Below, one piece after another: positions 1 to 64,000 of a stretch of 64,000 nt of DNA (the stretch's first letter is position 1; each line of letters opens with the position of its first letter). This DNA is from Acidobacteriota bacterium. Lineage in GTDB: Bacteria; Acidobacteriota; Vicinamibacteria; Marinacidobacterales; Marinacidobacteraceae. Position numbers and translations under genes: made by a program. The DNA is taken from positions 29,579 through 93,578 of the forward strand of contig JAJEFG010000107.1 of the NCBI GenBank assembly GCA_022820545.1. The letters run 5' to 3'. A model generated the notes under the pieces. The model was given only the letters and a program-made list of their open reading frames with translations. It was not told where the DNA came from and did no database searches.

Positions 1-1019
1 CGGATCGCGGCGAGCGGCCGGTACTGGCCGCCCGAGGCGCCGGCGGAGATGAACAGGCGCCCTTCCCACGCGAAGGGGCTCTGGATCGGGCCTCCGGCCA
101 TGCGCCTCATGTGCCAGAGCGGATTCCCGTCGAGGTCATAGCTGATCGCGATGCCGGGGCCCAGGGTCACGATCTCGGTGCGCGCCTCGTTCTCCCAGAC
201 GAAGGGAGTGGACCAGCCGGTCTTGCGCCGCTCGGTGATCTCGCGCGGGGTCCGCCAGAGCTCCTCGCCGCTGCGCTTGTCGAAAGCGGCGAGGAAACCC
301 GATTCCTCGTTGTCGTTCAGGACGTAGAGCCGGTCGCCGTGGAGCGCCGGAGAGGCGCCGGTGCCGAAGTCACGGACGGTCGGATGCGCCGCAAGCGGGG
401 TGTCCCACACCGGGTTTCCTTCCATGTCGAAAGCGAACAGGCCGTGATGCGTGAAATAGGCGTAGACGTTCGTCCCGTCGGTCACCGGCGTTTCGGAGGC
501 GTAACTGTTCTTCCGGTGCCGGCCCCCGAGCGGCTGGCCGCGGTACAGCTCCCGTTCCCAGAGTATGGCCCCGGTCTCGAGGTCGAGACAGAAGACGTGC
601 AGGGCGATCACGATCTCCTCGGGCAGTTCGCGGTCGCGGGCGAAGAGGCGCCGGTTGACCTCCTCGGGGGGCAGGCCCTGGGCGCGCAGTTCGGCGATGT
701 AGTTGTTGCTGAAATCGGTCCCGAGCGACGGTCCCTTCATTTCCTGGGAGCTGGTGGCGGCGGTCAGGAAGATCCGGTTCCCCCAGACCACCGGAGACGA
801 CCAGCCCACCCCGGGGACCGCGGCGGCCCACTCGACGTTCTCGGTCCTGGACCAGGTGACCGGCAGGTCCGGATGGGCGCCCACGGGGTTGGCGAGAGGC
901 CCCCGGAAGCGGGGCCAGTTGGCGGAAGCGTCGGTTTCGGACGGTTGTTTCTCTCCCGCCACCGGCGCGGCGGCGAGGATGGCGAAGGCGGCGAGCGCCG
1001 CGAGCGGCAGCGGTCTCAT
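1..1019 (-). CDS. PQQ-like beta-propeller repeat protein (BamB-like fold), secreted; 3' end runs off the window start
   Basis: My own reverse-strand translation starts MRPLPLAALAAFAILAAAPVAGEKQ (signal peptide) and is followed by repeated W...SSP.V beta-propeller repeat motifs. The + strand ORF 111..1082 is its antisense shadow. Its ATG overlaps the stop of the upstream gene (ATGA). Confidence 0.6.
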   Translation of the reverse strand, partial: MRPLPLAALAAFAILAAAPVAGEKQPSETDASANWPRFRGPLANPVGAHPDLPVTWSRTENVEWAAAVPGVGWSSPVVWGNRIFLTAATSSQEMKGPSLGTDFSNNYIAELRAQGLPPEEVNRRLFARDRELPEEIVIALHVFCLDLETGAILWERELYRGQPLGGRHRKNSYASETPVTDGTNVYAYFTHHGLFAFDMEGNPVWDTPLAAHPTVRDFGTGASPALHGDRLYVLNDNEESGFLAAFDKRSGEELWRTPREITERRKTGWSTPFVWENEARTEIVTLGPGIAISYDLDGNPLWHMRRMAGGPIQSPFAWEGRLFISAGASGGQYRPLAAI

Positions 1020-1879
1020 TCGGGGATCAGGGACGGAGGCATCCCGGTGCGCTTGCTGCCCGCGTCCTTCCAGGCGTCGTAGCGGAGCCGGAGGGTGATG
1101 ACGGGGTTGGCGTTCTCGTGGGGCTGGATGTCCTCGTCGCTGACGGCGAGGTATGCGTAGTAGTCGCCGTCGTTGTGCGACTGGCCCAGCGCGTCGTCCC
1201 GGTTCGCGATGGCGATGTAGGCGACGTGGGAGGTCTTGCCGTCGCAGGGGGCGGCGGGCTTCGGTTCCTCCTCGCAGGTGCAGCGCTTGTCGCCGCCGGC
1301 GCGGTCCGCGCCTTCCATGGCGGCCATCACCCGGTCGGCCAGGGTGCCCTTCGCCCTCATGAAGGCCAGCACGGCATCCTCCGCCACGTCGTCGTCGAAG
1401 AGGATGTTCCCCTGGACCTGGACGAAGATGTCGTCTCCGACCTGGCCCGCCACGTAGAGCGATGCCGCGCTGTTGCGGCTCCCGTTGAAGCCGGCGCTCC
1501 GGCCCTGGAGGTCCAGGATGCCGAACTGGCGCCGTTCCATCTGGGGTTCGTCCTTGAGGTTCTCCTGCTCCCGAAGGAGTTCGATGATCCGCTCGGGGTC
1601 GGTTCCCTTCCGGATCTCCTCATAGACGAGCGTCTGGTTCGCGCGGGTGTTGTCCACGCCGGCCTGGCAGGCGGCGACTCCCACGCCGGGGACGATGACG
1701 GCCTGGATGTCCATCAGGTCCCGGGCCGGCCGGGGCGGAAACCGCGACTGGCGAACGCAGGTGGCCGAGGCGACGATCACCTGGCCGGAGTTGCGGTCCA
1801 CCGCGATCACCGACCAGGTGGCGAGTGCGGCTGTCGGCGCGAGCAACGCCGCCAGGGCGAGAAGTGCGATGCGTCTCAT
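1016..1879 (-). CDS. DUF1028-family (Ntn-hydrolase-like) secreted protein
   Basis: Within ORF 1016..2005(-), the internal start MRRIALLALAALLAPTAALA is a signal peptide followed by TWSVIAVDRNSGQVIVASATC, a DUF1028-like N-terminus. The 5' extension of the ORF is antisense junk. The stop overlaps the downstream ATG. Confidence 0.6.
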   Translation of the reverse strand: MRRIALLALAALLAPTAALATWSVIAVDRNSGQVIVASATCVRQSRFPPRPARDLMDIQAVIVPGVGVAACQAGVDNTRANQTLVYEEIRKGTDPERIIELLREQENLKDEPQMERRQFGILDLQGRSAGFNGSRNSAASLYVAGQVGDDIFVQVQGNILFDDDVAEDAVLAFMRAKGTLADRVMAAMEGADRAGGDKRCTCEEEPKPAAPCDGKTSHVAYIAIANRDDALGQSHNDGDYYAYLAVSDEDIQPHENANPVITLRLRYDAWKDAGSKRTGMPPSLIPE

Positions 1880-2155
1880 GGGCGCCTCCCGGTGAGAGGC
1901 TATCGTGTCCGGTCGGACAGAGGTCACCGGCGCGATCCGAACCGGCCGCTTCGGGGACGGGACCGTGGGACATGGCGCGCCGCCAACCGGCGGTTGGGGG
2001 GGCAAGGGGGATCAGTGGCCTTCCCCTTGCTTGCCCTCTTCCCGGACGGTGGAGTTTTCCGGGGCATGCGCGGGCGCACGGTGGCTTCGCAGCCATCCTG
2101 CGCCGAGGCGATCCTTGCCGAGACTCCGCGGAGCCTTCGTTGGAGGTGTTCGGTG

Positions 2156-4777
2156 ATGAGCAGGTTCTCGAGCTGCCATTTGGTCTGTCTGCTGGGCGCC
2201 TCAGTCCTGGCCGGGGGTTGCGGTCAGGATTCGGTGGCGCCGTCGTCCACGTTCCCGCGTCGCGCACTTCCGGGAGATCCGGTACGGGATTGGCTCGACG
2301 CCAACGGCAAGCCGTTCGAGGGTCCCCACCTCTCGCTTCCCCACCAGGAACTGGAGTTCATGAGGGAACTGGTGGGCGACGCACGCATCGTCTCCCTGGG
2401 TGAGAACACCCACGGGGCTCGCGACTTCTTCGAGATGAAGGCCCGCGTGCTGCGCTTCCTGGTGGAGGAGATGGGGTTCAACACCTTCGGCATCGAAGCC
2501 ACCTGGCCGGAGGCTCGGCTTCTGGACCGGTACGTTCGGACCGGCGAGGGTGACGCAAGGGAGCTGCTCCAGGGTCTCTTCTTCTGGACCTGGCGGACCG
2601 AGTCGGTGCTCGAGATGATCGAGTGGATGCGCGCCCACAACGAGGCGGGCGGCGACGTCGGGTTTCACGGCTTCGACATGCAGTTCCCCGGCCTCGCGCT
2701 CGAGAACGTGCGCGCCTATTTCCGCGAGGTGGATCCCGATCGGGTCGGGATCGTCAACGAACACATCCAGTGCCTCGACGCCTTCGCGAACGACGAAAGG
2801 GGACGGTTCCCGACTCGGCGTTACGCCAGCCAGCCCCTCGCCTATCAACGAGACTGCGCTGCTTCACTGCAGGAGGTCCGCAACCTGCTGTTCGTGAGGC
2901 GGGCGCAGTACGAGGCCGCTTCGGGCACGGACGCGTTCGAGGTCGCCCTCCAGAGCTTGCGCGTCGCCGTTCAATACCACCTCGATGAGACAGGCGAACA
3001 GGATCGCGACGAATCCATGGCGGAAAACGTCGGCTGGATCAGCGACCGGATCGGGCCGGACGGGCGAATGGTCCTCTGGGCCCACAACTACCACGTCTCC
3101 ACGCAGGAGGGGGCCCAGGGTCATTTCATGCGGCAGCGCTTCGGGGACGACATGGTGGTGGTCGGTTTCAGCCACGCCCGCGGCCACTTCACCGCGGTTA
3201 CCCGGACTGGGTCGCAGTACCGGGGACTGGCCGAGCACGAACTCGACGAGCCCGTCGAGGGCTCCTTCGAGAGCTATCTGGAGAGGGCCTCCGCGCCCCG
3301 GTTCGTGCTCGATCTCCGGGACCTGGGCACGATCTCGGCGGGAAACTCATGGCTCACGGAGACGCGGCCGTTCCGCGGCATCGGCGCCGTCTACGACCCC
3401 GACGCACCCGGTGACTATTGGCATGAGGCCCCGCTCCGGGAGTGGTACGACGTGATCATCCACTTCGAGTCCACGCGCGCGACCGCGGTGCTGCCGACGG
3501 TGACGCCGAGACCCGAACCAGTTCCCGACCCGACGGCCGCCGAGGAGTGGATCGAAACCAGTGCCGTGCCGTTCCACGGCACTCACTTCTCCCTCCCGCA
3601 CCGCGATCTTGCCGGCGTCGGGGAGGTGGTTGGCGAGGCCCGCATCGTCGCCCTCGGCGAGAACACCTACGGCACCCGCGACTTCCACCAGATGAAGGCC
3701 CGCCTCTTTCGCTATCTCGTGGAAGAGAAGGGTTTCGACACGTTCGCGCTGGAGGGCGCCTGGCCGGAGACCCGCCTCCTGAACCGCTACCTGCAAACCG
3801 GCGAGGGAGACCCCCACAGGCTGCTGTCCGGAATGCACTTCTGGGTGTGGAGATCCGAGTCCATGCTCGAACTCATCAAGTGGATGCGGGCCTACAACGA
3901 AGACGGAGGCCACCTGGAATTCCATGGATTCGACATGCAGTACCCGGGACTGGCGCTCAGGAACGTCCGCGAGTACCTGCGTTCGGTGGATCCCGAACGC
4001 GCGGCGTCGGTGGAGGCCGATCTCAACTGTCTCGAGACCTTTGCCAACGACCACACCGGACGGTTCCCCAGTTCACGATACGCCGATCAGACCGAGATCT
4101 ACCGGTCCGCCTGCGGGGATTCGCTCGAGGCGGTGCGGGAAGACCTGGTCGCGAACCGGAACGCATACGAAGCGGCATCCGATGAGGATGCCTTCGCGGT
4201 AGCGCTCCAAAGCCTGCGGGTGGCGGTTCAGTACCACCTGATGTTTGCCCGCGAGCAGTCGCGCTCGGAGTCCATGGCCGAGAACATCGCCTGGATCAAC
4301 GGGCGCGTCGGGCCGGGCGGTGGGCTGGTCCTTTGGGCCCACAACTCCCATTTCGCGCGAAATCCCGCCGCCACGGGGTTTCACCTGCACGAGATGTTCG
4401 GGGACGATCTGCTCAGCGTCGCCTTCGGCCACGAAAGCGGGCAGTTCACGGCTGTCACTCGCCGGGGATCGGAGTACGTCGGCCAAATGGTGAACGAGTT
4501 GAGCCCTCCAATTCCCCACTCGTTCGAGTACTACCTGGCGGGCGCCTCCGCGTCCCGTCTGGTACTCGACCTGCGCACCTGGGACGCGAGTTCGCCGGGC
4601 AGTGCCTGGCTCGGCGACCTCCGTCCGTTCCGCAACATCGGTTGCTGCTACGACCCTGACACCCCGGAGAGTTACTGGCGCTCGATTCCCTTGGCACGTT
4701 GGTACGACGTGCTCATCTTCTTCAAGACGACCCGGCCTGCCGTGGTGCTTCCCGCACTCACCCCGGATCCCTGGTAA
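2156..4777 (+). CDS. Lipoprotein with two tandem erythromycin-esterase-family (Ere/PF05139-like) domains
   Basis: This is the in-frame internal start of ORF 1118..4777. MSRFSSCHLVCLLGASVLAGGCGQDS has a lipobox (LAGGC). There are two ~400-aa repeats, each carrying an LGENTHGxxxF(F/H) motif, MKAR..R(F/Y)LVEE.GF.TF, WAHN.H and VAFGHxxG. The 5' 1 kb of the ORF is antisense to the DUF1028 gene. Confidence 0.7.
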   Translation: MSRFSSCHLVCLLGASVLAGGCGQDSVAPSSTFPRRALPGDPVRDWLDANGKPFEGPHLSLPHQELEFMRELVGDARIVSLGENTHGARDFFEMKARVLRFLVEEMGFNTFGIEATWPEARLLDRYVRTGEGDARELLQGLFFWTWRTESVLEMIEWMRAHNEAGGDVGFHGFDMQFPGLALENVRAYFREVDPDRVGIVNEHIQCLDAFANDERGRFPTRRYASQPLAYQRDCAASLQEVRNLLFVRRAQYEAASGTDAFEVALQSLRVAVQYHLDETGEQDRDESMAENVGWISDRIGPDGRMVLWAHNYHVSTQEGAQGHFMRQRFGDDMVVVGFSHARGHFTAVTRTGSQYRGLAEHELDEPVEGSFESYLERASAPRFVLDLRDLGTISAGNSWLTETRPFRGIGAVYDPDAPGDYWHEAPLREWYDVIIHFESTRATAVLPTVTPRPEPVPDPTAAEEWIETSAVPFHGTHFSLPHRDLAGVGEVVGEARIVALGENTYGTRDFHQMKARLFRYLVEEKGFDTFALEGAWPETRLLNRYLQTGEGDPHRLLSGMHFWVWRSESMLELIKWMRAYNEDGGHLEFHGFDMQYPGLALRNVREYLRSVDPERAASVEADLNCLETFANDHTGRFPSSRYADQTEIYRSACGDSLEAVREDLVANRNAYEAASDEDAFAVALQSLRVAVQYHLMFAREQSRSESMAENIAWINGRVGPGGGLVLWAHNSHFARNPAATGFHLHEMFGDDLLSVAFGHESGQFTAVTRRGSEYVGQMVNELSPPIPHSFEYYLAGASASRLVLDLRTWDASSPGSAWLGDLRPFRNIGCCYDPDTPESYWRSIPLARWYDVLIFFKTTRPAVVLPALTPDPW

Positions 4778-5056
4778 GGCTTGCGGGTGGGACCGCAGCA
4801 CGGCCCACGCGTCGTTCCCGCTTGAACTGCCGGCCTAGCGGGCGTGCGGCCCGGGGCTCCGGCGCGCGATAGTCGAACCGGGCGATTCCACGGTGGCGAG
4901 GTAAAGGCCGCCCGGGACCAGGACCGCCGTCAGGGCGGCGAGAAGGAGGGCGAGGATCGTCATGGGGACATCATGGCGGCCGAGTGCGCCAAAAGGTGTC
5001 CCCCGGCCGCCACGCCGGTCCCTGGGTCGCGAGTTGGAACCGGCCGGCGGCTCGTT

Positions 5057-6262
5057 CTAGAGCAGTTCCCGTTCGGCGACCACGTCCATGTCGCCGCCGA
5101 AGAGCCGGCGCGGCGTCACCTCGACGGGTTTCGGCAGCCTGTCCTCGGCGGTCTCCTCCGGCCGGCCGCCCAGCTCGCGCAGTTTCCGCAGGTGCGGCGT
5201 GAGACGCGACTCGGCTGAGCCCGCGGCGGCGTTGTAAACCGCGTTCGTCTTGGTGAGCTGACTCCCCACGTCGGCGAAGCGAGCGAGAAAGATCTCGAGA
5301 CGCTTTTCGAGCTCGAGACCGGCCTTTTTCATTTCCTCGGCGTTCCGGGTGCTTGTCTCGCTCCGCCACATCGCCACGACGCTCCAGAGAAGTCCCATCA
5401 GAGTGTGGGGGGTGGCGAGGACCACGTTGCGTTTCGCCGCGTAAGGGAGGAGGTCCGGTTCGTGTCGGATAGCTTCCGAAAGGAGCGATTCGAAGGGTAG
5501 GAACATCACCGTGAACGGCGGGCCGTCGCCGAGCTTGGTCGGATAGCTCCTACGGGAAAGCTCCTCCGTGTGCGCCTTGACCCGCTTCGCGTGCTTCGCG
5601 AGCGCCGCGTCCTGGAGCTCGGGTGATTCCACCTCGGTGGCCGTCAGGTAGTCGTCCATCGGAACCTTGGAGTCCACGGGCAGGCGCGTCCCGCCCGGCA
5701 ACTGGAGTTCCAGGTCGGGCCGTGCGCCATTTGTTCCCTTTTGGGTCCTGAAGTCGGCGTGGCTCGTGAGCCCCACCGACTCGATCAGGTTCTGGAGCTG
5801 GATCTCGCCCCATTTGCCGCGGGCTTGCTTGTCCCCCTTCAGTGCCTCACGCAGCGAGCGACTGCTGTCCTGAACATCTTCCACCTGGCTGGCGAGGCGC
5901 TCCGCTACCTTTTGAAGGGCGCCGCGGTCTTCAGCGCGTTTCCGCTCCAGCTCGCGTGCGAGACCCTCGACCTTGGCGAGCGATTCGCGCAGCGGTCCCG
6001 CGGTCTCGGCGAACTTCGCCTGCCCGATTTCCCGATCCGAGCGGGCTGCGGCCTGCAGGCGCTCGACGGCCTGCCCGGTGGCGTGTTCGTAGGCCTCCCG
6101 GGCCTGCTGGTTGCTCTCGGCGGCCGCGGCGCGTGCGATGTCCTTGAGATCCGACTGGGTCTGCTGGCGCCCGCTCCGCTCCCCGGCGCGCAGGCCGGCG
6201 ACGTAGGCGGCGACGCCCAGGGCCAGGGCGCACAGGGCGAAGAGGAGGGTGGAAGTGATCAT
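5057..6262 (-). CDS. rmuC: DNA recombination protein RmuC
   Basis: ORF 5057..6664(-) trimmed to the internal Met MITSTLLFALCALALGVAAYVAG (N-terminal TM helix). A coiled-coil region follows, then a RmuC-domain C-terminus (PVDSKVPMDDY, VMFLPFESL, VVLATPHTLMGLL). GGAGA lies 9 nt upstream of the ATG. Confidence 0.8.
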   Translation of the reverse strand: MITSTLLFALCALALGVAAYVAGLRAGERSGRQQTQSDLKDIARAAAAESNQQAREAYEHATGQAVERLQAAARSDREIGQAKFAETAGPLRESLAKVEGLARELERKRAEDRGALQKVAERLASQVEDVQDSSRSLREALKGDKQARGKWGEIQLQNLIESVGLTSHADFRTQKGTNGARPDLELQLPGGTRLPVDSKVPMDDYLTATEVESPELQDAALAKHAKRVKAHTEELSRRSYPTKLGDGPPFTVMFLPFESLLSEAIRHEPDLLPYAAKRNVVLATPHTLMGLLWSVVAMWRSETSTRNAEEMKKAGLELEKRLEIFLARFADVGSQLTKTNAVYNAAAGSAESRLTPHLRKLRELGGRPEETAEDRLPKPVEVTPRRLFGGDMDVVAERELL

Positions 6263-6338
6263 GGGGTGCATTCTCCGAGGCGGATACGCCAGAACCTGAC
6301 ACCCCCGGCGCCCGGGAAGCGGGCGAGGGCGGCGGGCC

Positions 6339-6557
6339 TCATTCCGGAGTCCTCCGGCCGGGCCGGGAGTGCGGCGGCTGCCGGAAAAGAGGACCGCGGC
6401 GGAAGATGTAGGCGGCGACCGCGTCGCGAACCACCCAGGCGAGCGACACCCGCTTCTCGGCGGCGATCCTCCGGAGTTCCTCGTAGTCGGCGGCGTCGAA
6501 GGAGACGGATACCCGGCGGACGGTGTCCCGGGAGCTATCCCTGCCGCTTTGCACCAT
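6339..6557 (-). CDS. Ribbon-helix-helix (CopG/antitoxin-like) DNA-binding protein, orphan
   Basis: This is the C-terminal 72 aa of ORF 6339..7121(-), starting at MVQSGRD. The RHH signature is VRRVSVSFDAADYEELRRIAAEKRVSLAWVVRDAVAAYI. No toxin gene is adjacent; rmuC starts 76 nt downstream. Confidence 0.65.
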   Translation of the reverse strand: MVQSGRDSSRDTVRRVSVSFDAADYEELRRIAAEKRVSLAWVVRDAVAAYIFRRGPLFRQPPHSRPGRRTPE

Positions 6558-6559
6558 GA

Positions 6560-6576
6560 TGCACCATTGTGGTGCA
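6560..6576. promoter_or_regulatory. Palindrome TGCACCA-TTG-TGGTGCA (plus direct GCACCAT repeat) immediately 5' of the RHH gene start; putative autoregulatory operator
   Basis: A perfect 7-bp inverted repeat with a 3-bp spacer abuts the start codon at 6557. GCACCAT occurs twice (6551-6557 and 6561-6567). Confidence 0.45.
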
Positions 6577-6696
6577 GACTGGGAGCCCCAGTCAAACGGG
6601 AACCCTGAACCGGTGACGCGGCGCTCCCGGGCGGTGACGCCGGGCGGGGAAGTGGTGTGCCCACCCGGACCGGTCGTCAGTGGGGGTAACGGGGAG

Positions 6697-6750
6697 CGGT
6701 TTCGACCGCCTCTCGGCGGTCGATGCCGGCCGGAGGCCGGCGCTCCGAGC
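6697..6750 (+). repeat. REP-like GC-rich palindromic element, family A copy 1
   Basis: GGTTTCGACCGCC-TCTC-GGCGGTCGA is a 5' hairpin. It is followed by the core GATGCCGGCCGGAGGCCGGCGCTCCGAGC, which contains the hairpin GCCGGCC-GGA-GGCCGGC. The same core recurs at 33162, 46911 and, inverted, at 42103. Confidence 0.7.
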
Positions 6751-7695
6751 TCAGATTGCGGCCAGGCGAGCCGTCGGGCCGTGAAGGACCTCGACGTAGG
6801 CGCCGGCCGGCACCTCGGCGGAGACGACGGCCAGCGAGAGGCCGGCGGGACCGCCCCAGCCCTCCGGGCGGCGCACGGCGCTCGTGACCCGGCCGGCGGG
6901 AGCAGCCTGAAACAGGACGACCGAATCCGCCGCCGGCGCGAATTCCTCGTCGAACTCCAGCCGGCGCAGGACACGGGGAATCCGGCCCCGATGCGCCTGC
7001 CGCGCCACGTACTCCTGGCCGATGTAGCACCCCCTGCCGAGGCGGACGTGCGCGGCCAGCCCGCTCTGGAGGGGCAGGGCCCGTTCGTCGAGTTCGGCGC
7101 CCCACCGCGGCTCGCCGGCAAGGATCCGGAGGTACTCCTGTTCTTCGGGCGACGCTTCCACGGACTCCCCGCCGTCCTCGATCAGGTCCCGGAAGGACAT
7201 GCGGCCGCCGGTCCGGAGTCCGATGTGGACCATCGTCTTCGCCGTCCAGGGCCGGAAATCCCGGCGGACGAACCCGACTCCGGTTTCCACCACCCAACCC
7301 GGCGAACCCGGATCCGGCCGGCCGGGACTGGGACCGGCGTCCGTGCAGACGATCTCGAAGTCGCCGCGCTCCGCGAGCGCGATCTCCACGTCGTCCGCGA
7401 TCCGGTACCGGTCCAGCGCCGCCGCGAGCGCCTGCTCGCGGGTCCGCTCGCATTCGAGGAGCACCGCCCCGTTCGTGACCGTCGCGACCGCCGGGGCGAT
7501 GAGGTTGCCTCGCGGGCCGAGGAGGGCGGTCCGCGCGGCGCCGGGAGCCCCCGGCAGCTCGCCGGACATGATGCGCGTGAGGAACCCGATCCGGTCGTTC
7601 CCGGTGACGACCACGATCCCCCGGCTGCCCGTTTGCACCGAAAAGCGGGGATCGCCGCCCGGAAACTGCGGGACTTGGGGTGTGGAATCCTCCAT
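6751..7695 (-). CDS. YgfZ/GcvT-like folate-binding protein
   Basis: This is the C-terminal 314 aa of the 1444-aa ORF 6751..11085(-), starting MEDSTPQVPQFPGG. GAGGA lies 9 nt upstream. The remainder of the ORF is antisense to the + strand genes. Confidence 0.6.
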   Translation of the reverse strand: MEDSTPQVPQFPGGDPRFSVQTGSRGIVVVTGNDRIGFLTRIMSGELPGAPGAARTALLGPRGNLIAPAVATVTNGAVLLECERTREQALAAALDRYRIADDVEIALAERGDFEIVCTDAGPSPGRPDPGSPGWVVETGVGFVRRDFRPWTAKTMVHIGLRTGGRMSFRDLIEDGGESVEASPEEQEYLRILAGEPRWGAELDERALPLQSGLAAHVRLGRGCYIGQEYVARQAHRGRIPRVLRRLEFDEEFAPAADSVVLFQAAPAGRVTSAVRRPEGWGGPAGLSLAVVSAEVPAGAYVEVLHGPTARLAAI

Positions 7696-7764
7696 GGATG
7701 GGTCCTCGCGCTTTATCCTAATCGGGGGTGGGCGTTCGCTCCGGCCCGGAGGCCCCCGCCACTC

Positions 7765-8901
7765 ATGGATCTCCCACTCTCGATCGTCGCCGAATCCTTC
7801 AATCCGCCGGCGCCCCGCCGGCTCGATTTCGACAGCGTGGGGTCCCCCCGCACCCTGCGGCCGCGGCCGGTGGGGGCCGGCGCGTCGGCCGAAGCCGATC
7901 TGCGGGCGGACCTGGCCTGGTTCTGGAATTCGAACGCGGACTGGGCGGACGATCAGATCGCGGTCGGTGAGAACTACCCGGAGCTGGTGCGGCGGCTGGC
8001 CGGTTCGCTCGGACTTCGGGAAGGCGACCGCGTCGTGCTCTGCGGCTCGGAGCCGGACGGGCGGCGCGCCGCCTGGCGGGCGGCCCTCCCGGACGGGGTC
8101 GAGGTATCCGACTGGCGCCCGCGCCGGCTGGGGAGGGTGCTGCTCCGCGACCTCGAGGCGCTGCTCCACGAGCGGACCCGCCTCGTGCTGCTGACCAAGG
8201 CCTGTCCGGTGACCGGCTCGCTGAACGAGATCATCCCGGTCGCGCGGCTTCTGGAGGGGACGGATGCGGTGCTCGTCACCGACGCGAGCCACTTCGTCGC
8301 CCACGGTTCGCTCGACATCCGGAACCTCCGCTGCGACGCCGTCATCGCGGACGTGGCCGAATTCTTCGGCGCCCGCGGGGCGGCGCTCTGGGCCCGCCGG
8401 CTGGATAGCGAGGCCTCGGCGAACGGGGCCGTCTCGCCCAACGTCCTCGCGGGGCTCGCCCGGGCGGTTTCCTATGCCGAGCGGCTCGGCGAGGCGCCGG
8501 CCGCCCCGGTGGCGCCGCCCTCCGAGCGCTTCGGACGCCGGGAACCGATGCGGAAGGGGATGCAGGGCATCCGCCAGGAGGAACGGATCCTCTCCCGCTG
8601 GATGCTCCGCGGACTCGCGCGCATCGAGGGCGTCTCGGTCCTCGGGGAGGACGATCCCCGCCGGGCCGCGTACCGGATTCCGACGTTCACCTTCACCTGC
8701 GAGGGAGGGAGCGCGCCGGCGCTCGGCGCCGCGCTCGAGGCGGAGGGGGTGCAGGTCGCCGCCGGGGACCTGGGGTCCTCGACCACGCTGGAGAGCCTCG
8801 GCCACGATCCGGAAGCCGGCGTGCTGCGGGCGTCGCTCGGGCACTACCACACCCGGGACGACGTCGAGCGTTTCCTGCGCGTGCTGCAGTCGCTGCTCTA
8901 G
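7765..8901 (+). CDS. Aminotransferase class V / cysteine desulfurase-like PLP enzyme
   Basis: This is the C-terminal 378 aa of ORF 6523..8901(+), starting MDLPLSIVAESF. The fold is class V-like (VTDASHFVAHGSLDIRNLRCDAV, HYHTRDDVERFL). It is divergent from the ygfZ-like gene. Confidence 0.65.
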   Translation: MDLPLSIVAESFNPPAPRRLDFDSVGSPRTLRPRPVGAGASAEADLRADLAWFWNSNADWADDQIAVGENYPELVRRLAGSLGLREGDRVVLCGSEPDGRRAAWRAALPDGVEVSDWRPRRLGRVLLRDLEALLHERTRLVLLTKACPVTGSLNEIIPVARLLEGTDAVLVTDASHFVAHGSLDIRNLRCDAVIADVAEFFGARGAALWARRLDSEASANGAVSPNVLAGLARAVSYAERLGEAPAAPVAPPSERFGRREPMRKGMQGIRQEERILSRWMLRGLARIEGVSVLGEDDPRRAAYRIPTFTFTCEGGSAPALGAALEAEGVQVAAGDLGSSTTLESLGHDPEAGVLRASLGHYHTRDDVERFLRVLQSLL

Positions 8902-8967
8902 TTCGGAACGGGCTCTCCTGCGCGCCGCCGCCGGGGCGCGTACGATGGTGGGTCCCGGAGGCAAGCC

Positions 8968-10644
8968 ATGACTGTCCGTTCCGCGTCCATCCCCGTTCCG
9001 CTGCGTCTGCTGCCGTTGTTGCTGGCCGGATTCCTCGCGGCCTGCGGGTCCGAACCGCCCCCGCCGGTCCCCGCCGAACCCGGCGCCCACGCGGACCTCG
9101 TCGCGCTCTTCGAGGAGTGGCGCGAGTTCGAGATGCCCGAGTTCCGAGACGGCGTTCCGGACTACAGCGCCGCGGCGATGGCGCGCCAACAGGCCGAGCT
9201 TCCGGCCTGGCGCGCGCGGCTGGACGGGCTGGCGCCCGAGACCTGGCCGGTTTCCGAGCAGATCGACTGGCACCTGCTGCGCGCCGAGATGAACGGGCTC
9301 GACTTCGACCACCGGGTGCGGCGGCCGTGGGCCCGCGATCCGGGTTTCTACGTGCAGGTCTTCACCGCCCAGAGCGACGTGCCGGCCCACGAAGGGCCGG
9401 TGCTCCACGGGTTCATCGACCTCTGGACCTACGACTACCCCCTCTCCGACGCGGACGCGGCCGAGCTGGCGGCGCGGATCGGAACGGTCCCCGCACTGCT
9501 GGCGCAGGCGAAGGAGAACCTCGCGGCTTCCAACGCCCGGGACCTCTGGCTCGGCGGGTTTCGCTACTTCCGGAACCAGGCCGCCGACCTCGCCGCGTTC
9601 GGCGAGCGGATCGCGGGAACGAGCGCCGATCTGGACGCCGCGGTGGAGGCGGCCCACGCCGCCACCGTGGACTTCCGGGAGTTCCTCGAGGCCGAAGCCG
9701 ACTCGAAGACCGGTCCCTCGGGACTCGGGGCCGACAACTACACCTGGGCGATGCAGCACGTGCACCTGCTGCCGTGGTCGTGGGAGCAGATCCTGACCAT
9801 CATGGAGCGGGAACTGGCCCGCTCCCACTCCTCGATGCGCCTCGAGGAGAACCGGAACCGGGCGCTCCCCGAACTCGAACGGATCGCCTCGGCCGAGGAG
9901 TACGACCGGCGCCTCAACGAGTCCGTGGACCGCTACCTGGAGTTTCTCGTCCGCGAGGAGGTCCAGAGCATCGAGGACTTCATGGATCCGGCGCTCCGGG
10001 CGGTGAACGGGACCTTCCAGCCGCTGGAGAACCCGGACGATCTGCGGAACTTCTTCAGCGAGGTGAACTACCGCGACCCGGACGCCTTCCGCCCGCACAT
10101 GCACCACTGGATCGAGCTGGCGGCCATGCGGGACGCGCCCCACCTGAGCCCCATCCGCGCCGTTCCGTCGCTGTTCAACATCTACGCGTTCCGCTCGGAG
10201 GGCCTCGCCACCGGCGTCGAGGAGATGTTCATGCACCTCGGCCTCCTCGAAGGTTCGCCGCGGTCGCGGGAGCTGACCTGGATCATGCTGGCCCAACGCG
10301 CCGCCCGCGCCATCAGCGGACTCCACCTTCACGGCGGCGGCTTCGACATGGAGGAGGCGGTCGCCTACGCGATGAAGTGGACGCCGCGCGGCTGGCTGAC
10401 CGAGGGCGCCCTGGTACGCGGCGAACAGAGTCTCTACCTGCGTCAGCCCGGCTACGGGACCAGCTACATCATGGGGAAGATCCAGATCGAGCAGCTCCTC
10501 GCCGAGGTGGCGGTGCTGGAGGGCGACGACTTCAGCGTGAAGGACTTCTTCGACCGCTTCTACGCCGCCGGGGTGATTCCGGTCACCCTGGTGCGCTGGG
10601 AGATGACCGGCGAGAAGGACCCGGTGCTGGACCTCCGGCCGTAG
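8968..10644 (+). CDS. Hypothetical lipoprotein (~558 aa; DUF885-like assignment uncertain)
   Basis: The clean ORF has a signal and lipobox LLAGFLAACGS. GGAGG lies 6 nt upstream. There is no HEXXH motif, so a peptidase-MA assignment is not supported. Confidence 0.7.
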   Translation: MTVRSASIPVPLRLLPLLLAGFLAACGSEPPPPVPAEPGAHADLVALFEEWREFEMPEFRDGVPDYSAAAMARQQAELPAWRARLDGLAPETWPVSEQIDWHLLRAEMNGLDFDHRVRRPWARDPGFYVQVFTAQSDVPAHEGPVLHGFIDLWTYDYPLSDADAAELAARIGTVPALLAQAKENLAASNARDLWLGGFRYFRNQAADLAAFGERIAGTSADLDAAVEAAHAATVDFREFLEAEADSKTGPSGLGADNYTWAMQHVHLLPWSWEQILTIMERELARSHSSMRLEENRNRALPELERIASAEEYDRRLNESVDRYLEFLVREEVQSIEDFMDPALRAVNGTFQPLENPDDLRNFFSEVNYRDPDAFRPHMHHWIELAAMRDAPHLSPIRAVPSLFNIYAFRSEGLATGVEEMFMHLGLLEGSPRSRELTWIMLAQRAARAISGLHLHGGGFDMEEAVAYAMKWTPRGWLTEGALVRGEQSLYLRQPGYGTSYIMGKIQIEQLLAEVAVLEGDDFSVKDFFDRFYAAGVIPVTLVRWEMTGEKDPVLDLRP

Positions 10645-10678
10645 AAGCCCCGGCGCCGGGCTGGCATACTCCGCCGCC

Positions 10679-11797
10679 GTGATTGCAAGACCCATCGCCG
10701 GACTGCTCGGCGCCACTCTGCTGTTGTCGGCTCCCTCCGGGGCCGCCTCGGCCGAACCGTTCCGCCTCGGAACCTTCGAACACCGGGGCGAGGCGTTCCT
10801 CGGGATCGTTCTCCGCGACGCCTGGGCGGTGGACCTCTCCGGAGCGAACGCCTCGCTCGAGCGGCACAACCGGATGTGGGTCAGCCTCCCCATGCCGGAG
10901 GACATGAAGGAACTCGCCGGGCGCTGGCATCTCGGCATGCGCGACCGGGTCCACGCCATCGTGGACCAGGTGGTCCCGCTGCTCGACCGCTCCGCGGACG
11001 AACGTCCGGTGTGGATCCACGAGCTCGAGGGGCTCCACGTCTTCCCGCCGGTACGCCCGGGGATCATCCTGGCCACCGCCCTCAACTACCCGGCGCACGG
11101 GGTGGAGATGACCACCGGCGCGCCGGCGGCCATGTCGGACGCCTCGGCGCTCGACGACCAGCAGGTCTCGATGGACCACTTCTGGGAGCGGGAGCCGGGC
11201 GACCGCCGCCAGAACCCGTACCTCTTCATGAAGCCCGGGAGCATCGCCATCGGCCACGGCGAGCCGATCCTGATGAAGCCCGAGCGGGAGATGGTGGACT
11301 GGGAGTGCGAACTCGCGGTGGTGATCGGCCGGCCCGCGAGCGACGTCGAGGCGGAGGACGCCGGCGCCCACGTCTTCGGCTACACGATGATGAACGACGT
11401 CGGCGACCGGGAGGGCCGGGGGGACGACCGCTACGGGTCGGACTGGCTGGTGTGGAAGTCCACCGAGACCTTTGCCCCGCTCGGCCCCTTCATCACCCCG
11501 GCGGAGTTCGTGGCCGACCCGCACGACCTGGACATCCGTTTCACCCTGTCGGGCGAGATCATGCAGGACGCCAACACCGGCATCATGGAGCACAAGATCC
11601 CCGAACTCATCCAGTTCGCCTCCCACAACCTGATCCTGCGGCCGGGCGACGTGATCGCCACCGGAACCCCGGACGGCGTGGGCTACGCCCGCATCCCGCC
11701 CATCTTCATGAAACCCGGCGACACCGCCGCCTGCTGGGCCGAGGGGATCGGAACGCTCGTGAACCCGGTGCGCGCGTGGGCGGACGCCATTCGCTGA
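10679..11797 (+). CDS. Fumarylacetoacetate hydrolase (FAH) family protein with N-terminal Sec signal peptide
   Basis: GTG start. MIARPIAGLLGATLLLSAPSGAASA is a signal peptide. FAH motifs are present: VIATGTPDGVG, and the C-terminal 220 aa are typical of HpaG/MhpD-like hydratases. Confidence 0.75.
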   Translation: MIARPIAGLLGATLLLSAPSGAASAEPFRLGTFEHRGEAFLGIVLRDAWAVDLSGANASLERHNRMWVSLPMPEDMKELAGRWHLGMRDRVHAIVDQVVPLLDRSADERPVWIHELEGLHVFPPVRPGIILATALNYPAHGVEMTTGAPAAMSDASALDDQQVSMDHFWEREPGDRRQNPYLFMKPGSIAIGHGEPILMKPEREMVDWECELAVVIGRPASDVEAEDAGAHVFGYTMMNDVGDREGRGDDRYGSDWLVWKSTETFAPLGPFITPAEFVADPHDLDIRFTLSGEIMQDANTGIMEHKIPELIQFASHNLILRPGDVIATGTPDGVGYARIPPIFMKPGDTAACWAEGIGTLVNPVRAWADAIR

Positions 11798-11813
11798 CCC
11801 AGGCAGAGCGCCC

Positions 11814-12947
11814 GTGATCCAGGACCCCTTCGGCGTCTTCCTGGCGCTCGCCGGGGCGGTCTTCCTGGCGGTCTGGCTCGAGGGGCGCTACCGCTTCTTC
11901 CGCGCCATGAGCGCGGGCCTCATGTGCCTCGTGTTCGGGATGATCCTGTCGAACTCCGGGCTCCTGCCCGGGGACGCGGAGGCCTACTACCAGCTCGGCA
12001 ACATCTGGGTGAACGCCGCGATCGTGCTGGTGCTCCTCAATGTGGACCTTCGCACCCTCCTGGCCGCGGGGAAGCCCATGCTGGGGGCGTTCGGCATCGG
12101 CGCCGCCGGCACCATGCTGGGGACGGCGGTCGCCACGTTCCTGCTCGCCGGCGCCATCGGCCCCGAGACCTGGAAGCTCACCGGGCAGTTCACCGGGACC
12201 TACATCGGCGGCGGGGCGAACTTCTACGCGCTCGCCAGCGCCTTCGGGACCGATCCGAGCATCATGTCCGGGGCGGTCGCGGCCGACGTGATCGTCACCG
12301 CCTGCTGGCTCGCGACCTGCCTCGTCATCCCGGCGCTCCTCTACGGCGGGAAGGGGCTCGACCCGGTCCGGAAGGGCGATGCCCCGATGACGCTCGAGCA
12401 GCGGCTCAAGGAGAGCGGCGAGAGCCTGCGGATGATGGACTTCTTCGGGCTCTCCGCGATCACGCTCGGGGCGATGGTGGCGGCGCAGTTCCTGGGGGCC
12501 GCGGTCCCGGCGGTCCCGGCGGTGCTCTGGCTGACCAGCATCGCGCTCGTGCTCGGCCACACGCCGCCGGTCCGCAAGCTCCGGGGCGCCCCGGTCCTCG
12601 GCAACTCGCTGCTCTACCTGTTCCTCGCCGGGAACGGCGCCCAGTCGCTGGTCTCGGAGATGCTGGCCTACGGGCCGTCGCTGTTCTTCTACGCGCTGAT
12701 CACGGTGGGGATCCACGGGCTCGTGATCTTCGGCATCGGCCGGCTGCTCCGGTTCGATGCGGGGACGCTGGTGGTGGCGTCGCAGGCCAACATCGGCGGC
12801 GCCGCCTCGGCGGTGGCCATCGCCACCGCGCGCGGCTACGGGGACAAGCTGCTGCCGGGGATCGCGGTGGCGCTCGGCGGCTACGCGTTCGGGAACTACC
12901 TCGGGTTCGGGATGGGGACCCTGGCGCGGACGCTGCTCGGGGGATGA
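11814..12947 (+). CDS. DUF819-family polytopic membrane protein, paralog 1
   Basis: GTG start, (M)IQDPFGVFLALAGAVFLAVWLE. 377 aa, hydrophobic throughout. Confidence 0.65.
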   Translation: MIQDPFGVFLALAGAVFLAVWLEGRYRFFRAMSAGLMCLVFGMILSNSGLLPGDAEAYYQLGNIWVNAAIVLVLLNVDLRTLLAAGKPMLGAFGIGAAGTMLGTAVATFLLAGAIGPETWKLTGQFTGTYIGGGANFYALASAFGTDPSIMSGAVAADVIVTACWLATCLVIPALLYGGKGLDPVRKGDAPMTLEQRLKESGESLRMMDFFGLSAITLGAMVAAQFLGAAVPAVPAVLWLTSIALVLGHTPPVRKLRGAPVLGNSLLYLFLAGNGAQSLVSEMLAYGPSLFFYALITVGIHGLVIFGIGRLLRFDAGTLVVASQANIGGAASAVAIATARGYGDKLLPGIAVALGGYAFGNYLGFGMGTLARTLLGG

Positions 12948-12960
12948 GAAAGGGCTCTCA

Positions 12961-14094
12961 TTGATCCAGGACCCCTTCGGGATCTTCCTGGCGCTCGCCG
13001 CGTCGGTGTTCCTCGCCGTCTGGCTGGAGCGCAACTACCGCTTCTTCCGGTCGCTGAGCGCGGGGCTGCTGTGCCTCGTGTTCGGAATGGTGCTCTCGAA
13101 TACCGGGATCCTGGTAGGCGAGGCGGAGAGTTACGAGCAGATCTCGAACATCTGGATCAACGCCGCGATCGTGCTCGTGCTCCTGAACGTGGACCTGCGG
13201 GCGGTCCGGAAAGCCGGGAAGGCGATGCTCACCGCGTTCGGGCTCGGGGCGGTCGGAACCATGCTGGGGACCTTCCTCGCGACGGTCCTGCTGGCCGATG
13301 CGCTGGGTCCGGAGGCGTGGAAGCTCACCGGCCAGTTCACCGGGACCTACATCGGGGGCAGCGCCAACTTCTACGCCCTCGCCGCGGCCTTCGACACGGA
13401 TCCGAACCTCATGTCGGGGGCGCTCGCCGCCGACGTGATCGTGACCAGCATCTGGCTCGCCGCCTGTATCGCGATTCCGGCGCTGCTGCGGGGAGGGAGA
13501 GATCTCGATCCGCCCGGCCCGCGCGACGGGCCCCTGACGCTCGAACAGCGGCTCAACGAGAGCGGCGAGAGCGTGCGGATGCTCGATTTCTTCGGGCTGG
13601 TGGCGATCACGCTCGGAACCATGGTCGCGTCGCGCCTGATCGGGGCGGCGTGGCCGGTCATCCCGTCGGTTCTCTGGCTGACGACGATCACGCTCGTCCT
13701 CGGCCACCTCGGCCCGGTGCGGAAGCTCCGGGGGGCGCCGGTGCTCGGGAACTCGCTCCTCTACCTGTTCCTCGCCGCGAACGGGGCCCGGTCCCTGGTC
13801 TCCGAGATGTTCGCCGCCGGAGCGGTGCTGTTCTGGTTCGCGGCCCTCATCGTCGCCGTTCACGGACTCGTGATCTTCGGGGTGGGACGGCTGCTCCGGA
13901 TCGAGGCCGGGACCCTCTCGGTGGCGTCCCAGGCGAACATCGGCGGCGCCGCCTCGGAGGTGGCGATCGCCTCCGCCCGCGGCTATGCGGTCCAGATGCT
14001 CCCGGGCATCGCGGTGGCGCTCGCCGGCTACGCGGTCGGGAACTACTTCGGGTTCGGGATGGGGGTGCTCGCGCGGTCGCTGCTCGGGGGGTGA
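12961..14094 (+). CDS. DUF819-family polytopic membrane protein, paralog 2
   Basis: TTG start, in frame within ORF 12757..14094, with (M)IQDPFGIFLALAASVFLAVWLE. About 70% identical to paralog 1 over the full length. GAAAGGG lies 7 nt upstream. Confidence 0.65.
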   Translation: MIQDPFGIFLALAASVFLAVWLERNYRFFRSLSAGLLCLVFGMVLSNTGILVGEAESYEQISNIWINAAIVLVLLNVDLRAVRKAGKAMLTAFGLGAVGTMLGTFLATVLLADALGPEAWKLTGQFTGTYIGGSANFYALAAAFDTDPNLMSGALAADVIVTSIWLAACIAIPALLRGGRDLDPPGPRDGPLTLEQRLNESGESVRMLDFFGLVAITLGTMVASRLIGAAWPVIPSVLWLTTITLVLGHLGPVRKLRGAPVLGNSLLYLFLAANGARSLVSEMFAAGAVLFWFAALIVAVHGLVIFGVGRLLRIEAGTLSVASQANIGGAASEVAIASARGYAVQMLPGIAVALAGYAVGNYFGFGMGVLARSLLGG

Positions 14095-14138
14095 GCGACC
14101 GGCCCTGACTCCCTCACGGACGGAGACCCGCCCTGACT

Positions 14139-14429
14139 CTAAGTGGATGGAGTCGCGGCACTTGCGTCGGAACGGGAGTCATTGAGCCGGGGCCAGGGGA
14201 CCTGGAAAGTCGTCACTTCCGGAATCGGAAGCAATCCGGCCTCTCGCAACACTTCTTCCACCGTTCCCATTTCCTGACACGTTTCCAGGAACAGTTCCAC
14301 TGCTTCCCGCAGGTTCTTTTCCGCTTCGTCCCTCGTTGCGCCCTGGGAGGTCACGTCCAGATCAGGACACCAGCCGATCCACTGATTCCGTTCCCGTTGG
14401 AGATTCGCCCTCAGGGTGATCGCCGCCAT
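14139..14429 (-). CDS. HicB-like (UPF0150/HicB N-terminal domain) protein, no HicA partner found
   Basis: ORF 14139..14477(-); the likely start is the internal Met MAAITLRANLQRERNQWIGWCPDLDVTSQGATRDEAEKNLREAVELFLE, which gives the HicB N-domain pattern. Confidence 0.5.
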   Translation of the reverse strand: MAAITLRANLQRERNQWIGWCPDLDVTSQGATRDEAEKNLREAVELFLETCQEMGTVEEVLREAGLLPIPEVTTFQVPWPRLNDSRSDASAATPST

Positions 14430-14562
14430 GTCTCTCAGACGGTGCGGGCCTAGCCTAGTGCACGGATCACGTCGCAACGTCCCGCACGCCGGCCTTGCTG
14501 CCCCAACGGCGCCTGGCGCCGCGTCGGTCGTCCGAGTCAGCGTTGGAGATTCTCATGTCTGA

Positions 14563-15246
14563 TCAACGCCGGGGCCGCCGGCCCACGGCAACCACCATCG
14601 GGCCTTCGGTCCACGCCAGTTCCGCCTCGAAACCGGCGGCGCCCATCGCAGCGGCTTCCATCTCCTGCGGGAAATAGGTGTCCTCTTCCTGCCATTCGGC
14701 GAAGTGCCGGTAGGCGCGCTCCTCCGGAATGCCGCACGACATCAGGTGGGCGGCCCAGGCACGCCACACGGGCTCCCGGGCGCTGGGCTCCGCCGGCATC
14801 GTCGCGTCGGCGTTCACGAAGACGCCGCCCGGACGGAGACAGTCGTGGATCCGGGCGAAGAGCCGCCGCTTTTCGCCCATCGTCGGGACGTGGTGGAGCG
14901 CGAGCGAAGCGGCGACCGCGTCGGCCTCCGGGAGGGGATCGTCGAAGGACGCCTCGCGGAAGCGCGTCCGGCGCCCGTACCCGTCGAGGCGTTCCCGCGC
15001 CACCGCGAGCATGTCGGGGTCCACGTCGATCAACTCGACCGTCGCGCCCGGCGCCGCACGCAGGATGGCTTCGGCAAGGGCGCCGGTGCCGCCGCCGAGG
15101 TCCAGCACGTGTTCCGGCGCCACCCGCGCGATCTCGGCGGCGGCCGCTTCGAGCATCGCCTCGTAGCCGGGGATGAAGCGCCGGATCGCCTCGTCGTAGG
15201 CCTCGACCTCGACGCGCAGGTGACGTCTGACGGAGTGACGGGACAT
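14563..15246 (-). CDS. Class I SAM-dependent methyltransferase
   Basis: This is the C-terminal 227 aa of ORF 14563..15606(-), starting MSRHSVRRHL. The SAM motif is VLDLGGGTGALAEAI, with an acidic loop ELIDVD. Confidence 0.7.
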   Translation of the reverse strand: MSRHSVRRHLRVEVEAYDEAIRRFIPGYEAMLEAAAAEIARVAPEHVLDLGGGTGALAEAILRAAPGATVELIDVDPDMLAVARERLDGYGRRTRFREASFDDPLPEADAVAASLALHHVPTMGEKRRLFARIHDCLRPGGVFVNADATMPAEPSAREPVWRAWAAHLMSCGIPEERAYRHFAEWQEEDTYFPQEMEAAAMGAAGFEAELAWTEGPMVVAVGRRPRR

Positions 15247-15448
15247 GCCGGGCGATTCTCGCAGCAGCGTCCGCGAGGAGGCCGTACCCGCGGCGATCAG
15301 CGGCAATCGGTTTCGCGGCCCTCCCGGGCGGCGGCGCCGGTCTGAAAGCCCCCACCGGGAGACACCGTCATGTTCGGTGCACCAGCACGCCCCGCCGCTC
15401 ATGAAGGTGCGCGGCGGGACGCTGAGCCTTCGGTGGCAGGGACGGTTT

Positions 15449-15474
15449 GGAACGCCGGCTTCAGCCGGCACAGC
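15449..15474 (+). repeat. REP-like element family B copy (GGAACGCCGGCTTCAGCCGGCACAGC), left arm of inverted pair
   Basis: It contains the GCCGGC-TTCA-GCCGGC hairpin and is followed by the palindrome GCCCGCC-GCA-GGCGGGC (15472-15488). Confidence 0.7.
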
Positions 15475-15578
15475 CCGCCGCAGGCGGGCGGCGAGACGGA
15501 CCTCATTCGCCGGGATGGCTCGACCGTGTGCGCCAATGCACCCGGGTAGCGACGGAACCGCCCGCGGCCCTGCGGGCC

Positions 15579-15604
15579 GCTGTGCCGGCTGAAGCCGGCG
15601 TTCC
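15579..15604 (-). repeat. REP-like element family B copy, right arm (exact reverse complement of 15449-15474)
   Basis: GCTGTGCCGGCTGAAGCCGGCGTTCC is a perfect 26-bp inverted copy. It is preceded by the hairpin GCCCGC-GGCCCT-GCGGGC. Confidence 0.7.
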
Positions 15605-15648
15605 AAGCCAGCGGCGTCCTCACGGCTGTTGGCCCGCCGGCGCTTCCC

Positions 15649-21530
<5,882 letters not shown>

Positions 21531-21691
21531 AGCTGGTTCATTGCTGTGGTCGCCCCGACACCGTCTAGCATCGAAAGATGGTGGCTTGGCAGTCTCGCTG
21601 TTGGAACGGGCTCACCACTCTCGTTGCCCGCATAGTGAACTGCCGGCCATTCGTGTGTGTCACCGCGTACTTTGCCAAAGGAGCACAATCC

Positions 21692-22177
21692 TTGACCGAT
21701 TCGACCGAAAGACATTCTGGACGTTCCAGCTATCGGGAACTACTGATTGAGAAGCGATTCCTCAGCGATCTGCTCGCCGAGTTGTGGCCCGAAGAGGTTG
21801 AAGTGCTCCGGCCCGACGTGGACATTGCGGGATACGACCTCGTGCTAGAGGCCCGCGGGTCTATGCGTCATCTCCAACTCAAGTCGGCGCTCCGATCCGT
21901 ACGCAAAAACAATCGCAGCGTGAGGGGAAGACTCGCCCAAAAGCCTGCGGGCTGTGTCCTCTGTATCGTGATAGACGACAAGCTGGAGCCGAAGAGATAC
22001 CGATGGTTTGGCAACGGTCCGGGAGAGAGGCTGAACTTGCGCGGGTTCGACAAGGCGTGCGATCCCAAGACCAAAAAGGAGAGGCTGGACACCTACACCG
22101 TGCCTCCTGAGGAATTTGTCGAACTGGAAGGGATCAAGGACGTGATCGAGAAACTGTTTGGACCGAAAACGGCGTAG
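21692..22177 (+). CDS. Small PD-(D/E)xK-type (Hjc/YraN-like) putative nuclease, low-GC horizontally acquired gene
   Basis: This is an in-frame TTG start within ORF 21578..22177, with AAGGAG 8 nt upstream. A putative catalytic core E..(16 aa)..DIAGYD..(9 aa)..LQLK is present. The gene is ~55% GC and K-rich in a ~70% GC background. Confidence 0.45.
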   Translation: MTDSTERHSGRSSYRELLIEKRFLSDLLAELWPEEVEVLRPDVDIAGYDLVLEARGSMRHLQLKSALRSVRKNNRSVRGRLAQKPAGCVLCIVIDDKLEPKRYRWFGNGPGERLNLRGFDKACDPKTKKERLDTYTVPPEEFVELEGIKDVIEKLFGPKTA

Positions 22178-22287
22178 CCTTGCCTGCACCCGAGGGGCGA
22201 CAAAGGGCCTTTCAGAACCACGAAGAGCTACTTGGCGTTCAACGCTCGCCGGTCGGATCCATCGGGCGCCTGGTTGGCAGCTCGCAG

Positions 22288-23412
22288 CTACTCCGTCTTC
22301 CAAAAGGCGATGCCCGAGGCCTGCTTGCCGACTTCGACGACCGCTTCGCGCTCCAGGGATTCCAGGTTGTAGAGCTCGACCCGCCCGGGTTCGCCGCCGA
22401 TCTCCTCGACGGTGACGATGGCGAAGCGGCTGTCCGGGGTGATCACCACCCCGTGGGTGATGCGCGCCGAGGCCGGCACCGAGGCCCGCTCGGTCCCGCT
22501 CTCGAGATTCCAGAAGCCGACCGAGTCATTCGTCTTTTCGGTGACGACCAGATGCCTGCCGTCCGCCGAGACGTCGATGTTGTAGGGCCCCCGGCGGGTG
22601 TGGAACCGGCGCCGGGGCTCCCACGCTTCGAGATCCACTTCGAGGACCTGGTTCAGCCCCTGCAGCGCGACGTAGGCGTGCCTGCCGTCGGGGGCGGGCT
22701 GGACCCAGGTCGGGCTCGCGGCGGGCCCGCCGCCCATCGCGTGTCCCGCGTGGGGATCGCCGTCCACGACCGCCGTCGTGGTCTCGTTGTCGCCGGTGAG
22801 GCGCATCCGCCGGCTGGGCTGGAAGGTCATGGTGTCGATCTCGAACAGCTCGGCGCTCATCATGGCCACCGAGTAGGCGAGCATCCCGTCGGCGCTCAGC
22901 CGCGAGCCGTGCGGCATGACGCCCTGCTCGATCTGGGCGATCTCGGTCATCGAAACGGTGTCGATCACCGAGACGTTCGAGGGGACGTGGTCCCCGTGCA
23001 GGTTGAAGTTCACGACGAACAGGAACCCGGTCGCCGGGCTGATGTCCATGGTGGCGGGGAAGAGGCCGGCGGTGGTGTCCCCCACTTCGAGGTCGGTACC
23101 GGTCTCGAACTTGTGGACGGTGCCGTAGGGCATGCCGTGGGCGATCGAGACGTACCAGTGCCGGCCGTCCGGAGACACCTGGATGCCGTGCGGCCCCTCG
23201 ATCTCGTTCGGGAGGATCCCCACGGGAATCCGCCGGAGCAGCTCGCCGCCGTCCGGCCCGAAGCGGACGAGGTCCACGGTGTCGTCGGACTCGGCCGCGA
23301 CGTATACGAAGTAGCTCTGTTCGGCGCTCGTCTGGGCGCCGGCTGCGGCGGCCGCGCAGAGGGCTGCGCCAAGGGCGGCGGCGAGCCGGCGGGGCGGGGC
23401 GTCAGTTCTCAT
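22288..23412 (-). CDS. YVTN-family beta-propeller repeat protein, secreted
   Basis: ORF 22288..23445(-) trimmed to MRTDAPPRRLAAALGAALCAAAAAGAQ (signal peptide). It carries repeated ..DG..LYV.N..S..VSVID motifs. Confidence 0.65.
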   Translation of the reverse strand: MRTDAPPRRLAAALGAALCAAAAAGAQTSAEQSYFVYVAAESDDTVDLVRFGPDGGELLRRIPVGILPNEIEGPHGIQVSPDGRHWYVSIAHGMPYGTVHKFETGTDLEVGDTTAGLFPATMDISPATGFLFVVNFNLHGDHVPSNVSVIDTVSMTEIAQIEQGVMPHGSRLSADGMLAYSVAMMSAELFEIDTMTFQPSRRMRLTGDNETTTAVVDGDPHAGHAMGGGPAASPTWVQPAPDGRHAYVALQGLNQVLEVDLEAWEPRRRFHTRRGPYNIDVSADGRHLVVTEKTNDSVGFWNLESGTERASVPASARITHGVVITPDSRFAIVTVEEIGGEPGRVELYNLESLEREAVVEVGKQASGIAFWKTE

Positions 23413-23550
23413 GGATGCGTCTTCTCCACCGCTGGAGACGCCCAATGGTACCGGCCGCGCGGAGAACGGCGGCTGTCAGACCGGCCCGATCGCGCATCCG
23501 GCCGGGAACATCGGCCAGTCCTCCCGGCACCGTGAGAATCTCACCAGCTT

Positions 23551-23925
23551 TCATGGCTCCCTTACCCGGCTTCGCAGCCACGGCTCCAGGTTCTCGAAAC
23601 GGAAGGTTCCGGTTTCGTAGAGCCGGGAAACGAAGCCGAAGACATCATCGGAATCGGCTTCCAGATGTGCACCGTTGATTGCCAGGAACGTGTGCATCAC
23701 GGCGAACGCCGTCCGTTTGTTTCCGTCCAGGAACGGATGATTCTGCGAGAGGCTCTCCCACAGCGCCGCCGCCTCCTCGATGAGGTCGGCGTAGTAGCCG
23801 GTCCGGGGCCGGTAGAGGGCCGCTTCGAGGAGACCGGGATCCCGGATCCCGTGTGTTCCCCCGTACTCCTCGATCTGATCGAAGTGAATGGCGAGGACTT
23901 CCGCAAACGTCGGACAGTCGCTCAC
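23551..23925 (-). CDS. doc: Doc (death-on-curing) Fic-family toxin
   Basis: This is the C-terminal 124 aa of ORF 23551..24345(-). The Fic motif is HPFLDGNKRTAFAVMHTFL. The GTG start overlaps the antitoxin stop (GTGA). Confidence 0.75.
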   Translation of the reverse strand: MSDCPTFAEVLAIHFDQIEEYGGTHGIRDPGLLEAALYRPRTGYYADLIEEAAALWESLSQNHPFLDGNKRTAFAVMHTFLAINGAHLEADSDDVFGFVSRLYETGTFRFENLEPWLRSRVREP

Positions 23926-24182
23926 TTCGCGAGCTTCTTGTAGAGCTCGCCGTACTTGTCGCGGCTCTCCAGATAGGCCTCCATGACGTGGGGACGGGGC
24001 CGGCCCTGGTTGCGCTTGTCGATCAGATCTCGAAGCGCCTCGTCCACCAGTGCCTGGATCTGGCGGCCTTCCTGCGCCGCGATCTTGCGCACCTTGGCCA
24101 AGGTCTCCGGTTCGACCTGGGTGGCGAATTTCTGGCGAGACGTGGGCAAGGGTCGCTTCTCCTGGTCGGGCATACGTGTCAT
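23922..24182 (-). CDS. RHH/CopG-type antitoxin partnered with Doc
   Basis: 86-aa ORF. The RHH-like segment is FATQVEPETLAKVRKIAAQEGRQIQALVDEALRDLI. It lies immediately upstream of Doc and overlaps it. Confidence 0.65.
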   Translation of the reverse strand: MTRMPDQEKRPLPTSRQKFATQVEPETLAKVRKIAAQEGRQIQALVDEALRDLIDKRNQGRPRPHVMEAYLESRDKYGELYKKLAK

Positions 24183-24194
24183 GATAAATCATGA
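24179..24194. promoter_or_regulatory. AT-rich palindrome TCATGAT-AA-ATCATGA spanning the divergent start codons of the RHH antitoxin (-) and the S9 peptidase (+); putative TA operator/promoter
   Basis: A 7-bp inverted repeat with a 2-bp spacer. It sits in the only AT-rich 25-mer in the region. Confidence 0.45.
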
Positions 24195-26140
24195 TGAATC
24201 CGGATGTCTGGCGATTCCGGCGGCCCGGTACGTGGAAGAGCGTTTTCCGACCGATATCGCCTGTCTGTCTTGTATTGGGTTGGACCGTCGTTGCCTTCCC
24301 TGGTTGTGGTGAATCGGGCCGCGACGGTTCGTCTGCTCCCGGCAAGGTCCCGCTAACGCTTCAAAACATCTACCGGGACGCGCGGGGCGGCGTGTTCTCC
24401 GCGGCGATCTCGCCCGACAGCCGCTGGGTGGCGGCGGTGGCCGAAAGCGAGGACGGCCGAGGTATCCACCTGGTCGACCTGACCGAGGACCCGCCGGTCC
24501 CGCGTTTCTGGCTGTCCGGAGGCTCCCCGGCATGGTCGCCGGACAGCCGCCGGATCGCCTTCGTCCGCGGCGGCAACCTCTTTCGCGCCCCGGTCGGCGA
24601 TCCGGACGCCGTCCAGCTCACCGACGGCCTCGCGGGCGTCCGCGCCCCGGCCTGGTCGCCCGGCGGCAAGACCGTCGCGGTGATGGCGAGCGCGAGCGGC
24701 AGTCAGGACGTCTGGCTCGTGCCGGCGGCAGGCGGCGAACCGCGCCCGCTCACCTCGGGCGCGATGACCGCCGACGAGGTGCGGTTCGGGGTTTCCTGGT
24801 CGCCGGACGGCGGGACGGTCGCCTACGTCGGGAACAAGGCGGACTACCGCGCCGACGACGTCTGGCTTGCCGAGGTCGCGACGGGCGACGAACGCCGGAT
24901 CACCACTTCGATCCGCGCTATCTCCACGGTCCCGGCGTGGTCTCCCGACGGCGGCCGGCTCGCGGTCCTCGGCGTGAAGAACGAGGAGTACTGGTATCTC
25001 GATATCGCCGACCTCTATCTGCTCGACCCGGCGGGCGGCCCGGAAGAGCCGCTCCCCATGTCTTCCTTCGCCACCGCCTACCGGTTCCGGCCCTTCTGGT
25101 CCGGAGACGGAGCGCGCCTGTTCTTCACCCACCAGGAGCGAGGCGAACACCACCTGTGGTCGGTCCCCGCCGCGGGCGGCGCGGCGACCCGGGTGACGAA
25201 CCTGGGCGGGGTGTTCGGGAGCGTCACCGCAAGCGCCGGTGCCGAGCGCTTCGCGTTCATCCGTTCGTCCGCCACCGAGGGTTCGGATCTCTACACGGTT
25301 CCCGCCTCCGGCGGCCCGGCGGAGCGGCTGACCCGACTGGCGCCGGTCTGGGACGGGGTCCAGTCGCCGCGCGAGGTTTCCTACCGCAGCTTCGACGGCC
25401 ACTACATCCAGGGGTTCCTCCATCTCCCGCCGGAGGTCGAGGCCGGCGGCGTCTGCCCGGCGCTCGTGCAGGTCCACGGCGGCGGGACGAACTCCTACCT
25501 GGCGGGGCCCAACCTCGCCGACCAGTACCTGGCTTCCCGGGGCTTCGTGGTGCTCGCCGTGAACTACCGGGGCGGCTCGGGGTTCGGCCGCGAGTTCCAG
25601 GACCTCGGGGACGAGGACTGGCTGAACGAACAGGCCCTCGATCCCGGAGCGGCCGCCGACTGGTTGCGGGAGCAGCCGTACGTGAGCGGGCGGGTCGGGA
25701 TCTACGGCTACAGCTACGGCGGCATGCAGAGCATGGCGGCGATCACCCGCACCCCGGACAAGTTCGACGCCGCCGCCCCGATGGCCGGCATCTATTCCGA
25801 GCGGCAGACCTTCGAGCACCAGGACCGGCTCGGCCGGATCTTCACGATCGATGGCCACGGGGGGCTTCCCGAAGAACGCCCCGAGATCTACGACAAGACC
25901 GAGACCATCGCCCGGATCGGCCACATCACCGCGCCGGTGCTCATCCAGCACGGCGACCGGGACGTCCGCGCGCCCTTCCTGAACTTCGAACTCGCGGTGG
26001 CCGCGTTCGAGGAACACGGCATCGAGTACGAGGCCCACACCTACCCGGAGGGGCACGGCTTTCGCGATCCTGAGAACCGCATCGCGCTCTACCGCCGGGT
26101 GGAGGAGTTCTTCACGCGCGAACTGGGAACCTGCCGCTGA
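24191..26140 (+). CDS. S9-family serine peptidase (prolyl oligopeptidase/acylaminoacyl-peptidase type) with N-terminal WD40/TolB-like propeller
   Basis: 649-aa ORF. Propeller repeats (AWSPDG) are present. The catalytic domain has GIYGYSYGG (Ser), HGDRDVRAP (Asp) and EGHGF (His). The N-terminal start is uncertain. Confidence 0.8.
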   Translation: MMNPDVWRFRRPGTWKSVFRPISPVCLVLGWTVVAFPGCGESGRDGSSAPGKVPLTLQNIYRDARGGVFSAAISPDSRWVAAVAESEDGRGIHLVDLTEDPPVPRFWLSGGSPAWSPDSRRIAFVRGGNLFRAPVGDPDAVQLTDGLAGVRAPAWSPGGKTVAVMASASGSQDVWLVPAAGGEPRPLTSGAMTADEVRFGVSWSPDGGTVAYVGNKADYRADDVWLAEVATGDERRITTSIRAISTVPAWSPDGGRLAVLGVKNEEYWYLDIADLYLLDPAGGPEEPLPMSSFATAYRFRPFWSGDGARLFFTHQERGEHHLWSVPAAGGAATRVTNLGGVFGSVTASAGAERFAFIRSSATEGSDLYTVPASGGPAERLTRLAPVWDGVQSPREVSYRSFDGHYIQGFLHLPPEVEAGGVCPALVQVHGGGTNSYLAGPNLADQYLASRGFVVLAVNYRGGSGFGREFQDLGDEDWLNEQALDPGAAADWLREQPYVSGRVGIYGYSYGGMQSMAAITRTPDKFDAAAPMAGIYSERQTFEHQDRLGRIFTIDGHGGLPEERPEIYDKTETIARIGHITAPVLIQHGDRDVRAPFLNFELAVAAFEEHGIEYEAHTYPEGHGFRDPENRIALYRRVEEFFTRELGTCR

Positions 26141-26215
26141 GGGGCGTCTTGCCGGACCGGGAGGGTGGCGGGACGGACTGGAATGCCAACTGCCCGTCGG
26201 TGACCCACGCGGCCG

Positions 26216-26260
26216 GGAACGCCGGCTTCAGCGGGCACGCGCGGCGCTCGGCGCCGCGCG
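26216..26260 (+). repeat. REP-like element family B copy (GGAACGCCGGCTTCAGCGGGCACGC) plus adjacent perfect hairpin CGCGCGGCGC-TCG-GCGCCGCGCG
   Basis: Intergenic, lying between the S9 peptidase and the downstream membrane protein. Confidence 0.65.
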
Positions 26261-26475
26261 CGTCGTAGCGCTGTTCGCGACGAGCAGTGCGCAAGAGTCG
26301 CTGTCTCCCAACATGTAGCACTGGCGGGGCGGTCCCGGCCGGCGGGCCGCCAGGCCGGGTTCGCCGTGGCTGCCCGGCCGGGAGTTCGGGTAAATTGCGA
26401 ACGCACTGCCTGGGCGGGACTGGCGGTCGTGGAGGCTGAGTCCAGGTCTCGCGGAACGGGGCGGGAGGGGTCCGC

Positions 26476-28023
26476 ATGAACGAGACGATTCAGGCCATCC
26501 TGCAACGCGTGATGGACGCGGGGATCGACTACGTTCCCACGGTCCTCGGCGCCCTCGGCATCCTGGTCCTGGGCTGGCTCATCGCGCTGGCGCTGCGCAC
26601 CGTGGTCATTCGGTTGCTGCGGCGCACCACCATCGACGATCGCCTGGGTGAATGGATCACCGGGCGCAAGGACATCGAGGTCGAACGGGCCGCCGGTTCC
26701 ATCGTGTTCTGGGTCGCCATGCTCTTCGTGGCGATCGCCGTGTTCCAGACACTACGGCTGACGGACCTGGCCGAGCCGCTCAACGTCTTCCTGACCGAAC
26801 TGAGCCGCTTCGCGTTTCGCCTCGGCGGGGCTGCCGCGCTCCTGCTGCTGGCCTGGGCCGTGGCGACCGTGGTGCGCAACGTCCTGTCGGGAGTCCTCGG
26901 CAGGGTGGATCTCGACCGCCGGCTCGGCTCCGCCCGCGAGGACGGCTCCCCCGCGCCCGCCCTCAGCGCCAGCATCAGCCAGGCGGGGTACTGGCTGGTC
27001 TTCCTGCTCTTCCTGCCGGCGGTTCTCGGCGCGCTGGCCCTCGAGGGACTGCTGCAGCCGGTGCAGGCGCTGATCGACGAGCTGCTGGGCTTCCTGCCGA
27101 ACCTGCTCGGCGCCGGCGTCACCCTGGCGATCGGCTGGTTCGTGGCCAGCCTGGTGCGGCGGATCACGACCAACCTGGGAAGCGCCGCCGGCCTCGACCG
27201 CGCCGGAGAGCGCTTCGGCCTGAAGCCCGTCCTGGGCCAGATGGACCTGTCGGCGCTCGTCGGCTACGTGGTGTACGGCCTGATCCTCATCCCGGTGCTG
27301 ATCGCGACGCTCAACACCCTCGAGCTCGACGCCGTGACCGGGCCGGCCAGCCAGATGCTGGGCTCGATCCTGGCCGCGATCCCGATGCTGTTCGGCGCCG
27401 TGCTGGTGGTGTTCGTCGCCTACGTGGTGGGACGGGTGGTGGCGAACCTGGTCCAGACCGTGCTGGCCGGCGCCGGCTTCGACAACATCTCGGTGGGGCT
27501 GGGCCTGTCCCGCACCCAGTTCGAGGGCCGGAGTCCGTCGCAGATCGCCGGGATGCTGATCCTCGTGACGATCATGCTGCTCGCCTCCATCGAGTCCGCG
27601 AACCTGCTCGGATTCGAGTCCCTGAGCGCCCTGATCCGCGACTTCCTGGTGCTCGGCGGGCGCATCGTCTTCGGACTGGTCCTGCTGGCGGTCGGGCTGT
27701 TTCTCGCGAAGCTGGCGGCCGGGACCATCGCCGCGAGCGGGCTGCGGCACGGCCCCTGGCTGGCGATGGCGGCCCGCATCTCGATCCTGGTGCTCTCGGG
27801 AGCGGTGGCGCTGCGTCACATGGGGCTCGCGAACGAGATCATCACCGTCGCCTTCGGCACGCTCTTCGGTGGCGTCGCGGTGGCTGCGGTGCTCGCCTTC
27901 GGCCTCGGTTCGCGCCACGTCGCCACCCGGCTGGTGGATGAGTGGATGGAGCGCTGGACCCGTTCCCGGGAGGCGGCGAACGGGCCGCCGGCGAAGGATT
28001 CGGAACCGGCCGACGGCGCCTGA
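26476..28023 (+). CDS. Membrane protein with ~5 tandem 'conserved TM helix' (PF05552-like, MscS-N-terminal-type) repeats
   Basis: There are five ~90-aa repeats of an amphipathic segment followed by a TM helix, for example IQAILQRVMDAGIDYVPTVLGALGILVLGWLIALALR and VQALIDELLGFLPNLLGAGVTLAIGWFVASLVRR. Confidence 0.6.
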   Translation: MNETIQAILQRVMDAGIDYVPTVLGALGILVLGWLIALALRTVVIRLLRRTTIDDRLGEWITGRKDIEVERAAGSIVFWVAMLFVAIAVFQTLRLTDLAEPLNVFLTELSRFAFRLGGAAALLLLAWAVATVVRNVLSGVLGRVDLDRRLGSAREDGSPAPALSASISQAGYWLVFLLFLPAVLGALALEGLLQPVQALIDELLGFLPNLLGAGVTLAIGWFVASLVRRITTNLGSAAGLDRAGERFGLKPVLGQMDLSALVGYVVYGLILIPVLIATLNTLELDAVTGPASQMLGSILAAIPMLFGAVLVVFVAYVVGRVVANLVQTVLAGAGFDNISVGLGLSRTQFEGRSPSQIAGMLILVTIMLLASIESANLLGFESLSALIRDFLVLGGRIVFGLVLLAVGLFLAKLAAGTIAASGLRHGPWLAMAARISILVLSGAVALRHMGLANEIITVAFGTLFGGVAVAAVLAFGLGSRHVATRLVDEWMERWTRSREAANGPPAKDSEPADGA

Positions 28024-28489
28024 CCGCGGCGGCGGCCGGCACCCAGTGTCACGTCATTCGTGGAGTGTCGGATAGAGCCGAAGCAACTTCACGCGGGCGT
28101 CGGCAGTGGTGAGCTGTCAGTTGACTTTGGCTTGGATCTGGTCCCGGAGCGCTTGCCGAGCGTTGACCTGCCGGGAGAGACGCGCCGTTACCTCCTGTCT
28201 TCCAGCGGAGACTCGTCCTCGGGGAACTCCAGGGGCCGGTAGCCGTACTGGCCGCGGGGAGGCAGTTCGACCCCGTTCTCCGGACCAGAATAGCGCCGAC
28301 AGATATCGGACACGCTTTCCTCGCTGGTGCGTTCCTCGCGCTGTTTCCGGATCAGCCGGCGGACGAACTCCGCCATCGAGATCCCGGCTCTCCTGGCCTC
28401 GGCCTGCAACCAGGACTTCTCCGCCCTTCCGGCACCGCCGCCACGGTACGATCCCGATCCGCCTGACCGGACCGTTCGAGGAGGAACCA

Positions 28490-29878
28490 TTGAGCGAACC
28501 CGACACCAGAATCGAAAGAGACACCCTCGGCGAGGTGGCCGTTCCGGCAGAGCGGCTCTACGGGGCGCAGACCGAGCGCTCCCGGCAGAACTTCCGGATC
28601 TCCGGCGAGCGGATGCCCCGGGAGATCGTCGCCGCGCTGGCCCTCGTCAAGAAGGCGGCGGCGCTCGTGAACCGGGACCTCGGCCGGATCTCCGAGGACA
28701 AGGCGGACGCCATCGCGGCGGCGGCCGACGAGGTGCTCGCCGGCGAACATCCGGACGAGTTCCCGCTCCTCGTCTGGCAGACCGGCAGCGGCACCCAGTC
28801 CAACATGAACATGAACGAGGTGCTCGCGAACCGCGCCAGCGAGATCCTCGGCGGGCCGCGCGGCGAGGGGCGGCTCATCCACCCCAACGACGACGTGAAC
28901 CGGGGCCAGTCCTCGAACGACGTGTTCCCCACCGCGATGCACGTGGCGGCGGTGCTGGCCCTCGAGGAGCGGGTGTTGCCCGCGGTCCGCGCGCTCGCCG
29001 CGGCGCTCGCCGAACGGGCGGCGGCTTTCGGGTCGGTGGTGAAGATCGGCCGCACCCATCTCCAGGACGCCACGCCGCTCACGCTCGGCCAGGAGTTCTC
29101 GGGCTACGCCGCCCAACTCGAACACGGCGCCGCGCGGATCGAGGCCTCGCTCCCGCACCTCCGCGAGCTCGCGCTCGGCGGCACCGCGGTCGGGACCGGC
29201 CTGAACGCCCACCCCGAGATGGGGGCGCGGGCGGCGACCTGGCTCACCCGGCTCACCGGATGCGAGTTCGTGACCGCCCCCAACAAGTTCGAGGCGCTCG
29301 CCTCGAAGGACGCCCTGGTCGCGGGGCACGGGGCGCTGAAGACGGTGGCGGTGTCGCTCCACAAGATCGCGAACGACATCCGCTGGCTGGCCTCCGGCCC
29401 GCGCTCCGGCATCGGGGAGATCCGGATTCCGGCGAACGAACCGGGCAGCTCCATCATGCCGGGCAAGGTGAACCCGACCCAGTCCGAGGCGCTCCTGATG
29501 GCGTCGGCCCAGGTCCTGGGAAACGACGTCGCCATCGGGGTTGGCGGGGCGGGGGGCAACTTCGAGCTGAACGTCATGAAACCGCTGATCGCCCACAATT
29601 TCCTCGGGAGCGCCCGCCTCATCGCGGACGGCTGCGACAGCTTCCGGGAACGCTGCGTGATCGGCATCGAACCGAACGAAGGGCGCCTGCGCGAGAACCT
29701 GGAGCGCTCGCTGATGCTCGTCACCGCGCTGAACCCCCACATCGGCTACGACAACGCGGCGAAGATCGCCAAGAAGGCCTACGCCGACGGAACCTCGCTC
29801 AAGGAAGCGGCGCTCGCCCTCGGCCTCCTCACCGCCGAGCAGTTCGACGAGTGGGTCCGGCCTGACGCGATGGTTTAG
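28490..29878 (+). CDS. fumC: Fumarate hydratase class II
   Basis: TTG start after AGGAGG. The N-terminus [28 protein letters not shown] matches FumC. The signature is [16 protein letters not shown]. The upstream 380 nt of ORF 28106..29878 are non-coding. Confidence 0.85.
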
Positions 29879-29915
29879 ACGAGTTCCCGGGCGGGCGCTC
29901 CGTCAGCGCGTTCCT

Positions 29916-29942
29916 TTGAATGAGGCATACTGCTGCTATACT
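29916..29942 (+). promoter_or_regulatory. Putative sigma70-like promoter TTGAAT-15nt-TATACT for vapBC; the -10 overlaps the inverted repeat TATACTC-AAT-GAGTAT(G) (29937-29953)
   Basis: AT-rich hexamers lie directly upstream of vapB. The palindrome spans the -10 and the first codons, which suggests a leaderless or autoregulated transcript. Confidence 0.4.
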
Positions 29943-29944
29943 CA

Positions 29945-30196
29945 ATGAGTATGAAGCGGCTGCAAGTGGTCATGTCAGACGAAGAACTCGACGGTTTTCA
30001 CCAGACTGCTCGCGCCGAGGGACTGCGCCTTTCCGAATGGGTTCGCCGCACGCTCCGCGCTGCCCGTCAGGCGGCGTCGGCCGAACGGATTGAGCGAAAG
30101 CTGCAGGCGATCGAAGCTGCGGCGAACTGGAAAGCCCCGACTGCGGACCCGGAACAGATGCTTGCCGAGATCGAGGCCGGACGCCTTGCCGATTGA
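29945..30196 (+). CDS. vapB: VapB-type RHH antitoxin
   Basis: 83 aa. The RHH segment is KRLQVVMSDEELDGFHQTARAEGLRLSEWVRRTLRAA. It overlaps vapC (TTGA). Confidence 0.7.
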   Translation: MSMKRLQVVMSDEELDGFHQTARAEGLRLSEWVRRTLRAARQAASAERIERKLQAIEAAANWKAPTADPEQMLAEIEAGRLAD

Positions 30197-30597
30197 CCTT
30201 CGTTGACTCGAACGTCCCGATGTACCTCGTCGGGAAAGAACATCCCCGCCGGGAAGATGCCGTGCGCGCCCTGGCGGAGCTTGTGCGGCAGACCGAACCG
30301 CTGGTGAGCAGCGCCGAGGTTGTACAGGAAATCCTGCACCGGTATCACGCGATCGGTCGCCGTGAATTCGTCCAACCGGCGATCCGGTTGCTGTTGGAAC
30401 TGACCGAGGGGGACATCTTTCCGGCGACCCTGAACGACACGCTGCGAGCTGGCGAACTGCTCGTCTCGTTCCCGGAAATCTCCTCCCGCGACGCGGTGCA
30501 TCTCGCCGTCATGGAGAGTCGCGGCGTTTCCCGGATCCTCTCGTTCGATCGCGGTTTTGACGTCGCTACCGGGATCGAGCGGATTCCCGACTTCTGA
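30193..30597 (+). CDS. vapC: VapC PIN-domain toxin
   Basis: TTG start. FVDSNVPMY carries the first Asp of the PIN domain; EV, HLAVME and LSFDRGFD carry the remaining acidic residues. Confidence 0.8.
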   Translation: MTFVDSNVPMYLVGKEHPRREDAVRALAELVRQTEPLVSSAEVVQEILHRYHAIGRREFVQPAIRLLLELTEGDIFPATLNDTLRAGELLVSFPEISSRDAVHLAVMESRGVSRILSFDRGFDVATGIERIPDF

Positions 30598-30612
30598 GCG
30601 GGATCCCAGCCC

Positions 30613-31584
30613 CTAACCGCTGTCCCGGACGGCCTCGGTGACCAGCGGAATCACCTCCAGCGCGTCACCGACGATCCCCACGTCGGCCGCGCCGAAGATG
30701 GGGGCGTCGGGGTCCTTGTTGATGGCCACCACGAACCGGGAGCCGCGCATGCCCACGAGGTGCTGGATGGCGCCGGAGATGGCGCAGGCGACGTAGAGCT
30801 TCGGCGACACGGTGGCGCCGCTCGAGCCGATCTGGAGCTCGTGAGGAAGCCAGCCGGCGTCGGTCACCGCCCGGGAAGCCCCGACCACGCCGCCGAGCGC
30901 CGCCGCCAGTTCGTGCACGATGTCGAGGTTCTCGGGACCGCCGAGGCCGCGGCCGGCCGCCACCACCACGTCCGCCGCCGTCAGGTCCACCCCGCCGGCG
31001 CCCGCGTCCCGGACCTCGACGAGGCGCGAACGCAGATCGCCGGGGCCCACGGGGGAGGGGAGGATGCGCACGGAGAGCGCCGGCCCCGGTTCCCGGGCCG
31101 GGAAGGCCCCGCGCTCCACCGTCGCCACCGCGGGGAGGCCGGGCGCCTCCACCTCCTGGACGAACTTCCCGAGAAAGGCGGAACGCCTCGCGACGAGTCC
31201 GTCCCCGCGCCAGGAAAGCGCCGACACGGCGGTGGCGGCGGCGGTTCCCAGCCGCGCCGCGACCAGCGGCGCGACGTCCCAACCGACCGGGTCGTGGGGC
31301 AAGAGGACGCACTCGGCGCCGCTCGCTTCCCGGGCGTGCAGCACCGCGGCGGCGGTCCCGTCCGCGGTCGGGGACGCGTGGGCCGGCCCTTCCACCAGCA
31401 GGAGTTCCCCCGCCGGCAGGACCTCGCGCAGCCCCTCGGCCTCGCTGGCGTCACCGACCGGGAGGACGGCGCTCACCCGGTCCGGCCCGCCGGCGAGCCG
31501 GGAAGCGGCCTCGATCAGTTCGTAGCTGGCGTCAGTGACGCCGCTTTCGCTCCGCTCGGCGAGGGTGAGGACCCGGCGGCTCAT
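30613..31584 (-). CDS. etfA: Electron transfer flavoprotein alpha subunit
   Basis: This is the C-terminal 323 aa of ORF 30613..32145(-), starting [11 protein letters not shown]. The FAD-binding C-terminus is [28 protein letters not shown]. The ATGA overlaps etfB. Confidence 0.85.
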
Positions 31585-32360
31585 GCCGTGTCTCCGGGAA
31601 AGGAGACTCCGGCGCCGGCCCGCATCCGGGGAACGAGCGCCGCCGCCGCCTCCTGGGGGGACCCCGGGAGGATCTCGGCGCTGGCGCCGCGTTCGGGCCT
31701 GCCGAGCGTCAGCCGCCGAAGCCCGCCGCCGTCCGCGGGAGCGGCGAGTTCGACGCGCTCCACCGGCTTGCGCCGCGAGGCCATGATGCCGCGGAGACTC
31801 GCGTAGCGCGGGGTGTTGATGCCGGTCTGGACGGCCACCACCGCCGGCAGGCGGAGTTCGACGACCGCGATCCGGCCGCCTTCGAGTTCGCGGTGCGCCT
31901 CGAGGCGCCCGTCCCGGAACTGCAGTCCGGTGGCGGCGGAGGCGAACGAGAAGCCGAGCAGGCCCGCCACCAGCCCTCCCACCTGTCCGTGGCCGCTGTC
32001 CTCGGCAAGGAGGCCGGCAAACACCACCCCGGCGTCGAGTCCGGAAACGGCGCCCGCGAGCGCCCGCGCCACGAAGAAGGGATCGGCGAGGTGCGCGCGA
32101 TCGGTCACCAGATGCACTCCGCGGTCCACTCCCATCGCGAGGCAACTCCGGAGCACCTGGCCGGCGTCCGCCGGGCCGGCGGTCACCGCCACGGTCTCCG
32201 CCGCGTGTCCGGCCTCTTTCAGCGCCAGGGCCGCCTCGACGGCGTAGCGGTCGTAGTCGTTGATGCCGTAACCGAGGCTGGATTCGTCGATCCAGTCACC
32301 CGCCGGGCGAAAGGCGGAGTTGCGGTCGGGAACCTGCTTGACGAGAGCGACGGCGTTCAT
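31581..32360 (-). CDS. etfB: Electron transfer flavoprotein beta subunit
   Basis: 259 aa; MNAVALVKQVPD is the EtfB N-terminus. Confidence 0.85.
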   Translation of the reverse strand: MNAVALVKQVPDRNSAFRPAGDWIDESSLGYGINDYDRYAVEAALALKEAGHAAETVAVTAGPADAGQVLRSCLAMGVDRGVHLVTDRAHLADPFFVARALAGAVSGLDAGVVFAGLLAEDSGHGQVGGLVAGLLGFSFASAATGLQFRDGRLEAHRELEGGRIAVVELRLPAVVAVQTGINTPRYASLRGIMASRRKPVERVELAAPADGGGLRRLTLGRPERGASAEILPGSPQEAAAALVPRMRAGAGVSFPGDTA

Positions 32361-32374
32361 GGAATTCGGGCCGT

Positions 32375-32995
32375 ATGATCGCCGCGCTAGCGTCCGGGGG
32401 CAAGGTGAGCGGCAAAGTCCCGAGAGGGTCCTACGTGGTGGCGGGGATCCTCGCGCTCGCGACCGGGCTCGGCCTGCTCGCGGTCGCCGGGAAGCCGACC
32501 GCCATCCGGCGGCCGGACCCGGTGGACCGTCCGGTCCTGCTGATCCCGGACTTCGACAACCGCACCGGCCGCGGCGAGTTCACCCCCCTGGCGCGACAAC
32601 TCACCGACGCGGTGCGGGCGCGTCTCGCGCGGGATCCGGGCGGCATCTTCCAACTGTCGCCGCGGCGGCTCCGCCCGGCTTTCGGTCCCTCGGAACGCGA
32701 GGAAGGGCTGGTGGGGATAGCCGCCCGCCTCGGTGCGGACTACGTCCTCGCCGGCAGCCTCGAATCGGGCCCGGGGGAACCGCTCGGCCCGGGTTCGTCC
32801 TGGACGCCTCCGCGCGAGGCCCGCGGCGGCGGCGAGGAGATCCGCCTCGACGTCCTCCTGGTGCGGGACTCGGACCCGCCCCACGTGTTCGCCGAACGCT
32901 TCCTGCTGGGGTCGCCGAACCCGGAAGAGGCCGAGGACCGGCAACTCGCGGACTGGGTCGGCGAGCGGATCGCACTCTCCCTCAGCCGCCCGTGA
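32375..32995 (+). CDS. Membrane-anchored protein with TolB-N-terminal-like/LpoB-like domain
   Basis: A TM anchor SYVVAGILALATGLGLLAVAG is followed by VLLIPDFDNRTGRGEFTPLARQLTD and LGADYVLAGSLE. Confidence 0.4.
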   Translation: MIAALASGGKVSGKVPRGSYVVAGILALATGLGLLAVAGKPTAIRRPDPVDRPVLLIPDFDNRTGRGEFTPLARQLTDAVRARLARDPGGIFQLSPRRLRPAFGPSEREEGLVGIAARLGADYVLAGSLESGPGEPLGPGSSWTPPREARGGGEEIRLDVLLVRDSDPPHVFAERFLLGSPNPEEAEDRQLADWVGERIALSLSRP

Positions 32996-33161
32996 CACGC
33001 CCGTCCGTCCGGCGCGTGCACCCAGCGATAGCCCGACCCTCCGGGACGTCGCCGAGATCAGGTCAGGTGGATCGCGAGTGGCACGCCGGTGAGCGCATCA
33101 CGTCGCGGTAAGGCACCCGTCCTGCGGGTCGGAAGGGGGGAGCGTCGTCTCGCGTTTCGCC

Positions 33162-33214
33162 TCGCTGCGCTCGGCGATGCCGGCCGGATTGCCGGCGCTC
33201 CGAGCCATAGCGCC
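33162..33214 (+). repeat. REP-like element family A copy 2
   Basis: GCGTTTCGCCTCGCTGCGCTCGGCGATGCCGGCCGGATTGCCGGCGCTCCGAGC. It lies in the convergent intergenic spacer. Confidence 0.7.
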
Positions 33215-33240
33215 ACGATTCCCGCCGGAGGCGGCGGTCC

Positions 33241-34500
33241 CTACCGCAGTCGGACCCGGTCCCAGGCGTCCCAGGCCGAGGTGTCCGAGAGGATGATCTC
33301 GTCGCCCTCGGCGAGCCCGGCCAGGACCTCGATGCGGTTCACCGAGCCCCGGCCGAGCTCCACCGGCACGCGCTCCGCGGTCTCCCCGTCGGGGGCGATC
33401 CGGAAGAGGCCGACCGTGCTCCCCGGCTGGCCGTAGGCCGGCCGGCCGACGTGGAGCGCGTCCGGGATCCGGTCCAGCTCGATCGTGCCGTCCACCGAGA
33501 GGTCCGGACGGGCGCCCCGGGGAAGCTCGCCGGCGATCGCGATGTCCACGGCCACCGTCCCCTCGCGCACCGCGGGGTCCACCCGGGAGACGACGCCCTC
33601 CACGACCCCGTTCCGCGTGTCCACCAGCGCCGGCTGGCCCGGTTCGACGTCGCGCGCCTGCGTCTCGGCGATCCGCAGCACCGCCTTGAGTTCCCGGGGG
33701 TCCGCCACCCGCGCGAGGTTCGCTCCCGGGCTCACCTCCTGGCCGACCTCGACCGGCACCTCCAGGAGCGTTCCGGCGCGTCCGGCCCGCACGGTGAGGG
33801 CGGCGAGCTGCCGCCGGCGGAGTTCCAGGACCGCCCGGTAGCGCGCGACGGTCGCTTCCTTGGAGGCGACCTGCGCCTCGCTCGAGTCGGCGAGGATGGC
33901 GAGGCGCTCTTTCTCGAGCGCGTGGCGGGTCTCCAGTTCCTCGGCGCTCACCTGGCTCCGGCGGTGAATCAGTTCCCCGACCAGTCCCGCCTCGAAGAGC
34001 TTGCGGTCCGCATCCGCGCGGCGGCGCGCCTGGGCCGAGGAAGCGGCGAGCTGGCCGGCGGCGTTCTCCTGCTCCAGCAGGTCGGAACGCGTCTGGTCGA
34101 GCAGCCGCCGGAGTTCCGCCTGCTCGGCGCGGAGCTGGAGTTCGGCCTCGCGGGTCTGCTGTTCGAGTTCGGGATTCGAGAGGACGAGCAGCACGGTGTC
34201 CTCCTCCACCGGGGTTCCGGGGAGCACCCGGCGCTCCTCGACCCGGCCGCGGGTCTCGGCGGCCAGCCAGCGGATCTGTTCGGGCGGGACCTGGAGGCTG
34301 CCCGGTCCCCGGACCTGTCGGATCAGCTCGCCCCGTTCGACGACCCCGGTCCAGACGACCGAGCGGTCCACTTCGGGCGCGCCGGGAGCGATCCGGCCGA
34401 GCAGGATCACCGCGATCAGCAGCGCGGCGGCGCCGCCCCCAGCCAGCATCAGTCGCCGGACGCGGCGTTTCCGCTGCCGGTCGGCGATCTGGAAGTCCAC
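33241..34500 (-). CDS. HlyD-family membrane fusion protein / periplasmic adaptor subunit
   Basis: GTG start with GGAGG 4 nt upstream. A basic N-terminal tail leads into a TM helix (MLAGGGAAALLIAVILLG), then a coiled-coil, then a beta-barrel (TVAVDIAIAGELP). Confidence 0.7.
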   Translation of the reverse strand: MDFQIADRQRKRRVRRLMLAGGGAAALLIAVILLGRIAPGAPEVDRSVVWTGVVERGELIRQVRGPGSLQVPPEQIRWLAAETRGRVEERRVLPGTPVEEDTVLLVLSNPELEQQTREAELQLRAEQAELRRLLDQTRSDLLEQENAAGQLAASSAQARRRADADRKLFEAGLVGELIHRRSQVSAEELETRHALEKERLAILADSSEAQVASKEATVARYRAVLELRRRQLAALTVRAGRAGTLLEVPVEVGQEVSPGANLARVADPRELKAVLRIAETQARDVEPGQPALVDTRNGVVEGVVSRVDPAVREGTVAVDIAIAGELPRGARPDLSVDGTIELDRIPDALHVGRPAYGQPGSTVGLFRIAPDGETAERVPVELGRGSVNRIEVLAGLAEGDEIILSDTSAWDAWDRVRLR

Positions 34501-34520
34501 GCTGCCTCCGCGCTCGTTCC

Positions 34521-36365
34521 CTAGTCGAAGAAGAGTCCCGGCAGCGCCAGGGTCAGGTAAGGGATGTAGGTCACGAGCAGTACCGCGCCCGCCCGGATCA
34601 GCAGGAACGGCACCGAGGCGCGATAGACCTCCCCGAGCGGCCGCTTGAACCGGTAGGAGGCGAGGAAGAGGTTCATCCCCACCGGCGGCGTCAGGTAGCC
34701 GAGCTCCAGGTTCGTGAGGAAGATGACCCCGAGGTGCAGGGGGTCGATGCCGAAGGCGAGTCCGAGCGGCGCGACCAGGGGCACCACGACCACGATGGCC
34801 GAGTAGATGTCCATGAGGCAGCCGACGATCAGCAGGAAGATGTTCAGCAGGAGCAGGAAGAAGAGCGGCGAGGCCACGAACGACTGCACCCAGTCGATCG
34901 CCATCCCCGGGATGTCGGCGAAGATCAGGTAGTTCGTGAGCCCGAGCGCGGCGCCCAGGATGAGCAGCACGCCGCCGATCAGGGTCACCGCGTTGGCCCC
35001 GGTGCGGACCAGATCGGAGAACGTCTTCCCCTCGCGGTGGATCACGAACTCGATGAACAGGGCGTAGAGGACGGTGATGGCGGCGGCTTCCACGAGCGTC
35101 GCGATCCCGCCGAGCATCACGCCGATGACCACGAAGGGGATGGAGGCCTCCCACTTCGCGGTCCAGAGCGCCCGCGCCGCCTCCCCGATCCGGAAGGACG
35201 AGGTAGTCCCCTTGAAGCGTTGGCCCGCGAAACGCCGGGTCACCAGGATCGTGAACCCGGCCACCAGCACGATCTGGAGGGCGGAGGGAATCAGTCCGGC
35301 CACGAAGAGCCGCGGAATGTCCACCTCGGCGACGATCGCGTAGAGGATGACGGCGACCGAGGGGGGAATGAGGAGGCCGAGCGAGCCCGCCGCGGTCAGG
35401 AGTCCGGTCGCGAACTTGGGGCGGTGGCCGTCGGCGAGCAGCAGGGGGAACATCAGGCCGCCCATCGCCAGGATGGTGACGCCGCTGCCCCCGGTGAAAC
35501 AGGTGAAGAACGCGGACATCACGATCGCCACCACCGCCACCCCGCCCGGCATCCAGCCGAAGACGCCGCGGAAGAGCACCACGAGGCGCTTGGGCGCGCC
35601 GCCCTCCGCGAGGATGTAGCCCGCGAGGGTGAAGAGCGGAATCGTCGGCAGCATGGGCTTCGTGACCATGCTGTAGGCCTCGGCGGGAATCGCCGCGACC
35701 GGGTCCCAGTTGCTCCACAGCAGCACCGCGGCAGCGCCGCCGAGCGCCACGAAGATCGGCGCCCCGAACGCCGCGGCGATCAGGATGAGGGCGAGCAGCG
35801 GCCATTCGATGCCGTATCCGGTGAGGTCCCACCCGGTGAGCCCCTCGTGGAGCAGCAGGGGAACCGCGAGGCCGAGGACCGCGGTCCAGCGGCCCCAGGC
35901 GGTCGGGACCCGCCGCCAGAGCCGCCAGGCGATCAGCAGGAAGCCGACCGGCATGACGGCCACGGCGGCCCAGACCGGGACGCCGAGCGCCAGTTCCCGG
36001 CCGCCCTCCCACTCGGCCCGGGTGAGCACCACGCTGGCGTAGGAGAGCGTGACCGACACCACGACCCCGACCGCGCCCGACAGCGACAGGAGGCGCGGCC
36101 TCCAGACCTCGGACACCATGCTCGGGCCGGCGCTCAGCGAGAGCAGCTCGCCCCGGCGGGACGCCACCGCCGCCCCCAGGAAGGCGACCCAGAGCGTCAG
36201 GTGCTGCACCCACATGAACGAGCCCGGGATGCCCGTCGGATAGACCGGACGGATGAGCGCCTCGGTGATCGGGATCGCCGCCATGAGGACGAGCGCGCCG
36301 ACCGAGATCGCGTCCTCGAAGACCGCGAGGCGGCTCCGGGGCGGACCGGCGGTTCCTTCCGGCAT
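34521..36365 (-). CDS. TRAP transporter fused permease (DctQ-DctM fusion)
   Basis: ORF 34521..36407(-). The internal Met start (MPEGTAG) has GGAGG 8 nt upstream. A 4-TM DctQ-like N-terminus precedes a DctM-like 12-TM region. Confidence 0.8.
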   Translation of the reverse strand: MPEGTAGPPRSRLAVFEDAISVGALVLMAAIPITEALIRPVYPTGIPGSFMWVQHLTLWVAFLGAAVASRRGELLSLSAGPSMVSEVWRPRLLSLSGAVGVVVSVTLSYASVVLTRAEWEGGRELALGVPVWAAVAVMPVGFLLIAWRLWRRVPTAWGRWTAVLGLAVPLLLHEGLTGWDLTGYGIEWPLLALILIAAAFGAPIFVALGGAAAVLLWSNWDPVAAIPAEAYSMVTKPMLPTIPLFTLAGYILAEGGAPKRLVVLFRGVFGWMPGGVAVVAIVMSAFFTCFTGGSGVTILAMGGLMFPLLLADGHRPKFATGLLTAAGSLGLLIPPSVAVILYAIVAEVDIPRLFVAGLIPSALQIVLVAGFTILVTRRFAGQRFKGTTSSFRIGEAARALWTAKWEASIPFVVIGVMLGGIATLVEAAAITVLYALFIEFVIHREGKTFSDLVRTGANAVTLIGGVLLILGAALGLTNYLIFADIPGMAIDWVQSFVASPLFFLLLLNIFLLIVGCLMDIYSAIVVVVPLVAPLGLAFGIDPLHLGVIFLTNLELGYLTPPVGMNLFLASYRFKRPLGEVYRASVPFLLIRAGAVLLVTYIPYLTLALPGLFFD

Positions 36366-36448
36366 GCCGGCGGCCTCCGGGAGGGCCCCTGCGGCGTCCG
36401 GACTCATGGCTCCCCGGGGCGGACTCCGCGGGTCAGCCCGCGGCGGGG

Positions 36449-37474
36449 CTACTCATTGGCGGCCCGGTACTCGTCGCGCAGCCGGATCATGCGGTCGAAC
36501 ACCGGAGGGGAGACGAGCTGCTCCCGGACCAGCGGGAAGAGCTTCTCCGCGGTCTCCATCCAGGCGCTTTCGAACGCGGAGGAGGCCTCGATCACCTCGA
36601 GACCCCGCGACTTCATCGCCGCGAGCGACTTCCGCTCCTGCTCGCGGTTGGTCTCGCGGAACGATTCCGCCGCCTCGTTGCTCTTGCGGAGCACCACCTC
36701 CTGCTGGGACGCGTCGAGCCGTTCCCAACCCTGCTCGTGCACGATGATGGCGCCCTGCAGCGGCGCCCAGGGGAGGTCGTTCATGAACTTGGCCGAGCGG
36801 TAGATCTGGGACCCCTCCGCGAGCACGATCGGCAGCGGGACGGCCTCGATGAGTCCGGTCTGGAAGCCGCTCACCAGCTCGACCGAACTGATCTGGACCG
36901 GGTCGAAGCCCGACCAGCGCAGGAGATCGAGGACCGTCTGGTCGTTCGAGGCGCCCGCCAGCTTCAGCGCCTGCAGGTCTTCGAGGGTGTTGACGGGGTC
37001 GCTCGCGAAGAAGTGGAGCCAGCCCACGTCGGCCCAGGCGATGACCTGGAACCCGTGCCCGCTCAGCGTTTCGGCGATCGCCGGGTTCATGGCCTCCCGG
37101 ACGTGGTCCCATTCGGGGTAGTCGCGGAACACCATCGGGATGGAGAGCGTCCAGGCGCTCGGGTCCAGTTCGGCGAGTCCCACGTTGGAGACCGCGGCCA
37201 TCTGGACCTGGCCGAGCCGCATCTTGCTGATCATCGCGGTTTCGTCGCCGGCGGCGCCCCCGGCGATGATGCGGATCCGCACCTCGCCGCCGGTCTCGCG
37301 GCCGATCTCGGCGGCCATCTTGTCGAGGATCAGGTGGTAGGCGGACCCCCGGGGCGCGACGGTCGCGAGGCGCAGGTTGACCCGCGCCTCGGCGGCGGCC
37401 GCGGGCAGGACGAGGGCGAGAGCCACGAGCGCGACGCTCCGGCCAGCCGGAAGGAACTTTCTGACGTTCGGCAT
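36449..37474 (-). CDS. dctP: TRAP transporter substrate-binding protein (DctP family)
   Basis: This is the C-terminal 341 aa of ORF 36449..37939(-), starting MPNVRKFLPAGRSVALVALALVLPAAAAEA (signal peptide). DctP fold. Confidence 0.8.
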   Translation of the reverse strand: MPNVRKFLPAGRSVALVALALVLPAAAAEARVNLRLATVAPRGSAYHLILDKMAAEIGRETGGEVRIRIIAGGAAGDETAMISKMRLGQVQMAAVSNVGLAELDPSAWTLSIPMVFRDYPEWDHVREAMNPAIAETLSGHGFQVIAWADVGWLHFFASDPVNTLEDLQALKLAGASNDQTVLDLLRWSGFDPVQISSVELVSGFQTGLIEAVPLPIVLAEGSQIYRSAKFMNDLPWAPLQGAIIVHEQGWERLDASQQEVVLRKSNEAAESFRETNREQERKSLAAMKSRGLEVIEASSAFESAWMETAEKLFPLVREQLVSPPVFDRMIRLRDEYRAANE

Positions 37475-37494
37475 AAGGGAATTCTCTGCTGTTT

Positions 37495-38436
37495 CTATGG
37501 GTTCTGCAGGTCGTCGAGGAAATAGTCGTCGACGTTGCTGAGCAGCCAGGCGGCCCGTTCCTGGGCCACCTGGTTCAGGAGACGCGCTCCCGGTTCGCTG
37601 TCGATGTCGAAATCGAGCGTCTGCCGCAACAGGGTCTCGAATTCCTCCCGGTTGCCGCTCGCGACCGATCCCGTCTCGGCCCAGGTGGACCAGAGCACCG
37701 GAGCCCGCGCCGGGCCGATCCCGAGCGCGTGCTCGTAGTACTCGCGTCCCTGGTCGATGGAGCCCCCGATCCGGGACACCTCGTAGATGCTCAGGTAGTC
37801 GTAGACCACCCCGTCGTCCACCGTGTCGTCGAGTTCGCGGGACCGGTTCAGCAGGGCGCCCATCAGGGAGAGGTCCGCGGTGGCCTCGGGATTGTCCGTA
37901 TCCATCGCGATCCAGGCGCCGAGCGCGGTGCCTGTCCACAGCGCCAGGGCGGCGTCCTCGACCTCCAGCTCGGCGGCGGCCGCCTCCGGGTCGCGGCGGA
38001 GGCGGGCTTCGATGCCGGGATGGTTCACTTCGAGACCCCGCATGCCGTAGCCCGTGGCGCGGCGGTAGAGCCGGGCGGCGCGCCGCCGCACGGCCTGCTT
38101 CTCCTCGAACTGGGTGAAGTCGAGATCGAAGAGGTCCGGCTCGACGAAGCCGTAGGCGAAGAGCAGGAAGCCCTTGGTCGCGCTCAACAGCATTTCCCGG
38201 TGCTCGGGGCTCGTCTCCAGCATCGTCTCCATGAGCCAGAGGTTGTTGGCGAGCGGCGCCTTGACGAGGTCGAGGTCATCGTCGGAACGGAGGACGGCCT
38301 CCCCCTCGGCGAGCAGTCCCGAAATCGAGTTCACCGCCATGTTGGCGACGAGACTGCACCCCGGCAACCACGTCAGCGCGGCGACAAGGCCGGCAGCCGG
38401 ACCGAGCCGCATCCTCCCCGCTCCCACGGTCCTCAT
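37495..38436 (-). CDS. TatT-like TPR/helical lipoprotein (T component of TPR-protein-associated TRAP transporter)
   Basis: The lipobox is LTWLPGCS. The 313-aa protein is predicted helical. It sits 20 nt upstream of dctP, giving the T-P-QM gene order seen in TPATs. Confidence 0.45.
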   Translation of the reverse strand: MRTVGAGRMRLGPAAGLVAALTWLPGCSLVANMAVNSISGLLAEGEAVLRSDDDLDLVKAPLANNLWLMETMLETSPEHREMLLSATKGFLLFAYGFVEPDLFDLDFTQFEEKQAVRRRAARLYRRATGYGMRGLEVNHPGIEARLRRDPEAAAAELEVEDAALALWTGTALGAWIAMDTDNPEATADLSLMGALLNRSRELDDTVDDGVVYDYLSIYEVSRIGGSIDQGREYYEHALGIGPARAPVLWSTWAETGSVASGNREEFETLLRQTLDFDIDSEPGARLLNQVAQERAAWLLSNVDDYFLDDLQNP

Positions 38437-38518
38437 GACGGCGGAAGGTTACTCCGCGGGCGGGTTCCGTCCGGCGCCCGGACGCCCGCGCCAGCGAGCG
38501 GGTAGCCTTGTTCGCCGC

Positions 38519-39076
38519 ATGCGTTCGAACCCTCCTCCTTCCCTTGTGCTTTTCGCCGGGTCGGCCCTGGTGTCGCTGGGGCTGACCGTGTCTCCCGCCG
38601 CGGGCGCCGCGGGGCCGGCGAACGTCAATTCTGCCTCCCCGCAGGCTTCCGCCGCCCCGGATCCCATCGTCGGCTCCTGGCGCCCGCGCGAGTACCGCCT
38701 CGCGGCCGGGGAGACGCTTCCGGTGGACGGCCGGATCGTGTTCCTCGCCCGGAGCGACGACGGGAGCCGTGGCGAGTGGTCCGTGACCTTCTTCGTCACC
38801 GGCGCGGAAGGCGCCGCGGTCCGCGGGTCGGCCGAGGGCGGAGCGTGGTCGCGGGAGGGCAGATCCCTGCTCCTCACCCACCAGTACCACCTCTCGGCGG
38901 GGGACGCCGCCGGACCGCTCGCGGCGGCCCCGCTCGCGATGGCGATGCGTTCGGCCGAGGAAGCGGACGCGAACCACCGCGAGCCCTGCGAGGTGTCCGT
39001 GGAGAGCGGCGTCCTGACGCTCTACTTCCCGAGCGGCAACTCGATGACCTTCGAACGGGTCGAGGCCCTCCGGTAG
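38519..39076 (+). CDS. Hypothetical secreted protein (185 aa)
   Basis: In-frame Met within ORF 38174..39076, with signal peptide MRSNPPPSLVLFAGSALVSLGLTVSPAAGAAG. Confidence 0.5.
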   Translation: MRSNPPPSLVLFAGSALVSLGLTVSPAAGAAGPANVNSASPQASAAPDPIVGSWRPREYRLAAGETLPVDGRIVFLARSDDGSRGEWSVTFFVTGAEGAAVRGSAEGGAWSREGRSLLLTHQYHLSAGDAAGPLAAAPLAMAMRSAEEADANHREPCEVSVESGVLTLYFPSGNSMTFERVEALR

Positions 39077-39090
39077 GGTCGCATGGCGCC

Positions 39091-39142
39091 GCCGGCTTGG
39101 AACGCCGGTCTCCAGACCGGCACCGCAGCGCTCCGCGCTGCG
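39091..39142 (+). repeat. Cluster of GC hairpins related to REP family B (GCCGGCTTGGAACGCCGG; GCCGGTCT-CC-AGACCGGC; CAGCGC-TCC-GCGCTG)
   Basis: The hairpins lie in the intergenic region upstream of the molybdo-oxidoreductase operon. Confidence 0.55.
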
Positions 39143-39228
39143 CACCGCACGGCCTTGACGTGCAGGATGACGCGCGGGAGGCATAGGATGTTGACGGACA
39201 ATCCTCCGCGCGGAGGGGAGAGACATCG

Positions 39229-39708
39229 ATGAGAGAGACCACGCTCACGGTCAACGGCGAGACGCACACGCTGGACGTCGATCCGGCGACGCCGCTGCTC
39301 TACGTCCTCCGGAACGACCTCGGACTGCGGGGGCCGCGCTTCGGCTGCGGCCTAGCCCAGTGCGGGACGTGCACGGTGCTGATGGACGGACGCCCGATCC
39401 GTTCGTGCATCCTGCCGGTCTCCCGGACCCGGGGCGGGATCACGACCCTGGAGGGACTGCCCGAGGACGGAAAGCTGCACCCCGTCCAGCAGGCCTGGAT
39501 CGAAGAGCAGGTGCCCCAGTGCGGGTTCTGCCAGAACGGCCAGATCCTCACCGCCGCGGCCATGCTCGACGCCAACCCGAACCCGTCCGACGACGAGATC
39601 CGCCGGGGCATGAACCCGATTCTCTGCCGCTGCATGACCTACTTCCGGATCCAGTCCGCGGTGAAACGCGCCGCGGCGGCGATGGCCGAAACCGAGGCAG
39701 ACCGATGA
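39229..39708 (+). CDS. (2Fe-2S)-binding small subunit of xanthine-dehydrogenase-family molybdo-oxidoreductase (IorA-like)
   Basis: Cysteine clusters CGLAQCGTC and CGFCQNG...CRC are present. Confidence 0.85.
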   Translation: MRETTLTVNGETHTLDVDPATPLLYVLRNDLGLRGPRFGCGLAQCGTCTVLMDGRPIRSCILPVSRTRGGITTLEGLPEDGKLHPVQQAWIEEQVPQCGFCQNGQILTAAAMLDANPNPSDDEIRRGMNPILCRCMTYFRIQSAVKRAAAAMAETEADR

Positions 39709-42086
39709 GCGGCGGGCGCGACATGAACGCGATCGACCGCGCCCTCGAACGCTGGGAGGGGACCGCTTCCCGGCGCGACTTCCTCAAGTCCTCGGGCCTC
39801 TTCGTCTTCGGTCTGAGCGCCCCGGGCGCGGCCGGCGAAGGCCTCGCGGCCCAGCCCGCGGCCGACGGCCCCTATCCCGATCCCGACTTCCTCCAGCTCG
39901 ACTCGTGGCTCGTCGTCCACGAGGACGGCAGCGCGACCTTCTACGTCGGCAAGACCGACGGCGGCCAGGGCACCGGGACCGCCACCCGGCAGATGATGTG
40001 CGACGAGCTCGACCTCGCCTTCGACCGGGCCACGGTGGTCATGGGACGCACCGATCTGACCGTGGACCAGGGCGGCTCGGGCGGCTCGGACGCGATCGAG
40101 CGCGACGCCATGGTCGGACGCCGCATCGCGGCGGAGGCCCGGCGGGTGCTGCTGGAAATGGCGTCCGAGCGCTTCGGCGCGCCGGTGGAGGAGTTGCGCG
40201 TGAGCGAGGGGGTGATCTCGCTCGGGAGCGATCCCTCGCGGACGGTCACCTACGGGGAGCTGATCGGCGGGCGGCGCTTCGACGTCGCGCTGACGGGCGC
40301 GAACATCAACCAGACCGCCGGCGTCGCGAGCATCAAGCCGGTCCAGGACCTGAAGCTCGTCGGCCAGTCGATCCCGCGCTACGACATCCCCGCCAAGGTG
40401 GACGGATCGTTCGAGTGGGCCGTCGACGTGAACCTCCCGGGGATGGTCCACGCCCGGAACGTGCGCCCGCCGTTCGCCGGGGCGACTCTGACCGGCGTCG
40501 ACGAGTCCTCGGTGAGCGGGATGCCCGGCTTCCTCCGGGTGGTGCGCGAGGGGAACTACGTCGCGGTGGTGTGCGAGCGCGAGGAGCAGGCGATCGAGGC
40601 CGCGGAGGGCCTGGCGGTCACCTGGGAGAAGCCCGCCACGGCGCCGTTCCCGGCATCGGACGACCTCTTCGACTACCTGCGGAGCGCGGAGCCGGAGCCG
40701 AACCTGGGCGGACGCTGGGCCGCGGAGGTCGAGGGCGATCCCGACGCGGCGCTGGCGAGCGCCGCGACCGTCGTCGAAGCCGCCTACGACGTTCCCTTCC
40801 AGGGACATACGGCGATCGGGCCCGCCCACGCGCTGGCCGATCCTTCGGACGGCCAGATGACGATCTACACGAACGACATGAAGCCGTACAGCCACCGGAC
40901 CGGGATCGCCGAATTCCTGGGGCTCGCGCCGGAGCGGGTGCGGGTGATCTGGATGGAGGGCCCGCAGCTCTACGGGCGCACGGCGGCGGACGACGCGGGT
41001 TTCGAGGCCGCCTACCTTGCGAAGGAACTGGGGCGCCCCGTTCGGGTCCAGTGGATGAGGCACGAGGAGACGGCGTGGGACACCAAGGGTCCCGCCTTCG
41101 CCATCGACCTCCGCGGGGGACTCGATGCGGACGGCAACCTGGTCGCGCTGGACTATCGGGGCCGGATCGCCAACTACGCGCACGTCGGCTACAACCAGGC
41201 CCGGACGGTGCTCATCGCGCAACTGATGGGCCTCCGGCCCGAGCGGCCGGCGCCCGGGGGCGCGGGCGGGCCGGACGCCATGTACCACGTCCCGAACCGG
41301 CGCGAGGAGACGCGCGCGGTCCGCCTCCCGCTGGTCTTCGAGACGCCGCTCCGCACCGGGAATCTCCGCGACCCGAACGGCCCGCAGATCACGTTCGCCG
41401 CGGAGTCGTTCATCGACGAGCTGGCGGCCGCCGCGGACGCCGATCCGGTCGAGTTCCGGCTGCGCCTCCTGCGGCGCGCCACGGACGACGACGAGATCTT
41501 CCGGCGGGCGCGCTCGGTCGCGGTGGTCGAAGCGGCCGCGAAGGCCTACGGCTGGGACGCCCGGCCGTCACCCGCGAGGGTGGGCAGCGGACGGCTGCTC
41601 ACCGGACGGGGCATCGCCTACGCCTACCGCGCCCGCACCACCGTCGCCGTGATCGCCGAGGTCGAGGTGGACCGCGAGACCGGGCAGGTGCGGGTCCCCC
41701 GGATGGTCTGCGCCCACGACTGCGGCCTCGTGATCAACCCGGACGGCCTCGAGAACACCATCCAGGGGAACCTCCTGCACGGCATCAGCCGGACCCTCTA
41801 CGAAGAGGTCCGGTTCGACACCGAGAAGGTCACGAGCGTCGACTGGCGCACCCACCCGACCCTCACCCACCGGGACACCCCCGAACGCATCGACGTCGTG
41901 GTGGTGAACGGCGACCCCAACCCCGACCGCCCGGACCTCCCCCCCTACGGCGCCGGCGAACCCTCCCACAAGCCCGTCCCCGCAGCCATCGCCAACGCCG
42001 TCCACGACGCCACCGGCGTCCGCATCCGCCGCCTCCCGCTCCGCCCCGAACGCGTCCTCGCGGAACTGGAAGCGGCGGGCGTCTAA
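39705..42086 (+). CDS. Molybdopterin-binding large subunit (IorB/aldehyde oxidoreductase-like) with Tat signal
   Basis: The ATGA overlaps the small subunit. The Tat motif is SRRDFLKSSGLFVFGLSAP. The protein is 793 aa with an MPT-binding domain. Confidence 0.85.
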   Translation: MSGGRDMNAIDRALERWEGTASRRDFLKSSGLFVFGLSAPGAAGEGLAAQPAADGPYPDPDFLQLDSWLVVHEDGSATFYVGKTDGGQGTGTATRQMMCDELDLAFDRATVVMGRTDLTVDQGGSGGSDAIERDAMVGRRIAAEARRVLLEMASERFGAPVEELRVSEGVISLGSDPSRTVTYGELIGGRRFDVALTGANINQTAGVASIKPVQDLKLVGQSIPRYDIPAKVDGSFEWAVDVNLPGMVHARNVRPPFAGATLTGVDESSVSGMPGFLRVVREGNYVAVVCEREEQAIEAAEGLAVTWEKPATAPFPASDDLFDYLRSAEPEPNLGGRWAAEVEGDPDAALASAATVVEAAYDVPFQGHTAIGPAHALADPSDGQMTIYTNDMKPYSHRTGIAEFLGLAPERVRVIWMEGPQLYGRTAADDAGFEAAYLAKELGRPVRVQWMRHEETAWDTKGPAFAIDLRGGLDADGNLVALDYRGRIANYAHVGYNQARTVLIAQLMGLRPERPAPGGAGGPDAMYHVPNRREETRAVRLPLVFETPLRTGNLRDPNGPQITFAAESFIDELAAAADADPVEFRLRLLRRATDDDEIFRRARSVAVVEAAAKAYGWDARPSPARVGSGRLLTGRGIAYAYRARTTVAVIAEVEVDRETGQVRVPRMVCAHDCGLVINPDGLENTIQGNLLHGISRTLYEEVRFDTEKVTSVDWRTHPTLTHRDTPERIDVVVVNGDPNPDRPDLPPYGAGEPSHKPVPAAIANAVHDATGVRIRRLPLRPERVLAELEAAGV

Positions 42087-42102
42087 CCGCCGGAGGGTCC
42101 GT

Positions 42103-42133
42103 TCGGAGCGCCGGCCTCCGGCCGGCATCGCGG
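42103..42133 (-). repeat. REP-like element family A copy (reverse orientation)
   Basis: The reverse complement reads GCGATGCCGGCCGGAGGCCGGCGCTCCGAAC. It lies in a convergent intergenic spacer. Confidence 0.7.
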
Positions 42134-42207
42134 CCCCCAGGGCCGCGAGACCGCGTAACGCGAACCGGCAACAGGCGCGGCGCGTAGCCCGGAGTGCCCG
42201 ACCCCTC

Positions 42208-43590
42208 TCAGCGGTAGCCCCGCACCTCGAGCGCCTCGCCGAGCTCCGCCGAAACGTCCGGGTCGGGAGCGCCGCCACCGTCGTTCTCCTGCCGCCACGC
42301 CACCGTCTGGATCCGCCGCGTCTCCAGTTGCGCCTTCAGCGGCTCCATCGAAAACCGCGCCTGCTCGTACACGTTGTCGGCTTCATTGGGGTCCCGGACG
42401 AGGTTGAACAACGCGAACAGGGGGGCCTCCTGGCCGGGAACCGGGATGCGCAGCATCCGCAGCCGGCCGTTGTAGACGCCGAAGAGTCCGCGTTCGGACT
42501 GCGCGTAGAGCCGCCGGTGGGGACGCGGGTCGTCGCCGAGCAGCGCCGGAACCAGCGACTTGCCGATCGTCCCTAGCAGCAGGGTGTCCGGAAGCGGCAC
42601 GCCGATCAGCTCGAGAGCCGTGGGGCCGACGTCGCCGAGGCCCACCGCCGATCCGAAACGCGTTTCGGTGGGGACCCGCGTCCCGTCCCCGCCGGGCCAG
42701 CCGACGAGCAGCGGCACCTCGAGCGTCTCCCGGAACAGAGTGCGCGGGGTTTCAAAGGGGGGGCCGTGTTCCCCGAGCGACTCGCCGTGCAACCCGGCCA
42801 CCACGAACAGCGTTCGGTCTCCCAAAGGACCGGACGCCACGCTCGCGAGCACGGCGCCGGCCGCCTGGTCCACCGACCGGATGGAGGCGTCGTAGCCGTC
42901 CACCAGCTCTCCGTAGCCGGCGCCGGGGGCGACCGCCGCGGTCGGCTGGGGCCCGCCGCGGAACCGCGGGCCGGCGGGGGTCATCGTGTCGCTGCGGACG
43001 GCGTCCAGGTCCTCTTCCGGCGGCTCGTGCGGCCGGGCGGGGTCCGAGAAGTGGAGCCAGACGAACATGGGGGCGCCTTCGGCGGCTGCTCCCAGCGCCT
43101 CGATCCCGAAGTCCCGTACTTGATCGGTGGCAGCGGCCCCGTCGCCCCAGTACTCCCGGAACTCGTCGAAACCGATTCCGAAGCCGAGTTCCGCGGCCAG
43201 CGCCGGATGACCGACAGCGGCGAGGGTCCGGTAGCCGTGCTCGCGCAACCGTGCCGCCAGCGTGGCCCCCTCGATCAGCCGCGCGGGCTCCCCCCGGGTG
43301 CTCCGGCTCGGATCCACTCCGGTGAGGAGCGCCGCCGCCGCGCGCCCGGTCTCGGGCCAGGGAGTCAACGCTTCGAGGAACACCGCTCCCGACGCGCCGA
43401 ACAGGTCGAGGTTCGGGCTGATGTTGCGCGGATAGCCGTAGATCCCGAGGTGGTCGGCGCGCAGCGAGGAGACGGTGATGAGGACCAGGTTGGACCGCTC
43501 GGTGGGAACCTGCGGCCCCGAATCGCCGCACGCGGCCGCGGTGAGGGCGGCCAGCGCCGCCGCCACGAGGCGATTCGGCCAGCCGTTCAT
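42208..43590 (-). CDS. Sulfatase-like hydrolase (alkaline-phosphatase superfamily) lipoprotein
   Basis: This is the C-terminal 460 aa of ORF 42208..44112(-). MNGWPNRLVAAALAALTAAACGDSG is a signal with lipobox. SNLVLITVSSLRADHLG is a sulfatase N-terminal motif. The ATGA overlaps tsaE. Confidence 0.7.
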   Translation of the reverse strand: MNGWPNRLVAAALAALTAAACGDSGPQVPTERSNLVLITVSSLRADHLGIYGYPRNISPNLDLFGASGAVFLEALTPWPETGRAAAALLTGVDPSRSTRGEPARLIEGATLAARLREHGYRTLAAVGHPALAAELGFGIGFDEFREYWGDGAAATDQVRDFGIEALGAAAEGAPMFVWLHFSDPARPHEPPEEDLDAVRSDTMTPAGPRFRGGPQPTAAVAPGAGYGELVDGYDASIRSVDQAAGAVLASVASGPLGDRTLFVVAGLHGESLGEHGPPFETPRTLFRETLEVPLLVGWPGGDGTRVPTETRFGSAVGLGDVGPTALELIGVPLPDTLLLGTIGKSLVPALLGDDPRPHRRLYAQSERGLFGVYNGRLRMLRIPVPGQEAPLFALFNLVRDPNEADNVYEQARFSMEPLKAQLETRRIQTVAWRQENDGGGAPDPDVSAELGEALEVRGYR

Positions 43591-44039
43591 CGACTTTCCA
43601 CCCCGGCCCGGATCTCGATGCGCCGGGCCCCGTTCGCTTCCCGCACGAGACGCACCCGCGTCGCGTCGGCGCGCCGGTAGGGTCCGAGCCGTTCCGGCCA
43701 CTCGACGATCACCACCGCGTCTTCTTCCTCCATCTCTTCGATGCCGAGTTCCCGGAGCTCCTCGGGGCGCTCGATCCGGTAAAGGTCCAGGTGGTACACC
43801 GGACGCGCGCCCTCTCCGTAGCGTGACACGAGCGCGAAGGTCGGACTCGTGACCTGGCGGGGGTCCACGCCGTAGTGCCGCGCGAGTCCCTTGGCGAACA
43901 CGGTCTTGCCGGCGCCCAGGTCCCCTTCCAGGTAGAAGGCCCGGCAGCGGGGTTCGCGGGCCGCGAGCCGGGCGCCCGCTTCGAGCGTGTCCTCCGGGGT
44001 GCGGCTGGCGACGGCGTCCGCCGCCGGCGCGGCCGTCAC
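43587..44039 (-). CDS. tsaE: tRNA t6A37 threonylcarbamoyladenosine biosynthesis protein TsaE
   Basis: The GTG start overlaps the nnr stop (GTGA), with GGGAGG 7 nt upstream. The Walker A motif is GDLGAGKTVFAKGL, followed by SPTFALV. Confidence 0.75.
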   Translation of the reverse strand: MTAAPAADAVASRTPEDTLEAGARLAAREPRCRAFYLEGDLGAGKTVFAKGLARHYGVDPRQVTSPTFALVSRYGEGARPVYHLDLYRIERPEELRELGIEEMEEEDAVVIVEWPERLGPYRRADATRVRLVREANGARRIEIRAGVESR

Positions 44040-45619
44040 CGGGACACCTCCCGGCGCAGCCGGTGCACCGCCTTCCCAAGGTGGGCGGCCACGCCGGATG
44101 CGGTGACCGCATCCTCCCCGCTGCTCTCGCGGGCTTCGCTGCCGGCGAGTCCGTGCAGGAAGACGCCCGCCGAAAGCGCCTCGAGCGGACCCAGGCGGCG
44201 GGCGAGCAGCGCCCCCACGACTCCAGTGAGGACGTCCCCGGACCCGCCCGCGGCGAGTTCGGGCCCCCCGGAGCGGTTCACGAAGACGGCGCCGCGCGGG
44301 TCGGCGATGAGCGTCCCCGGTCCCTTGAGGGCCACCGCGGCCTCGGTCTCCCGGGCGAGGCGCCGGGCCGTTCCCAGCCGGTCCTCCTGAACCTCCGCGC
44401 TGGTCACGCCGAGCAGCCGGGCGGCTTCGCCCGGATGGGGCGTCAGCGCGAGCCCCGGCCGCTGGGCGAGGCGCCCGGCCCGGCCGGCCCAGGCGTTCAG
44501 CCCGTCGGCATCGAGCACGAGCGGCAGCGAGGTGGTGAGGACGATCCGTCGCACCGCCTCCTTCGTTTCCTCTCCGCTGCCGAGGCCGGGCCCGAGCGCG
44601 ATCGCGTCGCCGGCGAACGCCGCGATCTCGGGCACCCCGTCGAGAGACATCTCTCCTTCGCCGGAAGCGGGCAGGGGCAGCCGCATCGCCTCCGGAGGCA
44701 GCTCCGTCAGGCCGTCGGCCGGGCCCGCCACCGTCAGCAGACCGACCCCCGCCGACAAGGCGCCCTGCGCCGCGAGCGCCGCGGCCCCGGGCATGCGCCG
44801 CGACCCCGCGACGAGCAGCAGCCGGCCGAGCTGCCCCTTGTGAACGCCGGGCGCCCGCGCGGGGAAGAACGGCGCCACCCGGCGTTCGTCGTTGGTGCGG
44901 ACCCCCGCGGTGCCGGCGTTCAGCCAGACGCGCGGGATTCCGATCTCCGCGACCCGGATCTCCCCGCAGGCGGCGCTCGCCGGATAGACGAAATGGCAGA
45001 TCTTCGGCGCCGCGAGGGCCACCGTGAGATCGGCGCGGAAGCAGAGGTCCGGCGCCGCCCCCGTGTCGGCGGAAAGGCCGGTCGGAATGTCCACGGCGAT
45101 GCGGACCGCGTCGCGGAACCGCCCGACGTGATCCAGGTCGGCGACCACCCGGGCGGCAAGCCCCCGGAGGGGGCCGGAACTCCCCGTCCCCAGGATCGCG
45201 TCCACGATGACCCCGGGGCGCGGGGCGGTGAGTCCGTCCGGTCCCGTATGGCGCAGCGCCCATTCCCAGGTGGCCTCGTCGGGACAGGGAACCACGTGGA
45301 GCGCGAGCTGCATCGCGGTCTCGTAGTTCGCCTTCGTCTCTCCGGTGAGCCGTTCCGGATCGGCCAGCAACACGGCGGTGGCCCGCAGTCCGCGGGCCGC
45401 GAGCGCCCGAAGCGCCACCAGGCCGTCGCCCCCGTTGCCGCCCCGCCCGCAGAGGATGAGGGTCCGCCGGCCGCCCGCCCCCGACGCGGCGGCGACGACG
45501 TCCGCGACCGCCCGCCCCGCGTTTTCCATCAGGACGCGCGCCGGAACCCCGGCTTCCTCGATGGTGTGGCGGTCCGCTTCGCGCATCTGCTGCGCGGTCA
45601 GCACGTCCATGACGTTCAT
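44036..45619 (-). CDS. nnr: Bifunctional NAD(P)H-hydrate repair enzyme Nnr (epimerase + ADP-dependent dehydratase)
   Basis: 527 aa. The YjeF-N domain carries GRGGNGGDGLV. The C-terminal carbohydrate-kinase domain carries GPGLG and GSGDVLTG. Confidence 0.85.
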   Translation of the reverse strand: MNVMDVLTAQQMREADRHTIEEAGVPARVLMENAGRAVADVVAAASGAGGRRTLILCGRGGNGGDGLVALRALAARGLRATAVLLADPERLTGETKANYETAMQLALHVVPCPDEATWEWALRHTGPDGLTAPRPGVIVDAILGTGSSGPLRGLAARVVADLDHVGRFRDAVRIAVDIPTGLSADTGAAPDLCFRADLTVALAAPKICHFVYPASAACGEIRVAEIGIPRVWLNAGTAGVRTNDERRVAPFFPARAPGVHKGQLGRLLLVAGSRRMPGAAALAAQGALSAGVGLLTVAGPADGLTELPPEAMRLPLPASGEGEMSLDGVPEIAAFAGDAIALGPGLGSGEETKEAVRRIVLTTSLPLVLDADGLNAWAGRAGRLAQRPGLALTPHPGEAARLLGVTSAEVQEDRLGTARRLARETEAAVALKGPGTLIADPRGAVFVNRSGGPELAAGGSGDVLTGVVGALLARRLGPLEALSAGVFLHGLAGSEARESSGEDAVTASGVAAHLGKAVHRLRREVSR

Positions 45620-45663
45620 TGTAGGAAAGGGGCCGGGACGCGCCCCGCGTACCCTTTTCCCCG

Positions 45664-46614
45664 GTGACGCTCTACTTTCCGGAATCGCTCGTCCGCGAAG
45701 CCCTTCCCATGCGGGACGCGCTGGATGCGGTCGAGGCGGTCTTCCGGGAGCTCGGCGAGGGGGGAGCCCAGAACCGGCCCCGGCAGCGGGTCCGGGTCCC
45801 GGGCCGGATGCTGCACACGATGAGCGCCTCGAGTTCCGCGCTCGGGTACCTGGGGCTGAAGACCTACCTGACCTCCCGGGACGCCATGCGCTTTGTCCTC
45901 TTGCTCTTCGACCAGGAGACCGGATCGCTCGCCGCCGTGATGGAAGCCGACGCCCTGGGGCAGATCCGGACCGGCGCCGCCACCGGGGTCGCGGCGGCCT
46001 ACCTGGCGGCGCCGGGCGCGTCCACCGTGGGGATCGTGGGGTGCGGATACCAGGCCGAAACGCAGCTCGAAGCCCTCGCGCTGGTGCGCCCGCTCACCCG
46101 GGTGGAGGCGTTTTGCCGGAATCCGGAACGGCGAGCCCGGTTCGCCGCGAAGATGGCCGGTCGGCTCGGCGTGGAGGTCGTCCCGGCGCCCAGCGGGGAG
46201 GCGGCGGTCCGCGGCAAACCCATCGTGGTCACGGTCACGAATGCCGCGGAGCCGGTGGTCCGGGGCGCGTGGCTCGCTCCGGGCGCGTTCGTGGCGGCGG
46301 CGGGAGGCAACGCGCTCGGACGGCGCGAACTCGATTCGGCGGCGGTGCGTCACGCAAGCCGGATCGTCGTGGACGACCGGGAGCAGGCGCGGATCGAGTG
46401 CGGCGATCTGGCGCCGCTCGTCGCCACCGGGGAGTTGGCATGGGACGACCTGGAGACGATCGGGGAGGTGGTGGCGGCCGGGAAGGGGAGCGCGGCGTCG
46501 GGGCCGGCGCTGTTCGAGTCCCAGGGGATCGCCGCCGAGGACATCGCGGCGGCGGCGGTGGTGTACGAGCGTGCGAAGGCCGAAGCGGCGCCGTTTCCCG
46601 GCAGTGGCGAGTAA
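45664..46614 (+). CDS. Ornithine cyclodeaminase / mu-crystallin family protein
   Basis: GTG start. The N-terminus LVREALPMRDALDAVEAVF is typical of the family, and there is a Rossmann motif GIVGCGYQA. Confidence 0.7.
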   Translation: MTLYFPESLVREALPMRDALDAVEAVFRELGEGGAQNRPRQRVRVPGRMLHTMSASSSALGYLGLKTYLTSRDAMRFVLLLFDQETGSLAAVMEADALGQIRTGAATGVAAAYLAAPGASTVGIVGCGYQAETQLEALALVRPLTRVEAFCRNPERRARFAAKMAGRLGVEVVPAPSGEAAVRGKPIVVTVTNAAEPVVRGAWLAPGAFVAAAGGNALGRRELDSAAVRHASRIVVDDREQARIECGDLAPLVATGELAWDDLETIGEVVAAGKGSAASGPALFESQGIAAEDIAAAAVVYERAKAEAAPFPGSGE

Positions 46615-46631
46615 GCGGATAGAATCGCCCC

Positions 46632-46859
46632 ATGACTTCCTTCCTGTGGGTCCCGGTCCTCCTGGTCGGCCCCTTCGGGGCGACCGAACTCCTCATCATC
46701 CTGGGGATCGTGATCCTCATCTTCGGGGGTTCGCGGCTGCCGCAGCTCGGGAAGGGTCTGGGGGCCGGAATTCGGAACTTCCGGAACTCCATGAAGAGCG
46801 TCACGAACCCGGATGCCGGTTCCGAGGACGATTCCTCCTCCGGCAAGAACGACGACTGA
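46632..46859 (+). CDS. tatA: Twin-arginine translocase subunit TatA/E
   Basis: GATELLIILGIVILIFGGSRLPQLGKGLGAGIRNFR, followed by an acidic tail. Confidence 0.75.
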   Translation: MTSFLWVPVLLVGPFGATELLIILGIVILIFGGSRLPQLGKGLGAGIRNFRNSMKSVTNPDAGSEDDSSSGKNDD

Positions 46860-46910
46860 GCGACTGCCGCCGTCGCGCGGGTAGTCCTTCCGGTCGCCGA
46901 TAGACGGCGT

Positions 46911-46964
46911 GAGTTTCGCCTCGCTGCGCTCGGCGATGCCGGCCGGAGGCCGGCGCTCCGCTAG
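46911..46964 (+). repeat. REP-like element family A copy 3
   Basis: GAGTTTCGCCTCGCTGCGCTCGGCGATGCCGGCCGGAGGCCGGCGCTCCGCTAG. It is nearly identical to the copy at 33162. Confidence 0.7.
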
Positions 46965-48040
46965 ACCACGACCCGCAGTCCGTCGTGGGCGCGCTCGAAG
47001 GCCAGGCCGGCTGCGCCGAGAACGTCGTCGCCGGTGTGTACGAGCAGCACGCGGCGGGCCGTGATCCGGGACGCCGCCTCCTCGAGTTCGCGGTGGGAGG
47101 TATGACCGGGAAGCGCTTCGAGTGACGTGCACTCGTGGATCAGGAGATCCACTCCCGCCGACTCGGAGATCAGTTCGTCGCTGAAGCCGGTGTCGCCCGA
47201 GTAGACGACGGTGCGGCCGCCGAGATCCAGCTTCCACGAGAACGCCCAGGCCTCGGGCTGGTGGCGCGCTGCGAGGGCCCGGGCGGCGCCGCCGCCCAGG
47301 GCGGCCGGCAGGCCGATGGTCTCGCCGGGGAGCGCCTCCGTGATCTCCTCCTCGAAACGGATGGGCAGATCGCGGTAGAGGCATTCCCGGAGCGTCGCGA
47401 GGCGTTCCGGCGCGCCCGGGGGGGAGATCACCCGGAGCGGTTCGGTGCGTCCGCTCCGCATCGCGTCCAGTTCGAGAAACGGAATCCCCCCGTAGTGGTC
47501 CCCGTGGAAGTGGCTCAGCACCACGGCGCCGAGGTCGTCGCTCGTGAGTCCTTCCGCGCGGAGGGCGGCGTGGCAACCCGGCCCGGCGTCCAGCAGGAGT
47601 CCCAGCCGGCTGCCGAGCGTCCGCACGAAGATCGCGGCCTGGCGTTTTCCGCCGGAGCCGAAAGCGTCGCCCGTCCCGAGGAAGCGGACTTCGACCCCCT
47701 CGCCGGCGCTCTCCGGCCCGGCCGGGCGGGGACCCCGCGCCGCCGCCTCCTGACAGCTCCCGCAGACGAAGGGCCGCCGCCCGTCACCCTCCGCCATCGG
47801 GTCGAGTGCGCGGTCGCACCGCCGGCAGCACTCCCGCCGGGGCGCCGGAAGCGCGGCCGCATGGCGTTCGAACAGTTCCGCGACGAAGGCCACGATGCGT
47901 TCGCGGTCCCCCGCGGCGAAGAGCCGGGAGTCCTCGAGCGGGTCCTCGTCCGGCCGCGGCCGGGCGATCAGCCGGACCTCGACGGTCCGGCCGGAACCGT
48001 CGTCCTCGTCGGGGTCGGCGAGGATCCGGATCTCGAGCAA
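46961..48040 (-). CDS. MBL-fold metallo-hydrolase with N-terminal CxxC..CxxC zinc-ribbon extension
   Basis: This is the C-terminal part of ORF 46961..48340(-). A probable TTG start lies 13 nt after the larE-like stop. The zinc-ribbon cysteines are CCRRCD...VCGSC, and the metal-binding motif is HFHGDHYGG. Confidence 0.55.
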   Translation of the reverse strand: MLEIRILADPDEDDGSGRTVEVRLIARPRPDEDPLEDSRLFAAGDRERIVAFVAELFERHAAALPAPRRECCRRCDRALDPMAEGDGRRPFVCGSCQEAAARGPRPAGPESAGEGVEVRFLGTGDAFGSGGKRQAAIFVRTLGSRLGLLLDAGPGCHAALRAEGLTSDDLGAVVLSHFHGDHYGGIPFLELDAMRSGRTEPLRVISPPGAPERLATLRECLYRDLPIRFEEEITEALPGETIGLPAALGGGAARALAARHQPEAWAFSWKLDLGGRTVVYSGDTGFSDELISESAGVDLLIHECTSLEALPGHTSHRELEEAASRITARRVLLVHTGDDVLGAAGLAFERAHDGLRVVV

Positions 48041-48053
48041 TAGGCTGCTAGTG

Positions 48054-48893
48054 CTAGTGGGCGCCGGTCGACAGGTAGGCCAGATCGCGGTCCGGGTCGA
48101 AGGGGGCGGCGAGCCCGGCAGGCCGGTAGCCGCGGAGGTCCACCGCCACCTGCCGGTATCCGACGCCCAGCAGGCGTTCCGCGAGGCGGTCTCCGACCTC
48201 CGGGCTGAGGGCGCGGGCGATCTGGGCCGCCGGCAGCTCGATGCGGGCGAGGTCCCCGTGGTGGCGGACCCGGAAGGCGGAGAACCCGAACTCCCGGAGC
48301 GCCGCTTCCCCGGCCTCCACCCGGCCCAGGACCCCCGCATCGATCTGGATCATCGCGGGAACGCGGGAGGCGAGGCACGCGGAAGCCGGTTCCTCGGCCA
48401 CCGGCAGTCCCAACTCGCGCGCCAGCGCCCGGATGGCCGCCTTGCCGACCCCGGCCTCGAGGAACGGCGAGCGGACGCCGTAGAGCCCCGCCGCGCGCCG
48501 TCCCGGCCGGATGTCCCCCACGTCGTCGGAGTTCGTGCCGTCGAGCACGGCCGCGAAACCGCGCGCGTCGGCGACCTCCCGCAGCAGACGGTAGAGCTCG
48601 TTCTTGCAGTGAAAACAGCGATCCGGACCGTTCCGGCGGTAGTCGGCGGACGCCAGCTCATCCGTCGCGAGCCACTCGTGCGGCATGGGGTGCGCGTGGA
48701 GAACCGACTCCACGAGGGCCCGCTGGTGACCGGAGAGGCTGGCGCTCACCCCGGTGACCGCCAGGCTCCGCTCCCCGAGCGCGAGGTGGGACAGGACCGC
48801 CAGCGTCGCGCTGTCCACGCCGCCGCTGAGCGCCACGACCGCCGAGCCCTCCGCCTCGAGGGCGGCCAGCAGGGAGTCCCGGGCCTCAGGCAC
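48054..48893 (-). CDS. LarE-like PP-loop ATP pyrophosphatase (TIGR00268-type, putative sacrificial sulfur transferase)
   Basis: The PP-loop is SGGVDSATLAV. A LarE-type Cys motif is PASACLASRVP. The GTG start has GGAGG 7 nt upstream and overlaps the moaC stop. Confidence 0.65.
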   Translation of the reverse strand: MPEARDSLLAALEAEGSAVVALSGGVDSATLAVLSHLALGERSLAVTGVSASLSGHQRALVESVLHAHPMPHEWLATDELASADYRRNGPDRCFHCKNELYRLLREVADARGFAAVLDGTNSDDVGDIRPGRRAAGLYGVRSPFLEAGVGKAAIRALARELGLPVAEEPASACLASRVPAMIQIDAGVLGRVEAGEAALREFGFSAFRVRHHGDLARIELPAAQIARALSPEVGDRLAERLLGVGYRQVAVDLRGYRPAGLAAPFDPDRDLAYLSTGAH

Positions 48894-49389
48894 CGTCCGC
48901 CCTCCAGTCGCCGCTCGCCCCACCGCTCTTCTCGAGGAGGCGGACCGGGCCGATCACCATCGCCCGGTCGGCGGCCTTCAGCATGTCGTAGACCGTGAGG
49001 GCGGCCACCGAAGCCGCGGTGAGCGCCTCCATTTCCGCCCCGGTGGAGGCCCGGCACCGGATCCGGGACACGATGCGGATCCCGGTCTCCTCGAATGCCG
49101 CCGAGACCTCGGCATGGTCGAGGGGCAGGGGATGACACAGCGGGATCAGGGCCGCGCAGGACTTCGCCGCCTGGATCCCGGCGAGGCGCGCCGTGTCCAG
49201 CACGCTCCCCTTGGGAGCGTTTCCGCGGCGCGCCAGCTCGAGCGCCGGTTCCGAGACCCGCACGAAGGCTTCGGCGGCGGCTTCGCGCGAGGTGACGGGC
49301 TTGGCCCCCACGTCCACCATGCGCGCGTTTCCCCCGGAGTCCACATGGCTGAGGGTCGCCGGGGTCGCCGGGCTACCGCCGGAAGTCAT
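48886..49389 (-). CDS. moaC: Cyclic pyranopterin monophosphate synthase MoaC
   Basis: The N-terminus is LSHVDSGGNARMVDVGAKPVT. The ATGA overlaps moeA. Confidence 0.85.
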   Translation of the reverse strand: MTSGGSPATPATLSHVDSGGNARMVDVGAKPVTSREAAAEAFVRVSEPALELARRGNAPKGSVLDTARLAGIQAAKSCAALIPLCHPLPLDHAEVSAAFEETGIRIVSRIRCRASTGAEMEALTAASVAALTVYDMLKAADRAMVIGPVRLLEKSGGASGDWRADGA

Positions 49390-50651
49390 CGCCGGGGATC
49401 ATGCCATCCGGCCCCGGCGTCCGGAAACCCGGGGAGCGGCTGCGCTGCGACGCTCGCTCCGGCGGGGACCCTCTCCACGTCTTCCGGCACGATCACGAGG
49501 GCATTGGCGAGCGCCACCGCCGCGATGTCGCCCGACCCCTGGGAGCGGATCGGCTGCGCCGTCAGGGTCCCGTCGTCCGCGACTCCCACCCGCGCGGGCA
49601 GGAAGGCGCGCCGCGGTCCGCGCGCCGTGACCGGGGCGAGCAGGCGCACCGAGGGGCGCGGCGGCCTCGGATCGGCGATGCCCTGCATTGCCTCGAGGGC
49701 CGGCCGGGCGAGCACCTCGAAGGTGGTGAGCGCCGAAACGGGGTTGCCGGGCAGGCCGAAGACGAGGACCGGAGGGGCGTCGCCGGTGATCCCGAAGACG
49801 AAGGGTTTGCCGGGCCGGATGGCGACCGCAGTCACGAGGAGCCGGACCCCGGCCCGCTCGAGCACGGGTTCGACGTAGTCATACCGGCCCATCGACACGC
49901 CGCCGCTGATGAAGAGCACGTCCGCCTCGAGGCCGGAAGCGACCTTCGCGGCGAGGTCGTCGGGATCGTCGGCGGCGAAGCCCAGCCGCCGGACCGGAAG
50001 CCCCAGCGCGCGGCAGCGGGCGGCGATCAGGTGGCTGTTGGCGTCGCGGATCTCGGCGGGGCGCGGCCTGGCGGTCCGCGGATGCCGGAGTTCGTCGCCG
50101 GTCGAGAACACCGCGATCCGGGGCCGCCGGGCGACTTCCACCCGGACCTTGCCGACGGTGGCGAGGAGCCCCACGGCCGCCGGCGAGACCCGGATGCCGA
50201 CCTCGAGAAGCTTCGCGCCTCTCCGGACCTCGGCGCCGCGGGCGGTGACCCGGTTTCCCGGCTCGATGGGGGCCGGGGTCCTCCCGGGGGCCGGCCAGAC
50301 GACGCAGTCCCCGTCGCGCACGGTGTCCTCCACCATGATCGCGGCGTCCGCCCCTTCCGGCAGCGGAGCGCCCGTCATGATGGCCGCCGCCTCCCCCGGG
50401 CCCACCCGGACCTTCGGCATCGTCCCGGCGGGGATCTGGTCGACGACGCGCAGCCGGCCGCCGCCGGCAAGGCAGGCGGCGCGGACGGCGTAACCGTCCA
50501 CCGCCGAGCGGTGGAAGGGGGGCAGGTCCCGGTCCGCGAACACGCCCTCCCGAAGCACCCGGCCGCGGGCCGCTTCGAGCCCGACCGTCTCGGCCGGCAG
50601 CCGCGGAGACCGCTCGAGGATTCGGCGGAGCGCCTCCTCGACCGGAATCAA
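49386..50651 (-). CDS. moeA: Molybdopterin molybdotransferase MoeA
   Basis: The N-terminus is MIPVEEALRRILE. The MoeA_N, MoCF_biosynth and MoeA_C arrangement is present. Confidence 0.8.
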   Translation of the reverse strand: MIPVEEALRRILERSPRLPAETVGLEAARGRVLREGVFADRDLPPFHRSAVDGYAVRAACLAGGGRLRVVDQIPAGTMPKVRVGPGEAAAIMTGAPLPEGADAAIMVEDTVRDGDCVVWPAPGRTPAPIEPGNRVTARGAEVRRGAKLLEVGIRVSPAAVGLLATVGKVRVEVARRPRIAVFSTGDELRHPRTARPRPAEIRDANSHLIAARCRALGLPVRRLGFAADDPDDLAAKVASGLEADVLFISGGVSMGRYDYVEPVLERAGVRLLVTAVAIRPGKPFVFGITGDAPPVLVFGLPGNPVSALTTFEVLARPALEAMQGIADPRPPRPSVRLLAPVTARGPRRAFLPARVGVADDGTLTAQPIRSQGSGDIAAVALANALVIVPEDVERVPAGASVAAQPLPGFPDAGAGWHDPRR

Positions 50652-50672
50652 GGACGTTTCGGGGCCTGGCCC

Positions 50673-51020
50673 TCAGGCGTCCGTGGTGAAGCTGGCGACC
50701 GCCTGATCCTCGGTCTCGAACACCTCGAAGAGCGGCAGCACCCGGGCGATGTTCATCACGTGGACGACGCGCTCGCGCGGATGAAGCGCCTTGAGGGCGC
50801 CGCCCGCGCGGGCGACCCGCCGGGCGCACGCGACGAGTTCGCCGAGGCCCGCGCTGTCGATCGCGCTGACCCCGCTGAGATCGACGACGATGCGGGTGCG
50901 GCCCGAATCGAGGAGCACGTCCACGGCCTCCCGGAGCTCCTGGTCACCGTGGCCATCCACCAGGCGGCCGTTCAATTGCAGCAGCGAGACGCCGCCCCGC
51001 TCCCTCAGGTCGAGTTGCAT
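50673..51020 (-). CDS. STAS-domain anti-sigma-factor antagonist (SpoIIAA/RsbV-like)
   Basis: 115 aa. The motif is IVVDLSGVSAIDSAGLGELV. It lies 4 nt downstream of the ppiD-like gene. Confidence 0.7.
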   Translation of the reverse strand: MQLDLRERGGVSLLQLNGRLVDGHGDQELREAVDVLLDSGRTRIVVDLSGVSAIDSAGLGELVACARRVARAGGALKALHPRERVVHVMNIARVLPLFEVFETEDQAVASFTTDA

Positions 51021-51024
51021 CGCT

Positions 51025-52926
51025 CTAACCGATCAGGTCGTTGAGGGCCTGCCGGTCGATGCGGATCTCGTAGCGCTCGCCCGCGGCCCCGACGAAGGCG
51101 GCCCAGATCCGTTGTTTCTTCTCTTCGGCCATCTGCGCCCGGAAGGGTTCCTTCTGCTCCTCGAACGTCGTCTCGGCAAAGCCCTCTTTTCCGTTGATCC
51201 GGACGACGGCGTAGCCGCGGTCCCCCTCGAGGGGGCCGACGACGTCTCCGACCTCGGCGCCGAAGACCGTCTCCTCGTGGTCGGGGAGCATTCCGGCGAT
51301 CCCCAGCGGACTGCCGCGGAACCAGCGCTCGAGGGGCGTGGGATCGGTTTCGGCGGTCCGGCCCCCGGCGACGAGGTCCCGGAGCGCCTGACCGGCCTCC
51401 TCGGCGAGGGAACGGGCCCGCTCTTCCTCGAGTCCGGCGATCACCTGCTCGCGAATGTCCTCGAATTCGGGAACGTGGGGCGGCCGTTCCTCGAGGACTT
51501 CCACGAAGCCGTAGCCGGTGGGGAGCCGGACCGGACCGCCCACCGCGCCGATCTCGAGTTCGAAAGCGAGCGCGGCGAGCCCGGCGGAACCGGCCCCGGC
51601 CACCGGGTCCCCGGCGGAGAAGTAGTCCGATTCCTGGGGGATCAGCAGCGGGTGGTCACGCGTCAGCTCGTCCAGCGAATCAGCGCCGTCCACGAGTCCT
51701 TCGAGTTCGATGGCCCGCTCGGTCAGGAGATCGCCGGCCTTCTCCTGCCGCAGGCGGCTCTCGATCTCACCCTCCACCTCGCTCAGCTCCCGGGTCTCCG
51801 CGGGTTGCCGGCTGTCGAGCCGCACCACGTGCCAGCCGTAGTCGGTGCGGACCGGATCGCTGATCTCGCCCGGCATCATGTTGAAGACCGCTTCGGAGAA
51901 CTCGGGCACCATCTCTTCCGGCCCGAAGACGCCGAGGGCTCCCCCCGCTTCCCGGGTCGCTTCGTCAGCGGAATAGGTCCGCGCGAGTTCGGCGAAGTCC
52001 TCGCCCGCCCGGGCCCGCTCGGCGAGACGGGCCGCGAGGGTGCGGGTGGCGTCCTCCTCGGCCTCGGTCTCCGCCTGCAGCAGGATGTGGCTGGCTTCCG
52101 CCTGCTCGCCCATCTGGTACTGGAAGAGGTTGCGGTTGTAGTAGCGCTGGATTTCGCGCTGCCGGACCGAGACTTCCTCGGCGAGGATCTGCTCCGACAG
52201 TGTCAGGTACCGGATCCGCCGCTGTTCCGGCACCTCGAACGCCGCCGGATCGGCCTCGTAGCGCTCGCGCGCTTCCGCCTCGGCGACCTCCACGTCGCCG
52301 CGCCGGCTATCGGTCGTCACGAACCAGACGTCGAGCGAGGCGCTCTCGTTGCGGCGCCGGTATTCCTCCCGCAGTTCCAGGTCGGACACGTGCGGCGACT
52401 CCGTGATCAGCGCCCGGAGCTTCTCGGTCATCAGGTCGGACCGGATGGAATCCTCGAAGTCCCGCGGGTTGAGCCGGGCGGCGCGCAGCATGGCGAGATA
52501 GGCGTCCCGGCCGATGAAGACGCCGTTGTCCTGAAAGGTGGGAGAGGTGGCGATACTGGTTCCGACTTCGGTGTTGGTGACCTCGATGCCGAGACGTTCG
52601 GCCTCCCGGACGAGAACCCGGCTCCGCACCAGTTCGCCCACGACCTGGTCCGGAATACCGAGTTGCCGCGCCAGGGCGGGAGAGAAGTCACCGCCGCTCT
52701 GTTCCTGGTACATGCGCGCCACGTTCCGGTAGCGGTCCAGGAAGGTCGATGCCGGGATCGCTTCGCCGTCCACCCAGGCGACGCCGCGGCGCATCGCGGC
52801 GGTGGCCGGATCTCCCATGAAATCGGGGAAATAAAGGGCGACGAACGCCAGGATGACCAGCCCGAGCAGGCCGGCGCCGAGGAACCAGCCGACGGACCGG
52901 CGGTTGCGGAAATACTCGAGGATCAT
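51025..52926 (-). CDS. Periplasmic chaperone/peptidyl-prolyl isomerase PpiD-like (parvulin domain)
   Basis: N-terminal TM anchor, SurA-like chaperone region, and a parvulin motif ASHILL. Confidence 0.7.
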   Translation of the reverse strand: MILEYFRNRRSVGWFLGAGLLGLVILAFVALYFPDFMGDPATAAMRRGVAWVDGEAIPASTFLDRYRNVARMYQEQSGGDFSPALARQLGIPDQVVGELVRSRVLVREAERLGIEVTNTEVGTSIATSPTFQDNGVFIGRDAYLAMLRAARLNPRDFEDSIRSDLMTEKLRALITESPHVSDLELREEYRRRNESASLDVWFVTTDSRRGDVEVAEAEARERYEADPAAFEVPEQRRIRYLTLSEQILAEEVSVRQREIQRYYNRNLFQYQMGEQAEASHILLQAETEAEEDATRTLAARLAERARAGEDFAELARTYSADEATREAGGALGVFGPEEMVPEFSEAVFNMMPGEISDPVRTDYGWHVVRLDSRQPAETRELSEVEGEIESRLRQEKAGDLLTERAIELEGLVDGADSLDELTRDHPLLIPQESDYFSAGDPVAGAGSAGLAALAFELEIGAVGGPVRLPTGYGFVEVLEERPPHVPEFEDIREQVIAGLEEERARSLAEEAGQALRDLVAGGRTAETDPTPLERWFRGSPLGIAGMLPDHEETVFGAEVGDVVGPLEGDRGYAVVRINGKEGFAETTFEEQKEPFRAQMAEEKKQRIWAAFVGAAGERYEIRIDRQALNDLIG

Positions 52927-53093
52927 GGCAACCGGCCATGGTACCGCCGCGGAGTCCCGGCCGGCAAACCCGGACAGGAAAACGCGCGGGTTGAGACTGT
53001 CACGATCGCGGTTTCACTGGTACTCTCTCGCCGCATTTCCCGTCCCGGTCTTCCTGAAATCCCCGACACAGTGCCGCGACCCGGCCTCGCCTG

Positions 53094-54122
53094 ATGCTCA
53101 AATATCTCCTCAGTCTCTTCTCCGTCGATCTCGCGGTAGATCTCGGGACCGCCAACACCCTCATCTATACCCAGGATTCGGGAATCATCCTCCGCGAGCC
53201 GTCCGTGGTGGCCATGAACACGGTCACCAAACGGGTGGAGGCGGTCGGGGCGGAGGCCTACGACATGGTCGGCAAGACCCCCGACCACATCAAGGCGATC
53301 CGTCCGATGCAGGACGGGGTGATCGCCGACTTCGAGGCGGCGGAGCGGATGATCAGCCACTTCGTCCAGAAGGCGCTGGGGAGGCGGCGCTGGGCGGCTC
53401 CCCGGATGGTGGTCGGCGTGCCGCTCAGGATCACCCCCGTGGAGCGGCGCGCGGTGCGCGACAGCGTGCTCCGGGCGCGGGCCAGCGAGGTGTTCCTGGT
53501 CCAGCAGCCGATCGCGGCCGCCATCGGCGCGGGACTCGACGTCACGACCCCCATCGGCTGCTGCGTGGTGGACATCGGCGGGGGCACGACCGACATCGCG
53601 GTCATCTCGCTGTCGGGCATCGCCGCCGGCACCTCGGTGCGCGCCGCGGGCGACATGTTCACCCAGGGGATCATCGAACACCTGCGGCGGGCGCACGGAC
53701 TGCTCGTCGGCGAGCGGACGGGCGAGCGGATCAAGATGGCCCTCGGCAGCGCCCGGCCGGGAATGCAGGCGCGGAGCATGGAGATCCGCGGCCGGGACCT
53801 TTCCCGACTGTCGCCGGCCACGCTGACGGTGACCGATCAGGACATCCGGGAGGGTTTGAGCGGTCCGCTGCACCAGCTCCTCACCGCGGTGGCGAACGTG
53901 CTCGAAAAGGTGGAACCGGAGCTGTCCGCCGACCTCGTGGAGAACGGGATTCTGCTGACGGGCGGGGGCGCTCTCCTCGAAGGGCTGCCGGAGCTGCTCG
54001 CCGACGAGACGAACCTGGCGGTCAAGGTGGCGGAGCACCCGCTCGACTGCGTCGTGAACGGCGCCGGCGTCATGCTGGAGCGCATGGACCTGCTCCAGCA
54101 GGTGTCCCGGCACGACGTGTGA
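53094..54122 (+). CDS. mreB: Rod shape-determining protein MreB
   Basis: The N-terminus is MLKYLLSLFSVDLAVDLGTANTLIY. It has an actin-like ATPase fold. Confidence 0.9.
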   Translation: MLKYLLSLFSVDLAVDLGTANTLIYTQDSGIILREPSVVAMNTVTKRVEAVGAEAYDMVGKTPDHIKAIRPMQDGVIADFEAAERMISHFVQKALGRRRWAAPRMVVGVPLRITPVERRAVRDSVLRARASEVFLVQQPIAAAIGAGLDVTTPIGCCVVDIGGGTTDIAVISLSGIAAGTSVRAAGDMFTQGIIEHLRRAHGLLVGERTGERIKMALGSARPGMQARSMEIRGRDLSRLSPATLTVTDQDIREGLSGPLHQLLTAVANVLEKVEPELSADLVENGILLTGGGALLEGLPELLADETNLAVKVAEHPLDCVVNGAGVMLERMDLLQQVSRHDV

Positions 54123-54194
54123 GCCGGCCGGGGTAACCTAGTGGGGACCCTGCGATCGGCAGGGCCGACGAGAGGGAGAGGTACGAGTTAGCCG

Positions 54195-55043
54195 GTGCCC
54201 GGGAAACGCGGCCACGGAATCCTTCTGGGGATCGTGTTGGCCGCGAACTTCCTGGGACTGACCTTTCAGGTGCGGAGCGGGATCAGCTTTCCGATCCGCG
54301 ACGGCCTGGCCGCGGTGTTCGGCGGGGGCCAGAGCCTGGTGCTGGGCTCCACCCGCGCGGTTTCGTCGTGGGTGGAGACCGTGGGGGAGGCGCACGAGAT
54401 GCGGCTCGCCCGCGACGAGTTGCGTGACCGGGTAGCCCGGCTCGAGTGGGAGCTGACCGTCCAGCGGGGCATGCTCGAGCGGGCGCGCGGGTTCACGGAC
54501 CTGGACGCCGCGGCGATGGACCTCGGCGAGCCGGTTTCCGGCGAGGTCGTGGGGGTCAGCGCATCGCCGCTGGATCGGACCGTCACCGTGAACCGGGGCA
54601 GCCGGCACGGCATCGAGCGGGACGCTCCGGTGATGGCGGCAAGCGGACTCGCGGGCCGGATCGTGGCGGTGGGGCCCGGGGTCAGCCAGGTCGAGCTGCT
54701 GTCGGCCTCCACCGCGGCCGTCGCCGTCATCACCTCCGGGAGCCGCACCCGCGGAGTGGTCCGGTCCGCCGCCGGGGAGGACGGCGCGAGCGGCTACCGG
54801 CTCCATTTCGTGCCCGTCGGGCAGACGATCGCCCTCGGGGAGGAGGTGATCTCGAGCGGGCTCGACCAGCTCTATCCGAAGGGGCTCCTGGTCGGACACG
54901 TGTCGGCGGTCCACGAGGGCGCCGGCCTGCTCCTCGAAATCGAGGTCGAGCCGGCCGTGGACTTCGACACCCTCGAACGGGTGTTCGTGCTGCCGCGCCG
55001 GGACGATTCCGGGATGGCGCCGGAGCCTGATGCGGCGCCATGA
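54195..55043 (+). CDS. mreC: Rod shape-determining protein MreC
   Basis: GTG start, TM anchor, coiled-coil, then a beta-domain. Confidence 0.8.
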   Translation: MPGKRGHGILLGIVLAANFLGLTFQVRSGISFPIRDGLAAVFGGGQSLVLGSTRAVSSWVETVGEAHEMRLARDELRDRVARLEWELTVQRGMLERARGFTDLDAAAMDLGEPVSGEVVGVSASPLDRTVTVNRGSRHGIERDAPVMAASGLAGRIVAVGPGVSQVELLSASTAAVAVITSGSRTRGVVRSAAGEDGASGYRLHFVPVGQTIALGEEVISSGLDQLYPKGLLVGHVSAVHEGAGLLLEIEVEPAVDFDTLERVFVLPRRDDSGMAPEPDAAP

Positions 55044-55525
55044 GCTACGCGCGCGCCGCCCTCGCGGTGATCGCCGCTTTCCTGCTCCAGACCGGGGTGC
55101 TTCCGCTCATCCTGGGTGGAGGGGTAACGCCGGATTTTCTGCTCGCCACCGCCGCGGCGGTGGCGCTGCTCGCGGGGCCGGGTCCGGCCATCGGGTTTGG
55201 TCTCGTGACGGGGCTCCTGCAGGATTCCTTCTCCGGTGGCCTGCTGGGGATGAACGGTTTTTCGAAGCCTCTGGTCGTTTTCCTGGCGGCCCGTGCACGC
55301 GAGTACCCTCCTCTGGACACCCGGGCCGGGATCCCGTTGCTGCTCCTGTTCGCCGCCGCCGCCGATCTGGTGATTCTCTGGGCGCTTGGCGAGGTTGCCG
55401 GATTCACCACGGTTCCCGCTCTCGAACTGGGGGCGGCCGGATTCGGGATCCCCATCACCGTGATCTACGGACTGCTGGTGGTCCGGTTCCTGCGGCCCCG
55501 GCCGGCGGGGTACCAGGCGCGATGA
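55040..55525 (+). CDS. mreD: Rod shape-determining protein MreD
   Basis: The ATGA overlaps mreC. It is a 161-aa polytopic membrane protein. Confidence 0.7.
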   Translation: MSYARAALAVIAAFLLQTGVLPLILGGGVTPDFLLATAAAVALLAGPGPAIGFGLVTGLLQDSFSGGLLGMNGFSKPLVVFLAARAREYPPLDTRAGIPLLLLFAAAADLVILWALGEVAGFTTVPALELGAAGFGIPITVIYGLLVVRFLRPRPAGYQAR

Positions 55526-55544
55526 GGCTCTTCGGAAACGCATC

Positions 55545-57320
55545 GTGATCCACGCCGAGTATCTCGCCCGCATCCGCCGGCGCCTGACCATCGCCCGCTA
55601 CCCGCTCTGGGCGTTCGTCATCCTGTTGACCGTCCGCTTCTGGCAGCTCCAGATCGTCCGGGGCGAGGAGTTCAGCAGCCTGGCCCGGGACAACTATCTC
55701 CAGACCGAGCGTCACCGCGCTCCCCGGGGACTCGTGGTGGACCGGGGCGGGCAGGTCCTCGCCCGGAGCGAGCCGTCGTTCACGCTCCTCGCCGATACGG
55801 CGGGACTCCGCCAGCTCGAGGACCTGGGACTGCTCGCCGTGGAGGATGAGGACCGCGCCGGCCTCGAGGCGCGCGCGGCGCGCGGCCCGGCGGTCGTGCG
55901 CTCCGGGATTCCGTTCGCCGAAGCGGCTTTCTTCGAAGCCCGCCGGCGGGAACTCCCCGGAGTCCGGGTGGAGTTCGTCCCGGCGCGGGACTACCCGCTC
56001 GGTCAAGCGACCGCGCACCTCCTCGGGTACGTCGGCGAGGTCACGGCGGCGCAGTTGCTGCTCGAGGAGTTCGTTACGGCGGCGTCCGGAGACCTCGTCG
56101 GGCAGGACGGGATCGAACGGGTCTACAACACGACCCTGGTCGGCTCGGACGGCTATCTGGACCGGGTCGTGGACAGCCGCCAGCGCGTCCTGGTCTCCGG
56201 CGGGCTGCGAAGGACGGAACCGGTTCGCGGCGAAACGCTGCAGCTCAACGTCGTCGGCGCCCTCCAGGAAGCGGCCCACCGCGCCTTCGGGGATCACCGC
56301 GGAGCCTTCGTGGCTCTCGATGTGCGGACCGGCGCGGTGCTGGGCCTGGGCAGCTATCCGGCGGAGAATCCCGAGGACTTTCGCGGCGACGCCGGCAGGT
56401 TCCGCGAGATGCTCGCCGACACGGCGACTCCGCTGCTCAACCGGGCGGTGCAGGGCCGGTACCCGCCCGGTTCGGCCTTCAAGCTGGTGACCGCCGCCGC
56501 GGGCCTGGGCGAGGGCGTGGTGGGGCCCGAAACCCGCATCACCTGCAACGGCCGGGCTCGGGTGGCGGGTCGGACCTTCCACTGCCACCGCACCGAGGGG
56601 CACGGCTCCCTGACGCTCCGCGAGGCGGTCTCGAAGTCGTGCAACGTGTTCTTCTATCGGCTGTCGGAAGCCCTGGACGTGGACGTCATCGCGTCCTACG
56701 CGCGGGCCTTCGGCCTGGGGGCGCCGACCGGCGTGGACCTCCGGAACGAGTCGACCGGCCTCGTCCCGACCCGCGAATGGAAGCGGCGCGCCACGGGGGA
56801 GCGTTGGTACGCGAGCGAGACGGCCTCGGTCGCCGTCGGCCAGGGAGCCGTCTCGGTGACCCCGATCCAGATGGCCCGGCTGGCGGCGGCGGTCGCCTCG
56901 GGGGGGAACATCCCGACGCCGAGACTTGTCGGCGTGGAACCCGGCGGAGAGGTGGGCGGAGTGATGCCCGAACACTTCGAGCTGATCCGCGACGGGATGC
57001 GGGACGCGGTGGTGTCGGGGACGGCGTGGCGGGCCCGGATGCCGATTGCCGAGGTGGCGGCCAAGACCGGAACGGCGCAGGTGGCGAGCGCCAGCATGGT
57101 GGCCCCCGACAACGAGGACCGGCCGTACGAGCTGCGCACCCACGCCTGGTTCGTGGGGTTCGCGCCGTTCGACGACCCGGAGATCGCGATTGCGGTGGTG
57201 GTCGAACACGGGGGAGCCGGAGGAACCGCGGCGGCGCCGATCGGAGGAGAGATCCTGCGGACCTTCTTCGAGGACTCACCCGACACCCGGGTCGTGGGCG
57301 GGGGAGGAGTGGACCAGTGA
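55545..57320 (+). CDS. mrdA: Penicillin-binding protein 2 (peptidoglycan D,D-transpeptidase MrdA)
   Basis: GTG start. Transpeptidase motifs SAFK, SKSCN and KTGTA are present. Confidence 0.85.
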   Translation: MIHAEYLARIRRRLTIARYPLWAFVILLTVRFWQLQIVRGEEFSSLARDNYLQTERHRAPRGLVVDRGGQVLARSEPSFTLLADTAGLRQLEDLGLLAVEDEDRAGLEARAARGPAVVRSGIPFAEAAFFEARRRELPGVRVEFVPARDYPLGQATAHLLGYVGEVTAAQLLLEEFVTAASGDLVGQDGIERVYNTTLVGSDGYLDRVVDSRQRVLVSGGLRRTEPVRGETLQLNVVGALQEAAHRAFGDHRGAFVALDVRTGAVLGLGSYPAENPEDFRGDAGRFREMLADTATPLLNRAVQGRYPPGSAFKLVTAAAGLGEGVVGPETRITCNGRARVAGRTFHCHRTEGHGSLTLREAVSKSCNVFFYRLSEALDVDVIASYARAFGLGAPTGVDLRNESTGLVPTREWKRRATGERWYASETASVAVGQGAVSVTPIQMARLAAAVASGGNIPTPRLVGVEPGGEVGGVMPEHFELIRDGMRDAVVSGTAWRARMPIAEVAAKTGTAQVASASMVAPDNEDRPYELRTHAWFVGFAPFDDPEIAIAVVVEHGGAGGTAAAPIGGEILRTFFEDSPDTRVVGGGGVDQ

Positions 57321-57348
57321 GCCATTCCCGTCCCGGGAGGTACGCGCC

Positions 57349-58452
57349 ATGGAACTGAGAGCGCGCGAGGGCGTGGACCGGGTGCTTCTCGTCTGCGTGG
57401 GACTCCTGGTCGCGATCGCGCTGCTGCTGCTGGAGAGCGCCCTGCGGGGGGTCGCTTCCGGGGCCACCCTCGGGGCGCATCTGATCCGGCTCGGGCTCGC
57501 TCTCGGAGTCGGCGTGGTCGCGTACCACATGGATCACCGCCAGCTGGCTCGCCTGTCCCCGGCGCTGTTCCTGTTGGCGCTCGGCCTCAGCGCGATCGCC
57601 ATCACTTCCGGGGCCCTCCGGGCGGGAACCCGCCGCTGGCTCGAGGTGGGGGCCCTGACGGTGCAGCCCGGCGAGCTGGCGAAGATCTCCCTGGTGCTGC
57701 TGCTGGCCCATCTGATCGCCCGCTCCCGGCACGAACCGATGAGCCGCCGCGCCACGGTCGGCTGGATCGCGGCGTCGGGCGCCCTCGTGCTGGCGGTGGC
57801 GGCACAGCCCGATCTCGGGAGCGCGGCGATCCTGTTCGGCATCGGGGTCGGGATGGTGTTTTTCAGCGGCGTGACGATCTCCCGCAAGTGGATGCTGGCC
57901 GCCGGCGGCAGCGCCGTTCTGGCCCTGCCGCTGATCTGGGCGTTCGGCCTGCGTGACTACCAGCGAACCCGAATCCTCTCCTTCCTGAACCCGGAGAGCG
58001 ATCCGCTCGGGGCGGGGTATCAGACGCTGCAGGCTTCCATCGCGGTCGGTTCCGGCGGCCTCTTCGGTACCGGGTGGCTCCAGGGCCCGCAGACCAGCCT
58101 CCAGTTTCTCCCGGCGCCCCACACCGACTTCGTCTTCGCGGTGCTTGCCGAGGAGTTCGGGTTCCTGGGCGTGGTCGCCGTTCTCGCGCTCTACCTGGTC
58201 CTCGGCCTGCGTCTCCTGCAGATCGCGGTGGAAGCGGTCGAGAACAAGGATCCGACCGGCGCCTTCATGGTCGGGGGCTTCTTTCTGATGCTCCATCTCC
58301 AGGCGCTCTACAACATCGCGATGGTGGCGGGGATCGTCCCCATCAAGGGCTTCCCCCTGCCGTTCATGAGCTACGGAGGGAACTCGCTGCTGATCGCCGC
58401 GGCGGCCATCGGCCTGGCCGCCTCGGTGCGCCGCCGCAACTTCCTTACGTAG
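57349..58452 (+). CDS. rodA: Rod shape-determining protein RodA (SEDS family)
   Basis: In-frame Met within ORF 57046..58452, with GGAGG 8 nt upstream. FtsW/RodA motifs GGNSL and the C-terminal PFMSYGG are present. Confidence 0.85.
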   Translation: MELRAREGVDRVLLVCVGLLVAIALLLLESALRGVASGATLGAHLIRLGLALGVGVVAYHMDHRQLARLSPALFLLALGLSAIAITSGALRAGTRRWLEVGALTVQPGELAKISLVLLLAHLIARSRHEPMSRRATVGWIAASGALVLAVAAQPDLGSAAILFGIGVGMVFFSGVTISRKWMLAAGGSAVLALPLIWAFGLRDYQRTRILSFLNPESDPLGAGYQTLQASIAVGSGGLFGTGWLQGPQTSLQFLPAPHTDFVFAVLAEEFGFLGVVAVLALYLVLGLRLLQIAVEAVENKDPTGAFMVGGFFLMLHLQALYNIAMVAGIVPIKGFPLPFMSYGGNSLLIAAAAIGLAASVRRRNFLT

Positions 58453-58494
58453 CCGCCGCGCTGCAGAATGTGGCGCGGACCCATGGGGAACCCC

Positions 58495-58521
58495 CGGCCT
58501 CCAGGCCGGCGCGCGCCGGCC
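58495..58521. repeat. Degenerate REP-like palindromes CCGGCCT-CC-AGGCCGG and GCCGGCGCGCGCCGGC
   Basis: Two overlapping perfect GC palindromes lie in the rodA-rng spacer. They are related to the family A core. Confidence 0.5.
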
Positions 58522-58606
58522 GCCGGCCAGTGCTCCGGGCGCAGGGATCGGCCGGCTTCCGTGCTACGGTTTCGGCGAACGCCCCGCTGCCCATGCCCGT
58601 AGTTCT

Positions 58607-60214
58607 GTGTATCGAGAGCTGATCGTCACCAGCCTTCCGGGCGAGACCCGAATGGCTCTCCTCGAGGATGGAGTGGTGGTGGAACTCGGTGTCGAACACC
58701 GTTCCGAGCAGAGCGTGTTGCACGGGATCTACCGGGGACGGGTGCAGCGGGTGGTGCCCAGCACCCAGGCGGCCTTCCTGGACATCGGACTGCACCGCAA
58801 CGCCTTCCTGCAGATCGATCAGATTCCGCGCGGAGCGCTGGATGCCTGGCGGGAAGAAGGCCGCTTGCCGGAAGCCGAGCCGGACGGAGCCGCGAACGGG
58901 AACGGGTCGGGAACGTCCGGACTCCGGCTGGAGAACATGCTGCGCGCCGGACAGCCCGTGCTGGTGCAGGTCGTCCGGGAGCCGCTCGGGCCCAAGGGTT
59001 ACAAGGTCAGTTGCGATCTCAATCTCCAGGGGCGGTTCTTCGATTTCCGGCCGCTGGCGCCCACCGGGATCATCACCTCGAGAGCCACGGCGGGACCCCG
59101 GGAGCAGCTCCGCATCGCGGCGCTGGTCGAGCGCCGGAGCACGCTGAAAGGAGAGTGGGTCGCGCGTTCCACCGCGGAGCAGCGCGACGAGGAGACGCTC
59201 TCGGCGGACATCACGCGCCTCGAGGCCGATTGGGCCGAGATCCGGAAAGAGAGCCTCTCTGGTCCGCCGGCCTGTCTCCGGGCCGAGGTGCCGATGGTGT
59301 TCCGCTACATCCGGGACGTGCTCTCCTCGGGATTCAGCGTCATCCGGGTGGACAGCGAGACGCTCTACGGACGGATGGTGAACTTCATCCGCCAGTTCCT
59401 TCCGGGAATGGAGCACAAGGTTCGGCTCTATTCGCGGAACTACCCGATCTTCGAGGAATACGGGGTCGAGGTGGCCTTCGAGCAGGCGACCCGGCGCCGG
59501 GTGCGTCTCCCCTCGGGCGGGTCGATCGTGATCGATCAGACGGAAGCCCTCGTGGCCGTGGACGTGAACACCGGCAGCTTCACCGGCGACACCGGGGAGC
59601 GCGACGAGACGAACACCGTCACGAATCTCGAGGCGGCGGTGGAGACCGCGCGCCAGCTCCGGTTGCGCGGACTCGGCGGGATCATCGTGATCGATTTCAT
59701 CGACATGAAGGAGGGCCGGAACCGGGACCGCGTATTCCGGACCCTGCAGGGCGAACTGCGCCGGGATCCTGCCTTCACCCGGGTCGCGCCGCCCGAATCG
59801 AGGGCCGGGCTGGTCATCGTTACCCGGAAACGGGAGCGCCCCTCGCTCGAGTCCGCGCTCCTGGCTTCCTGTCCGGCGTGCCGGGGATCGGGCCGGGTGC
59901 GGTCACTGGGCGCCGTTTGCCAGGACATCCTGGTCCGCGCCCAGAAGAAGTCGGGAGAGTTCCGCGCCGGACTCGTGATCCGCGCCGCGCCGTCCGTGGC
60001 GTCGGCAATCCGCCGGTCCGCGGTCCTGCCCGAGATCCGGACCGTGGTGGCGGGGCCGGTGGCGATCGAGGACGCGCCGGCGCTGCCGGAGCCGCAGTTC
60101 GAACTCGTTCCGGGATCGGTGGAGCACGAGGGCGACGCCGAGACCGGATCCGGAGCCCCCGGGGAGTTCCTGCCGGACGCGGCCGTGCCGGAACCGAGCC
60201 TGAAGTCCGCGTGA
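58607..60214 (+). CDS. rng: Ribonuclease G/E-family endoribonuclease (Rng/CafA-like)
   Basis: GTG start. An S1 domain is followed by the RNase E/G catalytic core (VAVDVNTGSFTG, IIVIDFIDM). Confidence 0.8.
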   Translation: MYRELIVTSLPGETRMALLEDGVVVELGVEHRSEQSVLHGIYRGRVQRVVPSTQAAFLDIGLHRNAFLQIDQIPRGALDAWREEGRLPEAEPDGAANGNGSGTSGLRLENMLRAGQPVLVQVVREPLGPKGYKVSCDLNLQGRFFDFRPLAPTGIITSRATAGPREQLRIAALVERRSTLKGEWVARSTAEQRDEETLSADITRLEADWAEIRKESLSGPPACLRAEVPMVFRYIRDVLSSGFSVIRVDSETLYGRMVNFIRQFLPGMEHKVRLYSRNYPIFEEYGVEVAFEQATRRRVRLPSGGSIVIDQTEALVAVDVNTGSFTGDTGERDETNTVTNLEAAVETARQLRLRGLGGIIVIDFIDMKEGRNRDRVFRTLQGELRRDPAFTRVAPPESRAGLVIVTRKRERPSLESALLASCPACRGSGRVRSLGAVCQDILVRAQKKSGEFRAGLVIRAAPSVASAIRRSAVLPEIRTVVAGPVAIEDAPALPEPQFELVPGSVEHEGDAETGSGAPGEFLPDAAVPEPSLKSA

Positions 60215-60666
60215 GCCCGGAAAGCGAGCCCGTGACGGTTCGGCTCGACGTCGAGACCCGGATCGAATGGGTTGAAGTCGTACTGGGAGTCTTCGAACGT
60301 CACTGCGCCCAGTGCGGCTACGAGCCGGACGCGACGCACTGGATGGGAGCGGCGGTCCGGGAGGCGGTGACCAACGGGATGCGCCACGGAAACCGCATGG
60401 ATCCCACGAAACGCCTGCGGATCCAGATCGAGACCCGCGACGGCAGCGGCGGGGGTCCCGCGGTCCGGATCGCCGTGGAGGACGAGGGGGAGGGTTTCGA
60501 CACGGCCGAAGTGCCGGATCCCCTGCTGGAGGACAACCTGCTCAAGGACAGCGGGCGCGGCATCTTCTTCATGCGCCAGTTCATGGACGGGGTGACCTGG
60601 ACCCGCACCGACCGCGGCGGAACGCGCGTCGTGCTGGTCCAGCGGCAAGGGCCCCGGACACCGTGA
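60211..60666 (+). CDS. Anti-sigma regulatory factor, HATPase_c Ser/Thr kinase (RsbW/SpoIIAB-like)
   Basis: The GTG start overlaps the rng stop (GTGA). The motifs are EAVTNGMRHGN...DEGEGFD...GRGIFFM. Confidence 0.6.
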   Translation: MSPESEPVTVRLDVETRIEWVEVVLGVFERHCAQCGYEPDATHWMGAAVREAVTNGMRHGNRMDPTKRLRIQIETRDGSGGGPAVRIAVEDEGEGFDTAEVPDPLLEDNLLKDSGRGIFFMRQFMDGVTWTRTDRGGTRVVLVQRQGPRTP

Positions 60667-61502
60667 GGAGCGCCGCTGCCCGGGCCTGCGTCGAGGCGGC
60701 GGAAGCCGGGGCGGCGGTCGTCCGGAAGGCCCATCGCGCCCGTGGGGAGCGCGGCTTCGGGATCGATCTCAAGGGCCCGATCGACCTGGTAACGGCAGTG
60801 GATCACGCCGCCGAGACCGTGATCGTCGAGTGCCTGCGGCGGCTGCAGCCCCAGGTGCCCATCCTGGCGGAAGAACGCGGTGTGGTCGGTGGTTCGAGAA
60901 CCGGGTGCCGCTTCATCGTCGATCCGCTGGACGGGACCACCAACTTCGCCCACGGGTTCCCGGTGTTCGCCGTGTCCATCGCGTATGAAGAAGGCGGGGA
61001 GGTCGTGGCCGGCGCGGTCCTCGATCCCGTCCGCGAAGAGCTGTTCACCGCGGAGGCGGGCCAGGGAGCGCACCTGAACGGCGTTCCGATCCGGGTCTCG
61101 CCGACGGCGGACATGCAACGCGCGCTGCTGGCCACCGGGTTTCCCTACTCCTCGGAAGCGATGGACCGGGCGCTGGACCTGTTCGTCCGCGTGATGCGGC
61201 GCGTGCGGGCGGTGCGCCGCGCCGGTTCGGCCGCGCTGGATCTGTGCTGCGTGGCCGCGGGACGCCTCGACGCGTTCTGGGAGGAGGCGCTGAGGGCCTG
61301 GGACACCGCCGCCGGGGAGGTGATCGTGCGGGAGGCCGGCGGGGTCGTCTCGGACTTCGAAGGTCGGCCGTTCTCCAACGGCGGCCCGAACATCGCGGTG
61401 TCGAACGGGCCGCTGCACCCCGCCCTCCTGGAGATCCTCGCCGAGGCGAGCGCCGGGCGGCGCGCGGCAGCAACCGCCGTGTCGTCGGCTCCCGGCGGCT
61501 AG
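60663..61502 (+). CDS. suhB: Inositol monophosphatase family protein (SuhB-like)
   Basis: The GTG start overlaps the upstream stop (GTGA). The motifs are DPLDGTTNF and WDTAAG. Confidence 0.75.
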   Translation: MRSAAARACVEAAEAGAAVVRKAHRARGERGFGIDLKGPIDLVTAVDHAAETVIVECLRRLQPQVPILAEERGVVGGSRTGCRFIVDPLDGTTNFAHGFPVFAVSIAYEEGGEVVAGAVLDPVREELFTAEAGQGAHLNGVPIRVSPTADMQRALLATGFPYSSEAMDRALDLFVRVMRRVRAVRRAGSAALDLCCVAAGRLDAFWEEALRAWDTAAGEVIVREAGGVVSDFEGRPFSNGGPNIAVSNGPLHPALLEILAEASAGRRAAATAVSSAPGG

Positions 61503-61522
61503 CAGCCGGCAGCGGCTGGCCG

Positions 61523-62260
61523 TCAGAAGCGGACGCGAAGACCGAGGAGTGCGCCCGCGCGCGCCACGCCGAGGTCGCCGAAGTCGGTGAACTCGTCCCG
61601 GTGCCGGCCCTCGCCACGGGCGTAGCGGAACTCGCCGAAAGCATCGAGCCGCCGCCCGAAGGGCATCCGGACCACCGCGAAATCGACCCCCGCCCCGGCG
61701 TAGAGCCCGGTCAGGGACACGCGTTCCTCGAGTTCGTCGTAGTAGATGTCGAAGTTCTCGAAGTTCACGAATTCGCCCTTTTCCGAGTAGTCCCAGGATG
61801 TCCGGGCCACTCCGAACACGACGTAGGGACTTGCTCGTCCCAGCCGGAAGGGGCGGACCCGGACGCCGATCGTGTAGTCCGTCAGCCTCAGCCGGGCCGA
61901 GTGTTCGATCTCGGACCCATCTTCGTAGACCAGGTCCAGGTAGTTCCCGTCGACCTCCGCCTGGCCGGTGTCGAACCCGACGACGATCTCCAGCATGGGC
62001 AGCAGCGCGTAGTCCAGTTCGAACCCCAGGCGACCGCCCCGGAAATCGTCCTCCGTGAGGCCGAACTCCGCCTCGTTGGCGTCAAAGAGCCGGCTGTCCA
62101 CCTGGAGCGCGCGAAACCCGCCGAACGCCGAGAAACCGTAGCGGGGCCGCGCGCCGGCGGGTCGCGAACGGTCGGGGTCCCGGCCGGCGCGTGGGGGCTG
62201 CGCCTCCTCGTCGGCCACGGCTCCCGTCGCGAGACACGCGGCCGCGATCAGGCAGGTCAT
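61523..62260 (-). CDS. Outer-membrane beta-barrel protein, paralog 1
   Basis: ORF 61523..62359(-) trimmed to MTCLIAAACLATGAVA (signal peptide). The C-terminus GLRVRF is an aromatic OMP terminus. Confidence 0.6.
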   Translation of the reverse strand: MTCLIAAACLATGAVADEEAQPPRAGRDPDRSRPAGARPRYGFSAFGGFRALQVDSRLFDANEAEFGLTEDDFRGGRLGFELDYALLPMLEIVVGFDTGQAEVDGNYLDLVYEDGSEIEHSARLRLTDYTIGVRVRPFRLGRASPYVVFGVARTSWDYSEKGEFVNFENFDIYYDELEERVSLTGLYAGAGVDFAVVRMPFGRRLDAFGEFRYARGEGRHRDEFTDFGDLGVARAGALLGLRVRF

Positions 62261-62352
62261 GATTCGGCGGAAGCGGATCACGGTGATGGTCCTTTCGGAG
62301 GCGCCGATGTTGCCGGCGCCGGCAATGTCCGGTGCTTCCGGGTCAGGGACCG

Positions 62353-63111
62353 CTACCACCGGATCCGCAAGCCGAAGAGGCCGCCCGACCGGTTGAGCTG
62401 GAGGTCGCCGAAGCCGTCGAACCCCTCCGTGTGCTCGCCCTGGGACCGGACGTAGCGGAACTCGCCGAAGAGATCGAGGCTGCCGCGATCACGGAACCGC
62501 ACGACGGCGACGTCGGCGCCCGCGCCGGCGAAGAAACCGGGGAGGAACGACGTCTCCTCGAACACGTCGTAGTAGATGTCCGCGGTCTCGAAGTCCACGA
62601 AGTCGCCAACTTCGGTGTACCGGTAGTAAGCGCCGGTAACGCCGCCGATCAGGTAGGGGCGCACCCGCGCCGCGCTGCCGAGCAGCCGCAGCCGTACGCC
62701 GAGGCTCAGGTCGGTCACGGCCAACTGCGCCGAGTGTTCGATCTCTCCGCCGTCTTCGTACACGAGGTCGAGGTAGGACCCGTAGGTCTCGGCGTCGCCG
62801 TTGTCGATACCGATCGAGATGTCCACCCGGGGCAGGACGGCGAAGTCGAACTCGAAGCCGAAGCTGCCGGTCCGGAAATCGTCGTCGGTGATCCCGAAGT
62901 CGAACTCGTTGGCGACGAAGAGATCGCTCGTCACGTTCAGCACCCGGAATCCGCCATAGGTCGAGAAGGCAAAGCGCGTGTCGCGCACGCTCCGTTGGGA
63001 GGCGTCCGGATAGGGCCCCCGGCGGGGGGGCTGCGCGGACTCCGCCGCCGTGGCGGCGGCGAAGCTGACCGTTGCCAGCAGGGTCATCAGGATGTGCCGC
63101 GTGCGGGTCAT
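62353..63111 (-). CDS. Outer-membrane beta-barrel protein, paralog 2
   Basis: This is the C-terminal 252 aa of ORF 62353..63975(-), starting MTRTRHILMTLLATVSFAAATA. It shares YLDLVYEDG.EIEHSA.L..TD...GVR.R and a C-terminal GLR(V/I)R(F/W) with paralog 1. Confidence 0.6.
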   Translation of the reverse strand: MTRTRHILMTLLATVSFAAATAAESAQPPRRGPYPDASQRSVRDTRFAFSTYGGFRVLNVTSDLFVANEFDFGITDDDFRTGSFGFEFDFAVLPRVDISIGIDNGDAETYGSYLDLVYEDGGEIEHSAQLAVTDLSLGVRLRLLGSAARVRPYLIGGVTGAYYRYTEVGDFVDFETADIYYDVFEETSFLPGFFAGAGADVAVVRFRDRGSLDLFGEFRYVRSQGEHTEGFDGFGDLQLNRSGGLFGLRIRW

Positions 63112-63307
63112 GGCGAACTCCTTTCCAGGTGGTTGGTCGCGCTCGGCCACATTTCCGCAATGCCTGTGCCACAACCGGCAGGGGCCGCCCGTGGTCCGCG
63201 GCCGGGCCGCCGATCGGCCGGCGGCGGAACCCGATCGGTCCACCCGCGTTAAATTCGTTTCCCAGTGCCCCGGTGACACCAGGACCTGACCAAGGAGGCC
63301 ACCGTTC

Positions 63308-64000
63308 ATGTTTCGATTCCTGCCGGCCGCTCTCGCCCTCGCCGGGTTGGTTGCGGCTCCCGGATGTCTGACCGAGAGCGCCGAGTTTCGACGCCTCGCG
63401 GCCGCCGTGACGGACGCGCGGGGCCAGGAGGCTTCGGACCAGCGGCCCGGCCATGAGCGGCTCGCGGACATCCCCGCGCCGCAGGAGACTCCCGACCGCA
63501 ACCGGACCGAGGCGGCGTGGACCCTCTCCGACGCCTTCGCCGAAGTGGGGCGGGTCGCGACTCCGGGAGTGGTGAGTCTGCTCGTGGAGCGTGAAAGCAC
63601 CCGGGGAGGCGACGATCCGAGACTCGAACAGTTCTTCGGATTCCCCCCGGTTCCATCGCCTCCGGGAACGCAGATCGGCCGCGGGTCCGGCGCCATCGTG
63701 GACCCGAGCGGGCTCGTCGTCACCAACAACCACGTCGTGGACGGGGCCACCCGCATCGAGGTGGAGTTCTCCGACGGCCGAACGCTCGAGGCCGCGATCG
63801 TCGGGCAGGATCCGCCGACGGACCTGGCCGTGATCCGTCTCGAAACCGACGGGGAGGTGTTCCCGCACCTGGCGCTGGGAAACTCGGATGAAGTCCGCGT
63901 CGGGGACTGGGTCCTCGCGATCGGGAATCCGCTCGGCAACAGCCACTCGGTCACCGCCGGAATCGTGAGCGCCAAGGGCAGGGTGCTCCAGGGCGACTAC
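63308..64000 (+). CDS. Do/HtrA-family serine protease (DegP-like), 3' partial
   Basis: AAGGAGG lies 9 nt upstream. MFRFLPAALALAGLVAAPG is a signal peptide. The trypsin-like motifs GSGAIVDPSGLVVTNNHV (His) and TDLAVIRL (Asp) are present. The gene runs off the window end. Confidence 0.75.
   Translation, partial: MFRFLPAALALAGLVAAPGCLTESAEFRRLAAAVTDARGQEASDQRPGHERLADIPAPQETPDRNRTEAAWTLSDAFAEVGRVATPGVVSLLVERESTRGGDDPRLEQFFGFPPVPSPPGTQIGRGSGAIVDPSGLVVTNNHVVDGATRIEVEFSDGRTLEAAIVGQDPPTDLAVIRLETDGEVFPHLALGNSDEVRVGDWVLAIGNPLGNSHSVTAGIVSAKGRVLQGDY

Follow-up and report, generated by a model that had tools for sequence, protein, structure and literature searches.

Among the closest described counterparts of the locus analysed here is the TPAT-type TRAP transporter of Treponema pallidum, in which the lipoprotein TatT (Tp0956), the P component TatP (Tp0957) and the fused permease TatQ-M (Tp0958) are encoded in the order T, P, QM. 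TatT proteins bind long-chain fatty acids, and for Tp0956/Tp0957 and Es_TatT it is known that TatT forms a trimer which binds the P component as well as a hydrophobic ligand (PMC11713862). In the sterol transporter BstABC of Methylococcus capsulatus, the TatT-superfamily protein BstC partners the RND protein BstA (PMC11713862), which shows that members of the TatT family can team up with machinery of the efflux type instead of DctPQM. Next in gene numbering to the T. pallidum TPAT genes tp0956-0958, the region tp0959-tp0972 encodes a MacB (Tp0962-0964), an adaptor (Tp0965) and four TolC-like outer-membrane factors (PMC8407342).

Here we analyse a window of 64 kb (the whole stretch of DNA under study) from an acidobacterium of the marine or sponge type (70% GC), in which a TRAP operon of this kind is followed by a gene for a periplasmic adaptor. 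A preliminary description had proposed that the adaptor might be coupled to the importer or, as a fallback, be an unrelated gene in the operon. Comparison with related genomes gives better support to the second half of this interpretation. With a probability of roughly 60%, the locus combines a TPAT importer with a captured MacA-like adaptor, the last survivor of a neighbouring ABC efflux cassette. As the pump genes and the promoter of this cassette were deleted, the odd pairing of TRAP genes and adaptor is most likely an accident of genome evolution rather than a novel transporter type.

A TPAT-type operon with a fourth gene

The operon and its surroundings comprise the following features.

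37495..38436, minus strand: TatT-like lipoprotein (ATG at 38436, stop at 37495, 313 aa, lipobox LPGC, PF16811)
36449..37474, minus strand: DctP-family TRAP substrate-binding protein (ATG at 37474, 341 aa, Sec signal peptide, PF03480)
34521..36407, minus strand: fused DctQ-DctM TRAP permease (ATG at 36407, 628 aa, PF04290 and PF06808)
34505..34509, minus strand: GGAGG, ribosome-binding site of the adaptor gene, within the dctQM-adaptor spacer 34501-34520 (read from the sequence)
33241..34500, minus strand: MacA-like periplasmic adaptor, a membrane fusion protein (GTG at 34500, 419 aa; PF13437, PF16576, TIGR01730)
32996..33240, no strand: spacer from the adaptor stop to the convergent gene, the site of the MacB-type ATPase and ADOP permease in the sister group
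32375..32995, plus strand: 'c206', conserved convergent gene, 206 aa, N-terminal hydrophobic stretch; synteny anchor
30613..32360, minus strand: electron-transfer flavoprotein (ETF) beta (31581-32360) and ETF alpha (30613-31584) genes, synteny anchor beyond the former cassette site

The ETF assignment is based on precomputed Pfam families on the orthologous genes in the related loci L001, L003 and L004. The open reading frames of the four operon genes are confirmed at the coordinates given before, all on the minus strand, with tatT contiguous and co-oriented with dctP and dctQM in the order T-P-QM. Also borne out are the 20-nt spacer between dctQM and the adaptor gene and the GTG start of the latter with GGAGG (34509-34505) 4 nt upstream, a motif that is kept in the same position among the closest relatives. 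For the remaining gaps, 20 nt between tatT and dctP stands, while the 83 nt reported between dctP and dctQM applies only if DctQM starts at an alternative second ATG (36365; 614 aa). Measured to the first ATG (36407) this gap is 41 nt, which is a minor correction. We infer that the adaptor gene is co-transcribed with the TRAP genes.

An HMM search with the lipoprotein, as proposed in the preliminary description, gave a strong match to PF16811 covering profile positions 2-263 of 263 (E = 1.3e-59). A profile of 11 TatT homologues matches T. pallidum Tp0956 (3u64, E = 1.9e-41) and the palmitate-binding Es_TatT (8g52, E = 1.1e-10). Cys27 and Ser28 of the LPGC lipobox region are invariant in 17 homologues, and the T component is a predicted lipoprotein which by sequence belongs to the TatT family (PF16811; Tp0956-like), as in the T. 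pallidum system. DctP matches PF03480 (E = 1.5e-40) and NF037995 (TRAP_S1) with 253 bits versus a cut-off of 50, while DctQM carries a DctQ domain (PF04290, residues 42-167) and a DctM domain (PF06808, residues 206-618) in a single ORF and scores 316 bits with TIGR00786 (cut-off 268). The DctP, DctQ and DctM domains of a TRAP transporter are thus all present. The T-P-QM order recurs in 55 of 59 related loci found in a TatT scan (L006-L064). Given the PF16811 match, the Tp0956 profile match and this gene order, the earlier TPAT call was correct, and the first gene set is a predicted TPAT-type TRAP importer. Two features set it apart from the T. pallidum system: its DctP carries a Sec signal peptide and lacks a lipobox, and a fourth cistron, the adaptor gene, is added after dctQM. 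Compared with BstABC, TatT resides here in a canonical T-P-QM operon and no RND gene was found.

By analogy, the importer would be of the fatty-acid type with a presumed role in the uptake of hydrophobic carboxylates. Based on homology to Tp0956/Tp0957/Tp0958 and Es_TatT, TatT would capture a hydrophobic carboxylate (a long-chain fatty acid is the probable ligand) and hand it to periplasmic DctP, which would deliver it to the fused DctQM permease driven by an ion gradient.

An adaptor of the MacA type with no pump gene next to it

The product of the fourth gene matches the HlyD families PF13437 (E = 1.7e-14) and PF16576 (E = 8.8e-14), and with 95.2 bits lies barely above the TIGR01730 cut-off of 94.9. 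In its AlphaFold2 monomer model (pLDDT 89) a TM helix (2-35) and a hairpin (H110-170 and H176-233) are seen together with lipoyl, barrel and membrane-proximal domains, which supports what had been read from the letters, namely a basic tail and TM helix, a long hairpin and a barrel. Foldseek ranks E. coli MacA chains from MacAB-TolC highest (9qgy_G, 1.3e-22; 5nik_D, 8.3e-21), and the best profile matches are likewise to MacA rather than to RND or MFS adaptors. The protein thus has the HlyD/RND_mfp signature and shares with E. coli MacA (PDB 5nik, 9qgy) the N-terminal TM anchor and the hairpin, lipoyl, beta-barrel and membrane-proximal domains. Differences from MacA are an identity of only ~20% and hairpin helices of ~60 residues. 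Close to the tip of the hairpin, Leu168, Gly175 and Ser182 (L168, G175, S182) are invariant, which is compatible with, though no proof of, docking to a TolC-like channel.

Unlike in MacAB-TolC, no adjacent pump gene was found for this adaptor, in line with what had been claimed. Queries with the MacB-type ATPase and the ADOP permease returned noise only (E of at least 3) in tblastn over the 64 kb. Pfam scans detected no ABC, FtsX, RND, MFS or outer-membrane-factor gene in 33 ORFs across the window, a set that includes the four operon genes and is a selection rather than an exhaustive gene inventory (the ORFs for ETF, fumarase, PIN and aldehyde oxidase and a few stretches such as 20.7-22.3 kb and 60.2-61.5 kb lie outside it). 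The partner pump was thus not found within the 64-kb window, whereas the orthologues in L003, L005, L030 and L033 do have adjacent pump genes. As no ADOP gene was found in the window, the connection to the ADOP family of Acidobacteria (TIGR03434) is made via these orthologous loci only.

The adaptor locus in related genomes

In a sister group of marine Acidobacteriota, orthologues of the adaptor gene head a cassette of their own, comprising the adaptor, a MacB-type ATPase and a duplicated ADOP permease, which either has the same TatT-TRAP operon on one side and the same ETF genes on the other or occurs without any TRAP genes. L003, L030 and L033 represent the first arrangement, with TatT-DctP-DctQM, a spacer of 199-200 nt, adaptor, ATPase, ADOP, c206 and ETF. 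In L005 no TRAP genes are present, and after adaptor, ATPase and ADOP come another ATPase, a sigma-54 activator and a histidine kinase. The ATPase is MacB/LolD/DarD-like, and the permease, of the FtsX/MacB_PCD type, is assigned to the ADOP family (TIGR03434, 881 bits versus a cut-off of 622). As with E. coli MacA, these adaptors hence share their locus with genes for a MacB-type ATPase and a permease of the FtsX/MacB_PCD type, but the partner is a duplicated ADOP permease with a separate ATPase instead of a fused MacB. L003, L005, L030, L031, L032 and L037 share, some 40 nt ahead of the adaptor start, the motif TGGCAC-N5-TTGC, which has one mismatch in L033 and is degenerate and indel-bearing in L049; an upstream palindrome, TGGGAC..GTCCCA, is likewise conserved in the sister group. 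The cassette therefore has its own predicted sigma-54 promoter.

The clade of the window is organized differently. In 25 of 25 species-level genomes the adaptor gene lies directly behind dctQM with a gap of -1 to 43 nt, the shortest junction being an overlapping TGATG, so that within this clade the conserved co-occurrence of adaptor and TRAP genes, which had been put forward as a test, holds. ATPase, permease and the 200-nt promoter spacer are missing in all 25, and no sigma-54 motif is found upstream of the adaptor in these short gaps. The window itself retains only the adaptor of the cassette, behind a 20-nt spacer devoid of the motif. The spacers between adaptor and c206 range from 8 to 2919 nt at loci with an adjacent c206 match and contain no detectable ATPase or permease remnant. 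The gene c206 occupies the same position in both clades and has dN/dS values of 0.10-0.24, with no match in Pfam or NCBIfam, and ETFb was located by tblastn in 20 MFP-only loci and 13 sister-group loci (L018 duplicates L001). The orphan adaptors form a single clade, sister to the pump-linked adaptors, and their architecture recurs in many independent assemblies, including complete chromosomes.

All orphan adaptor ORFs (25/25) are intact with lengths of 418-420 aa. Their dN/dS is 0.10-0.15 at dS 0.22-0.65, compared to 0.10-0.24 for TatT, DctP and DctQM and 0.14-0.17 for the pump-linked adaptors. As this corresponds to normal purifying selection equal to that on the TRAP genes, the adaptor gene is, by this measure, functional. 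Barrel and membrane-proximal motifs are equally conserved in the orphan and pump-linked clades. Normalised entropies in the orphan versus the pump-linked clade are 1.39 versus 0.57 for the linker (residues 36-54) and 2.07 versus 1.58 for the TM segment.

Outside these two groups, none of 19 TatT-TRAP loci lacking any cassette gene carries a detectable adaptor orthologue behind dctQM (tblastn), and Pfam scans downstream of seven of them found unrelated genes. The adaptor is not an accessory of TRAP transporters in general. Together with the sigma-54-driven cassette headed by its orthologues and the single ancestral deletion, this speaks against an architecture in which the adaptor is coupled to the TRAP importer. 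In addition, a recent recombination tract common with L006 covers tatT, dctP and most of dctQM and ends before the adaptor.

Origin and partner of the adaptor

We trace the loss of the ATPase, the permease and the promoter spacer of roughly 200 nt to one deletion, in an ancestor common to the clade of the window. Comparison of the loci shows that the adaptor gene, having lost these elements, became the predicted fourth cistron of the TRAP operon. Its transcription along with tatT, dctP and dctQM would then be a by-product of the deletion or, at most, co-regulation.

The same observations could be read as the recruitment of the adaptor as a fifth TatT-TRAP component, e.g. a scaffold that spans the periplasm and connects TatT, DctP and DctQM with an outer-membrane channel in the uptake of hydrophobic substrates. 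The invariable position behind dctQM, the loss of the adaptor's own promoter, cognate ATPase and cognate permease, the purifying selection shared with the TRAP genes and the lack of a detected close ADOP orthologue on orphan-clade chromosomes are all consistent with this, as is the pairing of BstC with the RND protein BstA, in which a TatT-family protein partners a non-TRAP efflux type (PMC11713862). We nevertheless consider such a recruitment quite unlikely, as the orphan state arose only once in the phylogeny and the 25 genomes therefore count as one observation, the adaptor is absent from every other sampled TatT-TRAP lineage, and it shares its barrel and membrane-proximal motifs with the pump-linked sister clade. 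The tract shared with L006, which stops before the adaptor, indicates that the TRAP genes are exchangeable without it, and to our knowledge DctQM has almost no periplasmic surface that could seat an adaptor.

Somewhat easier to envisage, though still unlikely, is a functional adaptor that now serves a different inner-membrane partner elsewhere (RND, MFS or another family) or acts without a pump. This would agree with its low dN/dS, the loss of the cognate pump from the locus and the relatively more variable linker and TM segment of the orphan clade, and in T. pallidum a single adaptor has been proposed to serve an ABC as well as an RND pump (PMC8407342). Against it stand the structural and sequence matches, which are best with MacA and not with RND or MFS adaptors, the membrane-proximal domain, still highly conserved and similar to that of the pump-linked clade, and the presence in the orphan clade of an ADOP permease without its own adaptor (L035). 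Erosion of the cassette is visible in the sister group, with ATPase-only loci, a 22-aa ATPase remnant in L043 and disrupted adaptors in L031 and L032, and might suggest that the orphan adaptor is itself a decaying, non-functional remnant, or that missing pump genes reflect an assembly artefact. Both are contradicted by the intact ORFs, the dN/dS values, which do not exceed those of neighbouring genes, the conserved ribosome-binding site and the repetition of the architecture in independent assemblies and complete chromosomes, making this explanation extremely improbable.

The reading as a captured adaptor has its own counterpoints. Retention in all 25 genomes and short spacers would also be expected from a functional link to the TRAP system, and the protein-protein contacts it invokes are all ones that we infer. 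A search for ADOP orthologues of at least 52% identity, to which more diverged ones are invisible, gave none on a contig equal in length to any orphan-clade chromosome. Furthermore, the TPAT genes of T. pallidum adjoin the MacB/adaptor/OMF operon, which by analogy hints that the neighbourhood may not be pure accident. TatT-TRAP genes and a MacB-type pump with adaptor are chromosomal neighbours there as in our sister-group loci; unlike in the window, tp0959-tp0972 keeps all pump and OMF genes, its adaptor lies outside the TRAP operon, and the phylum is a different one. At the Spirochaetales TPAT locus L064 no neighbour of the MacB, adaptor or OMF type was seen.

If captured, the adaptor probably works with a MacB/ADOP-type pump whose genes lie at another place in the genome. 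It would most likely still hexamerise, and the hexamer would bridge this ABC pump to a TolC-like outer-membrane channel. Genes for ADOP permeases typically have no ATPase gene beside them, so that partnerships in trans are the norm in the phylum Acidobacteria. They look normal here as well, judging from the partial cassettes: L037 and L049 have only adaptor and ATPase, L041, L046 and L051 only the ATPase, all with intact ORFs, and in L035, a member of the orphan clade, an ADOP permease lies 2.7 kb away with no adjacent ATPase or adaptor match.

The TatT-TRAP operon and its neighbourhood

The four genes of the preliminary description are present as described, all on the minus strand, with an LPGC lipobox in the lipoprotein and GGAGG ahead of the adaptor GTG. 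Together with the genes 3' of the adaptor they comprise the following features:

38436-37495, minus strand: tatT, lipobox LPGC, PF16811 (E = 1.3e-59)
37474-36449, minus strand: dctP, PF03480 and NF037995
36407-34521, minus strand: fused dctQM, PF04290 (DctQ) and PF06808, TIGR00786 (DctM) within one ORF
34509-34505, minus strand: ribosome-binding site GGAGG of the adaptor
34500 (GTG) to 33241, minus strand: adaptor, PF13437 and PF16576; TIGR01730 barely passed (95.2 bits vs 94.9)
32375-32995, plus strand: c206, 206 aa, N-terminal hydrophobic stretch, no Pfam/NCBIfam match
30613-32360, minus strand: ETF beta and alpha genes

The intergenic gaps along the operon are 20, 41 and 20 nt. The 20-nt gaps reported earlier are thereby confirmed. 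The gap given as 83 nt is 41 nt to the first dctQM ATG; a value of 83 nt is obtained only from the second ATG, at 36365. The assignment as a TatT-associated TRAP transporter (TPAT) is correct: in addition to the PF16811 match of the lipoprotein, the TatT family profile matches T. pallidum Tp0956 (3u64, E = 1.9e-41) and the palmitate-binding Es_TatT (8g52, E = 1.1e-10). The T-P-QM genes most likely encode a TPAT importer. TatT proteins bind long-chain fatty acids (PMC11713862). By homology, the TatT studied here would bind a hydrophobic carboxylate, which would be passed to DctP and then imported via DctQM. The components are new members of already known families, and about 55 Acidobacteriota TatT-TRAP operons are added here to a family discussed mainly for spirochaetes and marine microbes. 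In the literature we found no relevant account joining TatT with HlyD.

The adaptor is followed by a 245-nt spacer, the convergent c206 and the ETF beta and alpha genes. c206 is always convergent to the adaptor or its pump cassette and divergent from ETF beta in both clades described below, and it is under purifying selection (dN/dS 0.10-0.24). As its annotated start lies just 14 nt from that of ETF beta, one of these start sites is probably misannotated. The ETF genes keep their place beside the TatT-TRAP locus at 20 loci with the adaptor alone and 13 loci of the sister group; this fits weakly with a theme of fatty-acid uptake and oxidation and proves nothing.

The claim that no pump is encoded near the adaptor is borne out as far as the window was searched. 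Queries with a MacB-type ATPase and an ADOP permease (tblastn over the 64 kb) gave nothing better than E = 3, and no ABC, RND, MFS or outer-membrane-factor gene was found among 33 Pfam-scanned ORFs, which include the four of the operon and represent a part of the window's ORFs.

The adaptor is a MacA-like protein

The AlphaFold2 model of the adaptor (mean pLDDT 89) agrees with the architecture proposed from the sequence. A predicted N-terminal helix at residues 2-35 is consistent with a basic tail and a TM anchor, and two helices of about 60 residues each (110-170 and 176-233) form a coiled-coil hairpin, accompanied by lipoyl, beta-barrel and membrane-proximal domains. Among PDB structures, Foldseek ranks E. 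coli MacA within MacAB-TolC highest (9qgy_G, 1.3e-22; 5nik_D, 8.3e-21), and MacA proteins are also the best profile-to-sequence matches. By eye, no clean match to the R-x3-L-x6-S TolC-binding motif was found at the hairpin tip. Homologues are many and of near-constant length (417-420 aa, 56-96% identity); those with a named source are labelled Acidobacteriota or Vicinamibacteria.

Sorting the adaptors by tree position into orphan and pump-linked ones, we found that the barrel and membrane-proximal motifs DTRNG, GARPDLSVDGTIEL, VGRPAYGQ and LSDTSAWD are kept in both clades alike. Domain-wise, the TM segment and the linker at residues 36-54 are relatively more variable in the orphan adaptors, which is suggestive of some relative relaxation and is not decisive.

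Comparison of related loci

Gene context was examined in three ways, using the contigs of four adaptor homologues, a TatT scan of one genome per species, and tblastn of eight reference proteins on all loci (numbered L003 and so on). The scan employed an 11-sequence TatT alignment (A2), as a 17-sequence alignment (A1) was too diverse to offer a conserved stretch usable for a genome scan. It returned 59 loci, 56 from Acidobacteriota, two from Verrucomicrobia and one from Spirochaetales.

The window belongs to an orphan clade whose TatT proteins are at least 61% identical to its own and whose members are called Vicinamibacteria or Ca. Marinacidobacterium. The 25 non-redundant loci of this clade all share the order TatT-DctP-DctQM-adaptor, then a variable spacer and, where detected, c206 and ETF; tblastn found a cassette ATPase or permease in none of them. 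In the sister group (TatT 44-51% identical to that of the window, many members called Ca. Marinacidobacterales) this TRAP operon and the c206/ETF genes are again present, and between them lies a cassette made up of the adaptor, an ATPase and a 795-aa permease. The ATPase is MacB/LolD/DarD-like and the permease is a duplicated permease of the ADOP family (TIGR03434, 881 bits vs 622). Conservation of the adaptor beside the TRAP genes, a point raised by the preliminary description, therefore holds throughout the orphan clade but does not extend to 19 further TatT-TRAP loci, including those of Verrucomicrobia and Spirochaetales, where tblastn detected no cassette gene. Seven of these 19 were Pfam-scanned downstream and carry alcohol dehydrogenase, TPR and cyclophilin proteins, an MFS protein, a tRNA synthetase and others.

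Within the sister group, L003, L030 and L033 retain the whole cassette, and other loci have it in eroded form. L031 and L032 have a disrupted adaptor, L037 and L049 keep adaptor and ATPase alone, and L041 (14031-14786), L046 (13969-14724) and L051 (13926-14660) keep the ATPase alone, as intact ORFs behind dctQM with their own ribosome-binding site and without a sigma-54 motif. The ATPase is reduced to a 22-aa remnant in L043, and no cassette gene is left in L045. The cassette is thus being lost piecemeal in different lineages. In L005, a locus in which TRAP genes are absent, adaptor, ATPase and permease are followed by a second ATPase, a sigma-54 activator and a histidine kinase.

Several further features were observed at these loci. 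IS66-family transposase genes at 4176-5528 and 16890-18323 flank the TRAP and cassette region of L003, and about 4 kb (14645-18767) is inserted within or after the truncated adaptor gene of L031; both suggest mobile-element activity at the locus. In the orphan-clade locus L035, an ADOP permease (17938-20319; TIGR03434 769 bits; 32% identical to the L003 permease) sits just past the ETF genes, 2.7 kb downstream of the adaptor, and L048 and L055 also have similar paralogues close to their TRAP operons. In both verrucomicrobial loci tatT is immediately preceded by a co-oriented 730-aa ORF (L058 7666-9858; L062 1181-3373), which in L058 matches LptD (PF04453, E = 3e-14). An LptD-like outer-membrane beta-barrel gene beside a TPAT may bear on the uptake of hydrophobic ligands.

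Probable loss of the cassette promoter

In the sister group, dctQM and the adaptor are separated by 199-200 nt; spacers with insertions reach 612 and 3180 nt. Roughly 40 nt ahead of the adaptor start the spacer contains a conserved TGGCAC-N5-TTGC, the sigma-54 -24/-12 consensus, and about 110 nt further upstream a conserved TGGGAC..GTCCCA palindrome. Exact copies of the motif are located at:

L003, 9958-9972
L030, 13902-13916
L031, 13952
L032, 13806
L037, 14316
L005, 9962

L033 has a variant with one mismatch, and that of L049 is degenerate and bears an indel. Since the motif also precedes the TRAP-less cassette of L005, where a sigma-54 activator and a histidine kinase are encoded just 3', the cassette is a transcription unit of its own.

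In the orphan clade the dctQM-adaptor spacer is -1 to 43 nt, with TGATG overlaps among them, and TGGCAC-N5-TTGC is absent from it. The sole exact occurrence in the window (63157-63171) is far off and expected by chance. Given this tight spacing, transcription of the adaptor would now depend on the TRAP operon. Generic searches for sigma-70 promoters and terminators yielded about as many matches as expected by chance, both in the window operon and in L003.

History and selection

In a neighbour-joining tree all orphan adaptors form one clade, sister to the pump-linked adaptors. Nothing credible as an ATPase or permease remnant was found in the adaptor-c206 spacers of the orphan loci. The simplest account is one ancestral deletion that took the ATPase, the permease and the promoter spacer.

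The adaptor ORF is intact (418-420 aa) at every orphan locus. Its dN/dS relative to the window is 0.10-0.15 (pairs with dS 0.22-0.65), compared with 0.10-0.24 for TatT, DctP and DctQM in the same pairs and 0.14-0.17 for pump-linked adaptors. Intact ORFs and dN/dS values matching those of the TRAP genes and of pump-linked adaptors argue that the orphan adaptor is alive.

A near-identical tract links the window (~38826-35327) with L006 (9611-13110); the flanks, adaptor included, differ by ~3-10%. The tract extends over tatT, dctP and the initial 60% of dctQM with 0-7 mismatches per 250 nt, except that the bin spanning the dctP-dctQM junction has 21. Genes inside the tract have a dS of 0-0.08, those outside 0.24-0.54. 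The pattern suggests recent homologous recombination, with the tract ending within dctQM before the adaptor is reached.

Possible role of the orphan adaptor

The preliminary description saw in the adaptor beside a TRAP importer a possible new architecture. Instead, the odd pairing probably arose through loss of genes and capture of the adaptor by the operon, in one event at the base of the orphan clade. The adaptor is a functional MacA-like protein and would most probably serve a MacB/ADOP-type pump encoded elsewhere, with a TolC-like channel. Partners in trans are supported by the partial cassettes kept as intact genes (L037, L049, L041, L046, L051), by the ADOP permease of L035 with no adjoining ATPase or adaptor match, and by the family as a whole, as ADOP genes are typically unaccompanied. 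A search with the L003 permease for a relocated ADOP gene found none on orphan-clade chromosomes among the 120 matches listed (at least 52% identity), a range beyond which more diverged orthologues would lie.

Alternatively, the adaptor, having lost pump and promoter, may have been taken over as a fifth TatT-TRAP component. It could then be a periplasm-spanning scaffold or conduit from an outer-membrane channel to TatT, DctP and DctQM for the uptake of hydrophobic substrates. Its universal retention in the orphan clade, its tight coupling to dctQM and the disappearance of its cognate pump and promoter would agree with such a role. However, all orphan loci represent one evolutionary event, the adaptor is absent from every other TPAT lineage sampled, and the recombination tract common to L006 spans tatT, dctP and 60% of dctQM but stops before the adaptor, so that we regard recruitment as improbable. 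If true, recruitment would make the adaptor the first membrane fusion protein to work with a secondary importer and would amount to a new transport architecture. It would also bear on the route by which hydrophobic ligands reach TPAT systems across the periplasm. In a milder version, TatT-TRAP import and MacB-type export would be functionally paired in lipid homeostasis, a link that would account for their proximity at this locus and likewise in T. pallidum. There, by gene numbering, the TPAT genes tp0956-0958 are followed by the operon tp0959-tp0972, whose products include a MacB pump with an adaptor as well as four TolC-like proteins (PMC8407342). As the one Spirochaetales TPAT locus sampled has no MacB or adaptor neighbour, this parallel is a lead and not evidence.

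If gene loss and operon capture hold, the locus is a clean example of operon rebuilding by one deletion: a tripartite efflux cassette was stripped of its pump and sigma-54 promoter, and its adaptor, left on the neighbouring importer operon, stays under selection throughout a clade of marine and sponge-associated Acidobacteriota. This supports the view that Acidobacteria combine MacB/ADOP permeases, ATPases and adaptors from separate genomic locations, which bears on the annotation of their many 'orphan' ADOP permeases.

Other genes in the window

Three further regions of the window, all on the plus strand, were noted:

29945-30597, plus strand: a small gene pair flanked by the fumarase and ETF genes, with ORFs of 83 aa and 134 aa that share 4 nt; by eye, a putative VapB/VapC (PIN) toxin-antitoxin pair
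1118-4777, plus strand: ORF of 1219 aa as listed, erythromycin-esterase domain (PF05139, E = 8e-145) at residues 449-786
11763-14094, plus strand: two tandem DUF819 membrane-protein genes (PF05684, E ~1e-60 each), scanned as stop-to-stop frames, which overlap

Follow-up and report, generated by a model that had tools for sequence, protein, structure and literature searches.

LarE is a sulfur-inserting enzyme that normally helps to build a nickel cofactor. The closest described relatives of the LarE considered here are the [4Fe-4S] enzymes of T. maritima (PMC9283937) and M. maripaludis (8CNZ), with which it shares an SGGxDS PP-loop, a Cys triad at aligned positions, the Ser/Arg/Arg phosphate-binding residues, a length of ~270–280 aa and an above-cutoff match to TIGR00268. 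The L. plantarum enzyme (5UDQ) belongs to the same fold family and has the PP-loop and phosphate-binding residues in common over aligned residues 6–259. The protein is only ~25–30% identical to the solved LarEs, and unlike the [4Fe-4S] examples its gene has no larB, larC or larA alongside, lying instead between moaC and a gene for an MBL-fold protein with an N-terminal domain, N96. Sequence comparisons suggest that the position of larE after moaC in one group of marine Acidobacteria is a local accident of gene order and not a new step in molybdenum cofactor (Moco) synthesis.

The window (the whole 64-kb stretch of DNA analysed) belongs to the genome of a member of the Vicinamibacteria (Acidobacteriota) that is marine or sponge-associated. 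Its minus strand carries a compact, co-directional string of six genes, followed by two convergent neighbours:

51025–52926, minus strand: PpiD/SurA-like periplasmic chaperone gene (ORF; Pfam SurA_N_2, SurA_N_3 and Rotamase on the identical L001 product)
50673–51020, minus strand: STAS-domain gene, anti-sigma-factor antagonist type (ORF; Pfam STAS and STAS_2)
49386–50651, minus strand: moeA-like molybdopterin molybdotransferase gene (421 aa, TTG start; three Pfam MoeA domains)
48886–49389, minus strand: moaC, cyclic pyranopterin monophosphate synthase (167 aa; TIGR00581 and Pfam MoaC)
48901–48905, minus strand: GGAGG Shine-Dalgarno-like motif within the end of moaC (read from the sequence)
48054–48893, minus strand: larE, PP-loop ATP-dependent sulfur insertase, predicted [4Fe-4S] (CxxC...C) class (279 aa; TIGR00268)
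47696–48040, minus strand: N96 domain, the N-terminal ~115 residues of the MBL protein (structure model and zinc ribbon)
46961–47695, minus strand: MBL-fold domain, modelled in the ElaC/RNase Z/PhnP/Apyc1 phosphodiesterase branch (Lactamase_B_2; HFHGDH motif)
46632–46859, plus strand: tatA (75-aa ORF; Pfam TatA_B_E on the syntenic gene in L083, L084 and L092)
45664–46614, plus strand: ornithine cyclodeaminase/mu-crystallin (OCD) family gene (316 aa; Pfam OCD_Mu_crystall on syntenic genes)

The SurA/PpiD-like gene opens the string, with the STAS gene 4 nt downstream and moeA 21 nt beyond that. An ATGA shared by moeA and moaC makes a 4-nt overlap; the GTG start of larE (48893–48891) precedes the TGA stop of moaC (48888–48886), giving an 8-nt overlap, and lies 7 nt downstream of the GGAGG. 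The larE stop, TAG at 48056–48054, is separated by 13 nt from the TTG start (48040–48038) of the N96-MBL gene, which encodes 359 aa and ends at 46961. A separate gene call on a Logan contig of identical sequence (L001) returned the same four products of 421, 167, 279 and 359 aa. The coordinates and junctions read in the earlier note all hold, and its identification of MoeA, MoaC, a LarE-family protein and an MBL protein with an N-terminal zinc ribbon is borne out by profile and motif matches. The 8-nt overlap and its GGAGG inside moaC are kept in the 10 closest genomes, which argues for co-expression of larE with the Moco genes, probably by co-transcription and translational coupling. On the opposite strand, tatA converges on the MBL gene and follows the OCD-family gene by 17 nt; the latter is convergent neighbour context and lies outside the operon.

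Compared with canonical MoaC and MoeA, both Moco genes are themselves unremarkable. As in the canonical pathway, moaC passes TIGR00581 (182 bits against an equivalog cutoff of 141.5; Pfam MoaC, 168 bits), moeA matches each of the three Pfam MoeA domains above cutoff (MoeA_N 141 bits, MoCF_biosynth 98, MoeA_C 62) and the two are ATGA-coupled. moeA scores about equally against the MoeA and Glp gephyrin-like models and stays under every NCBIfam equivalog cutoff (292 versus 440 for MoeA, 312 versus 475 for Glp). The pair would serve its usual roles in Moco synthesis, with the XDH-family molybdoenzyme whose gene lies ~5 kb off at 39229–42086 as one example of a recipient.

LarE matches the TIGR00268 equivalog with 257.3 bits (cutoff 150) over model positions 3–255 of 259. 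Models of ThiI, QueC, MnmA and NadE give PP-loop-level matches only, placing the protein in LarE and not among ThiI or QueC, as had been proposed. Profile searches against Moco families (MoaA–E, MoeA/B, MogA, MobA, MOSC and XdhC) detected no homology, returning LarE-level and generic PP-loop matches only. Two motifs reported earlier, SGGVDS and PASACLASRVP, are present, but the description of the enzyme as single-Cys fails: a CFHC motif completes a CxxC...C triad. Full-length alignment to the M. maripaludis [4Fe-4S] LarE (8CNZ) pairs CFHC with CYNC and the Cys of PASAC with the 8CNZ Cys; in that to L. plantarum LarE (5UDQ; E 4e-34), the PASAC Cys falls one residue after Cys176, which is itself matched by Ala in the window protein. 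The T. maritima enzyme is described with the same one-residue shift, and the CXXC-C motif of [4Fe-4S] LarE is described as cluster-ligating (PMC9283937). By alignment, the window LarE belongs to the [4Fe-4S] CxxC...C class, with these cysteines as predicted ligands. The L. plantarum enzyme has no CxxC and its Cys lies one residue earlier; the Ala at the Cys176 position together with CFHC rules out its sacrificial, single-Cys type. Because CxxC is present and Cys176 is replaced, LarE should turn over catalytically rather than act only once.

The substrate site tells a similar story. Ser180, Arg212 and Arg214 of the L. plantarum enzyme bind the phosphate of P2CMN (PMC9283937), and their equivalents are kept as the S-R of LASR and the R-V-R of FRVRHH. 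Across 84 LarE homologues (17 from the close clade, 13 from the sister clade, 26 larB/larC-linked and 28 others), SGGxDS, CFHC, C-L-x-S-R and R-V-R are invariant, and the active-site sequence is undiverged from that of larB/larC-linked LarEs. None of the residues with a recognised part in handling the nickel-pincer substrate has been lost.

Gene order was compared across the close clade (LarE 59–100% identical), a sister clade (LarE ~50% identical) and 55 LarE loci from other lineages. The earlier note had taken the operon as a hint that an uncharacterised step, either sulfur transfer or adenylation, exists here. On that reading LarE would have been recruited to Moco synthesis, where it might adenylate or thiolate a pterin intermediate, make a thio-modified molybdopterin or deliver sulfur independently of MoaD and MoeB. 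Such recruitment would fit the conserved overlap, the moaC–larE adjacency, which persists down to 59% LarE identity, and the nearby XDH-family gene; it would also fit the sister clade, where moeA–moaC still lies 3–8 kb from larE in the same orientation. Direct contact, however, occurs only in the close Vicinamibacteria clade, which keeps the whole ~15-gene block (mreDCB; surA-STAS-moeA-moaC-larE-MBL; tatA-OCD; nnr-tsaE-sulfatase), and adjacency retained only where the whole block is retained reflects general synteny, with no specific moaC–larE link. At the first deeper split the contact is lost, an outcome that the earlier note had itself named as refuting its proposal: in the sister clade, moaC and larE stand 2.7–7.7 kb apart, separated by unrelated genes for a penicillin amidase and a LysW-like protein, and one gap also holds a gene of 1425 aa. 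In none of the 55 other-lineage loci does either moaC or moeA lie within 10 kb of larE, and the association is thus not conserved across independent lineages. Since the surA-like and STAS genes are packed just as closely (4–21 nt), tight packing here is no sign of shared function. The window yielded no Moco riboswitch or other RNA element, full-text literature searches turned up no link between LarE and Moco, and the P2CMN-specific residues are all retained, with no sequence divergence from larB/larC-linked LarEs. Synteny-wide conservation and the intact nickel-pincer site speak against the proposed step, and we regard it as very improbable.

We favour, with a probability of about 0.6, an orthodox, vertically inherited [4Fe-4S] LarE whose place after moaC is a lineage-specific juxtaposition within a conserved block of unrelated housekeeping genes. 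In a neighbour-joining tree the Vicinamibacteria LarEs form one clade, sister to LarEs of Terriglobia/Bryobacterales, some of them larC-larB-linked, as expected of a vertically inherited Acidobacteriota orthologue. The conversion ascribed to LarE is that of P2CMN to P2TMN. By homology with described [4Fe-4S] enzymes, AMP would give way to a sulfide bound to the free iron of a [4Fe-4S] cluster whose ligands are Cys-x-x-Cys and the PASAC Cys; carried out twice, the reaction would give the bis-thiocarboxylate precursor of the nickel-pincer cofactor, with no Cys sacrificed by the enzyme.

LarB (AIRC), LarC (Ni_insertion) or LarA (Lar_N) adjoins LarE in 26 of the 55 loci of other lineages. Neither the 64-kb window nor any 15–20 kb Vicinamibacteria locus contains larB, larC or larA, which sits awkwardly with an orthodox LarE. 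The overlap with its GGAGG in the 10 closest genomes, the moeA–moaC pair within 3–8 kb in the sister clade and the lineage-specific partner N96 likewise weigh against it. The missing partners could also mean that these genomes have no larB or larC at all and that LarE thiolates a target unrelated to either cofactor, for example a small metabolite or RNA; about half of the other-lineage LarE loci also have no local lar partners. Dispersed lar genes are documented elsewhere, however, as in Haloferax volcanii (HVO_0197, HVO_2381 and HVO_0190; PMC8305020), and strict conservation of the P2CMN phosphate-binding residues, along with vertical inheritance alongside larB/larC-linked orthologues, makes an unrelated target quite improbable.

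The gene that most closely accompanies larE is a different one. N96 is an orphan domain of ~96 aa, confined to this lineage and modelled as three beta strands, one helix and a CxxC...CxxC zinc ribbon (in the window protein, CRRC and CGSC separated by 17 residues). In the sister clade it is a separate ORF of 96–99 aa directly after larE. In every Vicinamibacteria/Marinacidobacterales locus the larE–N96 spacing stays between −67 and +17 nt while both flanks are rearranged, and N96 is the only gene that constantly accompanies larE throughout the order. It may be a LarE accessory; with or without the MBL or LysW-like gene, it does not figure in the nickel-pincer pathway as known.

The fused MBL domain matches Pfam Lactamase_B_2 with 73 bits (cutoff 27), and H177, H179, D181, H182, H260, D283 and H335 are invariant in 49 homologues, so that the MBL superfamily ligands are present. 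It falls below the RNase Z/ElaC cutoffs (TIGR02651; 79–83 bits versus 252–293), with the N-terminal half alone aligning. The best Foldseek matches of its model are nevertheless YhfI (6KNS), a B. anthracis ElaC homologue (1ZKP), AMP/GMP-bound Brucella proteins (3QH8/3MD7), Apyc1 and RNase Z, and the modelled fold is closest to the ElaC/RNase Z branch. With the short members of that branch (6KNS, 1ZKP, 3QH8/3MD7, Apyc1 7U2R and PhnP 3G1P) it shares HxHxDH, the downstream His/Asp ligands and a core of ~245 aa (E 1e-16 to 1e-18, target-normalised TM-score 0.74–0.82), at ~20% identity; its N-terminal N96 domain sets it apart from them.

Two further neighbours bear on a possible joint function. The OCD-family protein scores below all NCBIfam OCD-family cutoffs, with archaeal alanine dehydrogenase 1OMO and P2C reductase 6T3E as its best PDB matches. 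The LysW-like gene, absent from the window, directly precedes larE in 13 sister-clade loci. Like LysW/ArgW, its product is a zinc ribbon (60 aa, CxxC...CxxC) whose acidic tail closes with an E-W motif, and it matches TIGR01206 and NF041070 weakly (29–30 bits versus cutoffs of 53–75). The tail of LysW is EDWGE; that of the sister-clade protein is EWKDS or EWRDN, and its gene adjoins larE and not lysX-type ligases.

LarE, N96 and the ElaC-like MBL, with the LysW-like protein in the sister clade, might then form a lineage-specific module for a non-standard thiocarboxylated product. Candidates are a dinucleotide nickel-pincer cofactor for the neighbouring OCD-family enzyme and a thiocarboxylate on another carboxylate, with the MBL protein supplying a phosphodiesterase step. 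The near-constant larE–N96 spacing, the lineage-confined N96, the nucleotide phosphodiesterases among the structural neighbours of the MBL domain (some solved with AMP or GMP), the position of the LysW-like gene, the local absence of larB and larC and an OCD-family gene two genes from larE in the window and close relatives all point this way, as does an NPAD-dependent ornithine cyclodeaminase reportedly found with LarE as search anchor (Desguin 2025, as cited in PMC13524815). The parts do not hold together throughout, however. The MBL gene is absent from L018 and lies ~1.5 kb from N96 in L023–L025 and L028, and its homologues outside the order (37–43% identical) do not adjoin LarE. The OCD gene is convergent and not co-transcribed, is absent within 10 kb from most sister-clade loci, is displaced by a Mu-like prophage in L093 and has no homologue near LarE in the 55 other-lineage loci. 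Given these exceptions, the missing LysW-like gene in the window and the undiverged LarE active site, such a module seems unlikely, though it deserves some weight beside the orthodox LarE that we prefer.

In its boldest form the proposal holds that Vicinamibacteria do without the standard larB and larC, and that an undescribed thiocarboxylate-forming module consists of LarE, its partner N96, the ElaC-like phosphodiesterase fused to N96 and, in the sister clade, a LysW-like carrier; in this form it is distinctly doubtful. If true, the module would be co-expressed with the Moco genes and could supply the nearby OCD-family enzyme with a variant (dinucleotide) nickel-pincer cofactor, or else form a thiocarboxylate bound to a protein or metabolite.

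The PP-loop gene behind moaC belongs to the LarE family and lies in a closely packed minus-strand string, listed here by window position with two plus-strand features.

39229-42086, +, XDH/aldehyde-oxidase-family molybdoenzyme ([2Fe-2S] small subunit at 39229-39708; molybdenum-cofactor (Moco)-binding large subunit ending at 42086)
45664-46614, +, OCD/mu-crystallin family gene, two genes from larE, every NCBIfam score below cutoff
46961-48040, -, zinc-ribbon/metallo-beta-lactamase-fold (MBL) gene, 359 aa, Lactamase_B_2
48054-48893, -, larE, a LarE-family gene (TIGR00268, 257 bits; cutoff 150)
48886-49389, -, moaC (TIGR00581, 182 bits; cutoff 141.5)
49386-50651, -, moeA, with all three Pfam domains of MoeA

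Independent gene calling on a Logan contig of identical sequence returned the same starts and lengths for all four genes of the string; window G+C content is 66-75%. The junctions described in the earlier note held: moeA and moaC share an ATGA, larE begins with a GTG (48893-48891) inside moaC to give an 8-nt overlap, with GGAGG (48905-48901) 7 nt 5′ of it, and the MBL gene starts with a TTG at 48040, 13 nt past the LarE stop. Pfam and TIGR matches likewise supported the identities assigned to MoeA, MoaC, LarE and the zinc-ribbon MBL protein. The string reaches further than first described, with surA/ppiD-like and STAS genes 5′ of moeA (gaps of 4 and 21 nt), and the MBL gene faces tatA and the OCD-family gene, which run towards it on the opposite strand. 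Neither a Moco riboswitch nor any other Rfam match was found in 44000-54500; a promoter/terminator scan detected no sigma-70-like promoter, and 45500-53200 gave only one terminator-like site, at chance level. The moeA homologue (49386-50651, -) scored 312 bits with the Glp ‘gephyrin-like divisome protein’ model and 292 bits with MoeA, both below cutoff, and lies near an mreBCD-PBP2-rodA cell-shape cluster; its ATGA coupling to moaC favours MoeA.

LarE is the sulfur insertase of nickel-pincer cofactor synthesis, converting P2CMN to P2TMN. Two solved LarE structures align end to end with the window LarE: 5UDQ from L. plantarum (E 4e-34) and 8CNZ, the [4Fe-4S] enzyme from M. maripaludis. It had been described as a ‘single-Cys’ LarE, a descriptor that fails here: a CFHC accompanies the PASAC cysteine. 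Where L. plantarum LarE has Cys176 the window protein has Ala, and its Cys lies one position later, at the 8CNZ cysteine site. This CXXC-C arrangement and one-residue shift match T. maritima LarE, in which three cysteines hold a [4Fe-4S] cluster, making the enzyme catalytic, not sacrificial (PMC9283937). Equivalents of Ser180, Arg212 and Arg214, which bind the P2CMN phosphate in LarE (PMC9283937), are kept. Across 84 aligned LarE sequences, divided into the window’s clade, its sister clade, LarEs linked to larB/larC and the remainder, the motifs SGGxDS, CFHC, C-L-x-S-R and R-V-R did not vary in any of the four groups. With a cysteine triad of the catalytic [4Fe-4S] type, the window LarE is probably mislabelled when annotated as a ‘sacrificial sulfur transferase’. 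In a neighbour-joining tree, all LarEs of Vicinamibacteria/Marinacidobacterales form a single clade whose sister group is the LarEs of Terriglobia/Bryobacterales; some of the latter belong to larE-larC-larB clusters. Judged by its sequence, the window LarE is without the marks of a diverged paralogue.

We then compared neighbourhoods using the window’s proteins as queries, covering 80 LarE loci from species-representative genomes and several more reached by exact-protein look-ups. Contact between moaC and larE is kept in a close clade of 19 Vicinamibacteria loci (LarE 59-91% identical to the window’s); the ten closest share the exact 8-nt overlap, and the others have estimated gaps of 10-105 nt or overlap in gene calls. 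These loci conserve the entire block mreDCB | surA-STAS-moeA-moaC-larE-N96MBL | tatA-OCD | nnr-tsaE-sulfatase, where N96 is the N-terminal zinc-ribbon domain of the MBL protein, so the adjacency is no independent evidence of a link. In the sister clade (LarE 49-53% identical), larE lies 2.7-7.7 kb downstream of moeA-moaC, separated by a penicillin-amidase gene (770-850 aa), by the gene for a 60-aa LysW-like zinc-ribbon protein and, at locus L018, by an additional 1425-aa gene on the opposite strand. None of 55 LarE loci from other lineages has moaC or moeA within 10 kb of larE, whereas larB (AIRC), larC (Ni_insertion) and/or a larA-like gene adjoins larE in 26 of them. The adjacency, which the earlier note’s proposal needed to be conserved in relatives, therefore fails at the first deeper split.

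Each of the 13 sister-clade loci (L016-L025, L017, L028, L067, L086; e.g. L086:869-1051) has the LysW-like gene directly 5′ of larE; the product of the LysW-like gene carries CxxC...CxxC plus an acidic tail whose last residues are EWKDS, EWRDN or GGEW. The sister clade pairs a putative LysW-type carrier with an adjoining carboxylate-adenylating sulfur transferase; the window and the close clade have no such LysW-like gene.

Searches with tblastn, using 12 reference proteins from lar operons of other lineages, found no larA, larB or larC in the window or at any related locus, and the window parts examined held no other Moco gene, lar gene or Moco riboswitch. A lone larE is not unusual, since some genomes, such as that of Haloferax volcanii (PMC8305020), have scattered lar genes, and about half of the other-lineage LarE loci also lack local lar partners. 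Ordinary Moco synthesis is needed here because the window encodes the XDH-family molybdoenzyme, the likely client of the moeA and moaC products, whose large subunit carries a twin-arginine-like signal (RRDFLKSSG). About 40 kb from larE, an ORF at 6487-8901 (+) contains a class-V aminotransferase domain of cysteine-desulfurase-like fold, which might be a sulfur donor or unrelated. Two tandem DUF819 membrane-protein paralogues (11763-14094, +) are 73% identical over 390 aa; an inverted duplicate at ~11.5 kb and ~23 kb, hinted at by ORF statistics, proved by blastn not to be a repeat.

N96 (47696-48040, -) is a discrete domain forming the first ~115 residues of the MBL protein, with the motif IEIRI...DPLEDSR-FA-GD followed by CxxC...CxxC. 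Fused to MBL in the close clade, 5-17 nt downstream of larE, it is a free-standing ORF of 96-99 aa in the sister clade, starting -67 to +2 nt relative to the larE stop. It had no Pfam, NCBIfam or fold match; a word-indexed search for homologues was empty, although that database contains fused N96-MBL proteins, and an exhaustive search of 1.84 billion protein representatives returned only six clusters. The MBL domain, modelled with high confidence, most resembles short ElaC/RNase Z-type phosphodiesterases (YhfI, a B. anthracis ElaC homologue, a Brucella enzyme solved with AMP/GMP, Apyc1 and PhnP) and missed every curated family cutoff. A tie between MBL and LarE beyond the order was looked for and rejected: the three homologues of the MBL domain compared from other phyla, 37-43% identical, have unrelated neighbourhoods free of LarE. 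On a JGI metagenome contig (L088; 611-1819, -, and 6001-6747, +), larC (Ni_insertion) and a 37%-identical MBL-domain homologue are ~4 kb apart, probably by coincidence because a second locus with the identical MBL protein (L089) has no larC.

The OCD-family protein is nearest to archaeal alanine dehydrogenase and P2C reductase. Ornithine cyclodeaminases dependent on nickel-pincer adenine dinucleotide (NPAD) have reportedly been found through LarE neighbourhoods (Desguin 2025, as cited in PMC13524815). Against such a link here, the OCD gene is convergent to the larE string, is missing within 10 kb in most loci of the sister clade and has no homologue near LarE in the 55 other-lineage loci; no NPAD-labelled OCD appeared among PDB sequence matches to the window protein. 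In the complete relative L093, a Mu-like prophage (10050-14936; GemA, Mor and MuB_C domains) sits just past tatA, at the usual OCD and nnr site.

Taken together, we favour, at roughly 60%, an ordinary, vertically inherited, [4Fe-4S]-type LarE that would make the nickel-pincer precursor, with lineage-specific genome compaction having placed larE after moaC. A LarE-N96-MBL module peculiar to this lineage and making a non-standard product is unlikely: N96 directly follows larE throughout the order without exception, but the MBL part is missing in L018 and ~1.5 kb from N96 in L023-L025 and L028, and MBL homologues of other phyla occur away from LarE. We consider an orphan LarE acting on an unrelated substrate less probable still. 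The new sulfur or adenylation step in Moco synthesis proposed in the earlier note is the least credible reading, and very doubtful, given an adjacency limited to the block-conserving close clade.

If true, the Moco link would extend one of the best-studied cofactor pathways by a step. As the evidence runs against it, the main value of the finding is a caution: in a genome as compact and strongly syntenic as this one, overlap between genes is no proof of common function. N96, coupled to larE throughout one Acidobacteriota order, is a candidate LarE accessory factor, at a time when gene neighbourhood is revealing new nickel-pincer users (AKR-type NphT and NPAD-dependent cyclodeaminases).
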